Program-made: the position numbers and the translations under genes
The notes under the pieces: generated by a model
Seen by the model: only the letters and a program-made list of their open reading frames with translations
What the model was told of the DNA's origin: nothing
Database searches by the model: none
Shown: positions 1 to 64,000 of the stretch, piece by piece
Numbering within the stretch: position 1 is the stretch's first letter
Layout: every line of letters starts with the position of its first letter
Source: a bacterium
Lineage (GTDB): Bacteria; UBA8248
Assembly: GCA_965219955.1 (NCBI GenBank)
Contig: OZ244799.1
Coordinates: 3,648,001 to 3,712,000 of the forward strand
Reading direction: 5' to 3'
DNA: 64,000 nucleotides

Positions 1-2
1 CG

Positions 3-1820
3 TTCAAGGGGGAGGAGCACAGCCGGCTCGCGGCATATCTGTGGCTCACCTCCGAGGGCACGTTCGGAACCATCTCGGCCATCATGAGCGAGTTCATCTT
101 CATCTTCATCCTGTTCTCCGCCCTTCTGGAAGCCACGGGCACCGGGCAGATACTCATCAACCTTGCCTTCGCGCTCACGGGCCGGTTCCGGGGCGGACCC
201 GCCCAGGCGGCGGTCGTCGCCAGTTCGATGTTCGGCATGGTCTCGGGCTCCACGATGGCCAACGTGGTGAGCACGGGCACGTTCACGATACCGCTCATGA
301 TCCGCACCGGGTTCTCCCGCCTGTTCGCGGGCGCGGTGGAGGCGGTGGCCTCGTGCGGCGGGCAAATCGTGCCGCCCATCATGGGCGCGAGCGTCTTCAT
401 CATGTCCGAGATCATCGAAGTCCCCTACGTCTACCTGATGCTCTACGGGCTGGTTCCCGCCTTTCTGTATTACTTCAGCCTCTCGACGTCGATATATTTC
501 GAAGCGCGCAGGCTCGGCCTGAAAAGGATGGACGCTTCGGAAATACCCGACGCCCGTGAGCAGGTGCAGCAGGGGGGCTACCTTCTGATCCCCGTGCTGA
601 TCCTGCTGGCCAGCATCGTGAGCGGCGAGACGCCGGGCCTGGCGGGATACAAGGCGGTGGTCTCGCTCCTGGTGATGGTGGACATGGTGCGCTCGCTGAG
701 ATTCATACGGGCGCGGTGGGGGAACCGGGGCGCCTGTCTGGCGGGCGCTCTGATCCTGGCGGCCATCTTCTTCGCTTTCGGACCGGTGAGCGCCTCCGGC
801 TTTATCTCGCAGAGCATCGCCCTGCCTGTTTTGGGAGAAGTCCAACTCCACAGGCTGGCGTTGGTGCTGCTCGGCGTCTGCTTCGCGCTGGTACCGGGGT
901 GGCGGGGGCTTCCCATCGTCTTTCCCGTCGCGTTGGGTCTGGCGCGCTGGAAGATACCCACCGAACTCGCGTGGGTCGGACAGATTCCCTACGTCGGGCT
1001 TTTGCTGCCAATCGCGCTGTGTTGCGTGGCGGTTTTTCTGATCGCGCTGCCCGTGTTCCGGGCGGGGGAGACGCCCGAGGCGAAAGCGAGCGCGCGTGAT
1101 CTGGGCGGCGCCGTTTTGAGGAGCCTGGAGGCGGGCGCGAAAAATTCTTTGGGGCTGGTCGCCGCCACGTCGGCCATCGGCCTCATCGTCGGCCTGTTGG
1201 TGCTCGCAGCGGTCGGCGTGCGCATATCGATCCTGGTGACGGAGATGGCGGCGACGTCCTTGTTCCTGGCGTTTTTCCTGGTGATGATCGCCTCGCTCGT
1301 CATGGGCATGGGGCTTCCGACCATCGCCGCCTATCTGCTTCTGGTCATCGTGGTGGCGCCCTCGGTCACGAGTCTGGGCGCGCCGCTGGTGGCCGCGCAC
1401 TTCTTCATCTTCTACTTCGGGGTCATCAGCTCCATCACGCCGCCGGTGGCGCTCGCCGCCTACGGCGCGTCGGGCATATCGGGCGCGAACCCGATGCAGA
1501 CGGGCTTCACCGCCTGCAGGCTGGCGGTCACCGCCTTCATCGTGCCCTACCTGTTCGTCTACTACCCCGAACTCCTTTTGCTCGAGGGGACGTTCTGGAC
1601 GGTGGCCTACCGCCTGGCCGTCAGTTGCGCAGGCATCGCGCTTCTCTCGATGGCGACGATGGGATTCGGCAGGGCGCCCATGACCAACGCGCTGCGGACC
1701 GTGATGACGGGCGCGTCGCTCCTCCTGTTCCTGGGGCCCGCGTGGCTGCACGTTCTGGGACTGGCCGCGGGAGGCGCGGTCCTGTTCCGGCAAAAGGCGG
1801 ATGGAGAGGGCGTTACCTGA
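3..1820 (+). CDS. TRAP transporter fused 4TM/12TM permease (5'-truncated by window)
   Basis: Frame open from base 3; motifs GGPAQAAVVASS, GSTMANVVSTGTFTIP, GGQIVPPIMG, GMGLPT, ITPPVALA. Confidence 0.9.
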   Translation, partial: FKGEEHSRLAAYLWLTSEGTFGTISAIMSEFIFIFILFSALLEATGTGQILINLAFALTGRFRGGPAQAAVVASSMFGMVSGSTMANVVSTGTFTIPLMIRTGFSRLFAGAVEAVASCGGQIVPPIMGASVFIMSEIIEVPYVYLMLYGLVPAFLYYFSLSTSIYFEARRLGLKRMDASEIPDAREQVQQGGYLLIPVLILLASIVSGETPGLAGYKAVVSLLVMVDMVRSLRFIRARWGNRGACLAGALILAAIFFAFGPVSASGFISQSIALPVLGEVQLHRLALVLLGVCFALVPGWRGLPIVFPVALGLARWKIPTELAWVGQIPYVGLLLPIALCCVAVFLIALPVFRAGETPEAKASARDLGGAVLRSLEAGAKNSLGLVAATSAIGLIVGLLVLAAVGVRISILVTEMAATSLFLAFFLVMIASLVMGMGLPTIAAYLLLVIVVAPSVTSLGAPLVAAHFFIFYFGVISSITPPVALAAYGASGISGANPMQTGFTACRLAVTAFIVPYLFVYYPELLLLEGTFWTVAYRLAVSCAGIALLSMATMGFGRAPMTNALRTVMTGASLLLFLGPAWLHVLGLAAGGAVLFRQKADGEGVT

Positions 1821-3429
1821 CGGTCTCTTTTTTCGCTTCCTCGACTTCCTGCGGGAAGAGCGCCGCGTGGGTTTCCTCGAAAAGATGTTTCCCGACGGCG
1901 AGTTGCATGGTGGCGGGCATGACCTTTTTGGCGAGTTTGATCATCTGCGTGGATTTGTCGCGGATGTCCCACTGGGCGTGAGGGTCTTCCCTGAGCCTCG
2001 ATACGTGGTAGAGCTCGCGCGCGTTCGAGGAGAACAGCACGCGGCGTTTGTGCGCGTTTGTGAGCACGTAGGGCGCGGCGGTCGGGGTTTGCGCGGCGAT
2101 CTTCTCGTACGCGGCGTTGGTTTCATCCACGGCGGCCTGAAACTCGAGTTCTGCGCCCGCTTCTGTGATTGACGAGGGCACCGTCACGCCCAGAGAGATG
2201 TCGTAGGGCTGGGTGTTCAGGGTGGACATGCGGTGGCGCTTGAGCTGCCCGAAACAGGCGGCGGAGAGCGTCACCTCGAACACGCAGCGCACGTTCTCGA
2301 ATTCGCGGAGCACGGCGTCGTGACCGCGCATGAGCCGGAAGGTGGAGGCGATGAAGCGCGCGCGCTCCTCCGCGCTCATCTCCCGGGCCGCCGCCTTGCA
2401 CCGCGACATCGTTTTCCCTGAGGATGAATGGAGGAGCGCCGCGGCGATGAGCGCGTCCGCGTCCGGGGTGACGTCGATGAGGGAGACGTCCTTCTCCGCG
2501 GCGATGGGCGGAACCGGCTCGGTCTCCTCGTCCACTCGCCCCAGGATGTCGGAGGCCGCCTCGCGCAGCGCCGCGCGGGTATGCATGTTGTATTCGGTGG
2601 GGTCGGTGTATTTCACGAGCGAGGGCGCGACGCCCTCGACGCATTCATACAGACGGCGCGCGTATTCCCTGATTTCCGCGAGAGGGTGCGAGGCGCAGCG
2701 GCAGATGACGTGCTCGAGGCTCCTCGCGCTGAGCGTCATGCCGATTTGCGATTCGGTGGCGAAAGAGACGATGTAGCGCGCGTCCTCCTTGGCCCAGCCC
2801 TCCAGCGTCTTGTGGTTTCTCTTCTTCGCGGCGAGTTCGGGGTTCTGGTCGAACACCCAGGGCCTCAGTTTTTCATACAGCGCGTGATAACAGGCGTTCT
2901 GGGCCTTTATCGTCCGCACGAACAGGCCCTTCATGCCCGCTGTTTCGATTTCCTCAGGAATCACGAAATCGTCTTCCAGCAGGATGTAGCGCTGGCTCTT
3001 CTCCGTGTAGGCGAGGAGCCTGAACTTCTGGATCTCCTCCACCGCGTAGCGGCTCACGCCGATGACGTCGATGTTGAAGCTCGCGTGCTCGGCCACGGAA
3101 CTGTGGCCATAGCCGAAGATGATGGTCTGGTTGCTCTTTCTCGCCTTTTCCACCTCTTCGCGCGCGATGGCGCGGAGTTCGTCGATGGGCCGCGGATCCC
3201 GGCTGATGCGCGCGTAGGACGCGCTGATGGGCTCGGGCGTCAGGTTGTCGCGTTCCAGGAAATCGGCGGCCCTGCGCTGGAGTTCCGCCGTCTGCGCGCG
3301 CAGTTCGGCCTCGCTCATGGCGTCGAGGCGGCTTTCCTCCCAGCCGCGGGCGGCGGGCTCGATGATCTCTTTTTTCATCTGGCGGAGAACGTCGACGTCG
3401 ACGTTGTGACCGGCGAGAACGATGCGCAT
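1813..3429 (-). CDS. thyX: FAD-dependent thymidylate synthase, tandem double-domain form
   Basis: GHSSVAEH, TEKSQRY, EDARY in domain 1; QLKRHR and HAQWDIR in domain 2; 538 aa. Confidence 0.85.
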   Translation of the reverse strand: MRIVLAGHNVDVDVLRQMKKEIIEPAARGWEESRLDAMSEAELRAQTAELQRRAADFLERDNLTPEPISASYARISRDPRPIDELRAIAREEVEKARKSNQTIIFGYGHSSVAEHASFNIDVIGVSRYAVEEIQKFRLLAYTEKSQRYILLEDDFVIPEEIETAGMKGLFVRTIKAQNACYHALYEKLRPWVFDQNPELAAKKRNHKTLEGWAKEDARYIVSFATESQIGMTLSARSLEHVICRCASHPLAEIREYARRLYECVEGVAPSLVKYTDPTEYNMHTRAALREAASDILGRVDEETEPVPPIAAEKDVSLIDVTPDADALIAAALLHSSSGKTMSRCKAAAREMSAEERARFIASTFRLMRGHDAVLREFENVRCVFEVTLSAACFGQLKRHRMSTLNTQPYDISLGVTVPSSITEAGAELEFQAAVDETNAAYEKIAAQTPTAAPYVLTNAHKRRVLFSSNARELYHVSRLREDPHAQWDIRDKSTQMIKLAKKVMPATMQLAVGKHLFEETHAALFPQEVEEAKKETVR

Positions 3430-3674
3430 GTGAAAGGCCGTTTCCCGAGCGGCGGGCGTTGCTTCCGGTTCATTGAATTTCTGGAAGCGCCATTATGAAC
3501 CTTGAGCCCCGAAAGAACAAGCGGCGAATTTCAGAGGGGCGACCACGCGGTGTTTGCTCGTGGGGCTTCACTCCTTAGTTGCGATTTTTCAAGGGTTTTG
3601 GGATGATATTTTTCTTTGCTGCCGCTGAAGAGCCGACGCGCAATGCGTGGCCCTTTTGAGAAAAGAGGAGATTC

Positions 3675-5009
3675 GTGAACTCTCTCATCGCCCGAGCCAT
3701 TTCCGTTCTCATCATTCTTGCATCTTTCGGCTTGAACATCGCGGCCTCCGAAGCCGGGCGTCCGCGCAAGCGGCCCCCGCCGCTGGTGTCCGTGGCGAAG
3801 GTGGTGGAGCGCCAGGTGAGAAACCGCCTCACCGCCGTGGGCAGCGTGGCGCCCTACCGCCGCTCGGTCGTAAGCAGCGAACTCGAAGGCCGGGTGCAGT
3901 CGGCCCCGATCAAAGTGGGCGATTTCGTCCGCGCGAACGAGACGGTGCTCGCCACGGTGGGGCGATCGGGTCTCCAGATTGATCTGCGCATCCTGCGGGC
4001 GGAACTGGAGAAGGCGCGCCAGGACCTTCTGCGCCTGGAGCGCGGAAAGCGTCCCGAGGAGATCGCGGCGCTCCAGGCCAAGGTTCGCGAGCGCGAAGCG
4101 CAGATGAGGAACAACGAACTCGAACTCAACCGCGCGCGGGATCTGTATGAGAAGAAAATTCTGGACAAGGCCAGCTTCGATCGCGCCGAGGCCGTCTACG
4201 AGGCCAGTTGGCAGTTGTTCGAGGAGGCCTCCCGCAACCTGGAGATAGCCAGACTCGGCCCCCGGAGGGAGGAGAAGGCCCGCGCCAAGGCGGAGGTGGA
4301 CAGGGTGCGGGCGCGCGTCGCCCGGGTGCGCGACGATCTCGCCAAGACGAAAATTCGCTCCCCGCTCACGGGTTTCATCACCCAGGAGTGGGTGGAGGTC
4401 GGCCAGTGGCTCACCAAGGGGGGCCGCGTGGCCGAAGTCATCGAACTCGACAAGGTGCTGGTGCAGGCCCCGATTGCGGAGCGGCGCATATCCCTGGTTC
4501 GGGTGGGCGATGAGGCGCGCGTCGTCATCGACGCCCTGGGGGGCCGGACGTTCAGGGGCCGGGTGCGCGGCGTCATCCCCAAGGCGGACCCCAAGAGCCG
4601 GACCTTCCCGGTGGAAGTGGAGATAGCGAACACCGAGTCCTACGACCTCAAGGCCGGCATGTTCGCCCGCCTGAGCCTCGAATACGGAAAGGCGGCCAAG
4701 GTGCTGTTGGTGCCCAAGGACGCCATGATCCTGAGAGCGCGTGGCGCATCGGTCTTCGTCTTCGAGAAAGGGCGCGTTCGCGAGGTTTCCTTCACACAGG
4801 GCAGAAGCGTGGATTCCTTCGTGGAGGTCACCGGCGGCGCGCTCGGGGCCGGTATGCAGGTGGTGGTGAAAGGGAACGAAAACCTGAGAGCCGGCATGCC
4901 CGTTCGCCTGCAGGGCCGGGGCGGCCGGCCCGGCGCGCGAGGACCCGGAGGCGCTCCCCGCAGAGGCGGGAAACCCACCGCCGCTTCCCGGCGCGGCGCC
5001 GGGGGGTGA
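3675..5009 (+). CDS. RND efflux periplasmic adaptor (membrane fusion protein)
   Basis: N-terminal signal/anchor, long helical hairpin, IRSPLTG lipoyl motif, DPKSRTFPV, LKAGMFA. Confidence 0.9.
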   Translation: MNSLIARAISVLIILASFGLNIAASEAGRPRKRPPPLVSVAKVVERQVRNRLTAVGSVAPYRRSVVSSELEGRVQSAPIKVGDFVRANETVLATVGRSGLQIDLRILRAELEKARQDLLRLERGKRPEEIAALQAKVREREAQMRNNELELNRARDLYEKKILDKASFDRAEAVYEASWQLFEEASRNLEIARLGPRREEKARAKAEVDRVRARVARVRDDLAKTKIRSPLTGFITQEWVEVGQWLTKGGRVAEVIELDKVLVQAPIAERRISLVRVGDEARVVIDALGGRTFRGRVRGVIPKADPKSRTFPVEVEIANTESYDLKAGMFARLSLEYGKAAKVLLVPKDAMILRARGASVFVFEKGRVREVSFTQGRSVDSFVEVTGGALGAGMQVVVKGNENLRAGMPVRLQGRGGRPGARGPGGAPRRGGKPTAASRRGAGG

Positions 5010-5087
5010 AGCGCTCGCGTCTAACGCGGGTTCGCTATCCGGTGGCGCGTGAATCTCCGACCTTGTGATGGGTCCTCGGCGGTCCGA

Positions 5088-5705
5088 TCACGAGGTGGCT
5101 TCAATCAGGGCATCGTGGAATTTAGCGAAGCTATGCGATTTGTTTCGAGCGGGTTCCATGTGTTCGGCAATGGCTTGAGCCGCTTCGATTTTTCGTAACC
5201 CGGTTCTGAAGTACCCACCGTTATTCAAAATTCGTTCGAAGGCCTCCCAAGTACCACCGGAGATAGCGTCGGGATCGCGATATTTCGCCTGTTGCGGAAT
5301 GGTTTTTGATATTCCTGGATAAGCGCGACGGACGGCTTCCCAATCGCCGAAGTACCACGCTTCGAGTTCCTCGATGACGATGCGGTTGACCACTTGCCAG
5401 GTAAAACCGTCGGTTTGCGAGCGCGTGCTGAGGCCCGATGAATTCGCTATATCTTCGAGCTTTTGCTTGAGATCATGACAATCTTCATCGTCGCGGTCGA
5501 CCATAACGACTATTCGCCCGTTGGACGGCAACCAATGTCGATATCCACGAAGGCGGGCTTCCAGCTTTTTAAGTAAGTCGGATTTGCCTTGGAACACATG
5601 AATCTCAAATGTGTGTTCGTTTGAAAACAACTGTGGGAGCAGAATACGAAGAAACGCCTCTATAGATGGTTCTTCAACCAAAAACTCGATATGTTGCGCC
5701 GTCAT
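5088..5705 (-). CDS. DUF4276-family (TOPRIM-like) protein
   Basis: FLVEEPS, VDRDDED, IEELEAWYFGD, NKSHSF motifs; 8 nt downstream of the ATPase gene. Confidence 0.8.
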   Translation of the reverse strand: MTAQHIEFLVEEPSIEAFLRILLPQLFSNEHTFEIHVFQGKSDLLKKLEARLRGYRHWLPSNGRIVVMVDRDDEDCHDLKQKLEDIANSSGLSTRSQTDGFTWQVVNRIVIEELEAWYFGDWEAVRRAYPGISKTIPQQAKYRDPDAISGGTWEAFERILNNGGYFRTGLRKIEAAQAIAEHMEPARNKSHSFAKFHDALIEATS

Positions 5706-5713
5706 TTGATGTA

Positions 5714-6946
5714 CTAAGTGAGCTTGCTGAGATTGGCGTCATGTTGCTTCAGTGGGTCTCCCACTCCGAAATACCCCTCCATCCACAAGTCCCCGAGCAG
5801 AGCGCCTTCTTTCATAAACTCTGGGACACCGCTCAGCTCGTCGGCGCGTCGCGTTTGGGTGTAGCCTTTTTCATCGCGCCACAGAACGCGCACTTCTTCG
5901 GCGCGCAGCGCGTCGAGAAAGAACGGCGAGTGCGTGGTAACCAGCAATTGCGCGTGCTCACAGGCCGCCCGGCATTCCTCGGCCAGTCCGGGAAGCAACC
6001 TTGGATGAAGAAAGTTCTCCGGTTCCTCGATGCCGATGAATGGCGGCGGTGTTGGATCGTATAGCAACACGAGATAGGCCAGCATCTTCAACGTGCCGTC
6101 GGAGGCGAAGCGAGCCAGCAGGGGTTGTTCGAACGGGGCGTCCTTGATTTGCAGCAGTAGTCGCCCGTCGGGCATGGGGTCGGCCAGGACTTTTTCGATG
6201 CGCGGCACGCGCTTGCGCAGCGCGTCGAAGATGCGGTCGAGTCGATCCCCGTGTTGCTCGCTCAAATACTGGATGACGTTGGCGAGATTATCGCCGGTCT
6301 TGCTCAACCGTTCCTGCGGTCCCGCTTCGGGCTGGCCGCGCGCGCTGTCGGCGGAGAGGTAGGATACGTACCAGCCCATGATGAAGTCGCGCAAAGCCGC
6401 CACGCGCGGATGATCCTGAAATTGTCCGAGCGCATTGACCGCCAATAGATCGGGAGAATTCAAGGGGATATCTTCTTTTTGGCCTTTGCTGTCAGGCATT
6501 GCGCCGCTGATTGCCTGACCTTGTCCCGCACGATATTCGAGAAAGCGAAACGGCGCCCCGTAACTGCCTCGCTTCCATCTAAGCCATTCATAGACGACTA
6601 CTGGTACGCCACCACGCTCATCGACAGATAAATGGTAGGTGATAAGCGGTTCCCGTGGTTTTTCACGATACTTGATTTCAATTGTCAAAGGTTCTTTTGC
6701 ACCACGAGTTTTTAGTTCCTTGGCCCGCCCCCGTCTGTCCCAGGCGCGCCGCAGGCCCGACTCGAAACACTCCGCGAGGAACGCGAACACGTCGAATACC
6801 GTGGACTTTCCGCTGCCGTTGGGACCCAGCAACGCTGTCATGGGTGTCAGTTTCTTGAACTCTACGTCGCGTAAAGCGCGGAAGTTCTGTACTTTCAGAT
6901 ATTCGATTCTCGGCGTCGCGGTCGTTTGTGAAGCGCTTCGATTCAT
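5714..6946 (-). CDS. AAA_21/ABC-type ATPase (COG4637-like)
   Basis: Walker A GPNGSGKS, signature SDGT, Walker [16 protein letters not shown]. Confidence 0.9.
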
Positions 6947-7204
6947 CTCATCGTATCCACTGAATTCTCGCTATCCGAAAACGATGCTACAGCGCATCGC
7001 CCCGAGTCGTTTGGCGAGTTTTTCCGTACGGCGATTATGGCACGACGGACGGGATAATCAACCATCTTTCCGAGAGATAGCCCTTGTCACGTGGATGGGA
7101 TATGCTATCTTTTTCAGTTTTAGACCGGACATATAAGATAAGATAGATGAACACAGTTGCCTATATGAGCGAGTGAAAGAAAGGCCGCCGATGAAGGAGA
7201 GGGG

Positions 7205-10200
7205 ATGAATCTGCCCCGCGCGAGCGTCAAATACCCCGTCACGACCACCGTCGGCGTCATCCTGGCGGTGCTCTTCGGCGCCATCAGCCTCTACCGGATT
7301 CCGGTGCAGATGACGCCCACGGTCGACAGGCCCGTCATCACGGTGGAAACCGAATACAGCGGCGCCGCGCCGCTGGAGGTGGAAGAGGAGGTGACGAAGC
7401 CCAAAGAGGAGAAACTCACCTCGGTGGAGGGCCTCGACCGGATGACCTCGCGCAGCGAGGAGGGCAAGTCCCGCGTCTTTCTCGAATTCGACTGGGACGT
7501 GGACAAGGACGTGGCCCGGCTCGACGTCTCGGAGAAACTCGGTCTCGTGCGCGACCTGCCGGATGATTCGGACCGCTCCACCGTCAACGCGCTCAACTCG
7601 GATTCTGAAAGCCCCATCGCCTGGATAATCGTCGAAACCAAACTTCCCATCAACGATGTTCGTGTGGAGGGAGACGCCGTCATCCGGCCGAAGCTCGAGC
7701 GCGTGGAGGGCGTGGGCCAGGTCTGGATGTTCGGTGGGCGGGACAGGGAGGTGCGCGTTACGCTCGATTACACGGCCATGAGCGCGCGCGGCATCACGGT
7801 CTCCGCCTTGAGAGAGGCATTGCGGCGCGAGAACAAGAACACCAAGGCGGGCAGGATCGACGAGGGCAAGCGCCGCTACGCGGTGCGAACGGTGGGCAAC
7901 TTCACGCGCCTCGACCAGTTGCGCAACACCATCATTGCGCAAAACGGGAGCGGGGCCGTCTATCTGCGCGACGTGGCGAAGGTTTCCTTCGACTACGGCG
8001 ATCCCACCCGCTACATTCGCATCCGGCGCGTGCCCACTATGGCTTTCGGGGTTTTGCGAAAGACGGGCGCCAACACCATCGAGGTGATGGCGGGGGTCAA
8101 AAAGGCGATCGCCGAAGTCAACGAAACCTACGCAGGCCGCGGCATCAAACTCATACAGGTCTATGACGAGACTGACTACATCCACCAGTCACGCTCCCTG
8201 GTGATCAACAACATCTTCATAGGCGGCGCGCTGGCGATAGGCGTGTTGCTCCTGTTTTTGGGGAGTCTTTCGAGCGTCATGGTTATCGGCGTCGCCATCC
8301 CGGTCACCGTCGTCTCCACGTTCATCCTGATCTTCGTGCTGGATCGTTCCATCAACATCATTTCGCTTGCGGGCATGGCGTTCGCCGTCGGCATGGTGGT
8401 GGACAACTCCGTCGTCGTGCTGGAGAACATCTTCCGACACCGCGAGATGGGAAAGAGCAAGTGGGACGCCGCCGTGGACGGCGCGCAGGAGGTCTGGGGG
8501 GCGGTGCTGGCCTCCACGCTGACCACGCTGGCCGTCTTCGTTCCCGTGGTGTTCGTCCAGGACGAATCGGGCCAGCTCTTCCGCGACATCGCCATTGCCA
8601 TCAGCGTGGCGGTGGCGCTCTCCCTCGTGGTGTCGATCTCCGTCGTGCCCATGCTGAGTTCGCGCATCCTGAGCGATGCGGGGAAGATCTCTCCGCTGAC
8701 CCACTTTTTCCGCATCCTGGGGGTATACGCGCTGGGCAGGTTTTGCCGGCGGATTTACGTGGGCGTCCTGGCCTGGTTGCTGCGTGGGGTGGTGCGCCGC
8801 CTGTTCGTGGCCACGGGGATCACGGCGGGCGCCGTCGCCCTGGCGGTGATGTTCTTCCCGCCCATCGACTACCTGCCCAAGGGCAACCGCAACCTCATAT
8901 TCGCTTTCATGCGCACGCCGCCGGGTCTGAACCTCGACGAGATGGACAGGATCGTGCGAATTCTGGAGACGCGGCTCGACCGCGTGGAGGAAATCGACCG
9001 GTTTTTCGCCGTGGCGCGCGCGCAGAACCCCATCGTCGGCATGATCGCCAAGAAGGAATACTCCGATCTCGCTTCCATGCGGCGGCTCGTGCGCAAGTTG
9101 TTCGGAATGATGCAGGGCATACCGGGGGTGCGCGCGTTCGTCACCCAGGCGTCGTTGTTCAGGCGGCGGGGCTCGGGCTTCATCGGCGGGATCAACCTGC
9201 AGGTCGACATCACCGGAGACAGCCTGAGCGAGATTCAGCGTATCGCCGCTGACGTGGGCGCCAGGGCGCGCGGTCTCGACGGCGTGCGTTTCGTGAACTC
9301 AAGCTTCGATCTGGGAAATCCCGAGCTTCAGGTGCACGTGGACCGCCAGAAGGCGGCGGATTTCGGCCTGTCGGTGGCCGAGATCGGGAGCGTTGTGGAG
9401 ACGCTCGTGAACGGAACCAAGGCCGGCCTTTTCCGTGATCGCGGAGAGGAACTCGACATCATCCTGCGCGGGCCGCTTTCCGATTTCACCAGGACGCAGC
9501 GGATCGAGGAGATCAAGCTGCACACGCCGGAGGGTCAAGTCGTCTCGCTGGCGGACATCGCGCAGGTGCGCTCGGCGCTCGGGCCGACGAAAGTCGAGCA
9601 CATCGACCGCGACCGCTCCGTGTCGCTCACGGTCAACATCGGCGAGGAACTCCCGCTCCAGGACGCCATCGACAAGATGAAGCGGGAGGTCATCAACCCG
9701 ATGCGCCAGACGCTTCCGCTCGGCTATTCGGTGGACGTGAGCGGACGGGCGAAGGACCTGGAGCGAACCTGGGGGTCGCTCCAGTGGTCGCTGGTGCTCG
9801 CCGTCCTGATCACCTATCTGCTGATGGCGGCCCTGTTCGAGGCGTGGAGCTATCCGCTCATCATCATGTTCAGCGTGCCGTTCGCCGCCACGGGCGGCGT
9901 GCTGATGGTGAGCCTGATGAACTCGATAGAACCGTCGGTGAAGATGGACACGCTCACCATGCTGGGCTTCATCATCCTGACGGGCATCGTGGTGAACAAC
10001 GCGATCCTGCTCGTCCACCAGGCGCTGAACCATTTCCGCGCGGGCCTGCCCATGCGCGAGGCGATTCTCGAGAGCGCGCGCGACAGGATGCGCCCCATCT
10101 TCATGACGACCACGACGACCGTTCTCGGCATGCTGCCGCTGGTGCTCGCCTCCGGCGCGGGCAGCGAACTCTACCGGGGGCTGGGCTCGGCCGTCCTGGG

Positions 10201-10402
10201 CGGACTCGCCATGTCCACGCTCTTCACCCTGCTGCTGATACCGGTCGTCTTCTCGTTGTGGGTGGATTTCCTGGCGCTCATCCGGCCGGCCAGCTTCGCC
10301 GCTGCGGCCGCCGCGCCGAGCGGCGCAAGCGGCCCACCTTCTGAGCGCGTAAGGCCGAGGAAAGCGATCAACCTCATCGAACAAGAGGAAGAGGAAGCCT
10401 GA
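7205..10402 (+). CDS. RND efflux permease, AcrB/AcrD/AcrF family
   Basis: 1065 aa; GMVVDNSVVVLEN, GIVVNNAILL, RMRPIFMTT; RBS GAAGGAG. Confidence 0.95.
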   Translation: MNLPRASVKYPVTTTVGVILAVLFGAISLYRIPVQMTPTVDRPVITVETEYSGAAPLEVEEEVTKPKEEKLTSVEGLDRMTSRSEEGKSRVFLEFDWDVDKDVARLDVSEKLGLVRDLPDDSDRSTVNALNSDSESPIAWIIVETKLPINDVRVEGDAVIRPKLERVEGVGQVWMFGGRDREVRVTLDYTAMSARGITVSALREALRRENKNTKAGRIDEGKRRYAVRTVGNFTRLDQLRNTIIAQNGSGAVYLRDVAKVSFDYGDPTRYIRIRRVPTMAFGVLRKTGANTIEVMAGVKKAIAEVNETYAGRGIKLIQVYDETDYIHQSRSLVINNIFIGGALAIGVLLLFLGSLSSVMVIGVAIPVTVVSTFILIFVLDRSINIISLAGMAFAVGMVVDNSVVVLENIFRHREMGKSKWDAAVDGAQEVWGAVLASTLTTLAVFVPVVFVQDESGQLFRDIAIAISVAVALSLVVSISVVPMLSSRILSDAGKISPLTHFFRILGVYALGRFCRRIYVGVLAWLLRGVVRRLFVATGITAGAVALAVMFFPPIDYLPKGNRNLIFAFMRTPPGLNLDEMDRIVRILETRLDRVEEIDRFFAVARAQNPIVGMIAKKEYSDLASMRRLVRKLFGMMQGIPGVRAFVTQASLFRRRGSGFIGGINLQVDITGDSLSEIQRIAADVGARARGLDGVRFVNSSFDLGNPELQVHVDRQKAADFGLSVAEIGSVVETLVNGTKAGLFRDRGEELDIILRGPLSDFTRTQRIEEIKLHTPEGQVVSLADIAQVRSALGPTKVEHIDRDRSVSLTVNIGEELPLQDAIDKMKREVINPMRQTLPLGYSVDVSGRAKDLERTWGSLQWSLVLAVLITYLLMAALFEAWSYPLIIMFSVPFAATGGVLMVSLMNSIEPSVKMDTLTMLGFIILTGIVVNNAILLVHQALNHFRAGLPMREAILESARDRMRPIFMTTTTTVLGMLPLVLASGAGSELYRGLGSAVLGGLAMSTLFTLLLIPVVFSLWVDFLALIRPASFAAAAAAPSGASGPPSERVRPRKAINLIEQEEEEA

Positions 10403-10403
10403 G

Positions 10404-11368
10404 GGGGGTTGTTGGAAAAGTCCTCGTCAGTCGGTGTTGCGGTTGTAGCAGGGACAACCCTTTGGGGTTGTCCTGCCCTCCGTGGTTGTCCTTTTGCAGG
10501 ATGGTTCGAATCAGGACAGGCACGGAGGCCTGTCCCTACGGGGCGGCGCCTCCCCGGTCGGTTCGATTGCCCCCTCATTTGTTGAAAACCAACCCCCCTA
10601 CCCCCCCTTGACGGGCTTGTTGAAAAACCTTCTCGACTGGAATTGACGAGGGGTTTCTTATGCGCCCGGATTCGGGTGTCGTTATCGAGACAACTGATGC
10701 GATTCGCCACGAAGTCGTCATTCCGGCGAAAGCCGGAATCCATTTTGACTTTTCAGCGGGCGGGGCGGCCACGGTCTTGTTGTCGCGCGGCGTCCGGATG
10801 CGGAATCCAGAAGATTCGCCTCTCGTTTTTGTGTTCGATTCTGTCCCTCGCTACCCGAGAATAAAGCCATCCGAAGGAGGAGGCGAAAAGGCAAAGGCGA
10901 AAATGGATTCCGGCTTTCGCCGGAATGACGGCCAAAACCCGAAATCGGGCGGAGGAGCAGGCGGTCACTTCCTCCTCGATAGGGTTTTTCAACACCCCCT
11001 TGACAGGGGGGTATAAAAAGGCGATGCGCCCCCACCGGGCTGAGGGGGTTTTGCTTTTTCTTGCCCCCCTGACAACGGGTTGTTGAAAAAGTCCTCCTTG
11101 GTCGGAATTGGCCTCTCCCTCATCCCGAGTAGGTCCTGTAAACCACGTCGAAACTCCATCCTCATCCCGAGTAGGCGCGCTTGCGCGCCGTATCGAGGGA
11201 GCGCCCTTCGATACGCCGCCTTCGGCGGCTACTCAGGGTGAGGCAGGTACTGTGGCCTGCAAAGCGAGGAGCACGCGTTTGTTCAAATGTCGGCTTTTTC
11301 AACAACCCCGACGGGGGTAGGGGGGGTTGGTTTTATCCCCTGAGGAGCGGGGCTATTTCAACAACCCT
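10404..11368. mobile_element. Nested composite MITE/REP element (outer element with two inner TIR-bounded insertions)
   Basis: Three pairs of TGTTG(G/A)AAA..TTTCAACA ends; inner element 10613-10999 flanked by TTGAC duplication; several palindrome types. Confidence 0.75.
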
Positions 11369-12166
11369 CTAACCGCCCGCTTCGGCCAGGAACGCATCCA
11401 CGGCCGCGTTCCACTCGGTATGGGAGCGGCGGTAGCTGTAGTGCCCCCCCTCTTCCAGAATGACGAGCTCAGAACCCGCTATCGCTTTCTGTAAGTCCTG
11501 CGCGAAATACGGCGGGGTCAAGGCGTCGTCCTTCGCGGCGATGATGAGCGCGGGCTTGTCGATCTTGTGAATCTCGGACGTCCTGTCGTGGCTGAGCGTC
11601 ATGTCGAGGCGCGCGGTGATGACCTCCACGGGCGCGATGGTGTCCTTCTGGCGCGCTTCGAGCTCCAGGAGGTTCTCGTACATGTTCACGAACTGCGTCC
11701 ACCCGCACGTCCAGAGCGAACTGAACTTGATGTATTCCTCGAGACCGTAGGCCTCGGCGATCTGCTTGCGCGAGGTCTGGAGGCGCGTCATGTAGGGGTC
11801 CGCCGTCGTCCATGTGTTGGTGAACACGCAGCAGCCTATCCGGTCGGGATAATCGAGTGCGAGATTCTGCAGTATGCACCCGCCCGTGGATGTGCCCGCC
11901 ACGTGGGCCTTCTCGATTCCCAGCGTGTCGAGCAGGGCGACCGCGTCCTGCGCGATGATGCCGGTGGAGTAGGCGTCCCTGGGCTTGTCGCTCTCTCCCG
12001 TGCCCCTGTGGTCGAAGGTGATGCAGCGGTAGCGATCCGAGAAATGGGGCATCTGGAAGTCCCAGGCGTCCAAAAGGCCCATGAGGCCGGGGATGAACAG
12101 GAACGCCTCCCCCTCTCCTTGCTCCGCGTAGTTGAGCTGGATATCACCGGCTTGAATGCGTGGCAT
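11369..12166 (-). CDS. Alpha/beta hydrolase (RutD/PcaD-like)
   Basis: FDHRGTGES, nucleophile elbow GTSTGG, catalytic GGH. Confidence 0.85.
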   Translation of the reverse strand: MPRIQAGDIQLNYAEQGEGEAFLFIPGLMGLLDAWDFQMPHFSDRYRCITFDHRGTGESDKPRDAYSTGIIAQDAVALLDTLGIEKAHVAGTSTGGCILQNLALDYPDRIGCCVFTNTWTTADPYMTRLQTSRKQIAEAYGLEEYIKFSSLWTCGWTQFVNMYENLLELEARQKDTIAPVEVITARLDMTLSHDRTSEIHKIDKPALIIAAKDDALTPPYFAQDLQKAIAGSELVILEEGGHYSYRRSHTEWNAAVDAFLAEAGG

Positions 12167-12183
12167 GATTTCTCCTTATCAGT

Positions 12184-13197
12184 TTATTCGTTCTCGTCGT
12201 TCAGGATTTCGGCCACCTCCACGCGGCGTCCCTCTTTCGCTGAGCGCACGCCCGCGCGGATGACGGCGAGAGAGGACACGGCGGCGTCGCCTTCCATCTC
12301 GGGAGGCGCGCCTCCGCGCACGGCGTCCGCGAATTCCTCGAGTTCTTCGGTGATGGTGTCGTTCTTATCGCACGCCACCGCCTGCGGCGCCTTCTCTCCC
12401 CGGTAGAGGACGCGCAGGCCGTCGAATAGCGTGTAGTAGGCCGTGGCCGTCTTCCCGTAGATGTTCATGAGGTAATACTCCGACGCCGAGGCGTAGCTCG
12501 CCGTCAGGTTCGAGATGGCGCCCGATTCGTGCTCCAGGATGAGGTTCGCCACGTCGGGGTTGTCGCCGGGCAGGACGAGTTGCGCCGTCCGGCCCGAGAC
12601 GGCGGCGACCGGCCCCATGAGGTAGGTCAGCACGTCGGCGTAGTGGATGCCGATCTGGAGCATGACGCCGCCCGGCATGGCGTCGGCCTGGTAGCGCCAG
12701 TGGCCGGGTTCGAACTGGCCCTCCCTGTCCCTGCTGATGTTGCACTCCGCCTGCACGAGCCTGCCGAACTCGCCCGCGTCTATCTTCTCCCTGATCCAGC
12801 GGAAGTGGTTCTCCCGCCGCCTCTGGTAGCCGATGGCGAGCACCACGCCGGCGTCTGCGCAGGCGCGGGTGAGCGCCTTGCCGTCCGCGACCGTGTGAGC
12901 GATGGGTTTGTCGAGAAAAACGTGCTTGCCCGCCTCGGCCGCCGCTTTCGTGGATTCGAGGTGCACGTGGTTCGGCGTGGTGTTGATGATGGCCTCGATA
13001 GAGTCGTCCGCCAGAATTTCCTCATAGCTGCCCGCCGGCTCGCAGCCGTATTTTTTGGCGAAGGCCGCGCGCTTGTCTTCGGAGCGCGTGAAGCAGGCGG
13101 CTATCTCGATCTTGTCGGTTCTGCCGATAGCATCCGCCAGAACGTCCGACCACCAGCCCATGCCGAGCGAGGCCACTCTCAGGGGTTTTGAACTCAT
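12184..13197 (-). CDS. Gfo/Idh/MocA family oxidoreductase
   Basis: GMGWW Rossmann start, TPNHVH, GKHVFLDKP, GIHYAD. Confidence 0.9.
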   Translation of the reverse strand: MSSKPLRVASLGMGWWSDVLADAIGRTDKIEIAACFTRSEDKRAAFAKKYGCEPAGSYEEILADDSIEAIINTTPNHVHLESTKAAAEAGKHVFLDKPIAHTVADGKALTRACADAGVVLAIGYQRRRENHFRWIREKIDAGEFGRLVQAECNISRDREGQFEPGHWRYQADAMPGGVMLQIGIHYADVLTYLMGPVAAVSGRTAQLVLPGDNPDVANLILEHESGAISNLTASYASASEYYLMNIYGKTATAYYTLFDGLRVLYRGEKAPQAVACDKNDTITEELEEFADAVRGGAPPEMEGDAAVSSLAVIRAGVRSAKEGRRVEVAEILNDENE

Positions 13198-13288
13198 TGT
13201 CGGTATGGCTCCTTCATATACGAAGACTGGAAAAACGAATCATGTTTTTGGGGTTTCCTGAAAATCCGCCCGAAGCGATGCCGTGAAA

Positions 13289-13726
13289 TCAGAAAGAAGC
13301 GCCCACGGCCTCCACGGCCACGCGCGCGATGGCCTCGTCCTGCTCCCAGTCGCCCCCGCTCACGCCGATGCCGCCCAGGCACTCGCCCTCGTAGAGAATC
13401 GGGAACCCGCCCTCCATCGCCGTCCACCGCTCGGGGCCGGCGGCGAGGGCCAGGCCCAGCGCGTGGGCGGTGTCCAGATGCTGGGCCTGCGCGCCCTGCG
13501 TGGTGGTGGGCCGCTTGTTCGAGGCCGAACAGACCGCCTTGGTGGTGGATGAGTGGACGGTGTGGAAGCGCCCGCCGTCCATGCGCTCGAGCAGGACGAG
13601 GTGTCCGCCCGCATCGGCGATGGCCACGGTGACGGGGATGCCGAACTCCTCCGCCTTGGCGATGGCGGCGGCCATCATCTGCTTGGCCCCCTTGGTGGTG
13701 AGTCGATGGGTCCGGGCGAATGGCAT
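13289..13726 (-). CDS. GlcG/HbpS-family heme-binding protein
   Basis: VAIADAGG, ERMDG, GGFPI, GGIGVSGG..EQDE. Confidence 0.9.
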   Translation of the reverse strand: MPFARTHRLTTKGAKQMMAAAIAKAEEFGIPVTVAIADAGGHLVLLERMDGGRFHTVHSSTTKAVCSASNKRPTTTQGAQAQHLDTAHALGLALAAGPERWTAMEGGFPILYEGECLGGIGVSGGDWEQDEAIARVAVEAVGASF

Positions 13727-13899
13727 GAGTCGGTCTCCTATGAATTCCGTGAAGCGGTCGAATTTTCTTCTCTTTTAGCAATTCATCCCCCTTTTGTCGA
13801 TGATTCGGGTCTTGCGCGCGGGTTTGTTGCAAAAGCTGATTTCGTGATTCGGCGTATGTAGCCGACCGGAGAGGTAAGATACATCTCTCCTCCCTTGAG

Positions 13900-14190
13900 T
13901 GGGCTGTTGAAAAACCCCTCTCCGCCTCATCTTGAGTAGCGGCCCCTCGACTTCGCTCGGGACAGGCTCCGCCGTTCCCCGACACCCCTCATCCTGAGTA
14001 GGCGCGTAAGCGCCGTATCGAAGGTCAAACGCGATTGATGAATGAGCGTTTGCTCTCGTCCCGGCGCGAGCCCCTCGCCCTTCGATACGCCGCCTTCGGC
14101 GGCTACTCAGGGTGAGGAAAGAGTCGTTGGCGGTTTGCGGGGGTCGCAGACGGGGCTTATTCAACAACCCACTCAAGGGGGGAGTGATTG
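13900..14190. repeat. TIR-bounded repeat carrying CTCATCCTGAGTAG...CTACTCAGGGTGAG palindrome module
   Basis: GGGCTGTTGAAAAACC at 13901 and TTATTCAACAACCC near 14157-14170; the same internal module occurs at 11119-11243. Confidence 0.7.
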
Positions 14191-14381
14191 TTCCCACTCT
14201 CGCCGGCCGGCTACGACCCTCAAAAGAGGAGTCGTTTCATAAGCGTATGTCGATGGAGAATTCCACTCGCTGTTTTTGGGGCATTTTTTTAACGGCCTCA
14301 CGTCCGCCCCGCCCTTGCGACGGAGCAGAGCCTCCTCCATCATGCGCGCGGCTCAGTGTTTTCAAGATAGAGGGGAACCCG

Positions 14382-15155
14382 GTGTCAGGCCTCGTTTCGT
14401 TCATCGAAGAGACCGCGCGCAAGGCGGGCGCGCGCGCGGTGGAGTTGTCCGGCTGCGTGGAGGCCGAACCCAAGGGGCGGAGCATCGTCTCGCGCGCCGA
14501 CAGGGAGGCCGAGGGCGTCATCATCGAGGCGATTCGGGGGGCGTATCCAGGCGACCCCATACTCGCGGAAGAAAGCGGCGTGAGCGGCTCAGGCGATATC
14601 GGCCCGGATACCCGCTGGTGGGCGATAGACCCCATCGACGGCACGGGGCCTTATCTCAAGGGACTCCCCTTCTGGGCTGTCTCCATTGCGTGTCTCAGAG
14701 GCTCTCGCGTGGAAGCGGGCGTCGTTCACATGCCCGCGATGGGGGAGACCTTCACCGCATCGGCTTCAGGCCCCGCGATGAGAAACGGCGCGCCGCTGCC
14801 GCAAGTCGATCAGAGGGCTCCCAACGCGCATGATTATCTCTTCATTCCGTGCGGTGTGGTGGCGGGCCTCTCTCATCGCTATCCGGGGCGCTTTCTCGCG
14901 CTGGCCTCCGCCGCCTGCCATATCTGCCTGACGGCGGCGGGTTCGGCCTTCGGTACGCTGATGGAGCCGATACGCGCGTATGACTTCGCCGCAGCCGCCC
15001 TCGTCTACGAGCGCGCGGGCGGAAGGGTGCGCTACCTTTCGGGAGCGGAGATCGACTACGCCGCTTTGGCCGCCGGCCGCCGGGCGCCCGAGCCCGTCCT
15101 CGCAGCACCCGCGGCGCAAATCGACTGGCTGAAAGAAAGAGTATTTTGGGAGTAG
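14382..15155 (+). CDS. Inositol monophosphatase family protein
   Basis: LAEES, IDPIDGT, YDFAAA; GTG start at 14382 after GAGGGG chosen over the longer ORF, which starts in repeat DNA. Confidence 0.85.
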   Translation: MSGLVSFIEETARKAGARAVELSGCVEAEPKGRSIVSRADREAEGVIIEAIRGAYPGDPILAEESGVSGSGDIGPDTRWWAIDPIDGTGPYLKGLPFWAVSIACLRGSRVEAGVVHMPAMGETFTASASGPAMRNGAPLPQVDQRAPNAHDYLFIPCGVVAGLSHRYPGRFLALASAACHICLTAAGSAFGTLMEPIRAYDFAAAALVYERAGGRVRYLSGAEIDYAALAAGRRAPEPVLAAPAAQIDWLKERVFWE

Positions 15156-15156
15156 T

Positions 15157-15496
15157 GTGGGGGGAGGACACACAGGCCCTCCCCTGCGACAGCGGCGCGT
15201 TCTCGCCGTAGGGACAGGTCGCGACCTTGGGCCGTTCACAATAACGGCCCACTACAGGGGTTGTTTCCCCAAAAAACCTGGAGTATCCACCGTCATTCCG
15301 GCGAAAGCCGGAATCCATTTGCGGATACGGGTGTATGAACGACGGCGTTTCATTTCCCGCTGATGCGCGAGAATCCTGATAAAAGGCAAAAGGCGTAAAG
15401 TGGATTCCGGGCAATCCCTCCCTCCTCGGTCGGCATTGATTGCCGGAATGACGGCGGTGGTCAATTCCGAGTGAGAAGGACTTTTTCAACAACCCT
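15157..15496. repeat. Intergenic REP cluster plus TIR-bounded GTCATTCCGGCGAAAGCCGGAATCC inverted pair
   Basis: Inverted copies near 15290 and 15401-15452; right end GACTTTTTCAACAACCCT. Confidence 0.7.
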
Positions 15497-15507
15497 TTAC
15501 GCCAGGC

Positions 15508-16311
15508 CTACATCCACATGCCCGCGCGCTGCATCATCTGGTCGAGCTGGAAGCTCACGCGGTCCGCGCACTCGAACGGCGTCGTGTGGCCAGCACCTTC
15601 GACCAACTCGATGACGGAGTCGCCCAGCCCCTCGTGCAGGGCGGTCATCTGCGCGTGCGGCACCAGCGCGTCGCCCGTGCCGCCGAACACCAAGCAGGGA
15701 ACGGCGATTTCGCCCAGGCGCGGCGTCAGTTCCTCGCGTCTCCTGAGCGCGTCGATGAGCAAGGCGATGGAATCGGGAACCTGGGAGAGCACGACCTTCT
15801 GCGTGGCCTCGATTTCGAGCGGATGGGAGGCGATGTAGTCGGGCGCGAACAGGCTCTCGAGAAAATGCCCGGCGAAGCCCGCCATCCCCTCGTCGATGAC
15901 GGTCTGCATGTGCTGCAGCCGCACCTTTTTTCCCTCTTCGGTATCCGCTGTCGCCCGTGTGCTGATGAACCCGCACGCGCGCACCTTGAGCGGGTGGCGG
16001 AGCACCATCTCGAGCAGGATGTATCCGCCGAGCGAAAAGCCCGCCACGGCGGCGGCGCCAATATCGAGCGCGCCCAGGAACGCCGCCATGTCGTCCGCCA
16101 TCATCGCGACCGTGATTTGTCCGCCCGTGTGCGGCGTCCGCCCCATGCCGCGCAGGTCGGGGACCAGGACGCGGTAGCTTCTTTGCAGGGCTTCCACCTG
16201 CGGCGCCCAGATGGTGTGATCCAGCGAAAAGCCGTGCAGGAGCAGGAGCGGCGGCCCGCTCCCCGATTCCTGGTAGGCGATATCGATTCCGTTTGCGGAT
16301 ACGGTTTTCAT
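15508..16311 (-). CDS. Alpha/beta hydrolase (3-oxoadipate enol-lactonase-like)
   Basis: LLHGF, PDLRGMG, GFSLGG, GAGH; probable start MKTVS. Confidence 0.85.
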   Translation of the reverse strand: MKTVSANGIDIAYQESGSGPPLLLLHGFSLDHTIWAPQVEALQRSYRVLVPDLRGMGRTPHTGGQITVAMMADDMAAFLGALDIGAAAVAGFSLGGYILLEMVLRHPLKVRACGFISTRATADTEEGKKVRLQHMQTVIDEGMAGFAGHFLESLFAPDYIASHPLEIEATQKVVLSQVPDSIALLIDALRRREELTPRLGEIAVPCLVFGGTGDALVPHAQMTALHEGLGDSVIELVEGAGHTTPFECADRVSFQLDQMMQRAGMWM

Positions 16312-16452
16312 GGCGCGCTCCCATCGTGTCTGAACCGGCTCAAGACGCCGAGTTGTCTTTAGAGGCCCCGATTCTAGCACACGAGCAGAGACGCCGGAAC
16401 GCCGGGAGGGAAGGAGGCTTAAGGCGGGTTGGCTCTCAGGCCTGCTGGTTTC

Positions 16453-17733
16453 TCACTCCGCCCAATCCACCACAGGCAGTGACATCAGGGAGAATTCACC
16501 GAGGGCGAGTTCGATCTCCTCGCGCACCCAGGCGTCTCTTTCGACTTCGAGCCTGGCCTCCAGGGCGAAGCGCGGGCGCTCCTCGCGCACTCTTTTGCCG
16601 ACCCGGGCGAGCGCCCAGGCGGCGTGGCCGCGGGCCAGGGGTTCGCGGTGCTCCAGCGCGCGGGCGAGATGCGAGATGCTCTCGGCGCCTCCCGTGTTGC
16701 CGATGGCGACGATGACGTTCCTCAAAAACCCCCCGTAGCGCGCGCGCATGACGGGCGTGCCGCGAAACGCCTTCTGGAACTGCCGCTCGTCCATCGCGGC
16801 GAACTCGTGCAACTGCGGATCCAGCGCCGCCGGGCGGGGGTCGAACCGCGGCTCGCGCGCATGGGGCGCGTCGTCGTTCCAGGGGCACACCTCCTGGCAG
16901 ATGTCGCACCCGAAAATGTGCGCGCCCACCGGAGCGCGGAGCTCTCGGGGTATCGGGCCTCTGAGTTCGATGGTGAGATAGGAGATGCAGCGCCGGGCGT
17001 CCACCACGCCGGGCGCGACGATGGCGTTCGTCGGACAATCGTCGATGCACCGGGTGCACGTGCCGCAGTGCTCCTCATAAAAGGGCGTGTCCGGCTCCAG
17101 CGCCCTGTTCAGGAGAAGACACCCCAGGAAGAAATAACTCCCAAGCCGACGTGAGAGCAGGAGCGAGTTCTTCCCTTTCCAGCCGAGGCCCGCGAGGACG
17201 GCCAGGTCGCGCTCGAGCAGGGGGCCGGTATCCACGTAGCTTCTGCCCTCGACGCCGGGGTCGAGTTCTTTCAGATCGCGCAGGACGCGGATGAGCCTTT
17301 TCTTCATGAACTTGTGGTAGTCCCCGCCGTGGGCGTAGCGCGCGATTTTGCCTTGGCCTTCCGCGTGGGGCGTCTCGTGCTCGGGCTTGTACTGCATGGC
17401 GACGACCAGGACGGCGCGCGTCTCCGGCCAGAGGCGGCGCAAATCCCCGCGCACGTAGGGGTTTCTGCTCAGGTAGCTCATCTCGCCCGCGTAGCCTCGT
17501 TCGATCCACTCAAGGTACCGTCCGTGCGCCTCGCCCAGGCCGGGCGGGGCGACGGCGGCCAGATCGAAGCCGTGTGAGAGCGCGCATTCCTTGGCGGCGC
17601 TGGTGAGTTCGCCCGCGCTCATTCGGCTCTCTCCCGTCTGCGCGGGGTCTGCGCCAAGGTCTTCAGGATGCGCGTTCGGGCGGGCGTCGGCCATCTCTTC
17701 TCCAGGTGATTTCGGATAAGTCTCGTGAACCAC
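16453..17733 (-). CDS. queG: tRNA epoxyqueuosine(34) reductase
   Basis: DYH, VDTGPLLER, GWKGKN, CGTCTRCIDDCPT, GCDICQEVCPWN, C-terminal HEAT-like repeat; start uncertain. Confidence 0.95.
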   Translation of the reverse strand: MVHETYPKSPGEEMADARPNAHPEDLGADPAQTGESRMSAGELTSAAKECALSHGFDLAAVAPPGLGEAHGRYLEWIERGYAGEMSYLSRNPYVRGDLRRLWPETRAVLVVAMQYKPEHETPHAEGQGKIARYAHGGDYHKFMKKRLIRVLRDLKELDPGVEGRSYVDTGPLLERDLAVLAGLGWKGKNSLLLSRRLGSYFFLGCLLLNRALEPDTPFYEEHCGTCTRCIDDCPTNAIVAPGVVDARRCISYLTIELRGPIPRELRAPVGAHIFGCDICQEVCPWNDDAPHAREPRFDPRPAALDPQLHEFAAMDERQFQKAFRGTPVMRARYGGFLRNVIVAIGNTGGAESISHLARALEHREPLARGHAAWALARVGKRVREERPRFALEARLEVERDAWVREEIELALGEFSLMSLPVVDWAE

Positions 17734-17872
17734 CGATCTTGGCGGGCGGGCGGCTCCGTGTCAACAATTGCGCCGAGAAGAGTTTTTTTGTTATCCATGC
17801 GGGAGATTTGGTGGTATGTAATGGTTCGTTTTCGTTCCAGGCGTTTCATCGCCCGCAAAAGGAAAAACCGAG

Positions 17873-18580
17873 TTGAACGGCAAGACGAAAATCCTGTGGA
17901 CGGCGGGGTTGTGCCTGCTGGCGGCGGCGCTGCTCGCCTACCTCTTCCGGGGGCAGATAGACGACGCCTGGGCGTACCTGGTGAAGCTCCAGGACGAGAA
18001 AGAGAGGTTCAGGGACTGGATTTATTCCTACGGCGCCTGGGGTCCGGTCGTGTTCGTCGGCGTGCAGGTGCTCCAGGTGGTTTTCTCCCCCATACCGGGG
18101 GAGTTGACGGGATTTCTGGGCGGCTACGTCTACGGCGCGCTCACGGCGACGATCCTGAGCACCATCGGCCTGACGATAGGCAGTTTTCTCGCGTTCTGCA
18201 TCGGGCGAAGGCTGGGCCGCCCCTTCGTGGAAAAACTCATCCCGCCCAAAATTCTCGATAAATTCGATTTCCTCATCACGAACAGGGGCGCTTTTCTCGC
18301 CTTTATCTTCTTCTCGATTCCCGGCTTTCCCAAGGACTACATGTGCTACCTGCTGGGCCTGAGCCCGCTGGGGACCCTGACGTTCGTGATCGTCGCCTTT
18401 CTGGGCAGAATCCCCGGCACCATCATGCTGGGGGTCCAGGGAGCCGGGATGTACGAGGAGCAATACGGGATGGTGGTCGCGCTTCTCATCGTCGCTGTCG
18501 TGGCCGGGGCGGCGGCCGTCTACTTCCAGGAGTCTTTGAGAGAATGGCTCAAGGAAAAGGCCGGCCGGGGTGAGACGTAA
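17873..18580 (+). CDS. TVP38/TMEM64 (VTT/DedA) family membrane protein
   Basis: QVVFSPIPGE, IPGFPKD..CYLLG, GRIPG. Confidence 0.9.
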   Translation: MNGKTKILWTAGLCLLAAALLAYLFRGQIDDAWAYLVKLQDEKERFRDWIYSYGAWGPVVFVGVQVLQVVFSPIPGELTGFLGGYVYGALTATILSTIGLTIGSFLAFCIGRRLGRPFVEKLIPPKILDKFDFLITNRGAFLAFIFFSIPGFPKDYMCYLLGLSPLGTLTFVIVAFLGRIPGTIMLGVQGAGMYEEQYGMVVALLIVAVVAGAAAVYFQESLREWLKEKAGRGET

Positions 18581-18595
18581 GGCGCATCGAGAACG

Positions 18596-18998
18596 GCCAC
18601 GGGGGGCCGCCCCTGCGTGTCCCGTGCTTTTCGAATCGAACCCGCAGGGACAGGCCCCTGCGCCTGTCCTTATGGGCTTTTTCAACAGCCCCCTTGAAGA
18701 AGGAACCTGTAGGGGCGGTTCGCGAACCGCCCCTGCGCCACCTCTATTCACAGATCATCGTCATTCCGGCGAAAGCCGGAATCCATTTGCGGGTGCGCGT
18801 GAATGAGCGGGGCCGTTTCAATCCCCGCCGATGCGCAGGAACCCTAAAGAAAGGCAAAAGGCGTAAAATGGATTCCGGCTTTCGCCGGAATGACGGCCCT
18901 GGGGACAGGCCTCCGTACCTGCCCTGACGAGGGACAACCACGGAGGGTTGTCCCTACAACCGCCAATCTTCCTTTATCGGACTTTTTCAACAACCCCC
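18596..18998. repeat. Composite REP/MITE cluster
   Basis: GTAGGGGCGGTTCGCGAACCGCCC, inverted GTCATTCCGG pair (18760-18895), two TTTTTCAACA ends. Confidence 0.7.
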
Positions 18999-19029
18999 AT
19001 TGCCGTGGTTCGGCAACAATCCCTGCTTT

Positions 19030-19914
19030 TTATGACACGCCCAGATAGAGCAGAAGCAGGGGTATGATGACAAGGCTCAGCGCCGTGCCCGTGAACACGA
19101 TGGAGGCGGCCAGGGAACCTTCCTCGCTGTAGCGTTCGGCGAAAATGTAGTTCAATACGGCGGGCGGGCTGCACGACATCAGGAAGAGCGAAGCGCGGAA
19201 CGCGCCCGTGAGCGCAAAGGCTTCACACAGCACCCAGGCGAGCGCGAACCCGAGCCCGAACCGGAGCGCCGCCACGAAGAGGCTTACACGGAAATCAGAC
19301 GCCCGGATGGAGCGGAGCCTGTAGCCCAGCGTGAAGAGCTCCACCGGGAACATGCCGCGCCCGGTCAGGTGCGAGAAGCGCAGGATGAATTTGGGCACGG
19401 GGATCGCCGCCATCGCCACGGCGATGCCCGCAATCGCCGCGTAGAGGGCGGGCATCTTGAGCGGCTCCCTGACGTCGGCGCGCCCGCCGTATGCCATGAT
19501 CCCCAGCGTGAAGGAGATGAACACGTTCGGTATGGAGAGCAGCACCGTCTGGGCGAGGCCCTCCTCGCCGAAGGCCAGAAGCGCCAGGGGATAGGGCAGC
19601 GAGACGGAGTTCATGAGCATCACGCTGGGCACGAAGGAGCGATGCGTCATGCCCGTCGCGCGCTTGATGGCCCAGGCGACCAGGCCCGGGATGACCTGTA
19701 TGAGCGTGGAGAAGACGCCCGCCTTGATCAACTCATCCCACATGATGTGCTGGCGCGCGAGTGCGTCGAACATCACGGCGGGGGCGAGCAGGAACAGGAC
19801 GAGCTCGGCCAGGACCCTGGGGTCGAACTTTTTCCACCGGCCGTAGAGGAAGCCGATGCCGATCACCGCCATGACCGGGAAGACGATGTTCAAAAGCGGC
19901 GTAATGTTGGACAT
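19030..19914 (-). CDS. AEC (auxin efflux carrier) family transporter
   Basis: About 10 TM segments; NSVSLPYPL..FGEEG, SPPAVLNY. Confidence 0.85.
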   Translation of the reverse strand: MSNITPLLNIVFPVMAVIGIGFLYGRWKKFDPRVLAELVLFLLAPAVMFDALARQHIMWDELIKAGVFSTLIQVIPGLVAWAIKRATGMTHRSFVPSVMLMNSVSLPYPLALLAFGEEGLAQTVLLSIPNVFISFTLGIMAYGGRADVREPLKMPALYAAIAGIAVAMAAIPVPKFILRFSHLTGRGMFPVELFTLGYRLRSIRASDFRVSLFVAALRFGLGFALAWVLCEAFALTGAFRASLFLMSCSPPAVLNYIFAERYSEEGSLAASIVFTGTALSLVIIPLLLLYLGVS

Positions 19915-20073
19915 ACGCTTCGGGAGAATCCTCTTTGTTGCGCAAAAGAGGCAGAGTATACATACCGCCCCTTCGGGTGGCCACCCCTTTCAGGCGGCTG
20001 CCCCGGTGGGGCGACCGCTCCGCCGGGCGGGCGCGAGAGGCGAGACGCGCTTGCGGATGAACATCCTCGCTGG

Positions 20074-20539
20074 CGGGGGTTGTTGAAAAAGTCTCCCTCC
20101 TCAGGGGATAAGGGCAACCCCCCCTACCCCCCCTTGTCAGGGGGGCAAGAAAAAACAAAAGCCCCTCAACCGGCGGCGGACGTCGCCTTTTCATACCCCT
20201 CCCCCGACAAGGGGGCGTTCTTTTTTTACCCCCCTGCCAAGGGGGGGGTAGGGGGGGTTGGTTTTCGAGGCGAGAACCTGCGCCTCCGCCCGGTTTCGGG
20301 TTTTGGCTGTCATTCCGGTGGAGGAGCCGACCGCAGAGGGGTGCGATGATTTTGTAGGGACAGGCCTCCGTGCCTGTCCTGCTCTCCGTGGTTCTCCTTC
20401 GTCAGGACAGGCACGGAGGCCTGTCCCTACGGTAAACAATTCGATGTTCGGGATGCCCTCCCTTCCTCGGGAGGACTTTTAGGGCAGCCCCGACAAGGGG
20501 GGAGTGATTCCTCTCTCCTCGGGGTTTTTCAACAGCCCC
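20074..20539. mobile_element. Composite MITE, uninterrupted reverse-oriented relative of 10404-11368
   Basis: Ends GGGGTTGTTGAAAAAG / TTTTTCAACAGCCCC; carries CCCCCTACCCCCCCTTGTCAGGGGGG and GTAGGGACAGGC modules. Confidence 0.75.
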
Positions 20540-20684
20540 TTGCTGGCGTCTTTCTCCTTTGCGGGGGCGCGTCGCTTGCGCCTGGAAGAATTTGCGCACG
20601 GGCGCGGGGACGCGGTAGCCTGCGAATGCGTTCTCATACGAGTCGTGTTCTCGTTTTCTTGATTTCCGGGAGGGGTTCTGAAAG

Positions 20685-21122
20685 ATGCCGAAAATGGATC
20701 ACATCGGTTACGCCGTGAGCAATCTGGATGAGAAGAAGAGCGTGATGGAGGATTTGCTGGGCTTCCGTTTTCAGGAGAGAAGGGTCTATGAGCGGCCCGG
20801 CAACACCGCCCGGCTCGATTTCTACGAGGCCGAAGGCGCGGTGATGGAGCTCGTGGAGATGAGCGACCCCGAGGCGCCGCTGAACCGGTTCATCGCCGCG
20901 CGCGGCGAGGGTCTGCACCACGTCTGTTTCGTCGTCGAGGATTTGAGGGCCACGATGGCCGAATGGGAAGCCAAGGGAGTCGAGTTCGTCCTCGCGCCCA
21001 CCTACGGGTCTCGCGGCGGGGTCATCACCTTCACGAACGCGGCCACCACGGGCGGCCTCGCGGTGGAGCTGGTGCAGTACATCCCCGAGGGGGAGGAGGT
21101 TCCCAACTGGGCGCAGAAGTAG
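20685..21122 (+). CDS. VOC family protein (methylmalonyl-CoA epimerase-like)
   Basis: DHIGYAV, MELVE, GEGLHHVCF, VELVQ metal-ligand pattern. Confidence 0.85.
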   Translation: MPKMDHIGYAVSNLDEKKSVMEDLLGFRFQERRVYERPGNTARLDFYEAEGAVMELVEMSDPEAPLNRFIAARGEGLHHVCFVVEDLRATMAEWEAKGVEFVLAPTYGSRGGVITFTNAATTGGLAVELVQYIPEGEEVPNWAQK

Positions 21123-21309
21123 GGAAGCGCGTTTCAGGAATATGCACCGACGCCCGGCGCGCCGTGCAAGTCGATTCGAAGGCGGGTGCGGGATGCAGTA
21201 ATTCCGTGGGGCGGCAGGGAAGGTGTTCTTCGTTTTTTCCTGCTCCCGGATGATGGCGGGGGTTTTCTTGAATAAATGGTTAAGCTTCACCGAAAGCCAC
21301 GTTTTCCAC

Positions 21310-21338
21310 TTGACAAGTCAGGTTCAATCCCCCACTAT
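21310..21338 (+). promoter_or_regulatory. Sigma70-type promoter with no downstream CDS
   Basis: TTGACA-17 nt-CACTAT. Confidence 0.55.
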
Positions 21339-21345
21339 TTTACCC

Positions 21346-21462
21346 GGCATACAATCCATGTGTGGTCGATCTCACGGGCTGCCCGCTGAATACAAGACGA
21401 CTCTTCCCGAGAGTTGAAATAGGCGGGAACCAACTTTTCTTCCAAAACGTGGATTGTATGCC
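21346..21462 (+). ncRNA. Candidate structured small RNA of unknown family
   Basis: 16-bp closing stem GGCATACAATCCATGT / ACGTGGATTGTATGCC starting at the predicted TSS; internal hairpins. Confidence 0.4.
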
Positions 21463-21900
21463 AACCAGCCCGGACTTCGTCCTTAGGCTTGAGTGAATCA
21501 ATCCGCGAGTGGAAGTGAGAGGATCGTATGGGTCAAGCGGCTTCATGATGAATTCAATTATCTAAAAAATGAAAAAAGCGGCTTAGGCAAACCAATATAC
21601 AGAATACGGATTGGTATCGTCAAATATTGATTGACTGTTCAATTAAGAACGGGGAGGAGGCGCAGAAGAGCCGATCGATCGGGCGTCGGCCGTGAATGAG
21701 GAAAGGGCATTTTCGGCACCGGAGTGAGAAAGGGAAAGTGGCGCGTGTCGTTTCACCGGTGTTCTTTCCGGAGGTCCTGTATTCTTGCGAACCGCCCCAT
21801 GCAGGCGATGAAGTTTTGTGGTTCAGGGGGCGGATGCGACGGCGATGGCGGGGCGAGTTTCAGGGGCGCGTTCGGAACGCACGGGAGAAGATGGAGAATT

Positions 21901-22181
21901 GGGGGTTACTCATTTGCCGTTTGACCTCATGGAGTCGCACTCATTTCTTGTCAGATTGAATCCTTCGACAGGGAATGTAAAGCGAATGAGTAACCCCCTT
22001 CCTGTTTCGGCATCCAGCCGGTGGAAAGCGGAAGTGAGTTGAAAAGAGGAATTCGAAACCTGCGGGAGGGGTGAAGAAATTGGGGGTTACTCATTTGCTG
22101 CTCAACCTCGTGGAGTAGTCAGTACCATTCTCTGTTCGAGTTGGGTCCTCTGGCAGGGAATGGGAAAAATGAGTAACCCCC
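21901..22181. repeat. Two ~100-bp related units, each bounded by 14-bp inverted repeats
   Basis: GGGGGTTACTCATT...AATGAGTAACCCCC at 21901-21998 and 22082-22181. Confidence 0.75.
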
Positions 22182-22462
22182 TCCTTCTTCTTTCGGCGAT
22201 TCGCCCCCGAGAGCAGGTTCAAGTTTGAGAAACGCTCACTTCGGCTATCCCGGGTCTTGGGAAGCATCCAGGCTATAGCCTCATCTTCTTTCTGATTGCA
22301 AGTTTCGATGTTAACCGCTTTCGTGGCGATCGGCAAGAAATTTATTGTTGTTTTTGCTCGACCTGAACGATGCGCCGGAATCCGCAGGGGTTTCAGGCGG
22401 ATTGCTGTGCGTTATGGTTTATCGGGTGGTGGGCGGTTCAAGAGGACGAATGCGCCCACTCT

Positions 22463-22651
22463 TCATCCGATGGGCGCTACGCCCAAATCCCTGCAAATCT
22501 TTTTGCATAGGAAATTACTTATTTCGGTGTGCCGGGGAATGGTGGAATACTTATTAAGCGCAGGATTATGCCACAAGGTATGTTTTTTGCCTTATCTAAG
22601 CTCTTCGCATCCGTTCTCGGAGAGATGTTTCAATAGTTCCCGTCGCTTCAT
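22463..22651 (-). pseudogene. hicA: HicA-family toxin with in-frame TAA at codon 20
   Basis: MKRRELLKHLSENGCEELR*GKKHTLWHNP...STIPRHTEI; ATGA overlap with hicB stop; not in ORF track. Confidence 0.85.
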
Positions 22652-22857
22652 ATGGTGATCAGTTCTCTTTCGAAATTTTCCCCTGGCGATTTGGCGGGAT
22701 CGATTTCCAGCATTTCCCGGAGGGAGATTGTGAGGGAATCCAGCAGTTCCTCTCTCGATGTCTCCTGGCAGTTGACTCCGGGAACCTCTTCAATCCATCC
22801 GATCCACCACTGCCCGTCTCTGCCGATAGTGGCCGTATACGTGGTTTTTTTCTTCAT
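22648..22857 (-). CDS. hicB: HicB-family antitoxin
   Basis: YTATI..DGQWWIGWIEEVPGVNCQETSREELL. Confidence 0.85.
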   Translation of the reverse strand: MKKKTTYTATIGRDGQWWIGWIEEVPGVNCQETSREELLDSLTISLREMLEIDPAKSPGENFERELITI

Positions 22858-23012
22858 GGCGATTCTCCCCGAGAATTCAACGCCGATACGAAGCCGACCG
22901 AACAATAGCGCCTGAATCCGCCGCCGCTTGGCGGGATGAAATCTCTCTTTGCTTATCAAAAGAAAGGGGAACCTCATAGGAGAGATTTATGGGAAAGAGC
23001 GCTCTCGCCCCT

Positions 23013-24020
23013 CTATGACGCCCCGTCATCCCCGCTGAAAAACGCGGCGATCTTCCCCAGCGACGCAGGGATGTCCACGTCCCACTGGCGGTTCGAGCCG
23101 CCGCCGGTGTGAGGCAGCAGGACGGCGCCCGGCAGCCCGATGAGCGGGCTGTCGGCGGGCAGGGGCTCATAGCGGTAGACGTCGAGCCCCGCCATGGCGA
23201 TTTCGCCCGCTCTGAGGGCTGCCGCGAGCGCCGCCTCATCGACGAGCGCGCCTCTTCCCACGTTGATGAGGGTGGCGCTCTTCTTCATGCGCGCGAGCTC
23301 AGCGGCGCCTATCATCCCCTCGCTCTCTTCTGTGTGCGGGAGGACGAGCACGAGATAGTCGACGCGCTCGAGCAGGTCGTCGAATGGCAGATACGCGGCC
23401 CGGTACTCCGCCTCGACATCCGGCGCGTGCCGCGTTCGCTGGTAGTAGAAGATCTCCATGTCGAAGGCCAGGCACCGCTTGGCGATGTCCATCCCGATGT
23501 CGCCCAGGCCGATGATCCCGGCGCTCTTGCCGAAAAGCTCCGCAACCCCCTCGATCTCCGGCCAGTTGGGCCGGATGTTCCACTGGCTGGTGGCGACGGG
23601 TTCCAGCCCCATCTCGCGGTAGACGCCCGCCTCGACCGCCTTCTGGCCCGGAATCGTCTTGCGCTCGCAGCAGAGCATGAGGGTCAGCGCCTGCTCGGCC
23701 ACCGTGGCGTTTCGCATGAGCGACTGCGTGCCGACGGGGATCCCGCGCTCGCGCGCCGCGGCCGCGTCGATGTTCTTGCAGTTCAGCCCGTGTTTCTGGA
23801 TGTATCTGAGCTTGCCCGCCGCCTGGATGACCGAAGCCGGGAGCGCCGCCTTGTAGCAGAGGACCGCCTCGGCCTCGGGCGCGAGGGCCAGAAGAGCGTC
23901 TTCATCTGCGCTGTCGGGTGCCGTGATCTCGAAGGGCGCCGCGGCTGCGTTCGCCTTGACCCGGCTCAGAAAACGGCCCGACGCCCCGTCGGTGACGAGC
24001 AGGCGTATTTTGTCGCTCAT
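23013..24020 (-). CDS. D-isomer-specific 2-hydroxyacid dehydrogenase
   Basis: GLGDIG, INVGRGALVDE, GLDVY..EP, LPHTGG. Confidence 0.9.
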   Translation of the reverse strand: MSDKIRLLVTDGASGRFLSRVKANAAAAPFEITAPDSADEDALLALAPEAEAVLCYKAALPASVIQAAGKLRYIQKHGLNCKNIDAAAARERGIPVGTQSLMRNATVAEQALTLMLCCERKTIPGQKAVEAGVYREMGLEPVATSQWNIRPNWPEIEGVAELFGKSAGIIGLGDIGMDIAKRCLAFDMEIFYYQRTRHAPDVEAEYRAAYLPFDDLLERVDYLVLVLPHTEESEGMIGAAELARMKKSATLINVGRGALVDEAALAAALRAGEIAMAGLDVYRYEPLPADSPLIGLPGAVLLPHTGGGSNRQWDVDIPASLGKIAAFFSGDDGAS

Positions 24021-24070
24021 GCTTTCTCCTTGCGCGGTATGTCAAACGATAGATTCAAGCGTGGTTTTCT

Positions 24071-24511
24071 CTAGCGTTGATATTTAATGAACGGGGTGAG
24101 CGTTGCCACCCGATCATAGAGCACCCGGGCCGTCTCGTTGAAGTCCTGCGTGAGCCAGTAAACCGACGGCGCCCCCCTGCTGTCGGCCGCCTCGTAAACC
24201 GCTTCGATCAGGGCGCGGCCTACGCCCGCGCCGCGAAAGGCGGGATCGGTGTAGAGGTCCTGGAGATAGCACACGTCCTCGATCCGCCAGTTGTGCGGGT
24301 GGAAAATGTAATGGACCAGGCCCGCCGCCTGCCCGTCCTTGAGCGCGATCAGTCCGTTCTGCTGCTCGCGGGCCGGATCCGACAGGCGGGCGAAGGTGGT
24401 CCGGTAGACCTCTTCGGGTACGCCGGACTCGTAGAACTCCAGGTAGGCGGTCCACAGGCGGCGCCAGTCGGATTCGTCGCCGGCGGTCATGGGGCGAATG
24501 GTCAGCGTCAT
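24071..24511 (-). CDS. GNAT family N-acetyltransferase
   Basis: CYLQDLY, RGAGVGRALI, VYWLTQ..N..AR.LYD. Confidence 0.9.
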   Translation of the reverse strand: MTLTIRPMTAGDESDWRRLWTAYLEFYESGVPEEVYRTTFARLSDPAREQQNGLIALKDGQAAGLVHYIFHPHNWRIEDVCYLQDLYTDPAFRGAGVGRALIEAVYEAADSRGAPSVYWLTQDFNETARVLYDRVATLTPFIKYQR

Positions 24512-24688
24512 GAAAACCTCTCGTGCTGGTTCGGAATGTGCGGCAGGGAATTGTACGTTTCGGACTGCGCCAGTCAAGCGCCCGGACTTTCAGGCTCTTC
24601 CGCCCCGCGGCTGCGATAGAGGCGGTAGCAGGGACAGGCCGCGGCCCCGGACGGGCACGGGGCCTTTGGGACAGCCCCGAGAACGTCC

Positions 24689-25111
24689 CTACGGACTCTC
24701 CACCAGCTTTTTCAGGTTCGCCAGTTCCACGATGTTCTCTTCCGTACCGCCCCGGTGCAGGGTCTGGTCCTCGTAAGCCTCGTTGTCCACGGTGTGCAGA
24801 ACGTGGGTGACGCCGCCCACCTGCTCGAAGCGGTAGGTGATGACCTGCGCGGGCTTCTCGCTCCCGCCGACGTAGTTCTCCCAGACGATTTTCGAGTGTG
24901 GCTCCCAGACGGTGATCACCGAGTCGCACTCGGGCCTGTCGTGAAAGACCTGGTGGAACCGGGTGCCCGCTCCCTGGTGGCCTCCGGGTGAGGTGATCGT
25001 CACCTCCTTGGAGAAGGGCGCTATCTGCGGGTGGGTCTCCACGTTGCCGACGAACGCGAAGACTTGATCGACGGGAGCGCGGACCTGTTCCAGGACGACG
25101 ACTTGCGGCAT
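24689..25111 (-). CDS. SRPBCC family protein
   Basis: RAPVDQVFAFV, GAGTRF, C-terminal LANLKKLVE helix. Confidence 0.8.
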   Translation of the reverse strand: MPQVVVLEQVRAPVDQVFAFVGNVETHPQIAPFSKEVTITSPGGHQGAGTRFHQVFHDRPECDSVITVWEPHSKIVWENYVGGSEKPAQVITYRFEQVGGVTHVLHTVDNEAYEDQTLHRGGTEENIVELANLKKLVESP

Positions 25112-25167
25112 CGGTTCTTACCTCCATGTGCTGACCGGCCCGCGTTTCAGACGGGCCGGGGCTTCGC

Positions 25168-26082
25168 TTAACCCGGAATGACGGTTTCCTGGCCCATCCG
25201 GCTCGTCGGGCGCCAGCGCAGGGCGCGCCCCTCGGCCCAGTTCAGTATCTGGTTCACCATGATGACCAGGATCATGAGCAGGAAGATGATCAGGATGAGG
25301 CCCGTGGTGTAGTACTCGTTGTTGTAGCGCTGGAGCAAGTAGCCGAGCCCCTTGTCGGCGATGATGTATTCGCCGACGATCGCGCCCACCATGCCGAACG
25401 GGATGCTGATCTTGAGGCCGTTGAAGATCCACGGCGAGGCGGAGGGAATCACGATCTTGCGCAGGATGGCGAGCTTGCTTCCGCCCAGGACGCGCGAGAC
25501 GTTGATGAGGTCCCGGCTCACGCCGCGGATGCCCGCAAAGGTGCTCACGAAAGTCAGGAAGAACACGATGGTCATCACCAGGATGATCTTGGGCTGCCGC
25601 TCGATGCCGAACCACGCGATGAACAAGGGCGCGTACGCGATGCGCGGAACCCCGTTGAAAGCCATGATGAACGGCTCGATGACCAGGGCCACGACCTCGA
25701 TTTCCGCCAGCAGGAAGCCGAAGAGGATCCCGGCCAGGGCGCCGAGGAGATAGCCCCAGAAGGTGTTTTCCACCGTGTAGGAGAAATGAACCCACAAGGA
25801 GCCGTCCGGGTTGGCCGGGTCCGAGATCTCGAAGAAAGACGTCACGAGCAGGCTCGGGCTGGAGATGGTGCGGTGGTCGATGAGACGGCCCGAAACGGCT
25901 TCCCACAGCACGATCATGATCACGCCGAAGATAACGCGCAGGGCCGCCACGCGCACCCAGCGGAGTTCCTCGGCGTTCTTCACCCGCCACCACAGCAGGC
26001 GCAGCCCCGTTACTTCCGGAGGGAGGAGGAGGTCCAGTTCCTCGGGCGGTGCGGATTTGATTTCGTCGGTCTGTGCCATCAC
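25168..26082 (-). CDS. ABC transporter permease (NitT/TauT type)
   Basis: [12 protein letters not shown]-like loop, GAIVGEY. Confidence 0.9.
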
Positions 26083-26858
26083 ATCACCTTTGCCACTTCG
26101 TCTCGGAGTTCTTCCCAGAGCTTGTCGTAGATCTCGCGGTAGGCCTGCGAGTCATGGATATGGTAGACGTCGCGCGGGCGGGGGATCGTCACGGGGGTGA
26201 CGCTCTTGATGGTTCCGGGCCGGCCCGTCATCACGACCACCCTATCGGCCAGCGTGATGGCTTCGGCCAGGTCGTGCGTGATGAAGACGATGGTCTTGCG
26301 CTCCTCGCGCCAGAGCTCGAGCAGCTGGTTCTGGAGCGTCAGGCGGGTCTGGGCGTCCAGGGGGCCGAAGGGTTCATCCATCAGGATGACGCGTGGGTCG
26401 CATATCAGGGTGCGGATGATGTTCACGCGCTGGCGCATGCCGCCTGAGAGTTCATGGGGGTAGTGGTTCTCGAAGCCCGAGAGGCCCACCTTGTCGATCA
26501 GGGCCTGCACGCGCTCGGCGACGCCGTTCGAGACGGACACCCCGCGGAACTCCAGGGGGAGCAGCACGTTCTTGCGCAGGGTCCGCCAGGGAAGCAGGTT
26601 GTCCTGCTGGGTCACGTAGCCGATCTCGGGGTTCAGCCCGCTGGTGCGCTCTCCCCGGAAATGCACCTGCCCGCTGCTGGGGGGGAAGAGCCCGGCCAGG
26701 ATGTTCAGCAGGGTGCTCTTGCCGCACCCGCTCGGCCCCACGATGGTCACGAACTCCCCCTCGCCCACGTCGAGGTTCACGTCGGACATCGCGTGGACGA
26801 TGGTCCCCCGCGAGAGGAACCGCTTGCCGACCTGCCGGATGGACAAAGACGCCGTCAC
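26079..26858 (-). CDS. ABC transporter ATP-binding protein (NitT/TauT type)
   Basis: [25 protein letters not shown]. Confidence 0.95.
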
Positions 26859-26907
26859 GTAATCATGCTCCCTGAACTCCTCCGGCCGGAGCGTTCACGC
26901 CCCGGCG

Positions 26908-27181
26908 GTGCTGTTGAAGAATCCTGCAATGGCGAGCAAAAACACACCTTCCTTTAGTTTTTTCACTCCCCCCTGGAGGGGGAGTCAGTGAGCTAAGGGC
27001 GCAAGCCCGCAAGCGAACTGGTGGGGGGATAATTCGGAATGACAATAAAACGCATTTCCCCCCCACCGAGTCAGCCTTCACCTGTCGGTTCGGCTTCCTC
27101 GACTCCCCCTCCAGGGGGGAGTGAACATCAAAAGCGTTCGCTCAACCAAAATCGCTCCACAGGACTTATCCAACAGCCCCC
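26908..27181. repeat. TIR-bounded TCACTCCCCC...GGGGGAGTGA palindrome module inside the ABC operon
   Basis: GCTGTTGAAGAA / TTATCCAACAGC ends; reverse-complement relative at 30382-30566. Confidence 0.7.
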
Positions 27182-27223
27182 CTCACGAGAGGGAGGCTGC
27201 ACAGAATCTACAGAAAATCCCGC

Positions 27224-28246
27224 CTACTTCAAAAACTCGTCCGTCCACACGTCGCTGCGCTTGACGCTCTTCAGGTTCTTGAGCTTGCCGCCGCTCTTCA
27301 TGATGTTGAACGTGGTCTGGACGGCCTCGTCGGTCATCTTGCCGGTCGGGTTGACCGCGCCCTTCACCGTGGCGACCGAGATGCGAAGCGCCTCGGGCGT
27401 GACGCGCGTGCCGAAGAACGGCGTCATGTCCTTGGTGAGCTGCTCGACGGAGGTCTTCTGGATGTAGTTCTGGGACTTCATGACCGCCCGCGCCATCCGC
27501 TTCACGAGGCCGGGGCGCTCCTTTATGAGCTTGGGCGTGGTCATGACGGCCGTCATCATGAACTCCTTGATGGCCTTGTCCTCGCCGGCCGCCCAGTTCA
27601 CGAACCACATGCCGAGCCCCTCGCTGAGCATGCGCTCGGGGTGGGGCGTGGAGATGGTGAAGATGTCGATCTTGCGGTTCTTGAAGGCCGGCAGCATGGT
27701 GCCGCCGCCGCCCACGGCGAGGATGCGCACGTCCGCGGGAACCTTCATCCCCGCGCGGCCCAGCAGGTTGCGGGCGAGCACGTCGGTGAGGGCGCCCGGC
27801 CGCGTCACGCCTACCTTCAAGCCCTTCGCGCGTTTGACCTTCTCCATGAGCGGCATGCCGTCCTTGATGCCCGCCTTCTTGGCGGCGTCCTTGTGGATGA
27901 CCATGCCGATGATGTTGCGCCTGAGCAGGTCCACGAAGCCGATGGCCCGCTTGCCGGAGTTGAGCGCGTTCAGCTGGTAGGTGCCGGGGCTGGCGGTGAA
28001 CTCCGCCTTGCCCGCCAGGACGGCCGTCAGGTGCGGTCCGCCGCCCGCGGTGGCCTTCACGTCCAGGGTGAGGCCCTCTTCCTTGAAGAATCCTTTTATC
28101 CTTCCCACGTAGATCGGGAAGAAGCTCAGGCTGTCCACCGGCTGGGTGAGGATGACCTTGTCGGCGGCGGGCGCGGCGCCCGTGAGCGTGAGCGAAAGCG
28201 CGAGAGCGCCGATTACCGGGAGAATTCGTGTCCATTTACGCCACAT
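27224..28246 (-). CDS. ABC transporter substrate-binding protein (NMT1/THI5-like)
   Basis: Signal peptide, KGFFKEEGL, VGVTRPGALT; upstream of ATPase and permease. Confidence 0.9.
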   Translation of the reverse strand: MWRKWTRILPVIGALALSLTLTGAAPAADKVILTQPVDSLSFFPIYVGRIKGFFKEEGLTLDVKATAGGGPHLTAVLAGKAEFTASPGTYQLNALNSGKRAIGFVDLLRRNIIGMVIHKDAAKKAGIKDGMPLMEKVKRAKGLKVGVTRPGALTDVLARNLLGRAGMKVPADVRILAVGGGGTMLPAFKNRKIDIFTISTPHPERMLSEGLGMWFVNWAAGEDKAIKEFMMTAVMTTPKLIKERPGLVKRMARAVMKSQNYIQKTSVEQLTKDMTPFFGTRVTPEALRISVATVKGAVNPTGKMTDEAVQTTFNIMKSGGKLKNLKSVKRSDVWTDEFLK

Positions 28247-28476
28247 GAAATTGCTCCTTTTACGAATTGGAGGATTGGTTCCAGGGACGTTCGCGTCCCT
28301 GCAATACAGGTCGTCTGAATCTGTTTTGTGGGGAGTTTATAGCATGGCCGATTCCCGACCGCAATTCAGAACGCGCCCCCGCGATCTTGCGCCGGGACGG
28401 CGGTTTGGCGCGACCGATGGAGGAGCGTTTGCGCCTTTTGCAGGGGACAATCCCTCCTCAGGATTGTCCACGCATA

Positions 28477-28845
28477 CGGGGTTGTTGAAAATACCTTTCT
28501 CAAGGAGATCCATCGAAAACTCCCTTGAGGGGAGAGAATCCCGATCATCGAATTGTTCACCGTAGGGACAGGCCTCTGTGCCTGTCCTAACGAAGGACAA
28601 CCACGGAGGGTTGTCCCTACAAAACCATCACGAAGGTTTTTCAACAACCCCCTCAAGGGGGAGTGAATACCCTCTCTCCTCGCTTGGAATAAAGGTCGTC
28701 ATTCCGGCGAAAGCCGGAATCCATTCTAAAGCAGAATGATGATACCCCGGCTTTTCATCTCATCGTCGTTGGAGGGAATCATTCAGAAAATAAAAGACAA
28801 AAGCGAAACCAAATGGATTCCGGCTCAAGGCCGGAATGACGGCAA
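28477..28845. repeat. Composite REP/MITE cluster
   Basis: TIR pair 28477-28651 around a GTAGGGACA..TGTCCCTAC REP; GTCATTCCGG inverted pair 28697-28841. Confidence 0.7.
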
Positions 28846-28897
28846 TCGGCAATCCCGGCGAGGGAGCCGGGCGCGAAGGACGCCGGAGACCCCCCCC

Positions 28898-30256
28898 TCA
28901 CGCCTTCTTGAAGCGCCGGCCGTACATCGTGCGCCCGTAGAAGTTGAACCACTTCCTGGCTTCGGTGTCGCGGAACGGGTAGTCCGCGCCCATCTGCCTC
29001 GCCGCGGCGAGGCCCGTGACGAAGCAGGTCTCCTGGCTGTTGATGAGCGTGTGGGCGCCGCAGTGCCAGGTCCGCCGCCTCCCCTGCGCGAAGCGGAACA
29101 TGGGCATGAGCAGGGCCACGTGGCGCACGTCGTGCACGATGTGCTGGAACCACCACCGCTTGACGATCTTCGCCTCGTCGATAGGGCTGACGGGGTTGTA
29201 CGTCACCAGGCACGGCTTGTCGGAGCGCTTCGCCCAGGGCTGCTGGTTGTGCATGATGTAGGTGATCTCGTAGTTGTCGGGCCGCGCGCCGTACTGCTCG
29301 ATGTGGTTGCTGCGGGTTTCGAGCGCGCGGACGCCGCTCACCGGCAGCACCGAGGCGTCCGAATGGACGACCGTGTGGTTGTGCAGTTCGCTCTCGTAGC
29401 GGATCGAGGAGAGGAGCCAGCTCTCGAAGCGGGTCGGCGCGTCCAGCATCATCAGCGTCTGGTTCGCGTTGCAGGCGAAGACGACGTCGTCGAACGTCTC
29501 AGCCTCACCCTCCTCATCCTCCACGACGACCTCGGCTGCGCCCCGGCGCACCTTCCGCACCGGCCGGCTAAGATAGATCTTCTCCCGGAAATCCGCCGAG
29601 AGCGCCTCGTAGATGCGCCGCGTGCCGCGCTCCCAGGTCTGCATCGGCGTGGCGGATTCGATGTCGAAGAACTCCAGGTACCGCGAGAACAGGGACGCGG
29701 GCATGTCGAACACGTTCGTCGCCATCAGGAAGTTCACGAACATGGGCTTGAGTATCTTGTACCTGAAATCGCCGGAAAACCCGCCCAGGTTCAGAACCGC
29801 GCCCATGCTGACGTAGTTGAACGGGTTGAGCGCCGCCAGGAGTCTCGAGCGCGAGCGGCTGAGCGCGCCGAACCACTTGAGGCGTCTTAAGACTTTCTGG
29901 AACTTCTCGATTTCAGGCTGAAGCTGCCTGCGGATGTCCGAATCGAAATCGTGCGCGTAGACGCCGCCGCGGTACTTCACGCTGTAGCTGAAGCGGGTGT
30001 CGAGCAGCTCGATTCCGTAGCTTTGCATGAGCAGGAGGATGTGGTGGTACACCTTCGGGATGCAGGCGGTGACGGAGATGTCGAAGGGGATGGAGGAGCC
30101 GTCTTCCTGGGGCATGTCGGCGGTGACGGCGTTGCCGCCCACCTGGGCCTGCGCCTCGTACACGCGGAAATCGAACCGCTCGGGATGGCGGTTCAGCGCC
30201 CAGGCCGCCCCCAGGCCCGAAACCCCCGCACCGATGATGGCGACTCTTCTCGGCAT
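28898..30256 (-). CDS. FAD-dependent oxidoreductase (COG2907/amine-oxidase-like)
   Basis: VAIIGAGVSG, EA..QVGG, QGRRRTWHCGA; probable start MPRRV. Confidence 0.85.
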   Translation of the reverse strand: MPRRVAIIGAGVSGLGAAWALNRHPERFDFRVYEAQAQVGGNAVTADMPQEDGSSIPFDISVTACIPKVYHHILLLMQSYGIELLDTRFSYSVKYRGGVYAHDFDSDIRRQLQPEIEKFQKVLRRLKWFGALSRSRSRLLAALNPFNYVSMGAVLNLGGFSGDFRYKILKPMFVNFLMATNVFDMPASLFSRYLEFFDIESATPMQTWERGTRRIYEALSADFREKIYLSRPVRKVRRGAAEVVVEDEEGEAETFDDVVFACNANQTLMMLDAPTRFESWLLSSIRYESELHNHTVVHSDASVLPVSGVRALETRSNHIEQYGARPDNYEITYIMHNQQPWAKRSDKPCLVTYNPVSPIDEAKIVKRWWFQHIVHDVRHVALLMPMFRFAQGRRRTWHCGAHTLINSQETCFVTGLAAARQMGADYPFRDTEARKWFNFYGRTMYGRRFKKA

Positions 30257-30351
30257 GGCCCCCGCTCGCTGGTAGGGAAGAAAGATGGGGATAAGGATAA
30301 ACGTGAATGGGTGAGGAGGGAAGTGGGTCAAACGCGATTGACCCTGACAAG

Positions 30352-30570
30352 GGTCTGTTGAAAAAGCCCTAGGAGAGGGGAATCACTCCCCCCTTGAGGG
30401 GGAGTCGAAGAGGCCGAGCGTTTTTTGCGAAGGCCGATTCGGTGGGGGGTGAAATGTGTTTATCGCCATCCGAATTATCCCCCCCACCAGTTCGCTTGCG
30501 GGCTTGCGCCCTTAGCTCACTGTCTGGCTTTCCCCTCGGGAAGCCAGACCCTCAAGGGGGGAGTGATTCA
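30352..30570. repeat. Repeat module with single left TIR
   Basis: GGGTCTGTTGAAAAAG then TCACTCCCCCTTGAGGGGGAGT...CCCTCAAGGGGGGAGTGA. Confidence 0.65.
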
Positions 30571-30907
30571 GAACCCTCGTTCCTCGTTCGGGGGCTGATC
30601 GCAAACATCAAATATATTCACGCCTTTTAGATAAAATCCCGTGAATGAGGGGCATATTTCGGGGTCTATTCACGGGAAATCGATGTTTTGGCGTGAATGG
30701 GATGGTTCTTGTAATCCAACGCCGCCCGCCGCCGGACCATCCCCGCGTTTCGCGAGAAGGGGGTGTGGAAGATCGGGGAGGGGGAGTCGATCAGGGAGTG
30801 ACCTCTGCGTGGGGTGCGCCGTCTTCCTGTGGCATATCGGCGAAGCCGAACCTTCCTGCAACCCACAACGGAAAGCAGATAAGGAAAATACAACTGGGGA
30901 GCGTTGC

Positions 30908-31114
30908 TTAATAGATTTTCCCGGACGCCACCTCTTTTTCGATGAAAGCATCCAACGGCGCCGTGCTTTTCAGCTTCAGGCATTCGCGCAGGATGCCGAA
31001 TTGCGCCGGGCCGACCATGATGTCAAGCCCTTGCGGAATCCCGCCGAAGACCTTCTCCCATTCTTCCGTTATCTCCAGTTCCTCACGAGCTTGTTCTACG
31101 GTCAAAGGTATCAT
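30908..31114 (-). CDS. Small hypothetical protein (68 aa)
   Basis: ATG overlaps the stop of an upstream gene fragment (ATGA); natural-looking composition. Confidence 0.5.
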   Translation of the reverse strand: MIPLTVEQAREELEITEEWEKVFGGIPQGLDIMVGPAQFGILRECLKLKSTAPLDAFIEKEVASGKIY

Positions 31115-31334
31115 GGGGCTCCCTCCGCAATATCGCGCAGCACGCGAATCGTCGCCTTGTTCATTTCGGGCAGCATCTTCTCCACGACGCGGCGCGCGAA
31201 TGCGCCCGTCCCCGTCGCCGAGACGACGTCGGCATTTTAGCTGATCGACGCCTGCCCGCAATATAGGGCGCGAAGACAAGCCTTGCCTACCCTCTCACTA
31301 TCTCCACCTCATGCTCCCCCTCCGAGTCCGGCCA

Positions 31335-31580
31335 TCAATTAGACGTGCGGCGGAGAACCAGGGCCTCGACGACCTCGGCCGCCTCTGGTGTCTCTTCCGC
31401 CGAATAGGGCGGGTCTCCGTGCCGTCCATCCCACTCATGCTTCCCCGTGTTCAGGCATATCTTCGCTATGGATATCCGCCCAGGCGTCAGGTCGTCGTAG
31501 CCGTTTTCGTAGCCGTTCACCACGACGCGCAGGCCGGCGGGATATTCCTGAAGCAGTTCGACCAACTCACCGACCAACAT
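31335..31580 (-). CDS. Hypothetical protein (81 aa)
   Basis: RBS GAGGAG; VVVNGYENGYDD. Confidence 0.65.
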   Translation of the reverse strand: MLVGELVELLQEYPAGLRVVVNGYENGYDDLTPGRISIAKICLNTGKHEWDGRHGDPPYSAEETPEAAEVVEALVLRRTSN

Positions 31581-31591
31581 CTACGCTCTCC

Positions 31592-31699
31592 TCACATCGG
31601 GAATCCCAACGTCTTCAGGTTCCCGGCGATGGCGGCGTCCAGCCTCACGCCCTCTTTCTGCCGCTCGCGCCATGGTTCCTTCGTCTCGGTTGTCAGGCG
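31592..31699 (-). pseudogene. 3' remnant resembling a type I R-M HsdM C-terminus
   Basis: WRERQKEGVRLDAAIAGNLKTLGF*, with an in-frame stop just upstream. Confidence 0.5.
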
Positions 31700-31974
31700 T
31701 CATCGGTGGATATGTCATTTGCCGCAGGGCAGTTTACAAACCGGGGCGACCCTTGTCATCCGGTAAATTCGGTGAGCCGAAAGCGGTATTGCTCGCTGAG
31801 TCTGGTTGTATTCGTTCGAACAGGAAAAAGGGAGCAGATAACATGAGCTTGAGGGTTTCTGATCATTTTACCCCGCGCAGGCAGAGGCTATGGATCTTGC
31901 GCGAATATGAAACCATGAGTCAATCGGCAAGATTCTCGCTCATTGGCCGGCAACCCCTCCCTCCTCAGTCGGAA

Positions 31975-32638
31975 TTAACCCCCCAACCCCCCTTGTCGGC
32001 GCTGTTGAAAAAACCTGTTTCGGGATCGGCGGCAAGGAGGTTCACGCGGTGCAGACGTGATGGTTTTGTAGCAGGACAACCCAAAAGGGTTGTCCTGGCC
32101 TCCGTGCCTGTCCTGCTCTTCATGGTTGTCCTTCGTCAGGACAGGCACGGAGGCCTGTCCCTACAGCGAACAATCTCGAAGGTCGGACAGGGCTTTTTCA
32201 ACAGCCTCTCCTCGCTCGGGTTTTATCCCACCTGTTCCACGATACGCCGTGGATATTTCGCCTTAAGGTCGGGAATTTTTCTCATCCGCAAGGCAGGGCG
32301 GTTCGCGAACCCCGGACAGGCGCAGGGGCCTGTCCGGCTACGGGCGAATGCGGTTTTGCTCGTCATTCCGGCAATCAATGCCGACCGGGGAGGGAGGGAT
32401 TGCCCGGAATCCATTTGCGGGCGCGGGTGAATACGCGGCGGTGTTCCATTCCCCGCCGATGCGCGGGAACCCGGGCGAAAGGCAAAAGGCATAAAAATGG
32501 ATTCCGGCTTTCGCCGGAATGACGGTGAACGCTCTCGATTGGGGGAGTCAACAAGCCCTTGTCGGGGGACAGGGGGTTGGTTTTCCAGTCGAGAGGGGTG
32601 CCCCTCTACCCTCTGAAAGGAACCTTTTCAACAACCCC
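31975..32638. mobile_element. Nested composite MITE/REP element
   Basis: Insert 31998-32558 flanked by TTGTC duplication inside a CCCCTTGTC-GGGGG palindrome. Confidence 0.7.
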
Positions 32639-32997
32639 GCCCCGCTCGCGATGGATCGCGCATTTCCCCGCAATTGCCGTACCCGGGTTTTCGCGTGGAT
32701 GGGCGAGAATCTCCCGCGCGCGGGCGAGAGCGTGTTCCCCGCGATTCGGGGAGGGAGAACATGGAGAGGGCGGTTCGGGGTGAGGCGGGAAGCGCAAACG
32801 CTCCTTTCCCGGCGGCGCCAGACGCCCGCTCCCCGCGCGCGGTTCGTCTCCCGCTGCCGCCGGATGCGGCCAAAGGGAATTTCCGGAAAATACGGTAAAA
32901 TAAGATAAATTTAGATAAATTCACGATGTTTTCCGGTAAATAAATGAAAAGTTATCTCATTGATATATATGGAGTTAAGTTAAAACTTCCCTGTGGA

Positions 32998-33026
32998 TTG
33001 ACACCCGGGAAGCCCCTTTTTACTAT
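32998..33026 (+). promoter_or_regulatory. Sigma70 promoter of the cytochrome c' gene
   Basis: TTGACA-17 nt-TACTAT with AT-rich upstream region. Confidence 0.7.
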
Positions 33027-33065
33027 GGGGGATTCTCGGGATGAGGCGGCGGCCGCCGGTGAGGA

Positions 33066-33542
33066 GTGGATATGCGAGTCGGGAGATGGTTGTGCGCGCT
33101 GGGTTGCGTGGTGTTGATGGCGGTGTTTTTTCTTCCCTCCTTTTCCGCAGGCCAGGACGAGCAGACGCTGCGCGGAGTGCAAAGGGTGCGCGTGCGCACG
33201 ATGAAGAGCATCAGCCGCGCGATGCGCCGGGTCAAGGTGTATACGAAAAAGGCGAACTACAAGCGCGTCGCGGCGGCGGCGGAGGAAATCGCGCTGCTCT
33301 CGGCGGCGATTCCATTCCTGAGCCCCGAGGGCAGCGCCTTCGGCAAGACGCGGATCAAGGCGGAAGTCTGGAGCCGGTTCGACGATTACACGAAAATCGC
33401 CAGGGATTCGGCCCAGATCGCGAGAGAGGTCGCCAAAGCGGCCGGGGCGAAGGACAAGGCGGGCGTCTTGAAGGCGTTCAGCGCCCTGTCGGACAGCTGT
33501 ACGCAGTGCCACAAGCCGTACCGCAAGAAGAAAAGAAAATAG
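33066..33542 (+). CDS. Class II cytochrome c (cytochrome c')
   Basis: Signal peptide, helical, TRIKAEVW, C-terminal CTQCHKPYR. Confidence 0.85.
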   Translation: MDMRVGRWLCALGCVVLMAVFFLPSFSAGQDEQTLRGVQRVRVRTMKSISRAMRRVKVYTKKANYKRVAAAAEEIALLSAAIPFLSPEGSAFGKTRIKAEVWSRFDDYTKIARDSAQIAREVAKAAGAKDKAGVLKAFSALSDSCTQCHKPYRKKKRK

Positions 33543-33579
33543 ACCCGGCTCTCTTCCATCAACAGATTCGAGGACGCGC

Positions 33580-34455
33580 TTGACGACCCGGCCCACCATT
33601 CCCGGGCCCGACCCGGACACGAAACCGCCGAGTTTCAAGGCTCCCGCAGGAGCGGCGGATTGTCATTTCCACGTCTTCGGGCCCGAGGCGGAATACCCCT
33701 ACGCGGAGCCCAGACGCTATACGCCCCCTCAGGTGCTGGAGAGCGACTACCGGGAGATGGCCGATGTTCTCGGCCTCGCGCGGGGCGTCGTGGTGCAGGC
33801 GAGCCCCTACGGCGCGGACAACGCGAGAGTGCTCGAGGCGATTCGCGTCCTGGGGCCGGGCTACGTGGGCGTCGGCGTGGTGGATGCGGACGCCTCAGAA
33901 GAAAGGCTCGATGAGTTGAACCGGCTGGGGGTCCGGGGAGCGCGCATCAACTCGGCCTCGGGCGGCAGAAGCGGAATCGAGCGGATGGGTGAGCTTGCCG
34001 CCAGAATCAAGGATTTCGGCTGGCACATGCAGTTTCACATACACGCTGAACAGTTGGCTGAACTGGAGCCCGAGATAAGAAAATTGCCGGTCGACGCCGT
34101 TTTCGACCACATGGGTCTTTTCCCCGCGGATATGCCGCTCACCCACCCTGATTTCAGGCTGCTGCTGCGCTTGCTCGAAAGCGGAAACGCGTGGGTGAAG
34201 CTGAGCGGCGCCGAGCGGATTTCCAGGAGCGGCCCTCCCTACCGCGACGTCGTCCCCGTGGCGCGCGCCCTGATCGACGCCGCGCCCGAGCGGGTGGTGT
34301 GGGGCACGGATTGGCCCCATACGAACGTGAAGCCCGCGATTCCCAACGACGGCGATCTGATGAACCTTCTCGCGGAATTCGCGCCCGATGAGAGGACGCG
34401 CCGGAAGATACTGGTGGAGAACCCTTGCGCGCTCTACGGGTTCGGTGAGCCGTAA
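33580..34455 (+). CDS. Amidohydrolase family (2-pyrone-4,6-dicarboxylate lactonase-like)
   Basis: DCHFHVFG, VQASPYGADN, DHMG, WGTDWPH. Confidence 0.9.
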   Translation: MTTRPTIPGPDPDTKPPSFKAPAGAADCHFHVFGPEAEYPYAEPRRYTPPQVLESDYREMADVLGLARGVVVQASPYGADNARVLEAIRVLGPGYVGVGVVDADASEERLDELNRLGVRGARINSASGGRSGIERMGELAARIKDFGWHMQFHIHAEQLAELEPEIRKLPVDAVFDHMGLFPADMPLTHPDFRLLLRLLESGNAWVKLSGAERISRSGPPYRDVVPVARALIDAAPERVVWGTDWPHTNVKPAIPNDGDLMNLLAEFAPDERTRRKILVENPCALYGFGEP

Positions 34456-34531
34456 TACCCCTGAGACGGAGTTGACGGGAAAATCCTGATTCCGTGATTT
34501 GGCGAATGCAGTCGAGCGGAAAAGGGGGTCC

Positions 34532-34850
34532 GTAGGGGCGGTTCGCGAACCGCCCCTACAATGCGGATACGGTTATTTTTCGTCGTTCCGGTGTCGGACC
34601 TGACCAAGGCGGGGTTGTGGAAGAATCCCTTCGCTCGGAATTGACCATCACCGTCATTCCGGCGAAAGCCGGAATCCATTTTCAAGCAGAATGACAATAC
34701 TCCGGCTTTCCATCTCCCCGTCATTGGCGGGAATCAATCAGAAAAAAAAACCAAAGGCAAACAAATGGATTCCGGCTTTCGCCGGAATGACGAACAAAAC
34801 CGCACTGCCTCGTAGCAGGGAGCAGGCCCCGTGCCTGTCCGTGGCCCCTG
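34532..34850. repeat. Intergenic REP cluster between convergent genes
   Basis: GTAGGGGCGGTTCGCGAACCGCCCCTAC and inverted GTCATTCCGGCGAAAGCCGGAATCC pair. Confidence 0.75.
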
Positions 34851-34851
34851 G

Positions 34852-36303
34852 TCAGCTCCCCAGTTTCTCCCGGAGTATTTCCTGCAAGGCCCTGGGGTTG
34901 GCCTTGCCCCCGGTCGCCTTCATCGCCTGGCCGACGAAAAAGCCCATGAGCTTCGTTTTTCCGCCCTGGTAGGCTTCGACTTCTTCGGGGTTCGACGCAA
35001 TCACATCTTCCGCGACGCTCTCGATGGCGCCCGTGTCCGTGATCTGCCTGAGCCCCTTCTCCTCCACGATGGTTTCGGGGTCTTGTCCGCTCTCCGCCAC
35101 CTGGTCGAATACGGTCTTCGCGATTTTTCCGCTGATGGTGCCGTCGTCGATGAGCGAGATCATTTTCGCCAGCCGCTCAGGCGTTACAGGGCATTCCTCG
35201 ATGGTGATTTTCCGTTCGTTCAACAGGCGCAAGACATCGCCCATCACCCAGTTGCTCGCCGATTTGGCCAGTCCTGCTCCGGCAGCTTCTACGACCCGGT
35301 CGAAATAGGCGGCCAGTTCCTTCTCCGCCGTCAGCACTTCCGCGTCGTATCGGGGGAGGCCGAACTCCTCCCGAAAGCGCTTGCTTTTCGCGTCGGGCAG
35401 CTCCGGCATTTGCGCGCGGACTTCATCGAGCCATTCCGCATCCACGGTGAGCGGCACCAGATCGGGGTCCGGGAAATAGCGGTAGTCATGCGCGTATTCC
35501 TTCGACCGCATGCCCCGCGTCACGCCGGCGGATTCATCCCAAAGCCGGGTCTCCTGATGGATGGCGCCGCCGGAATCGAGGACTTCGCGCTGGCGCTTTT
35601 CCTCGTACTCGAGCGCCCTTCGGAGGTGCCTGAAAGAATTCATGTTCTTGATTTCGACTTTTTCGCCGAATTTCTCCGACCCTTGCGGCCTGAGGGAGAT
35701 GTTGGCGTCGCACCGCAAGCTGCCTTCCTGCATGTTGCCGTCGGATATCCCCAGGTAGCGTACCAGGGTCCTGAGCTTCCTCATGTAGGATTCGGCGTCT
35801 TCGGGGTTTCTGAGTTCCGGCTCCGAGACGATTTCGAGCAACGGCACGCCGGCTCGGTTCAGATCGGAATAAGAATGTTCCGGATCTCCCAGTTCGTCGC
35901 CATGAATCAGCTTGCCGGCGTCTTCTTCCATATGGATTCTCGTGAGGTTGATGCTCACGTCCCGCCCGTCCCTGGTGACGAAATGAACGCTTCCCCCCGT
36001 GCAGATGGGCTCTTCGTATTGAGAGATTTGATATCCTTTTGGGAGATCCGGATAGAAATAATGTTTACGGGCGAACCGGCAGACCGGCGCGATATCCGCC
36101 CCGACGGACAGCCCGAGCCTCAGGGTGTATTCTATGACTTGCCGGTTCAGAACCGGCAAGACACCGGGCAGCCCGAGGTCTACCGTGCAGGTGTGTTCAT
36201 TCGGGTCCCCCCCGAATGCGGCGCTCGAAGCGCAGAATATTTTACTTTTCGTATTCAACTGGGCGTGTACTTCAAGGCCGATAACCGTTTCGTATGCCAT
36301 CAT
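34852..36303 (-). CDS. gatB: Asp/Glu-tRNA amidotransferase subunit B
   Basis: IGLEVHAQL, YFYPDLPKGYQISQ, HMEEDAGK, DYRYFPDPDL. Confidence 0.98.
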   Translation of the reverse strand: MMAYETVIGLEVHAQLNTKSKIFCASSAAFGGDPNEHTCTVDLGLPGVLPVLNRQVIEYTLRLGLSVGADIAPVCRFARKHYFYPDLPKGYQISQYEEPICTGGSVHFVTRDGRDVSINLTRIHMEEDAGKLIHGDELGDPEHSYSDLNRAGVPLLEIVSEPELRNPEDAESYMRKLRTLVRYLGISDGNMQEGSLRCDANISLRPQGSEKFGEKVEIKNMNSFRHLRRALEYEEKRQREVLDSGGAIHQETRLWDESAGVTRGMRSKEYAHDYRYFPDPDLVPLTVDAEWLDEVRAQMPELPDAKSKRFREEFGLPRYDAEVLTAEKELAAYFDRVVEAAGAGLAKSASNWVMGDVLRLLNERKITIEECPVTPERLAKMISLIDDGTISGKIAKTVFDQVAESGQDPETIVEEKGLRQITDTGAIESVAEDVIASNPEEVEAYQGGKTKLMGFFVGQAMKATGGKANPRALQEILREKLGS

Positions 36304-36325
36304 CTCCCTCAGTCAAAAGCGTGGA

Positions 36326-37804
36326 TCATAGAGGTGGGAGTGCTTCGTGATGCGTTGTCGCTCTTTCGAATGCCGCCGCTGCCTGGAGAATCGTTTTCTC
36401 GGCAAATGGTTTTCCGACCAATTGAAGCCCAATCGGCAACCCTCCCGAGGTGAATCCGCAAGGCTGACTGGTGCCGGGAAGGCCGGCCAGGTTACAAGGT
36501 ATCGTTAAAATATCAGACAGATACATGCTGATGGGGTCATCGAGGCGCTCTCCTATCTCGAAAGCGGGAGTCGGGGCCGTGGCCGACAGCACCACGTCGA
36601 CATTTTCGAACGCGGCCTTGAAATCCTGGCAAATGAGTGTACGGACCTTTTGCGCTTTCGTATAGAAAGCGTCGTAATATCCGGAAGACAGCGCATAGGT
36701 GCCGAGCATGATTCGGCGTTTCACCTCGTCACCAAAGCCGTTTTCCCGGCTGGCCGCGTACATCCCGAATAATGAACCGAATGTGGAATCCCCCTTTTTA
36801 CGCACACCAAAGCGAACCCCGTCGTAACGCGCCAGGTTGCTGCTCGCCTCTGCGGGGGCGAGGATGTAATAGACAGGCAGGGCGTATTCGGTGTGAGGGA
36901 GAGAAATTTCATGAATTTCCGCTCCTTGCTCCTCGAAGACGGCAATGGCCTCTCGGACCGCTGTCTCGACCTCGGGGTCCATCCCCTCGATGAAGTATTC
37001 TTTTGGAATGCCGATTTTCATGCTATCAACTCCGGCTTCCAGGTCATCCGTGTAATCAGGAACCGGTTCATCGGCTGAAGTGGAATCACGAGGGTCGTGA
37101 CCGCTAACGGCGCCCAGCAGAATGGCCGCGTCTTGAATGTTATTTGCAAAAGGCCCGATCTGGTCCAGAGAACTGGCGAAGGCGATGAGACCATAGCGCG
37201 AAATTCGTCCGTAAGTGGGCTTCATGCCCACGACGCCGCAGCAGGCGGCCGGCTGGCGTATGGAGCCCCCGGTATCCGAACCCAGGGAGACGACGCAGGA
37301 CCGCGCCGCAACCGCGGCGGCGGACCCCCCGCTGCTTCCTCCCGGGATGGTTTTCAGGTTCCATGGATTGTGGGTCGGTCCGAACGCGCTCTGCTCGCAC
37401 GATGAACCCATGGCGAATTCGTCCATGTTCAATTTGCCGAGTATGACCGCCCCCGCCTTCTTCAACCGGGCCACGACGGTGGCGTCGTACGGGGCTTCGA
37501 AATTCTCCAGGAACCGGGAAGCACAAGTGGTCTTGGTACCCTTCATGCACAGAAGGTCTTTTACGGCTACGGGGATTCCCAGAAGGGGAGAATCATCGTT
37601 TCCGGCGCCGATTTTCGCATCGGCGGCGCGGGCGGCGCCGATGGCCTCGTCCTCGAGAACGCTCAAATAGGCGCGCACTCTCTCCTCCGTCTCGCCGATG
37701 CGTTCGAGATAAGCCCTGGTCAGTTCCTCCGCGCTGAATTCCCTTGCTCTCAGGTTCTCCAGGATTTCCGCGATGCCGAGTTGAAGCAGTTCGTTCATTC
37801 GCAC
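36326..37804 (-). CDS. gatA: Asp/Glu-tRNA amidotransferase subunit A
   Basis: [42 protein letters not shown]. Confidence 0.98.
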
Positions 37805-37977
37805 TCCTCGTCCGTGTGTCCGTTAATGCGTCTTGAATCGAGAGAAAACACCACGGGAGGCCTGCTCGTCAAACCCGCGCCGCCAGAATTTTCCGCGGGC
37901 ACAGGATAAGAGCCGGTTCCCCCCGGGAGTAACCGGCCATCCACCCGGCTCTTGCGGGCGCGGGCGTTCGATTTCCC

Positions 37978-38730
37978 TCATGGGCTGCTCAGCAAAAAAG
38001 TGGCGTAGCCGAGAATCTGCTTTCCGCCGCCGTCATGGTAGACCTCGAGGTCTTGCTGCCAGCTGTCCAGTACGTCCTGGGCTTCGCGTGAATCCGCATA
38101 TTCAAGCCGGTTCTCGATAATGGAGCGCGCCTGGGGGGCCAGAAAGGATTCCCAAGCGGTTTCCGATTCGTGCTCCACGAATTCGACGTCATATCCCTGT
38201 TCCGTAAGGTGGCCCCGGAATTCCTCCACGTCAATCGGTTCGCAGGGCAGGTAGGCGTCGAGCCATCTCGCCAGTCGTTCGGAATCGACGTCTTCCTCTT
38301 CGGGTTTCCAGACCAGGCCGGAAAAGGCGACCCATCCCCCGGGCTTCACTATCCGGGTTAAACTCCTTAGCTTGCTTGCGCTGCCCGAAGGGTAAGCGGG
38401 TCCGCACAAAAGCGCCAGATCGAAGTAGCCGTCGTCGAAGGGAAAATTATCGCCCGAATGCGTCAGCAAATCGATGAGATGGGACAGGTCTTCGAATAAA
38501 ATTCGCCGCCTTCCATCTTCCACGAACTCGGGGCGATCATCGAGGCCGATTGCCGAACACCCGAACATCCGTGCGAGTGAAATGACGCTTCCCCCCTTGC
38601 CGCACGATGCGTCGAACACCAGAAGATCCGCCGACAAGCCGATGTGCTCGCCAATCTTTTTGAGAGTATCTACCGATATGGGAGCGAGGAAGTGGTTGTG
38701 TTTGAAACGCTCGAATAAGTCGGGTTGCAT
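37978..38730 (-). CDS. Class I SAM-dependent methyltransferase
   Basis: VFDASCGKG, PFDDGYFDL, IVKPGG. Confidence 0.85.
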   Translation of the reverse strand: MQPDLFERFKHNHFLAPISVDTLKKIGEHIGLSADLLVFDASCGKGGSVISLARMFGCSAIGLDDRPEFVEDGRRRILFEDLSHLIDLLTHSGDNFPFDDGYFDLALLCGPAYPSGSASKLRSLTRIVKPGGWVAFSGLVWKPEEEDVDSERLARWLDAYLPCEPIDVEEFRGHLTEQGYDVEFVEHESETAWESFLAPQARSIIENRLEYADSREAQDVLDSWQQDLEVYHDGGGKQILGYATFLLSSP

Positions 38731-38751
38731 GAAACGGGCTGTGAGCCGGTC

Positions 38752-38859
38752 TTAAAAAATCGAGAGGCCGATTAAGTCGAGCATCAGGATAAGCGTGCTC
38801 AAGCCCAGGATTCCACCGATGATGAGGGCCAACAATCCGAAAAGTTTTCCGTACACCAT
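38752..38859 (-). CDS. Small single-TM membrane peptide (35 aa)
   Basis: MVYGKLFGLLALIIGGILGLSTLILMLDLIGLSIF; RBS AGGGAG; fills the gap in a co-oriented operon. Confidence 0.55.
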   Translation of the reverse strand: MVYGKLFGLLALIIGGILGLSTLILMLDLIGLSIF

Positions 38860-38890
38860 GACTGCTTTCTCCCTACCATTAGAACAACGG

Positions 38891-39814
38891 CTATTTCTTT
38901 TTGCCTTTTCCCTTCGTGGATATTTTGGCAGGCTGCGACTTGCTGATCTGCATGAATACCTTGCCATCCTTCAATATGGTAACACCTCCCGTCGATTCGC
39001 TGATAGCGAACGATATGGCCGTGCTTACTTCCGTTATACCCGCTCCGGCCATATGACGCGAACCCAGCCCCGGGGGCAAATCATTTTCAGGTGCCGCGTT
39101 CAGGTGTCTGCCGGCGGCTTCGATGATTCCATCTCCTCGAATGACGAATGCGCCGTCAATGGCGCTGAATTCCTTGATGGTTTCGCGCAGGGCCGGATCC
39201 ATGATGTTTCTTTGCTCTTCCGGGTATCCATGAAAGGGATTGATGACGAGTTGGCGTGAATACTGGAGCACGAGATCATGGTCTCCCAGAACGAAAAGCG
39301 CGCCGCGGGGTCTTCCCTCCCGCCCTTCGGCGCCGAGTTCGAGAGCGAGCGACAGGACCGTTTCGAACACCTTCGGATCTACGCCTTCAACGGCGCTTTG
39401 CGTTTCCGATGTCTGGAGCATTTCTTTTTCGCGGTCCAGATGAAACACCATGAGCGTGTCGATTTCTTCGTTCTCGGGCAAGCCCGAGAGGCAAACCACG
39501 GTGTCGTTCTGCGTGATGGAGCCTTCGCTCAAGGCGATTACGACGCCCATCTTGATGATGTCGATACGGTTCAGGGACAAGGCGGGCAATTGCAATACCT
39601 TGCAATCCCGTTTTTCCAATTCCTCGTAGAGATCAGGGGAGCAGGTGGTGGTGAAATGCTCCACGCCGACGGGGAGATCCATCAAGGCGTCCAGATCCTT
39701 CATCGCGTCCGCGTGAATGAAAACGGCCTTGGCCTCCAGTTCGTTGCAGATTTGCGAAGCCGCGGCGATGATGCTTTCACTGAGACCGGCTTGTTTTTCG
39801 ATCGCTGCTCTCAC
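38891..39814 (-). CDS. Diadenylate cyclase (DisA_N domain, DacZ-like architecture)
   Basis: EGREG..GALFV, IDGAF, GLGSRHMAG, ISESTG; N-terminal regulatory domain. Confidence 0.85.
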   Translation of the reverse strand: MRAAIEKQAGLSESIIAAASQICNELEAKAVFIHADAMKDLDALMDLPVGVEHFTTTCSPDLYEELEKRDCKVLQLPALSLNRIDIIKMGVVIALSEGSITQNDTVVCLSGLPENEEIDTLMVFHLDREKEMLQTSETQSAVEGVDPKVFETVLSLALELGAEGREGRPRGALFVLGDHDLVLQYSRQLVINPFHGYPEEQRNIMDPALRETIKEFSAIDGAFVIRGDGIIEAAGRHLNAAPENDLPPGLGSRHMAGAGITEVSTAISFAISESTGGVTILKDGKVFMQISKSQPAKISTKGKGKKK

Positions 39815-39816
39815 CT

Positions 39817-41352
39817 TTACCCCTTTCCTTCCAGCGCCACGTAGAAAGTCGTGCCGCGCCGCTCGACTACCAGCAAATTTCCTTTGTTTTCTGCTTTTTT
39901 CAGCGCTTCTCGCAACTGGTTCGTATTGGCAATCGCTTTGCGGTTGGCTTCCACAATGACGTCACCCCGGCGTAAACCGGCCACAGCTGCGGGACTATCC
40001 GGCAATACGTTGGAGATGACAACGCCTTTCTTGGCTTTTGCCCCAATCTGCTTTCTGATTTCAGGAGTCAGGTTTTGCCCCTCGATGCCCAGTTTTTTCT
40101 GAAGTGCGGGTTTTGATGCTTTCGCCAGTTCCTCCGTCGATCCTGGTAACTTGCCGACTTGAATTTTGATGTCATGTTTTTTGCCGTCCCGTACGATGCC
40201 GATTTTAGCGGTAGAGCCCGGTTCCAGGTCGGCCGCGGCAAGGGAGAGTTGACGGGGGTTTTCAATATTTCTCTCATTTATGCTTACGATCACGTCGCCC
40301 CTTTTAATGCCGGCTTTTTCTGCAGGCGCATTTTCGATCACGTTAGAGACCAGAGCGCCCCGGGTTTCTTTCAGGCTTAATTCTTTTGCCAGATTTTCAT
40401 TGACGGGTTGAATGGATACACCCAGAAATCCACGGGTTACCACTCCCTTGCGAAGCTGGGGGAGTAGTTTCTTCGCTATATTGATCGGTATGGCGAAACC
40501 AATACCGATATTACCGCCGCCTCTGCTGAAAATTGCGGTGTTGATGCCCACGACGTTTCCTTTTAAATCGAAGAGGGGCCCGCCACTGTTTCCCGGATTG
40601 ATGGAGGCGTCGGTTTGAATAAAATTATCGAATCGGCTAGAGCCGATGACGCGCCCTTTGGCGCTCACGATTCCGGCCGTCACCGTGTGGGATAATCCGA
40701 AAGGATTTCCTATAGCCATAACCCAATCGCCCACGCGAAGTTTTTCGCTGTCCCCGAGCTTCACCGCGGTGAAAGTATCCCCGGGTTTCGTTTCTACCTG
40801 GAGTAGCGCGATGTCGGTTTGGGGGTCGCGGCCCACGACCTTCGCTTTTCGTTTCTTTTGGTCGTTGAAGCGGACCGTTATTTTTGATGCGTTTTCGACA
40901 ACGTGATTATTCGTTACGACAAGTCCGGTATCGGTCACGATGAAGCCCGAGCCCATGTTCTGCTGTCTGGGCTGTGGGCGCAAGCCGCCACGAGGTCCGC
41001 GGCGGAAGGGTCCTTCATGAAAACGCCTGAAAAATTCGTTCCACAAATCTCCAGGAAATTCACCTCTTGAACTCGTTTCCACCTTTGTTTCCGTACTGAT
41101 ATTCACCACGGCTGGGCTTAATTTTTCTGCCAACCCGGCCAGGGATGGCAGCTTCCCCGCACTGACTGCGGATTGGGCGGTTATCGGCGTGAGAAGCAAG
41201 GCCGAACCAAACAATATCGTGATGATGAGGAAGGTTGAGCCCAACGATTTGAATTTTGAAGGATAAAGAGAATTCCGCATTTTTTTCCCTTCTCTATGCA
41301 TCAAATGTACTGGCGGCAACAAACACCACATCACTGGTTTTAGATATACCAA
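39817..41352 (-). CDS. degP: Do/DegP-family serine protease with two PDZ domains
   Basis: TNNHV, DIALL, IQTDASINPGNSGGP; start may be downstream (MRNS). Confidence 0.92.
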   Translation of the reverse strand: MVYLKPVMWCLLPPVHLMHREGKKMRNSLYPSKFKSLGSTFLIITILFGSALLLTPITAQSAVSAGKLPSLAGLAEKLSPAVVNISTETKVETSSRGEFPGDLWNEFFRRFHEGPFRRGPRGGLRPQPRQQNMGSGFIVTDTGLVVTNNHVVENASKITVRFNDQKKRKAKVVGRDPQTDIALLQVETKPGDTFTAVKLGDSEKLRVGDWVMAIGNPFGLSHTVTAGIVSAKGRVIGSSRFDNFIQTDASINPGNSGGPLFDLKGNVVGINTAIFSRGGGNIGIGFAIPINIAKKLLPQLRKGVVTRGFLGVSIQPVNENLAKELSLKETRGALVSNVIENAPAEKAGIKRGDVIVSINERNIENPRQLSLAAADLEPGSTAKIGIVRDGKKHDIKIQVGKLPGSTEELAKASKPALQKKLGIEGQNLTPEIRKQIGAKAKKGVVISNVLPDSPAAVAGLRRGDVIVEANRKAIANTNQLREALKKAENKGNLLVVERRGTTFYVALEGKG

Positions 41353-41547
41353 AGTTCCATCTGTGTGAAAATCGGCAAATAGCTGAAAAAAGCTTGATTA
41401 TTGTTTTGTGCAGATTCAATTGGCGGGAATGGCGTTATTCTCGGGCCGATCACATCGACGCGGGGCGAGTGGAGGGATATTCTCTCCACCGTCAGGAAGA
41501 ATCCGGCCACGGCGTCACCCTGGAGAGTTTCTTGAAATGATGAACGC

Positions 41548-42432
41548 ATGAGTCTCGAATCCCAAACCATCCTACTCGCCATATCGGCGGCCTTCGTCAG
41601 CGCGGCGACGAACATCACCTTCGCGCCCGCCCTGCGGCAGATGGGTTCGTTCGCGCTCGCCCAGTTCAACAACCTGGGCAACACCGTCATGCTGGGGGCC
41701 ATCGGCTTCTGGCTCTACGAGGCGGGGAGTTTCCGCTGGGAGGCGTTCGCCTGGTTCGGCGTTCTGGGCGTGATGAACTACAGCATCAACCGCTGGGTCT
41801 TCTACACCGGCATGAACATCGTCGGCCCCGCGCGCCACATCACCATCACGAGCATGGTCCCGCTTCCCAGCCTGATTCTGGCCGTCGTCTTCCTGGGAGA
41901 AGAACCCGGCCGGTGGGTGGTGCTCGGCACGGTTCTCGTCGTCTTCGGAATCGCCGCCGTGAGCTACGAGCCCTCGGGCGGCTCGGGCGGAAGATGGTTC
42001 CGCGCAGGCGTCGGCTGGTCGCTCATGAGCATGCTCATGCTGGTCGCAAGCGCCTTCATGCGCAAGCAGGGCATGTCGTACATGGCGGCCCCCGCCCTGC
42101 TCACCGCGTGGTCGGCCATGGTCGCGATCCCGACTTCCGAGGCCTTCCGGCATTTCCTCCCGAAGCGTTATTTCGAGTGGGGCTCGAAGCGCTACCTTCC
42201 GCTGCTGATCTTCGGAACGATCATCAACGGGCTGATGCAAATCCTCATCAACCTCTCGCTCAAGGGAAAGCTCTCGCTGGCGGTTCCCATCCTGAGCAGC
42301 ACGCCGATTTTCGCCCTGTGCCTTTCCGCGATTTTCCTGCGAAAGATCGAACGCCTGAACGCGCGCGTGGTGTTCGGCATACTCATCGCCGTGCTGGGCA
42401 TCGTGGCGGTGAGCATCGGGCGGCACGGCTAA
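41548..42432 (+). CDS. DMT/EamA family transporter
   Basis: About 10 TM segments, two repeats, FLGE motif. Confidence 0.85.
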   Translation: MSLESQTILLAISAAFVSAATNITFAPALRQMGSFALAQFNNLGNTVMLGAIGFWLYEAGSFRWEAFAWFGVLGVMNYSINRWVFYTGMNIVGPARHITITSMVPLPSLILAVVFLGEEPGRWVVLGTVLVVFGIAAVSYEPSGGSGGRWFRAGVGWSLMSMLMLVASAFMRKQGMSYMAAPALLTAWSAMVAIPTSEAFRHFLPKRYFEWGSKRYLPLLIFGTIINGLMQILINLSLKGKLSLAVPILSSTPIFALCLSAIFLRKIERLNARVVFGILIAVLGIVAVSIGRHG

Positions 42433-42438
42433 GCGGCC

Positions 42439-43308
42439 ATGGACAACACGATGGGAATCGTCTGGGCGCTGGCCGCGGCCGTCATGGCGGCGTTCACGGG
42501 CGTTCTCGCCGCGCGGCCCCTGCGGCACATGGGCCTGATGTCCGCCACCCTGCTCACCAACGTCTTCAACATGCTCGTTCTGGGCCTTTTCGGCTGGTGG
42601 GAATACGACCCCGCCGACGTGACGCTCGAGGGCATGCTCTGGTTCGCCCTTCTGGGCGTCACCGCCTACAGCTACGGACGGCTGGTGTATTACAAGGCGA
42701 TCGACTCCATCGGCCCGCCCCGGCTGATGACGCTCATGAGCACGTCCCCTTTGCTCAGCCTGTCCCTGGCCGTCCTGTTCCTCGGCGAGCAGCCCGGCCC
42801 GGCCGTTCTTGCGGGAACGGGCCTCGTGGTGGCGGGCGTCATTCTGGTGAGCTACGAACCCGCCCGGGGACGCTGGTTCCAGCCGGCGATCCTCTGGGGT
42901 TTCGCGAGCGCGCTCTCGCTCGGCGTGAGCGTGTTCATCCGCAAGAAGGGCCTGGACGCCATGCCGAGCATCGCTCTTACGGTCGCGTGGTCGAACATGG
43001 TGAGCATCCCCATCATCTACAGCCTGAGATACCTCTCCCCGCCCGCGCTGTTCGACTGGGGGCCGCGCTGGGCGGTCGTGACCATCATCGTGGTCGGCGT
43101 GCTGAACTCGGGCAACCAGCTTCTCTACAACCTCGCCATCATCAACGCCGAGGTCAGCGTCGTCGGCCCCATCATCGCGTCAATGCCAATCTTTTCAGTG
43201 ATTTTCACCGTCCTCATGCTGCGCGACATGACGCGCGTGCGGCCCCGGCTCGTCCTGGGCGTATGCGTCACGGTGGCCGGAATGGCCGCCGTCGCCCTGG
43301 GCCGGTGA
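42439..43308 (+). CDS. DMT/EamA family transporter (paralog)
   Basis: About 10 TM segments; similar to the upstream gene (VSYEP..RWF, F.RK.G). Confidence 0.85.
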   Translation: MDNTMGIVWALAAAVMAAFTGVLAARPLRHMGLMSATLLTNVFNMLVLGLFGWWEYDPADVTLEGMLWFALLGVTAYSYGRLVYYKAIDSIGPPRLMTLMSTSPLLSLSLAVLFLGEQPGPAVLAGTGLVVAGVILVSYEPARGRWFQPAILWGFASALSLGVSVFIRKKGLDAMPSIALTVAWSNMVSIPIIYSLRYLSPPALFDWGPRWAVVTIIVVGVLNSGNQLLYNLAIINAEVSVVGPIIASMPIFSVIFTVLMLRDMTRVRPRLVLGVCVTVAGMAAVALGR

Positions 43309-43663
43309 GGTGAGCGGCCCCCGCAATTCCCCGCATTTGCGGTAATCACAGGCGTGGCGGATCATGGCAGAATTCCCCTGCGCCCGGATTCCGCGGCGTC
43401 ATTTCCCAAGAAATTAATTTTCAGAAATTTATCGAAAGATACGTTCATAGTCTTGCCCTACGGACAATCGTACGACTGGATACCCATAAGCACGATAAAT
43501 CGCTGTATTAAAAGAGATAATTATCATACTTTCCTTTTCCTCTCCCTTTGCATTTACGTCATATTTACGCTATAAGGGACGCATATTTGATGCCGGACGT
43601 ATGCGATTTGATTACGGAACGCCCATATCCTCCGGCCCGTGACACGATTTCCGGGGAGTTCCC

Positions 43664-44845
43664 ATGCCCAGAAGAAGCGAACGCAAGCTTACCAAACGCG
43701 TGGTCGACGCGCTATCCATCGAGAAGGACGACGCCGTCTTCTGGGACCGGGAACTGGCGGGCTTCGGGGTGCGGGTCTACGCCACGGGCCGGAAGGTCTA
43801 CGTGGTGCAGTCACGGGGTCCGTGGGGCCCCAGACGCGTGACGCTGGGCAAACACGGCGAGATGTCGTGCGATGAGGCGAGGAAGACGGCGGCCGGCGTC
43901 ATCGACCGCATCAAGCGGGGCGAGGAGCCAGAGCCCAAGCCGCCCGAGGCCGCGCCCACGGTGGCGGGTCTTGCCGGGCGCTTCATGCGCGACCATGCCG
44001 AAACGCACTGCAAGCGCAACACCGCCAGGACGTACCGCTCCTATATCGGGAACCACATCCTTCCGGCGCTGGGCGGGAAGGCGCTCGCCGAGGTCGGCCG
44101 GGCAGAGATATCGGCGTTTCATCACAGCCTGCGCGCGACGCCCGGCGCGGCCAACGCGGTCCTGGGACTGCTCTCCAGCATGTTCAAGATGGCCGAGGCG
44201 TGGGGCCTGGTTCCTCCCGGGAGCAACCCGTGCCGGGCGGTGCGCCGCTACCGGACGCGCAAGTGCGAGCGGTTCCTGACGCAGGATGAATTCCGCCGCC
44301 TCGGACGTGCGCTCCGTGACCTGGAGACGGAGGGGAAGGGGTGGCCGGTAGCGGCCGCGGCGATCAGGCTCCTGGCGCTGACCGGGTGCAGGCGGAGCGA
44401 GATACTGGATCTCAGGTGGGACGACGTGGACCGCACGGCAGGCGAGTTGCGCCTGAGAGACTCCAAGGCGGGCCCGCGCATGGTGCCCCTGACCAAACCC
44501 GTCAAGAGGGTGCTGGAGGGGATCCCCCGCTCGCCGGACAATCCCTGGGTGTTTCCCGCAAGGTACGGGGACGGCCGCCTGACGGACCTCCACCACTACT
44601 GGGAGGCCGTGAGGGAGCGGGCGGGGCTTCATGACGTCCGCATTCACGACCTCAGGCACTCGTACGCCAGCCGGGCGCTGGCGCTCGGCGAGAGTCTGTC
44701 TGCGATCGGCAGGCTGCTCGGCCACCGTCACGTGGTGAGCACGGCGCGCTACGCGCACCTGATGCGCGATGCCGAGAAGGCGGCGGCCGCCCGTGTGGGG
44801 GAGAGCATCGGCGTCCACGTCACGAACGGGAGGATGGAGCGATGA
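43664..44845 (+). CDS. Tyrosine integrase with arm-binding domain (DUF4102 type), copy 1
   Basis: WD..LAGFGVRV; TGCR, DSK, HDLRH, LLGH, TARY catalytic set. Confidence 0.95.
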   Translation: MPRRSERKLTKRVVDALSIEKDDAVFWDRELAGFGVRVYATGRKVYVVQSRGPWGPRRVTLGKHGEMSCDEARKTAAGVIDRIKRGEEPEPKPPEAAPTVAGLAGRFMRDHAETHCKRNTARTYRSYIGNHILPALGGKALAEVGRAEISAFHHSLRATPGAANAVLGLLSSMFKMAEAWGLVPPGSNPCRAVRRYRTRKCERFLTQDEFRRLGRALRDLETEGKGWPVAAAAIRLLALTGCRRSEILDLRWDDVDRTAGELRLRDSKAGPRMVPLTKPVKRVLEGIPRSPDNPWVFPARYGDGRLTDLHHYWEAVRERAGLHDVRIHDLRHSYASRALALGESLSAIGRLLGHRHVVSTARYAHLMRDAEKAAAARVGESIGVHVTNGRMER

Positions 44846-46011
44846 CGACGAAGCCCAAGATGAAAACGCTCTCGAACCGGCTGGTGAGAAAACTCACGGC
44901 CGAGAAGGACACGGTGTTCTGGGACCGCGACCTCACAGGCTTCGGCGTCAGGGTCTATCCCACCGGCTCAAAAGTCTACATCGCCCAGGCGCGGGGACCG
45001 GAAGGCCCCAAACGCGTGGCGGTGGGCCGTCACGGCGTGATACACGCGGAGGAGGCCAGGAAGCGCGCGGCGCTCGTCATCGCGCGCATCAAGGCGGGCG
45101 AGGAACCTGTGCCCGAGCCGATGAAGCCGGCCTGCGGTCCCACGGTGGCCGAGCTCGCGAAGCGCTATCTCGCGGAATACGTCTCCGTGCATTGCAAGCC
45201 GCGCACCGTGAAGACGCTCCGCTCCGTGGTCGGCAGGAACATCGTGCCCGCGCTTGGCGCGATGCCGATATCCGCGGTCGAGCGCAAACACGTGGCGGAA
45301 CTCCACGGGCGGCTGAGCGCCAAGCCCGCGGCGGCGAACCATGCCGTGCGGGCGCTGTCCGCGATGTACCGCCTCGCAGGTGAATGGGGTCTCGTGGCCG
45401 AGGGCGTGAACCCGTGCCGCGCCATCGCCGAATACCCGGTCGGCCGTCGGGAGCGCTTCCTGACGGAGGCGGAATTCGACCGCCTGGGAGAGGCGCTTGA
45501 CGAGACAGAGGCCGGGGGCGGCGCGTCGGCGAGCGCGGTGGCGGCGATCAGGCTCCTGATCCTGACCGGGTGCCGGAAGTCGGAGATCCTCACGCTGCGC
45601 TGGGAGGAGGTGGCGCTCGATCAAGCGGAACTGCGGCTCTCAGACTCCAAGACGGGCGCGCGGGTCGTTTCGCTCTCAGGTCCCGCGGTCAAACTCCTCG
45701 CGGGTCTGCCGCGCACCCCCGGCAATCCCTGGGTGCTCCCCGGCAGGAAGCCGGGGACGCACCTCCGGAAGCTAGACGACGCCTGGCAGTCCGTCCGCTC
45801 GCGCGCGGGGCTTCATGACGTGCGCCTCCATGACCTGCGCCATTCGTTCGCCTCGAGAGCTCTCGCGCTCGGCGAGGGGCTTTCCACGATAGGGAAATTG
45901 CTCGGCCACGCCCGGATCGAGACCACCTCGCGCTACGCACATCTCGCGCGCGATTCGGTGCGCGAGTCCGCCGAGCGGGTCGCCGCGAGCATCGCAGAAG
46001 ACCTGCTGTAG
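44842..46011 (+). CDS. Tyrosine integrase with arm-binding domain, copy 2
   Basis: Same motifs intact; ATGA overlap with copy 1. Confidence 0.95.
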   Translation: MTTKPKMKTLSNRLVRKLTAEKDTVFWDRDLTGFGVRVYPTGSKVYIAQARGPEGPKRVAVGRHGVIHAEEARKRAALVIARIKAGEEPVPEPMKPACGPTVAELAKRYLAEYVSVHCKPRTVKTLRSVVGRNIVPALGAMPISAVERKHVAELHGRLSAKPAAANHAVRALSAMYRLAGEWGLVAEGVNPCRAIAEYPVGRRERFLTEAEFDRLGEALDETEAGGGASASAVAAIRLLILTGCRKSEILTLRWEEVALDQAELRLSDSKTGARVVSLSGPAVKLLAGLPRTPGNPWVLPGRKPGTHLRKLDDAWQSVRSRAGLHDVRLHDLRHSFASRALALGEGLSTIGKLLGHARIETTSRYAHLARDSVRESAERVAASIAEDLL

Positions 46012-46012
46012 G
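45975..46012 (+). repeat. 38-bp direct repeat, copy 1 (integrase 3' end)
   Basis: GCGGGTCGCCGCGAGCATCGCAGAAGACCTGCTGTAGG. Confidence 0.85.
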
Positions 46013-46126
46013 CGTCGAGACCATAGTCCACCCCGGCGTCGGATCCAGCGTCCGGAGCGAAATCCTCGCTCCCGGCGGGACCCCACGTGCGCAGGCGCCC
46101 CACTCGGCGAGCGTAAGGCTTCTCGA

Positions 46127-46678
46127 TCAGTCCCGGATGCCTGATGCGCCTTCGGTGCCGGTTTGGCGGATGTCGCCCGGCGGCGGCGGGACGGAAACAT
46201 CGGAGAGGTCGATCTCGAAGTCCGCGTAGAAAACCGGCTCCCGGCCGGTCTCGGCGGTGGCCATGATCCCGGCAAACCAGTCCGCATAGACCGGATCGTG
46301 TCCCTTTCCGCGCGCCGCTATCTCCGGAAACCGTTCGACGAACATGCGCGCGAGCTCGCATGCGTCCTTCCCTCCGGCATCCCTCCATCCGAACGGGGCG
46401 TCCCCTTCCGAGCTGGAATAACCTGCGACGAGGGAGCACGTACTCTCCTTGATGCGCAAGCCGTCCTCCGCCACGTTGTCCGCGCTCGTGATGGAGCAGC
46501 GCCAGTGCATGCCGGAGGGGGACAGGCCGGATCTCATCCTGATTCTTTGATACCCCGCCTCGTGCAGCGCGCGCACGAGCGAGAGGACGCGCAGGATGTC
46601 GCGGAGAGCGGGACCGGGCTGAAGCGGCTCCTCACGCGCGAACGCCGACTTGCCCCGGGCAAACCATGAATCTTCCAT
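46127..46678 (-). CDS. Hypothetical protein
   Basis: RBS GGAGG; LHEAGYQRIR..GLSPSGMHWR; co-oriented downstream of HU. Confidence 0.7.
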   Translation of the reverse strand: MEDSWFARGKSAFAREEPLQPGPALRDILRVLSLVRALHEAGYQRIRMRSGLSPSGMHWRCSITSADNVAEDGLRIKESTCSLVAGYSSSEGDAPFGWRDAGGKDACELARMFVERFPEIAARGKGHDPVYADWFAGIMATAETGREPVFYADFEIDLSDVSVPPPPGDIRQTGTEGASGIRD

Positions 46679-46693
46679 GGAGGCCTCCGAAAG

Positions 46694-46966
46694 CTAGCGC
46701 ACCGCGTCCCGCAGGGCCTTGCCGGCCTTGAAGGACGGCGTCTTCGAAGCGGCGATGACGATGCGCTCCCCCGTGGCGGGGTTTCGTCCGTTGCGCGCCG
46801 CCCGGCTCCTCACCGAGAACGTGCCGAACCCCGGCAGGGTGACCTTCTCCCCGCTTGCGAGAGCGCCCCTGATGGCTTCCAGAAGCGCGTTCACCGCGCG
46901 CTCCGCCTCGGCCTGCGACAGCGAGTTCTGTTCTGCGGCGCGGGCCGCGATATCCGATTTCCTCAT
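46694..46966 (-). CDS. HU family DNA-binding protein
   Basis: MRKSDI, GFGTFSV, ARNGRNPATGE, PSFKAGKALRDAV. Confidence 0.95.
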   Translation of the reverse strand: MRKSDIAARAAEQNSLSQAEAERAVNALLEAIRGALASGEKVTLPGFGTFSVRSRAARNGRNPATGERIVIAASKTPSFKAGKALRDAVR

Positions 46967-47460
46967 TTCCCGTTCCTTTCCGAACCGTAAGTGATCGCGC
47001 GCATGCGCCATAAGTGCGACAGGGCCGGACGACGCCCGCCGTCAGTATCCAGGCGAGGCCGGTCCGGCTCCCGCCCGATGATTCATCATCCGAACAGCCG
47101 CCCGGAGCGGGCTTCATTCGCCGGCAGGCCGGTGCTCCGTTCTTTCCTGCAGCACGTTTTACTCAAGACGTTTGAACGATAGCGTGAGAGACACGATCTC
47201 TCCCGGCCTGCCTTGGTGCGGCTCGCACTTCCGTCATGATCCGCCCGGGAAACCCGTGCCCTCATCTTCCGGAAATTCCGTCCCGGCCGCTTCACGTCCG
47301 TCACGAAGCAGGGAACCGCAAGCGGCGGAATACGTATCGGCATCGCTTCGAAGTATAAACGAAGCAGCGTGAATTTAGTGTAATTTTCCGTTTTCAATCC
47401 ATGCTCTTTTCGTGATGACAAGCATCCGGATACGTTTTTTCGGCGTCGGCAGCCACCGCC

Positions 47461-47498
47461 GCGGGTCGCCGCGAGCATCGCCAAAGACCTGCTGTAGG
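47461..47498 (+). repeat. 38-bp direct repeat, copy 2
   Basis: GCGGGTCGCCGCGAGCATCGCCAAAGACCTGCTGTAGG (36/38 identical to copy 1). Confidence 0.85.
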
Positions 47499-47527
47499 GC
47501 GCCGCGCGCAACTCCTGCGCGATGTCC

Positions 47528-50344
47528 CTATATCTCCATCAGGCGATCGAAACGCGTCCTCTCCATCGCGGGCCCCCGCCCTTCACCCGGATGCAGCGCT
47601 CCCTTCTGCTTCTCCGTCCCGATGCTCCCGGCCTTGCCCGCTCCTATCGCCTCCAGCGCCGCGATCCGCTCCCCGGTCGCGGCTTCGAGCCGCTCGCACA
47701 GGGCCTTCGCGTCGTCGGTCACGAGTTCCGCCCGGTCCCGGGCGCGGCTGATCTCGACGTAGAGCGTCTTCTGGTTGGTGAGCTCGGGGTGGTTCGCCTC
47801 CATGGCGGCGATGACGGTATCGACCGTCCGGCCCTGGAAGGCGTGTACGGTCGAGGCCCAGGCGCGGTCGACGTGTCGAAGCTGCGGATCGGCGCTCGTC
47901 ATGTCGAGGACGCGCCCGTCCTCGATGCGGAAGGTGATGCGCCCGCCCCTGACGTCCGTCACCTCGGCGGCCTGGCTGTTCATGAGACCAAGATCGGGAT
48001 CGTTCCGGGTCCAGCGGACCTTGTCGCCCTGGCGCAGCTCCATATGCTCGACGCGGTATACCTCGACACCGCCGCTTCGCGCCGCGAGACGGCGGGGTTC
48101 CCAGCGGATTTCCCGCCCGTGCCCCCCTTCGAGGATGACCGCGCCGCCCTTGTGGTCGACACCCGCCACGCGCAACTCGTCCCCCTTCTCGACGCCGATG
48201 CGCTTGTAGGGGCGGTGGAAGGCCACGACGTCGCCGGGTGAATAGTTCGCGGCGAGCGATTTCTCGGGATTCGTGTAGCCGCGCGAGACGAGGCGTTCCG
48301 TGAGAAAAGCCGGACCGTGGACGACGCCCTCCCTGACCAGGCGCTCGCGGACGATGGCGTTGATCTTCTCGCGGATCGCATGGCTCGGCGCCATGAGCCC
48401 GGCGTTTGCGCGCGCCTCCGGCGATAACGCCAGCCAGCGCGCGGCAGCGGCGCCCGCGAGGTTGTCGGGTTTCACTTCGGCCACGTTGGAGCCCAGTTTC
48501 CCGAAGGCGCTCTTCACGTCGCCCGCGAGCGTGGACTCGACGGCGGCTTTCAGGTCCTGGTCGCGCTGACGCATGATCTCCTGCATCACCGCCGTCTTCA
48601 TTCCCGCTGCCTGCAGCTGCGCGAAGGGTTTGCCGGCGTCCACGGCGTCGAGCTGTTTCGCATCGCCGACGAGAACGACCCGCGGCAAGCGAAGGACCTC
48701 CGCGATACGGAAGAGTTCGCGCATCTCGCGCGTGGAAGCCAGCGATCCCTCGTCCACCACGAGGGCGGTCCTGCTCCAGGCGGCGCGCATCTTTTTCTCG
48801 GCCGTTCTCGTGAGACGGCCCTGGGCGACCCCTGCGTTACGAGCGAGGAAGCGCTGGAGCGTCTCGCTCTCGATGCCCGCTTCCGCTTCGAGTGTCCGCG
48901 CGGCCGAGGCCGAGGGGGCCAGGCCCCGGACCTCGTGGCCGCGTTTCTCGAAGAGCGCGCGGGCGCGCCTGAGCATCCTGGTCTTGCCGGTGCCGGCGTA
49001 GCCCTGCACGCCGACGACGCGGTCAGGGTCCGTGAGGATGAGCTTGACCGCTTCTCGCTGGCCATGTGTCAGCGGGCCGTTTCTGAGCGCTTTGTCCACG
49101 GTGCGGCTGCGCATGGCGGGCTCGCCCCGCCCCCTGCCGGCCTCCACCAAGGCGATGGTCTCGCGCTCGGCCGCCGCGGCCTTCTCCGTCGTGAGCATGT
49201 CCTTCACTCCGGGCAAATCCGCCGCGTGCAGGACGCCGGTCTCCTCCAGCCTCTTGACCTCGCGCTCGGCGCCCGTCATCGACACCGCGCCCGGCCGCCA
49301 GGCGAGCGCGCCCGCGAGCAGGGCCGCGCGGTCGAAGACGGCCTCTCGCTCCGCCAGGTGCGCCACAGCCCATTCCACGGCCTCGCGCGCGGGTTCGGCT
49401 TCCCTGGATGGAGCGCTCCTCGCCTTCGCCCGGTCCTTGAGAGCAGCGGCGTCGAAGCCGAGATCGGCGGCCTGTTTCTGCCAGGCGGCCATGAGCGTCC
49501 CCTTGTCTGCCTCCCGTTTGGGGTCCCGCGTCATGAGCGTGACCCGCTGTGCCGCGCGCTGGTTCTCAGCCGTGGCGCCAAGTCCCCGCTCTTCCATCGC
49601 CTTCTCGATCTCCGCCCGCCGGGTCGAGAACGCCTCGATCACCTCCCTGGGTACCCCCGCGATCTCGAAGCGCCCGTCGGCGTGGGTCTTCTCGACCCGG
49701 TAGCCGAACCCTTCGAGGCCGCGTGCGAGTTCGGTCCGGTATATCGCGCCGATCAGCATCTTGCTCGCATAGAGTTTCTCGTTGGACATGGTGCGCCACT
49801 TGCCGTCCGCGCCACGGACCATGTTGGCGATCACGGCGTGCGTGTGGAGCAGGGGGTCGAGGTTGCGCGAGGTGTCGTGCCGGAAAGTCGCGACCACGCT
49901 CTTCTGGTCGCCCACGCGGACCATGCGCCCGGTCGCGGGGTCGCTCATCCTGGTCTCGGCGACGTTTCGCTCGACCCAGTCCAGGGTGCGCGCGACGGCC
50001 ACCTGGTGGGCCCAGATCGCGCGCCCGTCGCCGCCGACGTACGCGAGCAGGGAGACGGACTTGGGCGCCGAGAGGGTAAGGTCGCGTCCCGGGCGGTGGT
50101 GGAACGACCCGTCCTTGCCCGGGCGGCCGAGCCTGCGTCCCGAACCGTCGGGGACCACGCCTTCGAGCACCGCGCGGAGGGTATCGGGGTCGACCGGACC
50201 GGTCAGGCCCAGGTCCTCAGCACCCCTGCCTCGCCAGGCGCTTGCCTCCCGATGGATCGGGTCGCCCTTCGCGTAGTAGTCGTCGCGCTCGAAGTAGGAC
50301 GCGCACTGCGCGGGGGAGGCTACGGCGCCGATCGACGCGACCAT
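47528..50344 (-). CDS. MOBF (TrwC/TraI-type) relaxase-helicase
   Basis: YFERDDYY, DLTLSAPKSVS, HDTSRNLDPLLHTH, FSTRR; helicase GYAGTGKT, VVDE, GD.KQL. Confidence 0.95.
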   Translation of the reverse strand: MVASIGAVASPAQCASYFERDDYYAKGDPIHREASAWRGRGAEDLGLTGPVDPDTLRAVLEGVVPDGSGRRLGRPGKDGSFHHRPGRDLTLSAPKSVSLLAYVGGDGRAIWAHQVAVARTLDWVERNVAETRMSDPATGRMVRVGDQKSVVATFRHDTSRNLDPLLHTHAVIANMVRGADGKWRTMSNEKLYASKMLIGAIYRTELARGLEGFGYRVEKTHADGRFEIAGVPREVIEAFSTRRAEIEKAMEERGLGATAENQRAAQRVTLMTRDPKREADKGTLMAAWQKQAADLGFDAAALKDRAKARSAPSREAEPAREAVEWAVAHLAEREAVFDRAALLAGALAWRPGAVSMTGAEREVKRLEETGVLHAADLPGVKDMLTTEKAAAAERETIALVEAGRGRGEPAMRSRTVDKALRNGPLTHGQREAVKLILTDPDRVVGVQGYAGTGKTRMLRRARALFEKRGHEVRGLAPSASAARTLEAEAGIESETLQRFLARNAGVAQGRLTRTAEKKMRAAWSRTALVVDEGSLASTREMRELFRIAEVLRLPRVVLVGDAKQLDAVDAGKPFAQLQAAGMKTAVMQEIMRQRDQDLKAAVESTLAGDVKSAFGKLGSNVAEVKPDNLAGAAAARWLALSPEARANAGLMAPSHAIREKINAIVRERLVREGVVHGPAFLTERLVSRGYTNPEKSLAANYSPGDVVAFHRPYKRIGVEKGDELRVAGVDHKGGAVILEGGHGREIRWEPRRLAARSGGVEVYRVEHMELRQGDKVRWTRNDPDLGLMNSQAAEVTDVRGGRITFRIEDGRVLDMTSADPQLRHVDRAWASTVHAFQGRTVDTVIAAMEANHPELTNQKTLYVEISRARDRAELVTDDAKALCERLEAATGERIAALEAIGAGKAGSIGTEKQKGALHPGEGRGPAMERTRFDRLMEI

Positions 50345-50764
50345 ATCAGCAACTCCTCGGGCGGTTACGGCAGTTCTCGTTCATATGCGTCTCTCCTTCG
50401 CGTTCGAACATTTCGCCCCGATCGATCCTCCGGCGTCATGCGGGCGGGGGCGTCCATCGCCTGCACGAGAGACGGAAATAAAGCACCAACAACTCGTTTG
50501 CAAGGATTTTCTATATCCAGTTTCCTACGCTTTTTGCGCATACGCGCCCTCGCATACGAAAGGCTACGCGGGGGTATGATCTTTTTTTCGCGGCGCGCCC
50601 CGCCCGAAACGGAACGCCGCAGGTCGCGGACGGCCGTTCATCGCGCGCCTCCCCCAGGCCCCGCGCCGACGAGAGGCGGAGCCGGGCCTGGAGGGGGCGG
50701 CGGAAGGGCGTCCGGGAGAGGACGTTCTCCGCCTTCCCGACCACCCACAGCAAGGAGGCGCGCG

Positions 50765-51079
50765 ATGCGGACGAGCATGCGAGAGTCGAACACCTTCCTC
50801 ACCCACACCTTCGGCCGGGGGCTCGAAGACGAGCGATACGCCGTCGAGCGGTTCAAGTCCACGATGGACGGCGAGATCCGCCCCATTCCCGCTGCGAAAG
50901 CGAAGACCGGGAGCGGGCGCAGGACGAAGAGAGCTACAGCCACCCGGAAAGCCGTCCGGGAGATGCGGCCCGCGCAAGACGAGATCATCGTCTGCACGGG
51001 CCTGCGCACCAGGGACAGCGGAGTCCAGTATTGGGGCGTTTTTTCGATCGGGATCTTCGGCCAAAGCAGTCGGCGCTGA
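50765..51079 (+). CDS. Hypothetical protein (104 aa)
   Basis: RBS AAGGAGG before ATG 50765; 3' end of the spurious 714-aa ORF. Confidence 0.55.
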   Translation: MRTSMRESNTFLTHTFGRGLEDERYAVERFKSTMDGEIRPIPAAKAKTGSGRRTKRATATRKAVREMRPAQDEIIVCTGLRTRDSGVQYWGVFSIGIFGQSSRR

Positions 51080-51095
51080 GGGGGGGGAGAGACGG

Positions 51096-51905
51096 ATGCC
51101 GTACAAGGACCCAGAGGAGGGACGCAGGAAAGAGCGCGAACGCCACCGCCGGCGCGCCGCCGAACGCCGCGCGATGGGCCTGTGTCCGAAGTGCGGGCGC
51201 CGACCGCCCGCACCCGGGCGCAGCATGTGCGAATCCTGCCTCGAGAGGGGGCGGGCCGCCGAGCGCGCCCGCTACGCGAGAGGCAAGGCCGCCGGGGACC
51301 CCTACGGGGGGAAGAACCCCGAGGGCCGCCGCCGGATGGCGCGGGAGAGGAGCAAGAGGCGAAGGCGTGAACGCAAGGCGGCCGGCCTCTGCACGGCCTG
51401 CGGAGAGCGTCCCCCGGTAGAGGGAAGCGCCGTGTGCGAGACCTGCCGGGAGGCGAGGCGCGCTGAAGAGCGAAAGCTCTACGCCGCCAGGAGAGCGAAA
51501 GGGCTGTGCGGCAGGTGCGGGAGGCCGACGTTCGCAGGCGCCGCGCTATGCGGTCCGTGCGCCGCGCTCGAAGAAGGACGCGCTACGAAGAAGAACGCCG
51601 CGAGCCGGGCGCGCTACGCAAAAAGGCGCGCACAGAGGCTCTGCGTGGACTGTGGCCGGCCTGCGGGCCTTGCCGCGCGGTGCGAACCCTGCGCGCGGCG
51701 CTCCTGGCACTCCTCGGGCGAGCACAAGGGCCTGCCCCTCTACCCGCCGCGCTACACCGTGGTCGAACTCGCCACGGGCGAGGAGCACGGCCCCTGGGAC
51801 TCCTGGGAGGAGGTCGCCATGTGCCTCGCCTTCGAGAAGCTCTCCCGCGAGGAGGTGGAGATCATCGAAGACGCGTCGCCTATGGCCAGGTACACCAGCT
51901 GGTAG
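51096..51905 (+). CDS. Basic protein with four tandem C4 zinc-finger-like modules
   Basis: CxxC-x9-11-CxxC four times with Arg-rich helical linkers. Confidence 0.8.
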   Translation: MPYKDPEEGRRKERERHRRRAAERRAMGLCPKCGRRPPAPGRSMCESCLERGRAAERARYARGKAAGDPYGGKNPEGRRRMARERSKRRRRERKAAGLCTACGERPPVEGSAVCETCREARRAEERKLYAARRAKGLCGRCGRPTFAGAALCGPCAALEEGRATKKNAASRARYAKRRAQRLCVDCGRPAGLAARCEPCARRSWHSSGEHKGLPLYPPRYTVVELATGEEHGPWDSWEEVAMCLAFEKLSREEVEIIEDASPMARYTSW

Positions 51906-52497
51906 GTGCTTGCACCGGCTCGCCGCCTGCACGTGCTGCCGTTCGCCTGCCGGTAGTACGTACTGCCGTCAGCTCGCCGGCGGGGGGCAGACACGATCGG
52001 GGAGAGGGGTGACGCCGCCCTGCTGTGCCGCCGTCCCGAAGCCGTCCGGGTTCCTACCCGCCGGGGGCGGGGGAAGGTCACCCCGCCGCGCCGCCGACCG
52101 GACCCGGGCGCGCCGCACAGGACGGCGGGCAGGGAGCCCGGCCGCGAGGCCGGATACGACCACACGGGGCAACCGCAACCCGGCAGATCTGTCCCGCCAC
52201 GGTCGCCGACAACCCCGCATCGGTAATCCCGCCGCTCGATACGTCTCCGTTCACCCACCCCTCGTCTCATCCGAACCCCGGACCAGGGGCGCGCTTGCCT
52301 GGTTCCCGCTCCCGTCCGCCTTCGGGGCTACCCGGTCGGGACGGAGGCCGCTCACGGCCCACGAAAGTTCCGACGCCGGTTACGACCCTCCTCCCAAGAG
52401 GAAGAGCGAAGCGGGGAGCCGGGCAAAGGCCCGGCAGGGGAGAGGGAGACGGTCTCCAGCTCCCGCCGCCGGAAACAACCCGAGAGGAGGCTTGGCC

Positions 52498-52629
52498 ATG
52501 TACGAGAACGACTTCGACGTCGACGTTCCCACCACGGACGAACTGCTCGCTGAACTCGGACTCGACGCGTACACGATCCGCAAGATTCGCGACGAGGCGG
52601 GGGGCGAGGAGGAGTTTTGTAGCGTGTAG
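52498..52629 (+). CDS. Small acidic protein (43 aa)
   Basis: RBS GAGAGGAGG; 13 D/E versus 3 K/R. Confidence 0.6.
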   Translation: MYENDFDVDVPTTDELLAELGLDAYTIRKIRDEAGGEEEFCSV

Positions 52630-52707
52630 GGCGAACCGGGGAGGTGGAGAGAAAGGCTCTCTCCCTCCCAGCACTTTTTCACACTCACACCACGAAGGAG
52701 AATCATC

Positions 52708-53148
52708 ATGGCATTCGGACTCAACAGAGCGGAACTGATCGGGCGTCTCGGCGCCGACGTCACCATCAACCACCTCACGAGCGGCGGCCGCGTCGCCAAC
52801 CTCTCGATCGCGACCGACGAGGGCTACGTCGACAAGCAGAGCGGCGAGCGGGTGGACAAGACCGAGTGGCACCGGGTCGTGACCTTCCAGCCCGGCCTGG
52901 TGGACATGTTCGAGCGGCACGCGAAGAAGGGCCGCCTGGTCTACGTGGCGGGCAAGCTCCAGACCCGCCGCTGGAAGAAGGACGAGGAGGACTCGGACCG
53001 GTTCTCGACCGAGATCCTCATCGCGCCGGGCGGGCGCGTGCAGTTCCTCGACAAGGCGAACGGGAACGGCAATGGGAACGGAAACGGCGCGCACGCCGAG
53101 ACGGCGGCGGTGGCGGCCGGCGTTGTGGGGGAAGACATTCCGTTTTGA
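52708..53148 (+). CDS. ssb: Single-stranded DNA-binding protein
   Basis: LNRAELIGRLGAD, TEWHRVV, GKLQTR.W, C-terminal EDIPF. Confidence 0.97.
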   Translation: MAFGLNRAELIGRLGADVTINHLTSGGRVANLSIATDEGYVDKQSGERVDKTEWHRVVTFQPGLVDMFERHAKKGRLVYVAGKLQTRRWKKDEEDSDRFSTEILIAPGGRVQFLDKANGNGNGNGNGAHAETAAVAAGVVGEDIPF

Positions 53149-53155
53149 GCGCTTC

Positions 53156-53189
53156 ATGGGCCGGCGCTGCGGCGTCGGCCCATTTTTTC
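53156..53189 (+). terminator. Intrinsic terminator after ssb
   Basis: ATGGGCCGGCGC-TGCG-GCGTCGGCCCAT followed by a T run. Confidence 0.75.
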
Positions 53190-53486
53190 TGCTCCTTATC
53201 CAGAGGAAGTCCGCCCCCCCCGGCTCTCCCGTCTACCGGGAACACCCGGTAAATCCTCCGGTTCCGTGAACGATGAACCGTGTTCCCGGAAGATCGGCAT
53301 GCACCTGTAATCACTCCATACTCAAGATAGTGGCTCGATCTACCCCCCGCTGCGGGAATTTCGGGCCGGAAAAACGGCCCGAAATGACCCTTTCCGCAGC
53401 ATGAGAGAATGTTTCCCGATGAGCTTCGCCTTCATCGTGAAACACCAAAGGCTCTTGTGTCCCGGTGGCGGTACTACCCTCTCTCT

Positions 53487-53676
53487 CTTAGCGCTCCCAT
53501 TTTAGCACGCACGGCGCGGGGTCAAGGGTGCTTTTGCAAAATACGCAAAAGCATCTTTTTTCAGAAAAAATCGGTGAAGCGTGGATTTTTTCCGCTGCGC
53601 GCCCTCCGGGTGAAAAAAGACTGAAAACCGCCCCTGACGCCCGCACCTAGCACGTGCTGAAAATGGGGGCGCTAAG
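53487..53676 (-). promoter_or_regulatory. Frpo-like single-stranded DNA promoter hairpin
   Basis: 190-nt nested stem-loop; minus-strand arm reads TTGACC..TGC-TAAAAT; immediately upstream of the DUF4326 gene. Confidence 0.6.
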
Positions 53677-53712
53677 AAGCGCATCCGTTAACTCTCTACG
53701 AAGGAGAAAGGC

Positions 53713-54084
53713 ATGGAAACCACCGTGGTGAACCTGAACGACTATGTGGCGGATATGGGCAGCGGCTTGCTGGTCAGGATCGACCGCAGGACGAAGTGGG
53801 GAAACCCCTTCCGCATCGGACAGGACGGCGAGCGCGCCGAGGTGATCGAGAAATACCGGCGATGGCTGTGGGAAAGAATCCGGCGCGAGGAGCAGGACCT
53901 CCACGAACTCGCCGACCTGTACGGCTGCGAACTCGGCTGCCACTGCCATCCCCTCCCGTGCCACGGCGACGTCCTCGCGCGCGCCGCCGAGTGGGCCGCC
54001 TGGTATCTCGACGAGATGCCCAAAGAAGTGGGGTGCAACGAGCGTGGCTACGCTCTTCCCGAATTCAACCATCCCCTCGCTTGA
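53713..54084 (+). CDS. DUF4326 domain protein
   Basis: IDRRTKWGNPF, EVIEKYRRWL, LGCHCHPLPCHGDVL. Confidence 0.88.
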   Translation: METTVVNLNDYVADMGSGLLVRIDRRTKWGNPFRIGQDGERAEVIEKYRRWLWERIRREEQDLHELADLYGCELGCHCHPLPCHGDVLARAAEWAAWYLDEMPKEVGCNERGYALPEFNHPLA

Positions 54085-54105
54085 GGACAACGAAAGGAGT
54101 GAACG

Positions 54106-55065
54106 ATGACTGCCACCGCGACTCACGACCACAAGGAGAGCATCATGCACGAGGTTGACAACATCGAAGCGCAGAACGAATCCTTCACCGCCATGGTCTG
54201 CGAACAGGCCGCGCTGTTCGGCGCGACCCCGGGCCCGGACGAATTCGACAACCGGCCCGTGTGGGGCGAGGCGGAGTCCACCGCCGGCGTCCTCAAGGCA
54301 TTCCACCTGCTCGCCGAAGCAGCACCCGACGGCACGCAGTTGGCCGACGAGCGAAGAAACCTCCTGTGGGGCTTCGTCAACACCCTCGACGCCCAGACAC
54401 AACGGCTCGACCGCGCCGCCGACAAGCTCATCCCCGGCATCCGTGAACTCCAGCGCGAGCAGGACGGCTCCGAGATCCGCTCCCGCGAACTCGAACTCGC
54501 GACCGACCGGGCGCAAAATCTCTCCGCCCGCCGCGACGCGTTCGAGGTGCTGCGCGACACGGCCGCCGAGGCCTACCGCGTCGAGACCGGCGAGGTCTGG
54601 CGGCCGAGGCGAGGCTCCCACGTCTCGCAGACCGGCAAGCTGACCTCTGCGGTGATCGAGGCGCGCGACTTCCAGCGCGCGAAAAAGGACCGCGAGAACA
54701 CAGCCCACCTCCCCCAGGGAACGCTCGTCGCCGTCGCGGGCGGCAAGGAAGCCACCGACTCAGGTCTTATCATCGGCCAGCTCGACAAGCTGAAAGCCAA
54801 GTACGCCGACGTCGTCCTCGTCCACGGCGGCGGTCCCGGTGCGGAGAAGGTCGCGGCAGGATGGGCCGAGCGGAACGGCGTCCACCAGATCGTCTGCAAG
54901 CCCGACTGGGACGCCCACGGTCGGGCCGCTCCCTTCAGGCGCAACGACGAGCTGCTCTCCCTCCTCCCCAAGGGCGTGATCGCGTTCCCGGGTTCGGGCA
55001 TCACCGACAACCTCGTCGACAAGGCCCGAAGCCTCGGCATCCCCGTGCAACGCGTGGCCGCCTGA
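54106..55065 (+). CDS. DUF2493 (YspA/SLOG family) protein
   Basis: VAVAGG, LVHGG.PGAE..AAGWA, PDW..HGRAAPFRRN, IAFPGSG. Confidence 0.88.
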   Translation: MTATATHDHKESIMHEVDNIEAQNESFTAMVCEQAALFGATPGPDEFDNRPVWGEAESTAGVLKAFHLLAEAAPDGTQLADERRNLLWGFVNTLDAQTQRLDRAADKLIPGIRELQREQDGSEIRSRELELATDRAQNLSARRDAFEVLRDTAAEAYRVETGEVWRPRRGSHVSQTGKLTSAVIEARDFQRAKKDRENTAHLPQGTLVAVAGGKEATDSGLIIGQLDKLKAKYADVVLVHGGGPGAEKVAAGWAERNGVHQIVCKPDWDAHGRAAPFRRNDELLSLLPKGVIAFPGSGITDNLVDKARSLGIPVQRVAA

Positions 55066-55390
55066 TGTGAACACTCCTCGGGTCGCGTCGTCGTCACCCG
55101 GCGGCGGCGCGGCCCTTCTTCTCGCCTTCGTCCACTCCTCCCCGCATCGCTCCACTCGACTCCACCCGCTCAGTCGCCGCGGCGGCTCCCGCTCGCCATT
55201 CTCTCCGGCGCCGGTTCCCTCATCTCTCGTTCTCACGAATTCGGCAATCTGACGCCATTCGGCGGCTCGGGTTGTACACCGGACGCATCGCTGATGCTGG
55301 AGTCGCGTGGGCTGCGAATGACTGCGATCTCCAGCGCCTGGCTTTTACGGTTCATCCTCCCGCGCGCTTCTGTCGTGCCGAAACAAGTAA

Positions 55391-55543
55391 TACCAATCTG
55401 GTGTCACGATATCTCTTTGAAATTCCTTCACTTAAAAATGGTGTATGCTCATTGTAATACGATGTAATACGGGGGTTTTCTGCAAGATACCAGATTGGTA
55501 GTACACGGAGGCGCGCTGCGCTATGATGGCTACCATTTTGGTA
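55391..55543. promoter_or_regulatory. Three TACCA-N3-TGGT(A/G) palindromes plus tandem TGTAATACG; candidate oriT/RHH operator
   Basis: Copies at 55391, 55488 and 55531. Confidence 0.5.
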
Positions 55544-55675
55544 GTTCATGAAACGGCGTCGCGGGTATCATTTTTGCGCCCGAGGTGGGTGTGTTTGTTA
55601 CAAGAAATGAGAATTATTGCGGTCGTTTTGTGATCAAAACGAATGAAGATTTTCTCGAGAGGAGAGACGAAACGG

Positions 55676-56020
55676 ATGGTTCAAACGATACAGAAGAACA
55701 TCAGAGTCACGCCCGAACAGTGGAAACGAATCGAAAATGAGGCCGAAAAACGCGAAATGTCGCCCAACCGACTGGTGGTAGAGCTCGTCATGGAAGCCCT
55801 GGAGCGCCGCGAATGGCCCCGCACGGAGGCGGAAATCCACCTGCTTCGCTCAGCCATGTTCACCGCACAGGCCATCATTCGCGACATGGAGAGAGACGGG
55901 CGGGAGTCAGAGATCGATCAAATCAGCAGGAATATCTCCGAAGTCGCGCCTGAATTGCCGGGTAAATCGGTGGAGGATCCGCAAGATAGGATGGATTCGG
56001 GGAGGCCAATGCCTGAATGA
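55676..56020 (+). CDS. Ribbon-helix-helix DNA-binding protein
   Basis: IQKNIRVTPEQWKRIENEA...SPNRLVVELVMEAL; RBS GAGGAG. Confidence 0.7.
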   Translation: MVQTIQKNIRVTPEQWKRIENEAEKREMSPNRLVVELVMEALERREWPRTEAEIHLLRSAMFTAQAIIRDMERDGRESEIDQISRNISEVAPELPGKSVEDPQDRMDSGRPMPE

Positions 56021-56681
56021 AGCCATCAGTATTGGCGAGTTCAAGGACCATCGACAAGAGATTCGTGAAAACAATCCCATAAGATCATAACAAAGCTCGA
56101 AAAGGAAGGGAGAACAAAGCAGTTTATGTCATGGCCTTTAGTGCCGGAAAGCGGTAGACGTTAAAAATAGATCTATTTTGGATGACTTATACCATCCCGG
56201 TTTTACGAGAGCCCCGACCCCAAAAGCCGGAGTTTTCGCAATAAATCAACATGGACTGAAAGCAGGTTCGTGTTAAATTAGGGGTGTTCTTGACGTAAGC
56301 TCTATAGTGATACATAATCCAAAGTTCGGAAGTGCAAACCTAGCCCAGTTGACGCTTTCAACAAACGTGGTACAGAAAAGCGCCTGAAAAATCACCATAT
56401 CCGCTCAAATTTCCATTAAATTAGCAAAGCGCAAACAAACCGAACACTCGTAGCACGAGTTCGTTATATCCACTCCATTAGCTCTCAAGACTACGTATCC
56501 CAAGCAGAAAGGAGGTGGCTCATAGTTTATAAAACACGCAAGATCCAAACTACCAAGTAGACCGAGACCAAAACGTGATCTTCAAAACTCACAAGAGAAC
56601 CAAACACATGCCCTGCTAATAGCAGACAACTAATCTCGCGCCACGGTTTTCTGAATTCTACGATTGAGGGGGAAACGGCAA

Positions 56682-57317
56682 ATGGCAAAGCAACGAATGG
56701 GCTTTGACCCTGATAATTCAATCAGGAAAGAAGATAGCGAAGAAAATGAGGTTGGTTTTTTAGATCACCTAGTCGATATGGAAGAGGGACTCGAACGGTT
56801 AACTGAGTCGGCAAGAGCATTTGGGTCAAAAACCGAAGAACTAACGGAAATTACGACAAGCACAGATGGGCGCATCAAAGACTTACAGAAAAGATCAGGA
56901 CGTGGCATCTCTCAACAAATGCGCGTTCTCGTTATGGGCTTCGGCCGGAATTTGAGCAGCTACGCAAAATTCCTTTCAACCGAAAACGAAAAATACGGTT
57001 CCGAGTTAGCTCGGACTCACATATCTTTGGAAGCGGTTCTTAAAACACAAGTTATCAATACCCAAGAGGACCGGGAAGAACTCGAGCGCTTCTTGTTCGA
57101 ACTTAGCGCCACTGAAAGTGCGACAGAAGAAGCCTTGAGCGGCATCAATAGCATGACCGATTCTTTGCGCGATATACCCTCACTCGAGAGAACATTCAAC
57201 CGCGCCCAAAAAGGAGCTGTGAAAGAACTGAATCGCTTCGCCAATAATGTCGAACAAACTAAGTCAATGATTGCGCATATAAAGGAAATAATGCGCGAAA
57301 AACTGAACAAAGACTAA
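56682..57317 (+). CDS. Hypothetical all-helical/coiled-coil protein
   Basis: Lower-GC ORF with heptad-like composition. Confidence 0.7.
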   Translation: MAKQRMGFDPDNSIRKEDSEENEVGFLDHLVDMEEGLERLTESARAFGSKTEELTEITTSTDGRIKDLQKRSGRGISQQMRVLVMGFGRNLSSYAKFLSTENEKYGSELARTHISLEAVLKTQVINTQEDREELERFLFELSATESATEEALSGINSMTDSLRDIPSLERTFNRAQKGAVKELNRFANNVEQTKSMIAHIKEIMREKLNKD

Positions 57318-57325
57318 TAGTACCC

Positions 57326-57655
57326 ATGAAAACCAAAGGAGATATGATGTCTAACATGGCCGTTCAAAAATTCAGGGAATTAGAAGGAAAGCTGGAAGTC
57401 CATGCACAACTTCTGGGGTGGCTTATGTTTCAATGTGACCCCGAAGAGCGGGAGCACTTGATCCTCCTGATGATGGATAGTGCCCCAGACGCTGTGCCCG
57501 AAGATCATCACGCGCGCAAGTACATCGAAGGTTATCATGGAGAAATAAAACGCATCGCTGAATGTATTGAATTCCTCACCAAATCAAAAGAAGAGCACCT
57601 CGAAGAAAGAAAAAAACGTATATTCAGGGTACCTCCATCTAGGGATGAAAACTAA
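57326..57655 (+). CDS. Hypothetical protein
   Basis: RBS AAGGAG before internal ATG; co-oriented with the upstream gene. Confidence 0.6.
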   Translation: MKTKGDMMSNMAVQKFRELEGKLEVHAQLLGWLMFQCDPEEREHLILLMMDSAPDAVPEDHHARKYIEGYHGEIKRIAECIEFLTKSKEEHLEERKKRIFRVPPSRDEN

Positions 57656-57832
57656 CACTAGTCCCCTCTATCCTTGCCCCTAGCAATCATCCCCAGGCTA
57701 CGCTAAGCCATGTATATACTCCCCTTTTCTTACGCTTCTAGTCATCCCTTCAGTCCTTGAACCGTCATCACCGGGCCACCACATGTTTTCCTCACACGAA
57801 TAAGATTCCTTGTTCCCCATTCACATTTTCAT

Positions 57833-58768
57833 CTATGTCGACACGGCCAGGATACGGTTCACTGGTTCGAGGTACTTGCCAAGCGTCAAGGCGTCGTATC
57901 TATTGAAGAACGTTTCGAAGATAAAACGGTGCCGGTCGCCGTTATCATCGGCCAGGATGAGTTCATCTTCTCCCAGGGGGCCGCCTCCTTGCGCGCCGCA
58001 ATAGCCGGCCACAGCCGAGAACAATTTCGCTGCCGAGGTTGTTCCGAATTGTCTCGCAAAGGCCGACGACTGGATAAAGTGCCGACAGGGAGCCGAGGGG
58101 TCAAAATCTTCGGAGCGTTGCGACACATGAGGGTGATCGGTGATCATCCCCACAACCGGAAGTTCGACGCCGGCGGACTCGATGAACCTGTATAGCGTCG
58201 TCGAGAGCGTGTTTCCAAAGACACCTCGCAGCTCTCGGACTGCTTTGAGCGATGGCTCAAAAGAACGGGCCTCTTCAGTGAAACGTTCACCTAAAAACAG
58301 CAGTTTCCCGGCGGCAAAATTGGCTTCCGCCTCGACCTGCTCCTTGCAGTTGCGAGACAGCGTTTGAAGATTGTCTCCGAGCATTACCTCTGCGTGCCAG
58401 GGAATGATGTCATGGCAGATTTCGTGCGTCTCGTTCCATCGGTGCTTAAGTTTGGGCAGAGTCTTATCCAGCATAATCCGCTTCCGATCTGGAAGGTAAA
58501 GCGCCTTGAGCGAGGACTTCCGGATCGCGTCGATGAGCAACATGGGCCGCTTGTACACTTGGATGCCGGCGACGCGGATCCGACTGACCGCCTCATTCAA
58601 GATGCCGGGATCATCGGCAGTGTAGAACGCGAGATCGAGATGCAACAGTTCGCGCACATCCTCCAGCCGGAGCGGGGGATCGGGATGGCCGAGCCCCCGC
58701 AGCACACGCTCGACGCGACTCTCGATGTCCCTGGCCGTCTTGGCGGAAATGATTCGGTTTTTGGCCAA
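57833..58768 (-). CDS. ImmA/IrrE-family zinc metallopeptidase
   Basis: HEICH (HExxH), EAEANFAAGKLLF, C-terminal extension. Confidence 0.88.
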   Translation of the reverse strand: MAKNRIISAKTARDIESRVERVLRGLGHPDPPLRLEDVRELLHLDLAFYTADDPGILNEAVSRIRVAGIQVYKRPMLLIDAIRKSSLKALYLPDRKRIMLDKTLPKLKHRWNETHEICHDIIPWHAEVMLGDNLQTLSRNCKEQVEAEANFAAGKLLFLGERFTEEARSFEPSLKAVRELRGVFGNTLSTTLYRFIESAGVELPVVGMITDHPHVSQRSEDFDPSAPCRHFIQSSAFARQFGTTSAAKLFSAVAGYCGAQGGGPLGEDELILADDNGDRHRFIFETFFNRYDALTLGKYLEPVNRILAVST

Positions 58769-58785
58769 ACCCGCAACTCCCGTCT

Positions 58786-59271
58786 TTATTTCTGTTCGCT
58801 GAGCACGGAGATGAACGCTTCCAGAGCCGCACCCTCTTCGGGCGTCAACTCCGCCGTCGGCTCCGACCGCGCGGCAAAGCGGACAGCCTCATCGAACAAC
58901 CTCGTATCCTTCGGCGCGGTCAGTCCGGCCACCTGCATGAGACCGGACCGCGGCAACTTAAAGTAATTGGCAAGCTGGTAGGTCGTACGCAACTCCGGCT
59001 TGTGATGCGGATTTCTCTCGATTTCGACCAAGTCCGTTATGTCCACATCCGCGTCATCGGCAAGCTTCTCAAGACTGATGCCGCGCTGGCGGCGCATCAG
59101 GCTGACAAAACGACCGAATGCGATGTTCGGGCCATCCTCGTCAGTCACCGTGGCCGGGATGGTTTCGCCCTCGAATATCGGGTCGATTGCCAGCCCACCG
59201 GCTCCGATTTCGGCATCACCCTCGAGTTGCGCCATCCGGATGCACCACTCCTTGCTGATTTTCATATTCAT
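58786..59271 (-). CDS. XRE-family HTH protein
   Basis: FGRFVSLMRRQRGISLEKLADDADV..LVEIE; LANYFKL. Confidence 0.85.
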   Translation of the reverse strand: MNMKISKEWCIRMAQLEGDAEIGAGGLAIDPIFEGETIPATVTDEDGPNIAFGRFVSLMRRQRGISLEKLADDADVDITDLVEIERNPHHKPELRTTYQLANYFKLPRSGLMQVAGLTAPKDTRLFDEAVRFAARSEPTAELTPEEGAALEAFISVLSEQK

Positions 59272-59903
59272 CTTTTTCTCCCCTTGGCGACGAAGGCCTG
59301 CGCCTGCTCGGACGTCATCTCGAAGTAGCGAAGGCCTCCATAGTCGGGATCGGCTCCAAGGTCCGTCATGCCGCAGGTGTTGGCGTAGAAGTCGTTCGCT
59401 TGCGGCAGCGAATGAAGGCCGATCCGTCCGTTAAACTCCAAGTCCTCGCTCAACGCGACGGCAGCCCTAATCAGGATACTGCCGACACCGCGATATCGTG
59501 GAGAATCGAACAGTTCCGCGCGATTCCACGGCGCATTCTCTACAAACGCCACGTAGACGAGATGCTGCCCTTCCTGGCTGTCGATCCGGCATCGCCCCTT
59601 CACCGTATCGACAATCATCATGCCCTGCGTCAGGCCATCGCAGACGATGCTGAAACAGGGATTGGCCAACATCTCCTGTATCGCCGCGACTTTCCTGCGC
59701 CAGTCCCAACGACGGCTTTGCGGCCAATGACGGCGTTCGACGCCCGAGCGCCTGAGGCGCTGAATCGCCTTGAACAACTCCGGCATCCATTCCCCTTCCC
59801 AATCAGCGAGTTGCTGTTCGGTGATCGCGTGCCAAAGCTCCGCAGCCTCCGGCTCGTCACGCTCTACGTTTAGCAGGTGGATCTCGTCCACTCTGACATT
59901 CAT
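59268..59903 (-). CDS. GNAT family acetyltransferase (putative toxin)
   Basis: APWN, acetyl-CoA motif RYRGVG, IGLHSLPQA..FY. Confidence 0.85.
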   Translation of the reverse strand: MNVRVDEIHLLNVERDEPEAAELWHAITEQQLADWEGEWMPELFKAIQRLRRSGVERRHWPQSRRWDWRRKVAAIQEMLANPCFSIVCDGLTQGMMIVDTVKGRCRIDSQEGQHLVYVAFVENAPWNRAELFDSPRYRGVGSILIRAAVALSEDLEFNGRIGLHSLPQANDFYANTCGMTDLGADPDYGGLRYFEMTSEQAQAFVAKGRKR

Positions 59904-60112
59904 AGCATCATGACCTCGGCCTTCTCCTTGGTCTTCTCGTCCTCGAAGAAAAGCTTGTCACCGTTCTCAAGACGCGCCTCTATCACCTGGTATATCCGCA
60001 AGGCCTGACGCAGAAGAGCCGTCTTGCTCAGGTCCTTCTTCGCACTCAGATTCCCCAGGACCTGCATCTCGGCTTCCGTGAGATTGAGAGTCATCGTTTT
60101 CTTTGTGTTCAT
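59900..60112 (-). CDS. RHH/CopG-type regulator (putative antitoxin)
   Basis: KTMTLNLTEAEMQVL..LS..SKTALLRQAL. Confidence 0.85.
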   Translation of the reverse strand: MNTKKTMTLNLTEAEMQVLGNLSAKKDLSKTALLRQALRIYQVIEARLENGDKLFFEDEKTKEKAEVMML

Positions 60113-60156
60113 CTTCTTCCCCCCACTTGTTGTTCGCTCATCTAAGTGTCAACTCT

Positions 60157-60185
60157 AGCATAGGGGATAAATGGCCAAACGTCAA
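60157..60185 (-). promoter_or_regulatory. Sigma70 promoter of the four-gene operon
   Basis: TTGACG-17 nt-TATGCT, flanked by two GTCAACT direct repeats (60148, 60181). Confidence 0.65.
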
Positions 60186-60210
60186 CTTATAAATATATTA
60201 TATATAGCCC

Positions 60211-60240
60211 TTGACTAGCTAATAAATAAGTATATATTAT
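60211..60240 (+). promoter_or_regulatory. Divergent sigma70 promoter toward the lipase gene
   Basis: TTGACT followed 16-18 nt later by TATATT/TATTAT. Confidence 0.5.
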
Positions 60241-60407
60241 ACCTCAGATGGCCAATGGTGGCTAACAACATGAGGAACCAGGACGATGGATAATCAGACC
60301 GAACAGCAGCTCAAGGACACCGAAAAGGCGGCTCGAGCGTGTCGACAGGTCCGCTTCAAGACGCCGAAGCCGGACGCAACAGTTATCAGACAACGAGGAG
60401 GGAGATT

Positions 60408-61472
60408 ATGTTAACAGCAACCAGCAACGAGATTGCCCAGAAGATTCTCGCCAAGAAAATGCCAAGCTACCGGAAGGCCTACAGTGACCGCATGGCGTGG
60501 CTCATGGCGTACATGTCCGAATTGGCCTATCTCAAATTCGATAAACCTGGCACTGATAGTGACATCACCCTGATGCTAGTTGAGCGCGCACTAAAAAGTG
60601 TGAAAAAAGGAACTGCCGAGAAGATCATCGGGGCTATTCGAAAAAGCTACGGGTACGATCACGAAGCCGAAAAAGATAAACTGAAACGCTCTTTGGAGCA
60701 GATTGGCTGGAAGTTGGCCGAGACGATCAGCGTTAACGCTACACAAGCTTTTGTGGCGTATAACGACGAATTCGCAGTCTTGGCGTTTCGTGGAACTGAA
60801 GCAGACCGAATCCAGGATATCAGGGCGGATATTAGGGCGACTCAGACGCCGAATCCGATGGGAGGACAGGTGCATTCGGGGTTCCAGGGTCAGTACGACG
60901 ATGTCGAAATCGCTGTCGAAGATGCGTTAGACAAAGACGAAATCAAGGGTAAGCCACTGTTTCTCACCGGGCACAGCTTGGGAGGGGCTGTTGCGACAAT
61001 CGCCACAAGGCAGTTAAACGCGGAACGCCAGATTGCGGCGTGCTATACGTTCGGGTCTCCACGAGTCGGGTCTGAAGAGTGGGTTGCACAGGTTAAGACC
61101 CCTATCTACCGGATCGTGAATTCAGCCGATCCCGTACCGGGGGTACCTTTCAGCGGGACTATGATCTTTTGGGGTGTGAAAGTATTTCGAACATTAGGGC
61201 GATTGATCCCCTATGGGCGGATATTGGTAGCGTTTGGTAACTGGCTGGAGAGGGCTATGTCAGGATACACGCATACCGGAAATATGCGTTTCCTGACGGA
61301 TTGCAAGGGCGGAGATCTGTCAAAAGCCGAATTACTATATACGGTGGGATGGGGTAGACGGTTTCGAGGCGCGCTGAGCGGGATTAAACCTTGGGGAAAG
61401 GTTCTCGGTGATCATGGAATCGCAATCTACCGACAGAAGATGATGTGCGTGGCTGACAAGAAGAATCCGTAA
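60408..61472 (+). CDS. Class 3 lipase family protein
   Basis: LAFRGTE, VHSGF, TGHSLGGA, TFGSPRVG, DPVP, terminal DH; RBS GAGGAGGGAG. Confidence 0.9.
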   Translation: MLTATSNEIAQKILAKKMPSYRKAYSDRMAWLMAYMSELAYLKFDKPGTDSDITLMLVERALKSVKKGTAEKIIGAIRKSYGYDHEAEKDKLKRSLEQIGWKLAETISVNATQAFVAYNDEFAVLAFRGTEADRIQDIRADIRATQTPNPMGGQVHSGFQGQYDDVEIAVEDALDKDEIKGKPLFLTGHSLGGAVATIATRQLNAERQIAACYTFGSPRVGSEEWVAQVKTPIYRIVNSADPVPGVPFSGTMIFWGVKVFRTLGRLIPYGRILVAFGNWLERAMSGYTHTGNMRFLTDCKGGDLSKAELLYTVGWGRRFRGALSGIKPWGKVLGDHGIAIYRQKMMCVADKKNP

Positions 61473-62147
61473 TTCCAACGCCGTAAATATTACTTAGTAG
61501 AGACGTGTCCCACATAGTCTTGACAAAATATTTAAGCGAGATTTACGAGACATCGTTGCTGTAGTCGGCATGCCATAGGTGCGAATCAGACACCGCCAGA
61601 GGGCATGCCCATTAGTGGCTGAGTGGGGTACCGGAAATGACTGTAAGCAAACTGTTGCGGTCGGATTTGAGGACTATTCTGACACGGACTCACCCGTTAG
61701 CGCGGGAGTTTGAATTTCCTCGTTTCCGATTTGATTACATACGGTTGATGGCGGACCCCGAAAGGGGACGGGAACAATGAACTTTTCACGATGATATCAA
61801 CCGTATAGCGGGATTTCACGGCTGATGGAAAACGATTTCTGTCTCCAAACGGGCAATGAACAAACTTCTTCTTTCACTTGAACCCAGTAAATCAGACCCG
61901 AAGACAGGCCGTATGGTGAAATCAAATCTGTAGCTTATTTTACAACAGCCAATTCAGGACATCTATACCGATAGGAAACGGTGTTGGCTTCGGAATCTTC
62001 GGGAATTCATTCGATGCGTTAACAATCTCGTGTGCAAGTGAATGTTATGTGAGTGGCGGCGACTTATGGCAGCGCAATTTCTCTGATAACCTGCCGTCAG
62101 CCGAGACAGCAATAAGCGAAAAAACCTCTGCTGAATGAGGGAAGCAC

Positions 62148-64000
62148 ATGCGGGATGAAGCGAAAAAAGTGGAGCAGTACTCTGTGCAGGACGTAATCTC
62201 ACTACCTGAATTGGTTTGGAGCAAGCGGCACGCACTCGGTACAATCAAACATTTGGTGCGTCCTCAACAAGACGATGCTATTAATGAGAAGACTCGGATC
62301 CGCGTATCCGCACGAATTGAAGAACCATTCCTCGTCCTTGCTTCCGGTGAAAAGGTTGTTCTGACTCGCCGACGCACATGTCCGCATCCGGACGATGCTG
62401 ACGGTGTTCTCCAACTACAAGACGATGGGTCTTATACTTGGTTGTCTCACCGTCTTCTTGAGAAGCAATATCAGGAAAATGAATGGAAGCGCCTAAAGAC
62501 TGATATATCTTTGTCTTGGCAGCCTGGTATTCGTTATGTCGCTGAAGAGATTAATAACGCTGGTAATATTGTCCGTCCAGGCTTGAGACCACCGCAAATC
62601 GGGGCACTTCATGGAATCGGCGCGCACTGGAGCCTACATCGGACGCCTGCCACAATAATCATGCCCACCGGTACTGGCAAAACTGAAACCATGATCGCTG
62701 CGCTTGTTGGCGAAATTCATGGTTCTCTCTTGGTAGTTACCCCGTCCACTTCACTGCGCAGACAGACACAGCGCAAGTTCCTGTCACTTGGCTTGCTAAG
62801 GCAGCTGGGTGTTATTGGCGACGAGGTACGCAATCCGATTGTTGGAACAATCACCAAGAGGCCGCGCGCTGAGGATGATCTTGATATTTTCACGGATTGC
62901 CATGTCGTCATAGCGACAATGAGCGTGGTCAGCCAAGGTACTGCCACCGATCTGGGATCCCAGATCGCAGATCGGTGTAGCAGCTTAATCATTGATGAAG
63001 CTCACCACGTAACTGCAAAGAGTTGGTCTTCATTCCGGGATCACTTTGCCGATCGACGTGTATTGCAGTTCACTGCCACGCCGTACCGACGAGACGGCAT
63101 GCTTGTGGATGGCGACATTATTTATTCGTATCCCCTACGGCGAGCCCAAGAGGACGGTTATTTCAAGCCAATCAATTTTGAACCCGTTTGCGAGATTGAC
63201 GGGAAAGATGCAGATTACGCCATTTCCAGGAAGGCCGTCGAACAACTCAAGGCTGATCTCGATGCAGGCTTTGATCATATCTTGATGGCGAGGTGTGGCC
63301 GGATTAGTCGGGCAGAACAGATCCTAAATACCTATCAGAAGCTATGTCCTCAGTACAATCCTGTTCTTGTTCATTCTGAGAACCCTGATGCCTACAAACA
63401 TCTCGAAAATTTGTTTTCGGGAAAAAGCCGAGTTGTGGTCTGTGTTGAAATGCTAGGCGAGGGTTTTGACTTGCCACAGCTAAAGATCGCCGCCGTTCAC
63501 GATACTCATAAGAGTCTCGCTATATTACTACAGTTCACAGGGCGTTTCACACGAACAGCATCTCGCAATATCGGCGATGCGACGGTTATCGCGAACATTG
63601 CCGACCAAGAGGTTTCTGCCGGACTGGAAAGGCTTTACAGCGAAGATGCAGATTGGAACTATCTGCTGGCTGAATTTAGTTCGAATGCGGCTAGAGAACA
63701 TAAGGAACTCGTCGAATTCTTATCACAATCTGCACCACTTGCAGAGCATTATGATCAAAAAGGTCAAGTTTCTCTATCACCGAGCCTTTTTCGGCCCAAG
63801 TTCAGCGCCGTAGCTTACCGAGCCACTGAATTCAACGCTTCCCGATTTTACAATGCTATTTCCGATTCAACGGAAGTTCACAACGCATGGCTTCACGCGG
63901 TATCCAATACGCTATATTTTGTTACCAAAAGTGAACCACCCGTTCAGTGGACGCGAGCTAAATCTGTTCACGATAGGGAGTGGCACCTGTTTGTTGTTCA
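62148..64000 (+). CDS. SF2 DEAD/DEAH helicase (ResIII-like), 3'-truncated by window
   Basis: Manual translation: GLRPPQIGALH, MPTGTGKTETM, IIDEAHH, QFTATPYR, LGEGFDLP, QFTGRFTR; absent from ORF track. Confidence 0.9.
   Translation, partial: MRDEAKKVEQYSVQDVISLPELVWSKRHALGTIKHLVRPQQDDAINEKTRIRVSARIEEPFLVLASGEKVVLTRRRTCPHPDDADGVLQLQDDGSYTWLSHRLLEKQYQENEWKRLKTDISLSWQPGIRYVAEEINNAGNIVRPGLRPPQIGALHGIGAHWSLHRTPATIIMPTGTGKTETMIAALVGEIHGSLLVVTPSTSLRRQTQRKFLSLGLLRQLGVIGDEVRNPIVGTITKRPRAEDDLDIFTDCHVVIATMSVVSQGTATDLGSQIADRCSSLIIDEAHHVTAKSWSSFRDHFADRRVLQFTATPYRRDGMLVDGDIIYSYPLRRAQEDGYFKPINFEPVCEIDGKDADYAISRKAVEQLKADLDAGFDHILMARCGRISRAEQILNTYQKLCPQYNPVLVHSENPDAYKHLENLFSGKSRVVVCVEMLGEGFDLPQLKIAAVHDTHKSLAILLQFTGRFTRTASRNIGDATVIANIADQEVSAGLERLYSEDADWNYLLAEFSSNAAREHKELVEFLSQSAPLAEHYDQKGQVSLSPSLFRPKFSAVAYRATEFNASRFYNAISDSTEVHNAWLHAVSNTLYFVTKSEPPVQWTRAKSVHDREWHLFVV

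Follow-up and report, generated by a model that had tools for sequence, protein, structure and literature searches.

A four-gene RHH-GNAT-XRE-M78 cassette as a candidate portable controller of divergent immune operons

Described regulators and the conserved cassette

The switching-on of abortive or costly immunity, such as CBASS and Bub, is timed by CapH/CapP-type regulators; we know of no established biological output of Bub operons. In the sections of two papers that concern these regulators, CapH is an HTH repressor and CapP an ssDNA-activated M78 peptidase of CBASS and Bub (Lau 2022; Calloji 2026). As given in those sections, E. coli CapH carries its HTH at residues 2 to 67 and has no N-terminal extension, Thauera CapP has the zinc ligands H100-E129, and a cysteine-switch loop occurs in 33% of CBASS CapPs (Lau 2022/Calloji 2026). 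In Table S1 of the Bub paper, the entries for Sphingobium wenxiniae and S. faniae label CapP and CapH and leave three gene IDs before Ubl unlabelled. Related parts recur in toxin-antitoxin (TA) systems: in excerpts of PMC10440598, RosmerTA pairs diverse RmrT toxins with an HTH+ImmA antitoxin, RmrA, and GNAT-Xre, GNAT-RHH, and COG2856-Xre pairs have been listed as TA-like (Makarova 2009). The word "GNAT" is absent from the NetFlax/Rosmer paper (PMC10440598). In a word search of Corbett-laboratory texts, "GNAT" and "acetyltransferase" were absent, as was "ribbon-helix" in those also searched for it.

The window (the whole 64,000-nucleotide stretch of DNA that was analyzed) contained four genes on the minus strand that were intact and real by ORF analysis. 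They encode a CopG-like ribbon-helix-helix (RHH) protein of 70 aa (59900 to 60112), a divergent GNAT acetyltransferase of 211 aa (59268 to 59903), a CapH-like XRE repressor of 161 aa (58786 to 59271), and an IrrE/CapP-like M78 metallopeptidase of 311 aa with a TTG start (57833 to 58768). ATGA overlaps form the RHH/GNAT junction at 59900 to 59903 and the GNAT/XRE junction at 59268 to 59271 (the plus strand reads tcat), and the peptidase start, with GGGAG upstream of it, lies 17 nt beyond the XRE stop. Coordinates and sequence thus agree with a preliminary description of the locus, in which consecutive ATGA overlaps joined the first three genes and the HExxH peptidase gene followed 17 nt later.

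Coupling of these genes was far beyond chance. The GNAT start overlapped the last RHH codon in 78/78 related loci with both gene ends aligned, and all four genes, at ≥85% length and on one strand, were present in 93 of 138 loci, with many of the remainder cut by contig ends. The same gene order was kept across 58 genome loci. In a metagenome scan centered on M78, in which 80 of 393 relatives were kept, loci with room contained XRE in 63/63 cases, GNAT in 59/59, and RHH in 55/56. The preliminary description had left co-occurrence of the four genes in other genomes to a check; by these gene-neighborhood counts, many genomes carry them as a single unit, and the cassette is obligately linked across many phyla. 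About nine genome loci with room kept RHH-GNAT-XRE and had no peptidase, so either the cassette can sometimes do without the protease or these copies are degenerating. In most loci, DNA homology was confined to 57870 to 60103, stopping at the cassette edges while the upstream operator was conserved, and on this basis the cassette is a discrete portable unit. It plausibly belongs to the cargo of a mobilizable island, with two tyrosine integrases (43664 to 46011), a TrwC relaxase (47528 to 50344), and the mosaic GC content of the window all fitting.

AtaRT/TacAT-class addiction modules classically have an RHH gene followed by a GNAT gene, the two overlapping at ATGA, and GNAT-RHH pairs are plasmid-enriched TA-like modules (Makarova 2009). 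Such a module could have become lodged between a CapH/CapP pair and its promoter, the two modules traveling together independently and with no cross-talk. This explanation is very improbable, given the near-absolute four-gene linkage in the clade and the direct contact or overlap of the GNAT and XRE genes at 87 of 101 loci; features of the RHH and XRE proteins described below also count against it.

The operator region and the divergent cargo

Upstream of the RHH gene lies a bidirectional promoter/operator region (60113 to 60260) with T[AG]GC[CT]A-like boxes in one 11-nt register. The boxes are TGGCCA (60172 to 60177), a degenerate TAGCCC (60205 to 60210), TAGCTA (60216 to 60221), and TGGCCA (60249 to 60254). 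Across 99 unique upstream regions, 231 boxes were found, compared to an average of 16.1 in shuffles, and 159 of 211 pairwise box distances were multiples of 11 (shuffles: mean, 0.11; maximum, 2). A stricter box motif occurred 2.04 times per 200 nt versus 0.06 in control windows. The Nitrobacter locus carries four perfect TAGCTA boxes at a spacing of exactly 11 nt, and a conserved core, TAGCTA(G/T)TCAA, is found in the upstream regions of other loci too. Short palindromic boxes once per helical turn suit cooperative arrays of RHH dimers such as CopG and Arc. The RHH protein is a candidate binder of the phased boxes; the TAGCTA pairs could also suit an HTH dimer.

Promoter-like sites in this region were identified as consensus matches. 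The cassette site, TTGACG-17-TATGCT (60157 to 60185, minus strand), matched at 9/12 positions, and most of 50 loci had a TTGA[CT] between 40 and 75 nt ahead of the RHH start. The cargo site (60211 to 60240, plus strand) comprises TTGACT, a spacer of 16/18 nt, and TATATT/TATTAT (10/12), and a further site, TAGCCA-17-TATAAT, also matched at 10/12. On the opposite strand, the cargo -35 reads as the conserved AGTCAA of the operator, and boxes lie in the spacer of the cargo promoter. The heptamer GTCAACT occurs twice (60148 and 60181), with one copy containing the -35 TTGACG. It is one of six families of 7- to 10-nt direct repeats in the same 341 nt, and its second copy was not conserved among other loci. 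Because of the five other repeat families nearby and the unconserved second copy, the repeat is probably due to chance; of the near-consensus promoter flanked by GTCAACT that had been noted earlier, the promoter-like sites stand and the repeat probably does not.

The divergent cargo in the window is a gene for a class-3 lipase-like alpha/beta hydrolase (60408 to 61472, plus strand; Lipase_3, 5.4e-23) with a GHSLGG nucleophile elbow. Its ORF is open from GTG 60339, and ATG 60408 is preceded by GGAGGGAG. The lipase had no PADLOC match, and a relative of it adjoined the cassette in 0 of 138 other loci. The usual divergent neighbor is a Bub ubiquitin-like operon and sometimes type III CBASS. Among genome loci, a Bub E2-E1 fusion was present in 31/57 and DUF6527 in 25; Bradyrhizobium loci had SAVED or HORMA in the cargo, and on Nitrobacter hamburgensis plasmid 2 the RHH, GNAT, HTH, and ImmA/IrrE genes adjoin a CBASS annotated in RefSeq. 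Ubl/E1/E2/JAB genes were divergent from the cassette in 39 of 46 metagenome loci, and one had CBASS III. The earlier suggestion that neighboring effectors are an output gains support from these arrangements, in which Bub, CBASS, or (here) the lipase is divergent and shares a promoter region with conserved operators.

These cargo data bear on a second alternative, that the cassette is a stand-alone, Rosmer-like protease-gated TA or abortive-infection system in which the GNAT would be a toxin paired with an XRE (plus RHH) antitoxin and triggered through M78, the cargo being mere defense-island neighbors. PADLOC RmrA matches to XRE (2.2e-4) and M78 (0.013) were weak but point in this direction, as do the pairing of varied toxins with HTH+ImmA in RosmerTA (in the excerpts of PMC10440598), the TA-like GNAT-Xre, GNAT-RHH, and COG2856-Xre pairs (Makarova 2009), and the movement of the cassette as its own unit. 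Nevertheless, the cargo nearly always lies divergently and directly beside the cassette, operator boxes lie in its -35 and spacer, and its content is nonrandom, with Ubl-conjugation genes in the metagenome proportion given above. Moreover, XRE/M78 orthologues in two species are labelled CapH+CapP, that is, as Bub regulators. A stand-alone system is accordingly improbable.

The two species are S. wenxiniae (L032) and S. faniae (L030), whose loci were found here to contain all four cassette genes; by comparison with these loci, the unlabelled in-between IDs of the Bub Table S1 correspond to the RHH and GNAT gene positions. The arrangement had not been recognized as a named system, but it is not entirely nameless, as its XRE+M78 half already carries the CapH+CapP label in these orthologues.

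The encoded proteins and the predicted docking of XRE on GNAT

The peptidase matched Peptidase_M78 (1.6e-4; 21.9 bits, cut-off 22) and PADLOC capP (3.3e-9), and its profile gave PDB matches at E ≤ 1 to IrrE 3dte (0.0027), IrrE orthologue 8slm (0.0078), and CapP 7t5t (0.076). Residues 115 to 119 read HEICH, and H115, E116, H119, E148, and C141 were invariant in 21/21 sequences. The H-to-E spacing of the zinc ligands, 29, equals that of H100-E129 in Thauera CapP. The conserved C141 was out of register with the CapP switch cysteine in an HMM alignment, the N-terminal half of the model being of low confidence (poor for residues 1 to 106; pLDDT of 66.7 overall). The GAF/PAS-like C-terminal domain (residues 159 to 303) had PrpR 6d2s (Z = 8.6; rmsd, 2.7; 111 aligned), PprI 8sln (Z = 8.4; rmsd, 4.2; 122 aligned), and CapP 7t5t (Z = 7.1; rmsd, 3.1; 121 aligned) at ranks 1, 2, and 4 of 48,161 chains, with modest Z values.

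In the XRE protein, an N-terminal peptide (about residues 1 to 35), an HTH (about 51 to 116), and a conserved C-terminal domain (about 116 to 161) were distinguished. It matched HTH_19 (6.4e-13), PADLOC capH (1.5e-3), and HTH_VI (3.7e-8), with 7t5u as the best PDB match (E = 0.0032), and W9, E17, G25, and P31 of its N-peptide were invariant. The PADLOC capH and capP matches, the PDB profile matches, and the structure of the peptidase C-terminal domain support placing XRE and M78 together among pairs of the IrrE/ImmA/CapP kind, as first proposed.

The N-terminal beta-strand and two helices of the RHH protein fit the CopG/RHH_1 profiles. The best PDB match of its family profile was CopG 2cpg (E = 0.01; residues 3 to 43), and its Atlas matches were RHH_1 clusters at 0.97; no Pfam, NCBIfam, or PADLOC match was found. 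Mean column identity over 23 sequences was 81%, including the 22-residue C-terminal tail, which was conserved to the last residue; among the lysines of the RHH protein, K30 and K64 were invariant and K53 and K62 nearly so. An AtaR/TacA-type (DUF1778) antitoxin was considered for this protein and rejected, given the missing Pfam/NCBIfam match and the CopG-like profile.

Membership of the acetyltransferase in the GNAT superfamily is clear from its fold, its R/Q-x-x-G-x-G/A loop, and a tyrosine at the catalytic position. The sequence contains R136-x-x-G139-x-G141 and Y173, with Y173 invariant and G141 nearly so, and an N-terminal beta-hairpin and long helix precede the core. The AF2 model had a pLDDT of 96.7, and Foldseek returned 218 PDB matches at E ≤ 1e-3, all GNATs among the matches listed. 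In VIA, Z was 14.2 to 8gxf (rmsd, 2.9; 165 aligned) and 13.4 to TacT3. Values of about 12 to AtaT and KacT and of 14.2 to PA3270-like enzymes were effectively tied; Z was 12 to 14 throughout for TA toxins, Rim-like enzymes, and Nat enzymes, with no subfamily standing out, and these structure searches gave no specific match to any TA-toxin family. The top structural neighbors include RimJ, RimL, NatD, Ard1, and PatZ. The family comprises 1,288 clusters at 50% identity (E ≤ 1e-3) and had no Pfam model, with a weak Acetyltransf_10 match in 19 of 50 members; the GNAT itself had no PADLOC match. It is acidic (pI 5.6; family median, 6.1), which tRNA-acetylating toxins are not known to be.

The XRE N-terminal peptide is predicted to dock in the acetyl-CoA/active-site cleft of the GNAT. 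The interface had an ipSAE of 0.83 in 3/3 runs, compared to 0.01 for the best of three controls, and the score was lost in the control in which GNAT was replaced. A mark of 0.83 was reached by 116/157 solved complexes and 2/215 mismatched pairs, counts that hold only roughly here because of the use of our own alignments and a multichain job. Runs shared at least 66% of contacts, with a partner pLDDT of at least 60. In the model, XRE residues 1 to 5 and 7 to 27 lie inside the catalytic cleft, with 120 to 129 confident contacts over about 25 residues, and the GNAT contacts fall at 118 to 123, 137 to 144, 163 to 166, and 171 to 173 (beta4, the R-x-x-G-x-G loop, beta5, and Y173). Scoring covered the XRE peptide as the only partner, and the listed contacts included none with the RHH. 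The score expresses model confidence, which likeness to solved complexes of GNAT toxins with antitoxin peptides, present among the listed structural neighbors (6gtq, 7ak9, and 9ils), could inflate.

Comparative data on the partners of GNAT relatives offer independent, sequence-based support for this docking. The N-terminal motif was kept in 8/8 examined downstream partners of GNAT relatives at 35 to 50% identity, four of them cyanobacterial and without an HTH by Pfam, and it was also found downstream of GNAT relatives without any RHH. With the XRE N-terminus predicted to bind GNAT, the two cassette halves appear physically linked. The preliminary description had XRE removal license the GNAT, with which the predicted docking agrees; it had also paired RHH and GNAT as an AtaRT/TacAT-class module, which was not supported, since the RHH is CopG-like and without DUF1778 and the predicted partner of the GNAT is the XRE. 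For the same reasons, two independent modules are disfavored: the RHH lacks DUF1778 or any other Pfam match, the family-specific XRE N-peptide is predicted on the GNAT with a score lost on GNAT replacement, and GNAT relatives lacking an RHH are still followed by its motif.

The XRE peptide could also be a substrate of the GNAT instead of its inhibitor. The GNAT would then be purely regulatory, acetylating the XRE N-terminus or RHH lysines, tuning DNA binding or stability with acetyl-CoA as input and without toxicity. A substrate would sit in the same modelled cleft as XRE residues 1 to 5 and 7 to 27, the GNAT is acidic, its top structural neighbors include N-terminal and protein acetyltransferases, and the lysine-bearing RHH tail is conserved to its end. 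We nonetheless consider a purely regulatory role unlikely, as contacts this numerous over about 25 residues are more inhibitor-like than substrate-like, and cyanobacterial partners keep the peptide without a Pfam DNA-binding domain, which fits neutralization better.

A proposed switch and its relation to known systems

On balance, we lean toward reading the cassette as a portable controller of a back-to-back immune operon, an expanded, protease-gated CapH/CapP (IrrE/DdrO-type) switch that also releases a GNAT. At rest, CopG-like RHH dimers, possibly with XRE, would occupy the TAGCTA-like boxes one helical turn apart. In the cargo promoter the box array spans both the -35 and the spacer, and it extends as far as the cassette promoter, so that such occupancy would keep cargo and cassette expression low. 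The XRE N-terminal peptide would meanwhile lie in the acetyl-CoA/substrate cleft and hold the GNAT inactive, as antitoxin peptides do. Upon DNA damage or phage infection, ssDNA would activate M78, and XRE would be cut, probably in its conserved C-terminal domain, by extrapolation from CapP/IrrE. Cleavage would have two outputs, derepression of the adjacent immune operon (here the lipase) and release of the GNAT. The latter would act as a toxin-like second effector; our guess is that its target is protein and not tRNA.

A wider proposal can be put forward only tentatively. One cleavage of the repressor by a CapP-like, ssDNA-activated peptidase may both turn on the immune operon and uncork the plugged GNAT; the peptide plug and GNAT may be an ancient two-gene core, found also on cyanobacterial plasmids with non-HTH partners; and some catalogued CapH+CapP regulators may be four-protein machines with an acetylation output. 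The XRE+M78 half is already known, as CapH+CapP beside Bub. The new elements are the conserved XRE N-peptide predicted to plug the GNAT and the acetyltransferase itself, which to our knowledge no account of these switches includes. Should a substantial branch of such regulators have an extra RHH and a repressor-held GNAT, models of immune-operon control would have to include a second, enzymatic output or input, and two overlooked genes could confound experiments on Bub/CBASS operons cloned with CapH+CapP. The peptide plug and the GNAT would then together constitute a new TA-like family. Being compact and portable with a simple phased operator, the cassette lends itself directly to testing and could serve as a damage-inducible expression switch.

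Among known systems, CopG/Arc-type repressors share the CopG-matching RHH profile, and phased short palindromic boxes would suit their dimer arrays; the cassette RHH differs in its 22-residue conserved C-terminal tail. RosmerTA, also found in defense settings, likewise brings an effector together with HTH and ImmA/M78 protease parts; in the cassette, however, HTH and peptidase are separate proteins (fused in RmrA), the effector is a GNAT, and there is an extra RHH and a connection to a divergent cargo promoter. AtaRT, TacAT, KacAT, and GmvAT share an RHH gene that overlaps a downstream GNAT gene and a GNAT blocked, here by prediction, by a partner peptide in the acetyl-CoA/active-site cleft. 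Unlike in those modules, the predicted blocking peptide of the cassette is the N-terminus of the downstream XRE and not the RHH C-terminus, the RHH is a 70-aa CopG-like protein without a DUF1778 match, and the 211-aa GNAT is acidic, carries an additional hairpin and helix at its N-terminus, and in structure resembles the toxins no more than it does other GNATs. CapH+CapP, with the relatives IrrE/PprI-DdrO and ImmA-ImmR, shares an XRE repressor gene with an IrrE-like HExxH peptidase gene behind it, a GAF-like domain at the peptidase C-terminus, divergence from Bub/CBASS operons, and a conserved operator upstream of the -35. The cassette differs from it in having four genes instead of two, with RHH and GNAT separating the promoter from the repressor gene (55/56 loci with room), in the apparent position of peptidase Cys141, which the HMM alignment does not place at that of the CapP switch cysteine, and in an XRE extended at its N-terminus by roughly 50 residues that hold the predicted GNAT-docking peptide, an extension that E. 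coli CapH does not have.

Conservation and linkage of the cassette genes

The cassette contained four intact minus-strand ORFs, predicted to encode an RHH protein (positions 59900 to 60112; 70 aa), a GNAT-like protein (59268 to 59903; 211 aa), an XRE protein (58786 to 59271; 161 aa), and an M78 peptidase (57833 to 58768; 311 aa, TTG start). Both ATGA overlaps that the preliminary description had reported were seen in the window sequence, as was the 17-nt gap before the peptidase gene, with its GGGAG ribosome-binding site.

The XRE protein matched HTH_19 in Pfam (E = 6.4e-13) and capH in PADLOC (1.5e-3). Its best PDB match was 7t5u (E = 0.0032), a 69-residue chain deposited next to CapP (7t5t), which we take to be the CapH HTH domain. 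The M78 peptidase matched PADLOC capP (3.3e-9) and Peptidase_M78 (1.6e-4; 21.9 bits versus a cutoff of 22). Residues H115, E116, H119, C141, and E148 were invariant in all 21 M78 sequences compared, and PDB matches to the M78 profile at E ≤ 1 were IrrE (0.0027), an IrrE orthologue (0.0078), and CapP 7t5t (0.076). The M78 structure model, built with 21 close sequences, was poor over residues 1 to 106; its confident C-terminal part matched PrpR (Z 8.6), PprI with ssDNA (Z 8.4), and CapP (Z 7.1), which ranked 1, 2, and 4 among 48,161 chains. The RHH and GNAT-like proteins had no matches in Pfam, NCBIfam, or PADLOC. The RHH protein is CopG-like: its family profile matched CopG (2cpg; E = 0.01) in a PDB profile search, and the Atlas gave RHH_1 clusters at 0.97. 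Of the four proteins it was the best conserved (81% mean column identity, 23 sequences), with conservation reaching the C-terminal ...KLFFEDExTKEKAEVMML, and the conserved lysines of this tail are one candidate target for acetylation by the GNAT.

A scan of species-representative genomes centered on the GNAT produced 58 loci from Alpha- and Gammaproteobacteria, Acidobacteriota, Latescibacterota, Dehalococcoidia, Leptospira, Spirochaetia, Nitrospira, Gemmatimonadota, and Rhodothermales. The gene order RHH, GNAT, XRE, M78 was constant across the genome loci. M78 was absent in 11 of them, 2 of which ended at a contig edge, leaving about nine with RHH-GNAT-XRE only. A metagenome scan centered on M78 covered the best 80 of 393 relatives and found, wherever the contig left room, XRE in 63/63, GNAT in 59/59, and RHH in 55/56 loci. 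All four genes were present at ≥85% length on one strand in 93 of 138 loci. Among these 138, the RHH-GNAT overlap was identical in 78 of 78 loci, the GNAT and XRE genes abutted or overlapped in 87 of 101, and M78 started 9 to 25 nt past XRE in nearly all. Median identities to the window proteins were 77% (RHH), 68% (GNAT), 62% (XRE), and 64% (M78), and DNA similarity to the window was confined to about 57870 to 60103 in most loci. As judged from these comparisons, the cassette is a conserved, portable unit. Distant proteobacterial plasmid copies (GNAT identity of 36 to 38%) kept RHH-GNAT-HTH and adjoined DUF2188 or a ThiF/JAB set, with an ImmA/IrrE- or M78-like gene following the HTH gene in two of the three.

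The reading of the cassette as a transposon-like unit with conserved flanks or terminal repeats was rejected as unlikely, since in most loci DNA homology did not extend past the edges of the genes. The lipase gene and the left-hand neighbors (ORFs of 109, 217, and 125 aa) were likewise rejected as conserved partners, having no relatives in the 138 loci. In nine genome loci (L006, L008, L011, L013, L031, L037, L041, L042, and L047), the M78 gene was absent while the contig continued, and in some of these XRE was also truncated; M78-less loci represent either decay or a working three-gene version of the cassette. Four other loci (L007, L012, L023, and L055) contained an insert of roughly 300 nt between the GNAT and XRE genes, at about 5625 to 5940 in each, that rematched window positions 59293 to 59494 (blastn), as would result from partial tandem duplication of the 3' end of the GNAT gene.

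Divergent cargo and the shared promoter

In most genome loci, the divergent neighbor was a type II Bub operon, with a DUF6791-ThiF E2-E1 fusion in 31/57, DUF6527/BubE in 25, and also Multi_ubiq. The Bradyrhizobium cargo was a type III CBASS (SMODS, HORMA, and SAVED), and other genome loci carried a ThiF/DUF7665 set, an AAA ATPase, or a DNA methylase. The metagenome cargo scan covered 98 of 140 candidate divergent ORFs at 46 of 51 loci, leaving out near-duplicates (L095, L100, L115, and L121), a locus with short ORFs only (L118), and most third ORFs; of the 46 loci, 39 carried Ubl, E1, E2, or JAB genes on the divergent side, one had a CBASS III, one had DUF7665 only, and five had unrecognizable cargo or an IS element. 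On plasmid 2 of Nitrobacter hamburgensis, the RefSeq annotation placed a CBASS cyclase, a hypothetical protein, an AAA ATPase, and SAVED on the cargo side, divergent from a CopG-family RHH, a GNAT, an HTH regulator, and an ImmA/IrrE peptidase on the cassette side.

The window cargo was a class 3 lipase-like hydrolase (Lipase_3, 5.4e-23; GHSLGG motif; start codon at 60408) with no PADLOC match, in a low-GC patch (44 to 52%) of a genome of roughly 60 to 64% GC. To its right lay genes for a PbeA-like helicase, a Tle1-like phospholipase, and an FRG/PDC-S15 protein. This flank (window positions 62148 to 64000 and beyond; locus L060, positions 148 to 3447, 6716 to 7861, and 9604 to 10881) looks like a defense island: the helicase (1,099 aa; ResIII/DEAD) had PADLOC PbeA and type IV REase-like matches, the phospholipase-domain protein resembled T6SS Tle1 (DUF2235 family), and the FRG-domain protein matched PDC-S15. 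A DUF2235 gene also adjoined the cassette on the Nitrobacter plasmid. The 44 to 52% GC block holding the cassette adjoined a block of 63 to 70% GC, and the region is therefore a mosaic in which two or more segments are foreign. The high-GC block contained two tandem tyrosine integrases, a TrwC relaxase-helicase, a YspA/SLOG-family protein, and a weak NikA-like RHH (window positions 43664 to 46011, 47528 to 50344, 54106 to 55065, and 55643 to 56020). Just outside this island, beside an HtrA-like protease, a minus-strand gene at 38891 to 39814 encoded a DisA-type diadenylate cyclase domain together with a DacZ_P sensor domain; it bears no relation to the cassette finding.

The upstream region was the only conserved part outside the cassette genes. 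In 50 unique upstream regions, TAGCTA-like hexamers occurred at 2.04 per 200 nt, versus 0.06 in control windows, and 37 of 56 successive spacings were exactly 11 nt. Relaxing the box to T[AG]GC[CT]A gave 231 boxes in 99 unique regions (shuffle average, 16.1), and pairwise distances were multiples of 11 in 159/211 cases (shuffle mean, 0.11; maximum, 2). Nitrobacter carried four perfect TAGCTA boxes in 11-nt steps. The boxes filled the spacer of the divergent promoter, whose -35 element (TTGACT/TTGAAT) was contained, on the opposite strand, in the conserved core TAGCTA(G/T)TCAA. In the window, boxes at 60172, 60205 (degenerate), 60216, and 60249 were in a single register and spanned the consensus-like cargo promoter (TTGACT at 60211, spacer of 16/18 nt, TATATT/TATTAT) and cassette promoter (TTGACG at 60185 to TATGCT at 60157). 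The boxes were provisionally assigned to the RHH protein because cooperative RHH dimers, such as CopG and Arc, use a short palindrome once per helical turn; an HTH dimer is a possible alternative binder. The GTCAACT repeat highlighted in the preliminary description was present in the window and unconserved in other loci, and it was rejected as an operator, being probably a chance occurrence.

On a Bradyrhizobium barranii plasmid (distant locus L145, positions 2783 to 2977 plus 170 nt upstream), the RHH beta-strand read MTLILS versus TMTLNL, and the phased boxes were ATGGCC/TGGCCA instead of TAGCTA; TGGCCA also occurred in the window. This single case is a possible instance of protein-operator covariation. 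The leader from the cargo promoter to the lipase start codon spanned roughly 160 nt, and a 42-codon plus-strand ORF with a plausible ribosome-binding site (window positions 60286 to 60414), lying between the two, could be a leader peptide or a chance ORF.

The GNAT-like protein and its XRE peptide partner

The GNAT-like protein belongs to a large unnamed family, with 816 matches at the 90%-identity level, the 120 listed all lacking a precomputed Pfam domain, and 1,288 clusters at 50% identity (E ≤ 1e-3). Relatives occurred on 54 plasmid records; a viral-contig scan with the GNAT alignment gave 34 pattern matches and no true relatives. Sequence and profile searches of the PDB yielded nothing useful for the GNAT. 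An AlphaFold2 model (pLDDT 96.7) was built from a 50-sequence alignment of the window protein and 49 full-length representatives picked from 150 listed. Foldseek gave 218 PDB matches to this model at E ≤ 1e-3, those listed being GNATs, and the modeled fold is that of a GNAT. VIA-align matched the model to a PA3270-like enzyme (Z 14.2; rmsd 2.9; 165 aligned) and to TacT3 (Z 13.4). No structural subfamily could be named because RimJ, NatD, Ard1, AtaT, and KacT fell within about two Z units, all GNAT classes tying at Z 12 to 14. Acetyltransf_10 was weakly matched by 19 of the 50 family members. The acetyl-CoA loop R136-x-x-G139-x-G141 and Y173 were present, with Y173 invariant and G141 nearly invariant in the 50-sequence alignment. 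The protein was acidic (pI 5.6; family median, 6.1), which argues weakly against tRNA as its target.

The first ~35 residues of the XRE N-terminal extension were highly conserved (MKIEISKEWCLRMAQLEGDAEIGAG), with W9, E17, G25, and P31 invariant. A word-limited search with this segment gave 59 hits, all to proteins of similar size and most of ~160 aa with an HTH domain. Complexes of the GNAT with two copies of RHH and residues 1 to 50 of XRE were predicted and scored for the XRE peptide; the peptide-GNAT score was 0.83 in 3/3 runs, compared to 0.01 for the best of three controls, which included replacement of the GNAT by an unrelated protein. This mark was reached by 116/157 solved complexes and 2/215 mismatched pairs, counts that are a rough guide here given the custom alignments and the multichain job. 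The runs shared at least 66% of contacts, with partner pLDDT of at least 60. XRE residues 1 to 5 and 7 to 27 were predicted to contact GNAT residues 8 to 11, 118 to 123 (beta4), 137 to 144 (the R-x-x-G-x-G loop and helix 3), 163 to 166 (beta5), and 171 to 173 (including Y173), and the contact surface in the model corresponds to the acetyl-CoA/substrate cleft. Contacts involving RHH were absent from those listed. The prediction supports binding of the XRE peptide to the GNAT; resemblance to solved complexes between GNAT toxins and antitoxin peptides may account for some of the score, because 6gtq, 7ak9, and 9ils were among the structural matches.

Independent support for the XRE-GNAT link comes from sequence comparison with GNAT relatives of 35 to 50% identity. 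At all eight plasmid loci examined, the gene directly downstream began with the peptide motif [ED]-W-[LC]-x3-hydrophobic-x2-[ED]...[IV]-[GE]-[AC]-G. Four of these partners were cyanobacterial and had no HTH or clear Pfam domain. In the cyanobacterial plasmid pairs (L142, 4899 to 6193; L143, 1923 to 2965; L146, 2935 to 4138; L147, 2935 to 4044), a GNAT relative (35 to 40% identity) was followed by a 157- to 215-aa protein whose N terminus carried the "...EAED..G.IGAG" motif seen in XRE, and no RHH, HTH, or M78 gene was annotated at these four loci. This two-gene module may represent an ancestral pair of peptide plug and GNAT. The Trichormus pair lay between a DNA methyltransferase gene and DISARM drmD.

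Proposed mechanism and comparison with CapH/CapP

In the proposed mechanism, the bidirectional promoter would be repressed at rest, with RHH on the phased boxes and XRE as a CapH-like corepressor. Cleavage of XRE by the ssDNA-activated peptidase would open the promoter, and the same cut would free the GNAT from the XRE N-terminal plug.

Makarova et al. (2009) list three distinct TA-like pairs (GNAT-RHH, GNAT-Xre, and COG2856-Xre) and propose that COG2856 proteases may cleave Xre antitoxins of RelE/PIN toxins. A literature search found no paper joining CapH, CapP, and GNAT, most subscription papers lying outside its coverage. The terms "GNAT," "acetyltransferase," and "ribbon-helix" were absent from the texts of Lau et al. 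(2022), Ye et al. (2024), and the CapK/CapS paper, as were "acetyltransferase" from the available text of Calloji (2026) and "GNAT" from the NetFlax/Rosmer paper.

According to the available parts of Ye et al. (2024), CapH and CapP adjoin 168/544 Bub operons, and for most operons their Table S1 gives CapP and CapH gene IDs beside Ubl. In two species, Sphingobium wenxiniae and S. faniae, the same table has three unlabeled IDs between CapH and Ubl, and loci L032 and L030, which come from these species, hold RHH and GNAT in that position. The XRE and M78 orthologues of these two species were thus counted as CapH and CapP by the family's definers; the additional genes passed without remark.

As described in the available portions of Lau et al. 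(2022; bioRxiv 10.1101/2022.04.27.489752), the CapH/CapP pair also occurs beside "6e.2" multi-ubiquitin/E1 operons. CapH is there an HTH repressor (residues 2 to 67, plus a C-terminal dimerization domain) whose target is a conserved element upstream of the -35, and CapP is an ssDNA-activated M78-HTH-GAF peptidase that cuts CapH at F82|R83. Compared to CapH, the cassette XRE has an added N-terminal extension, and V130-R131, conserved in the first helix of its C-terminal domain, resembles the CapH cleavage site and is, by that analogy, one hydrophobic|Arg junction predicted as the site of XRE cleavage.
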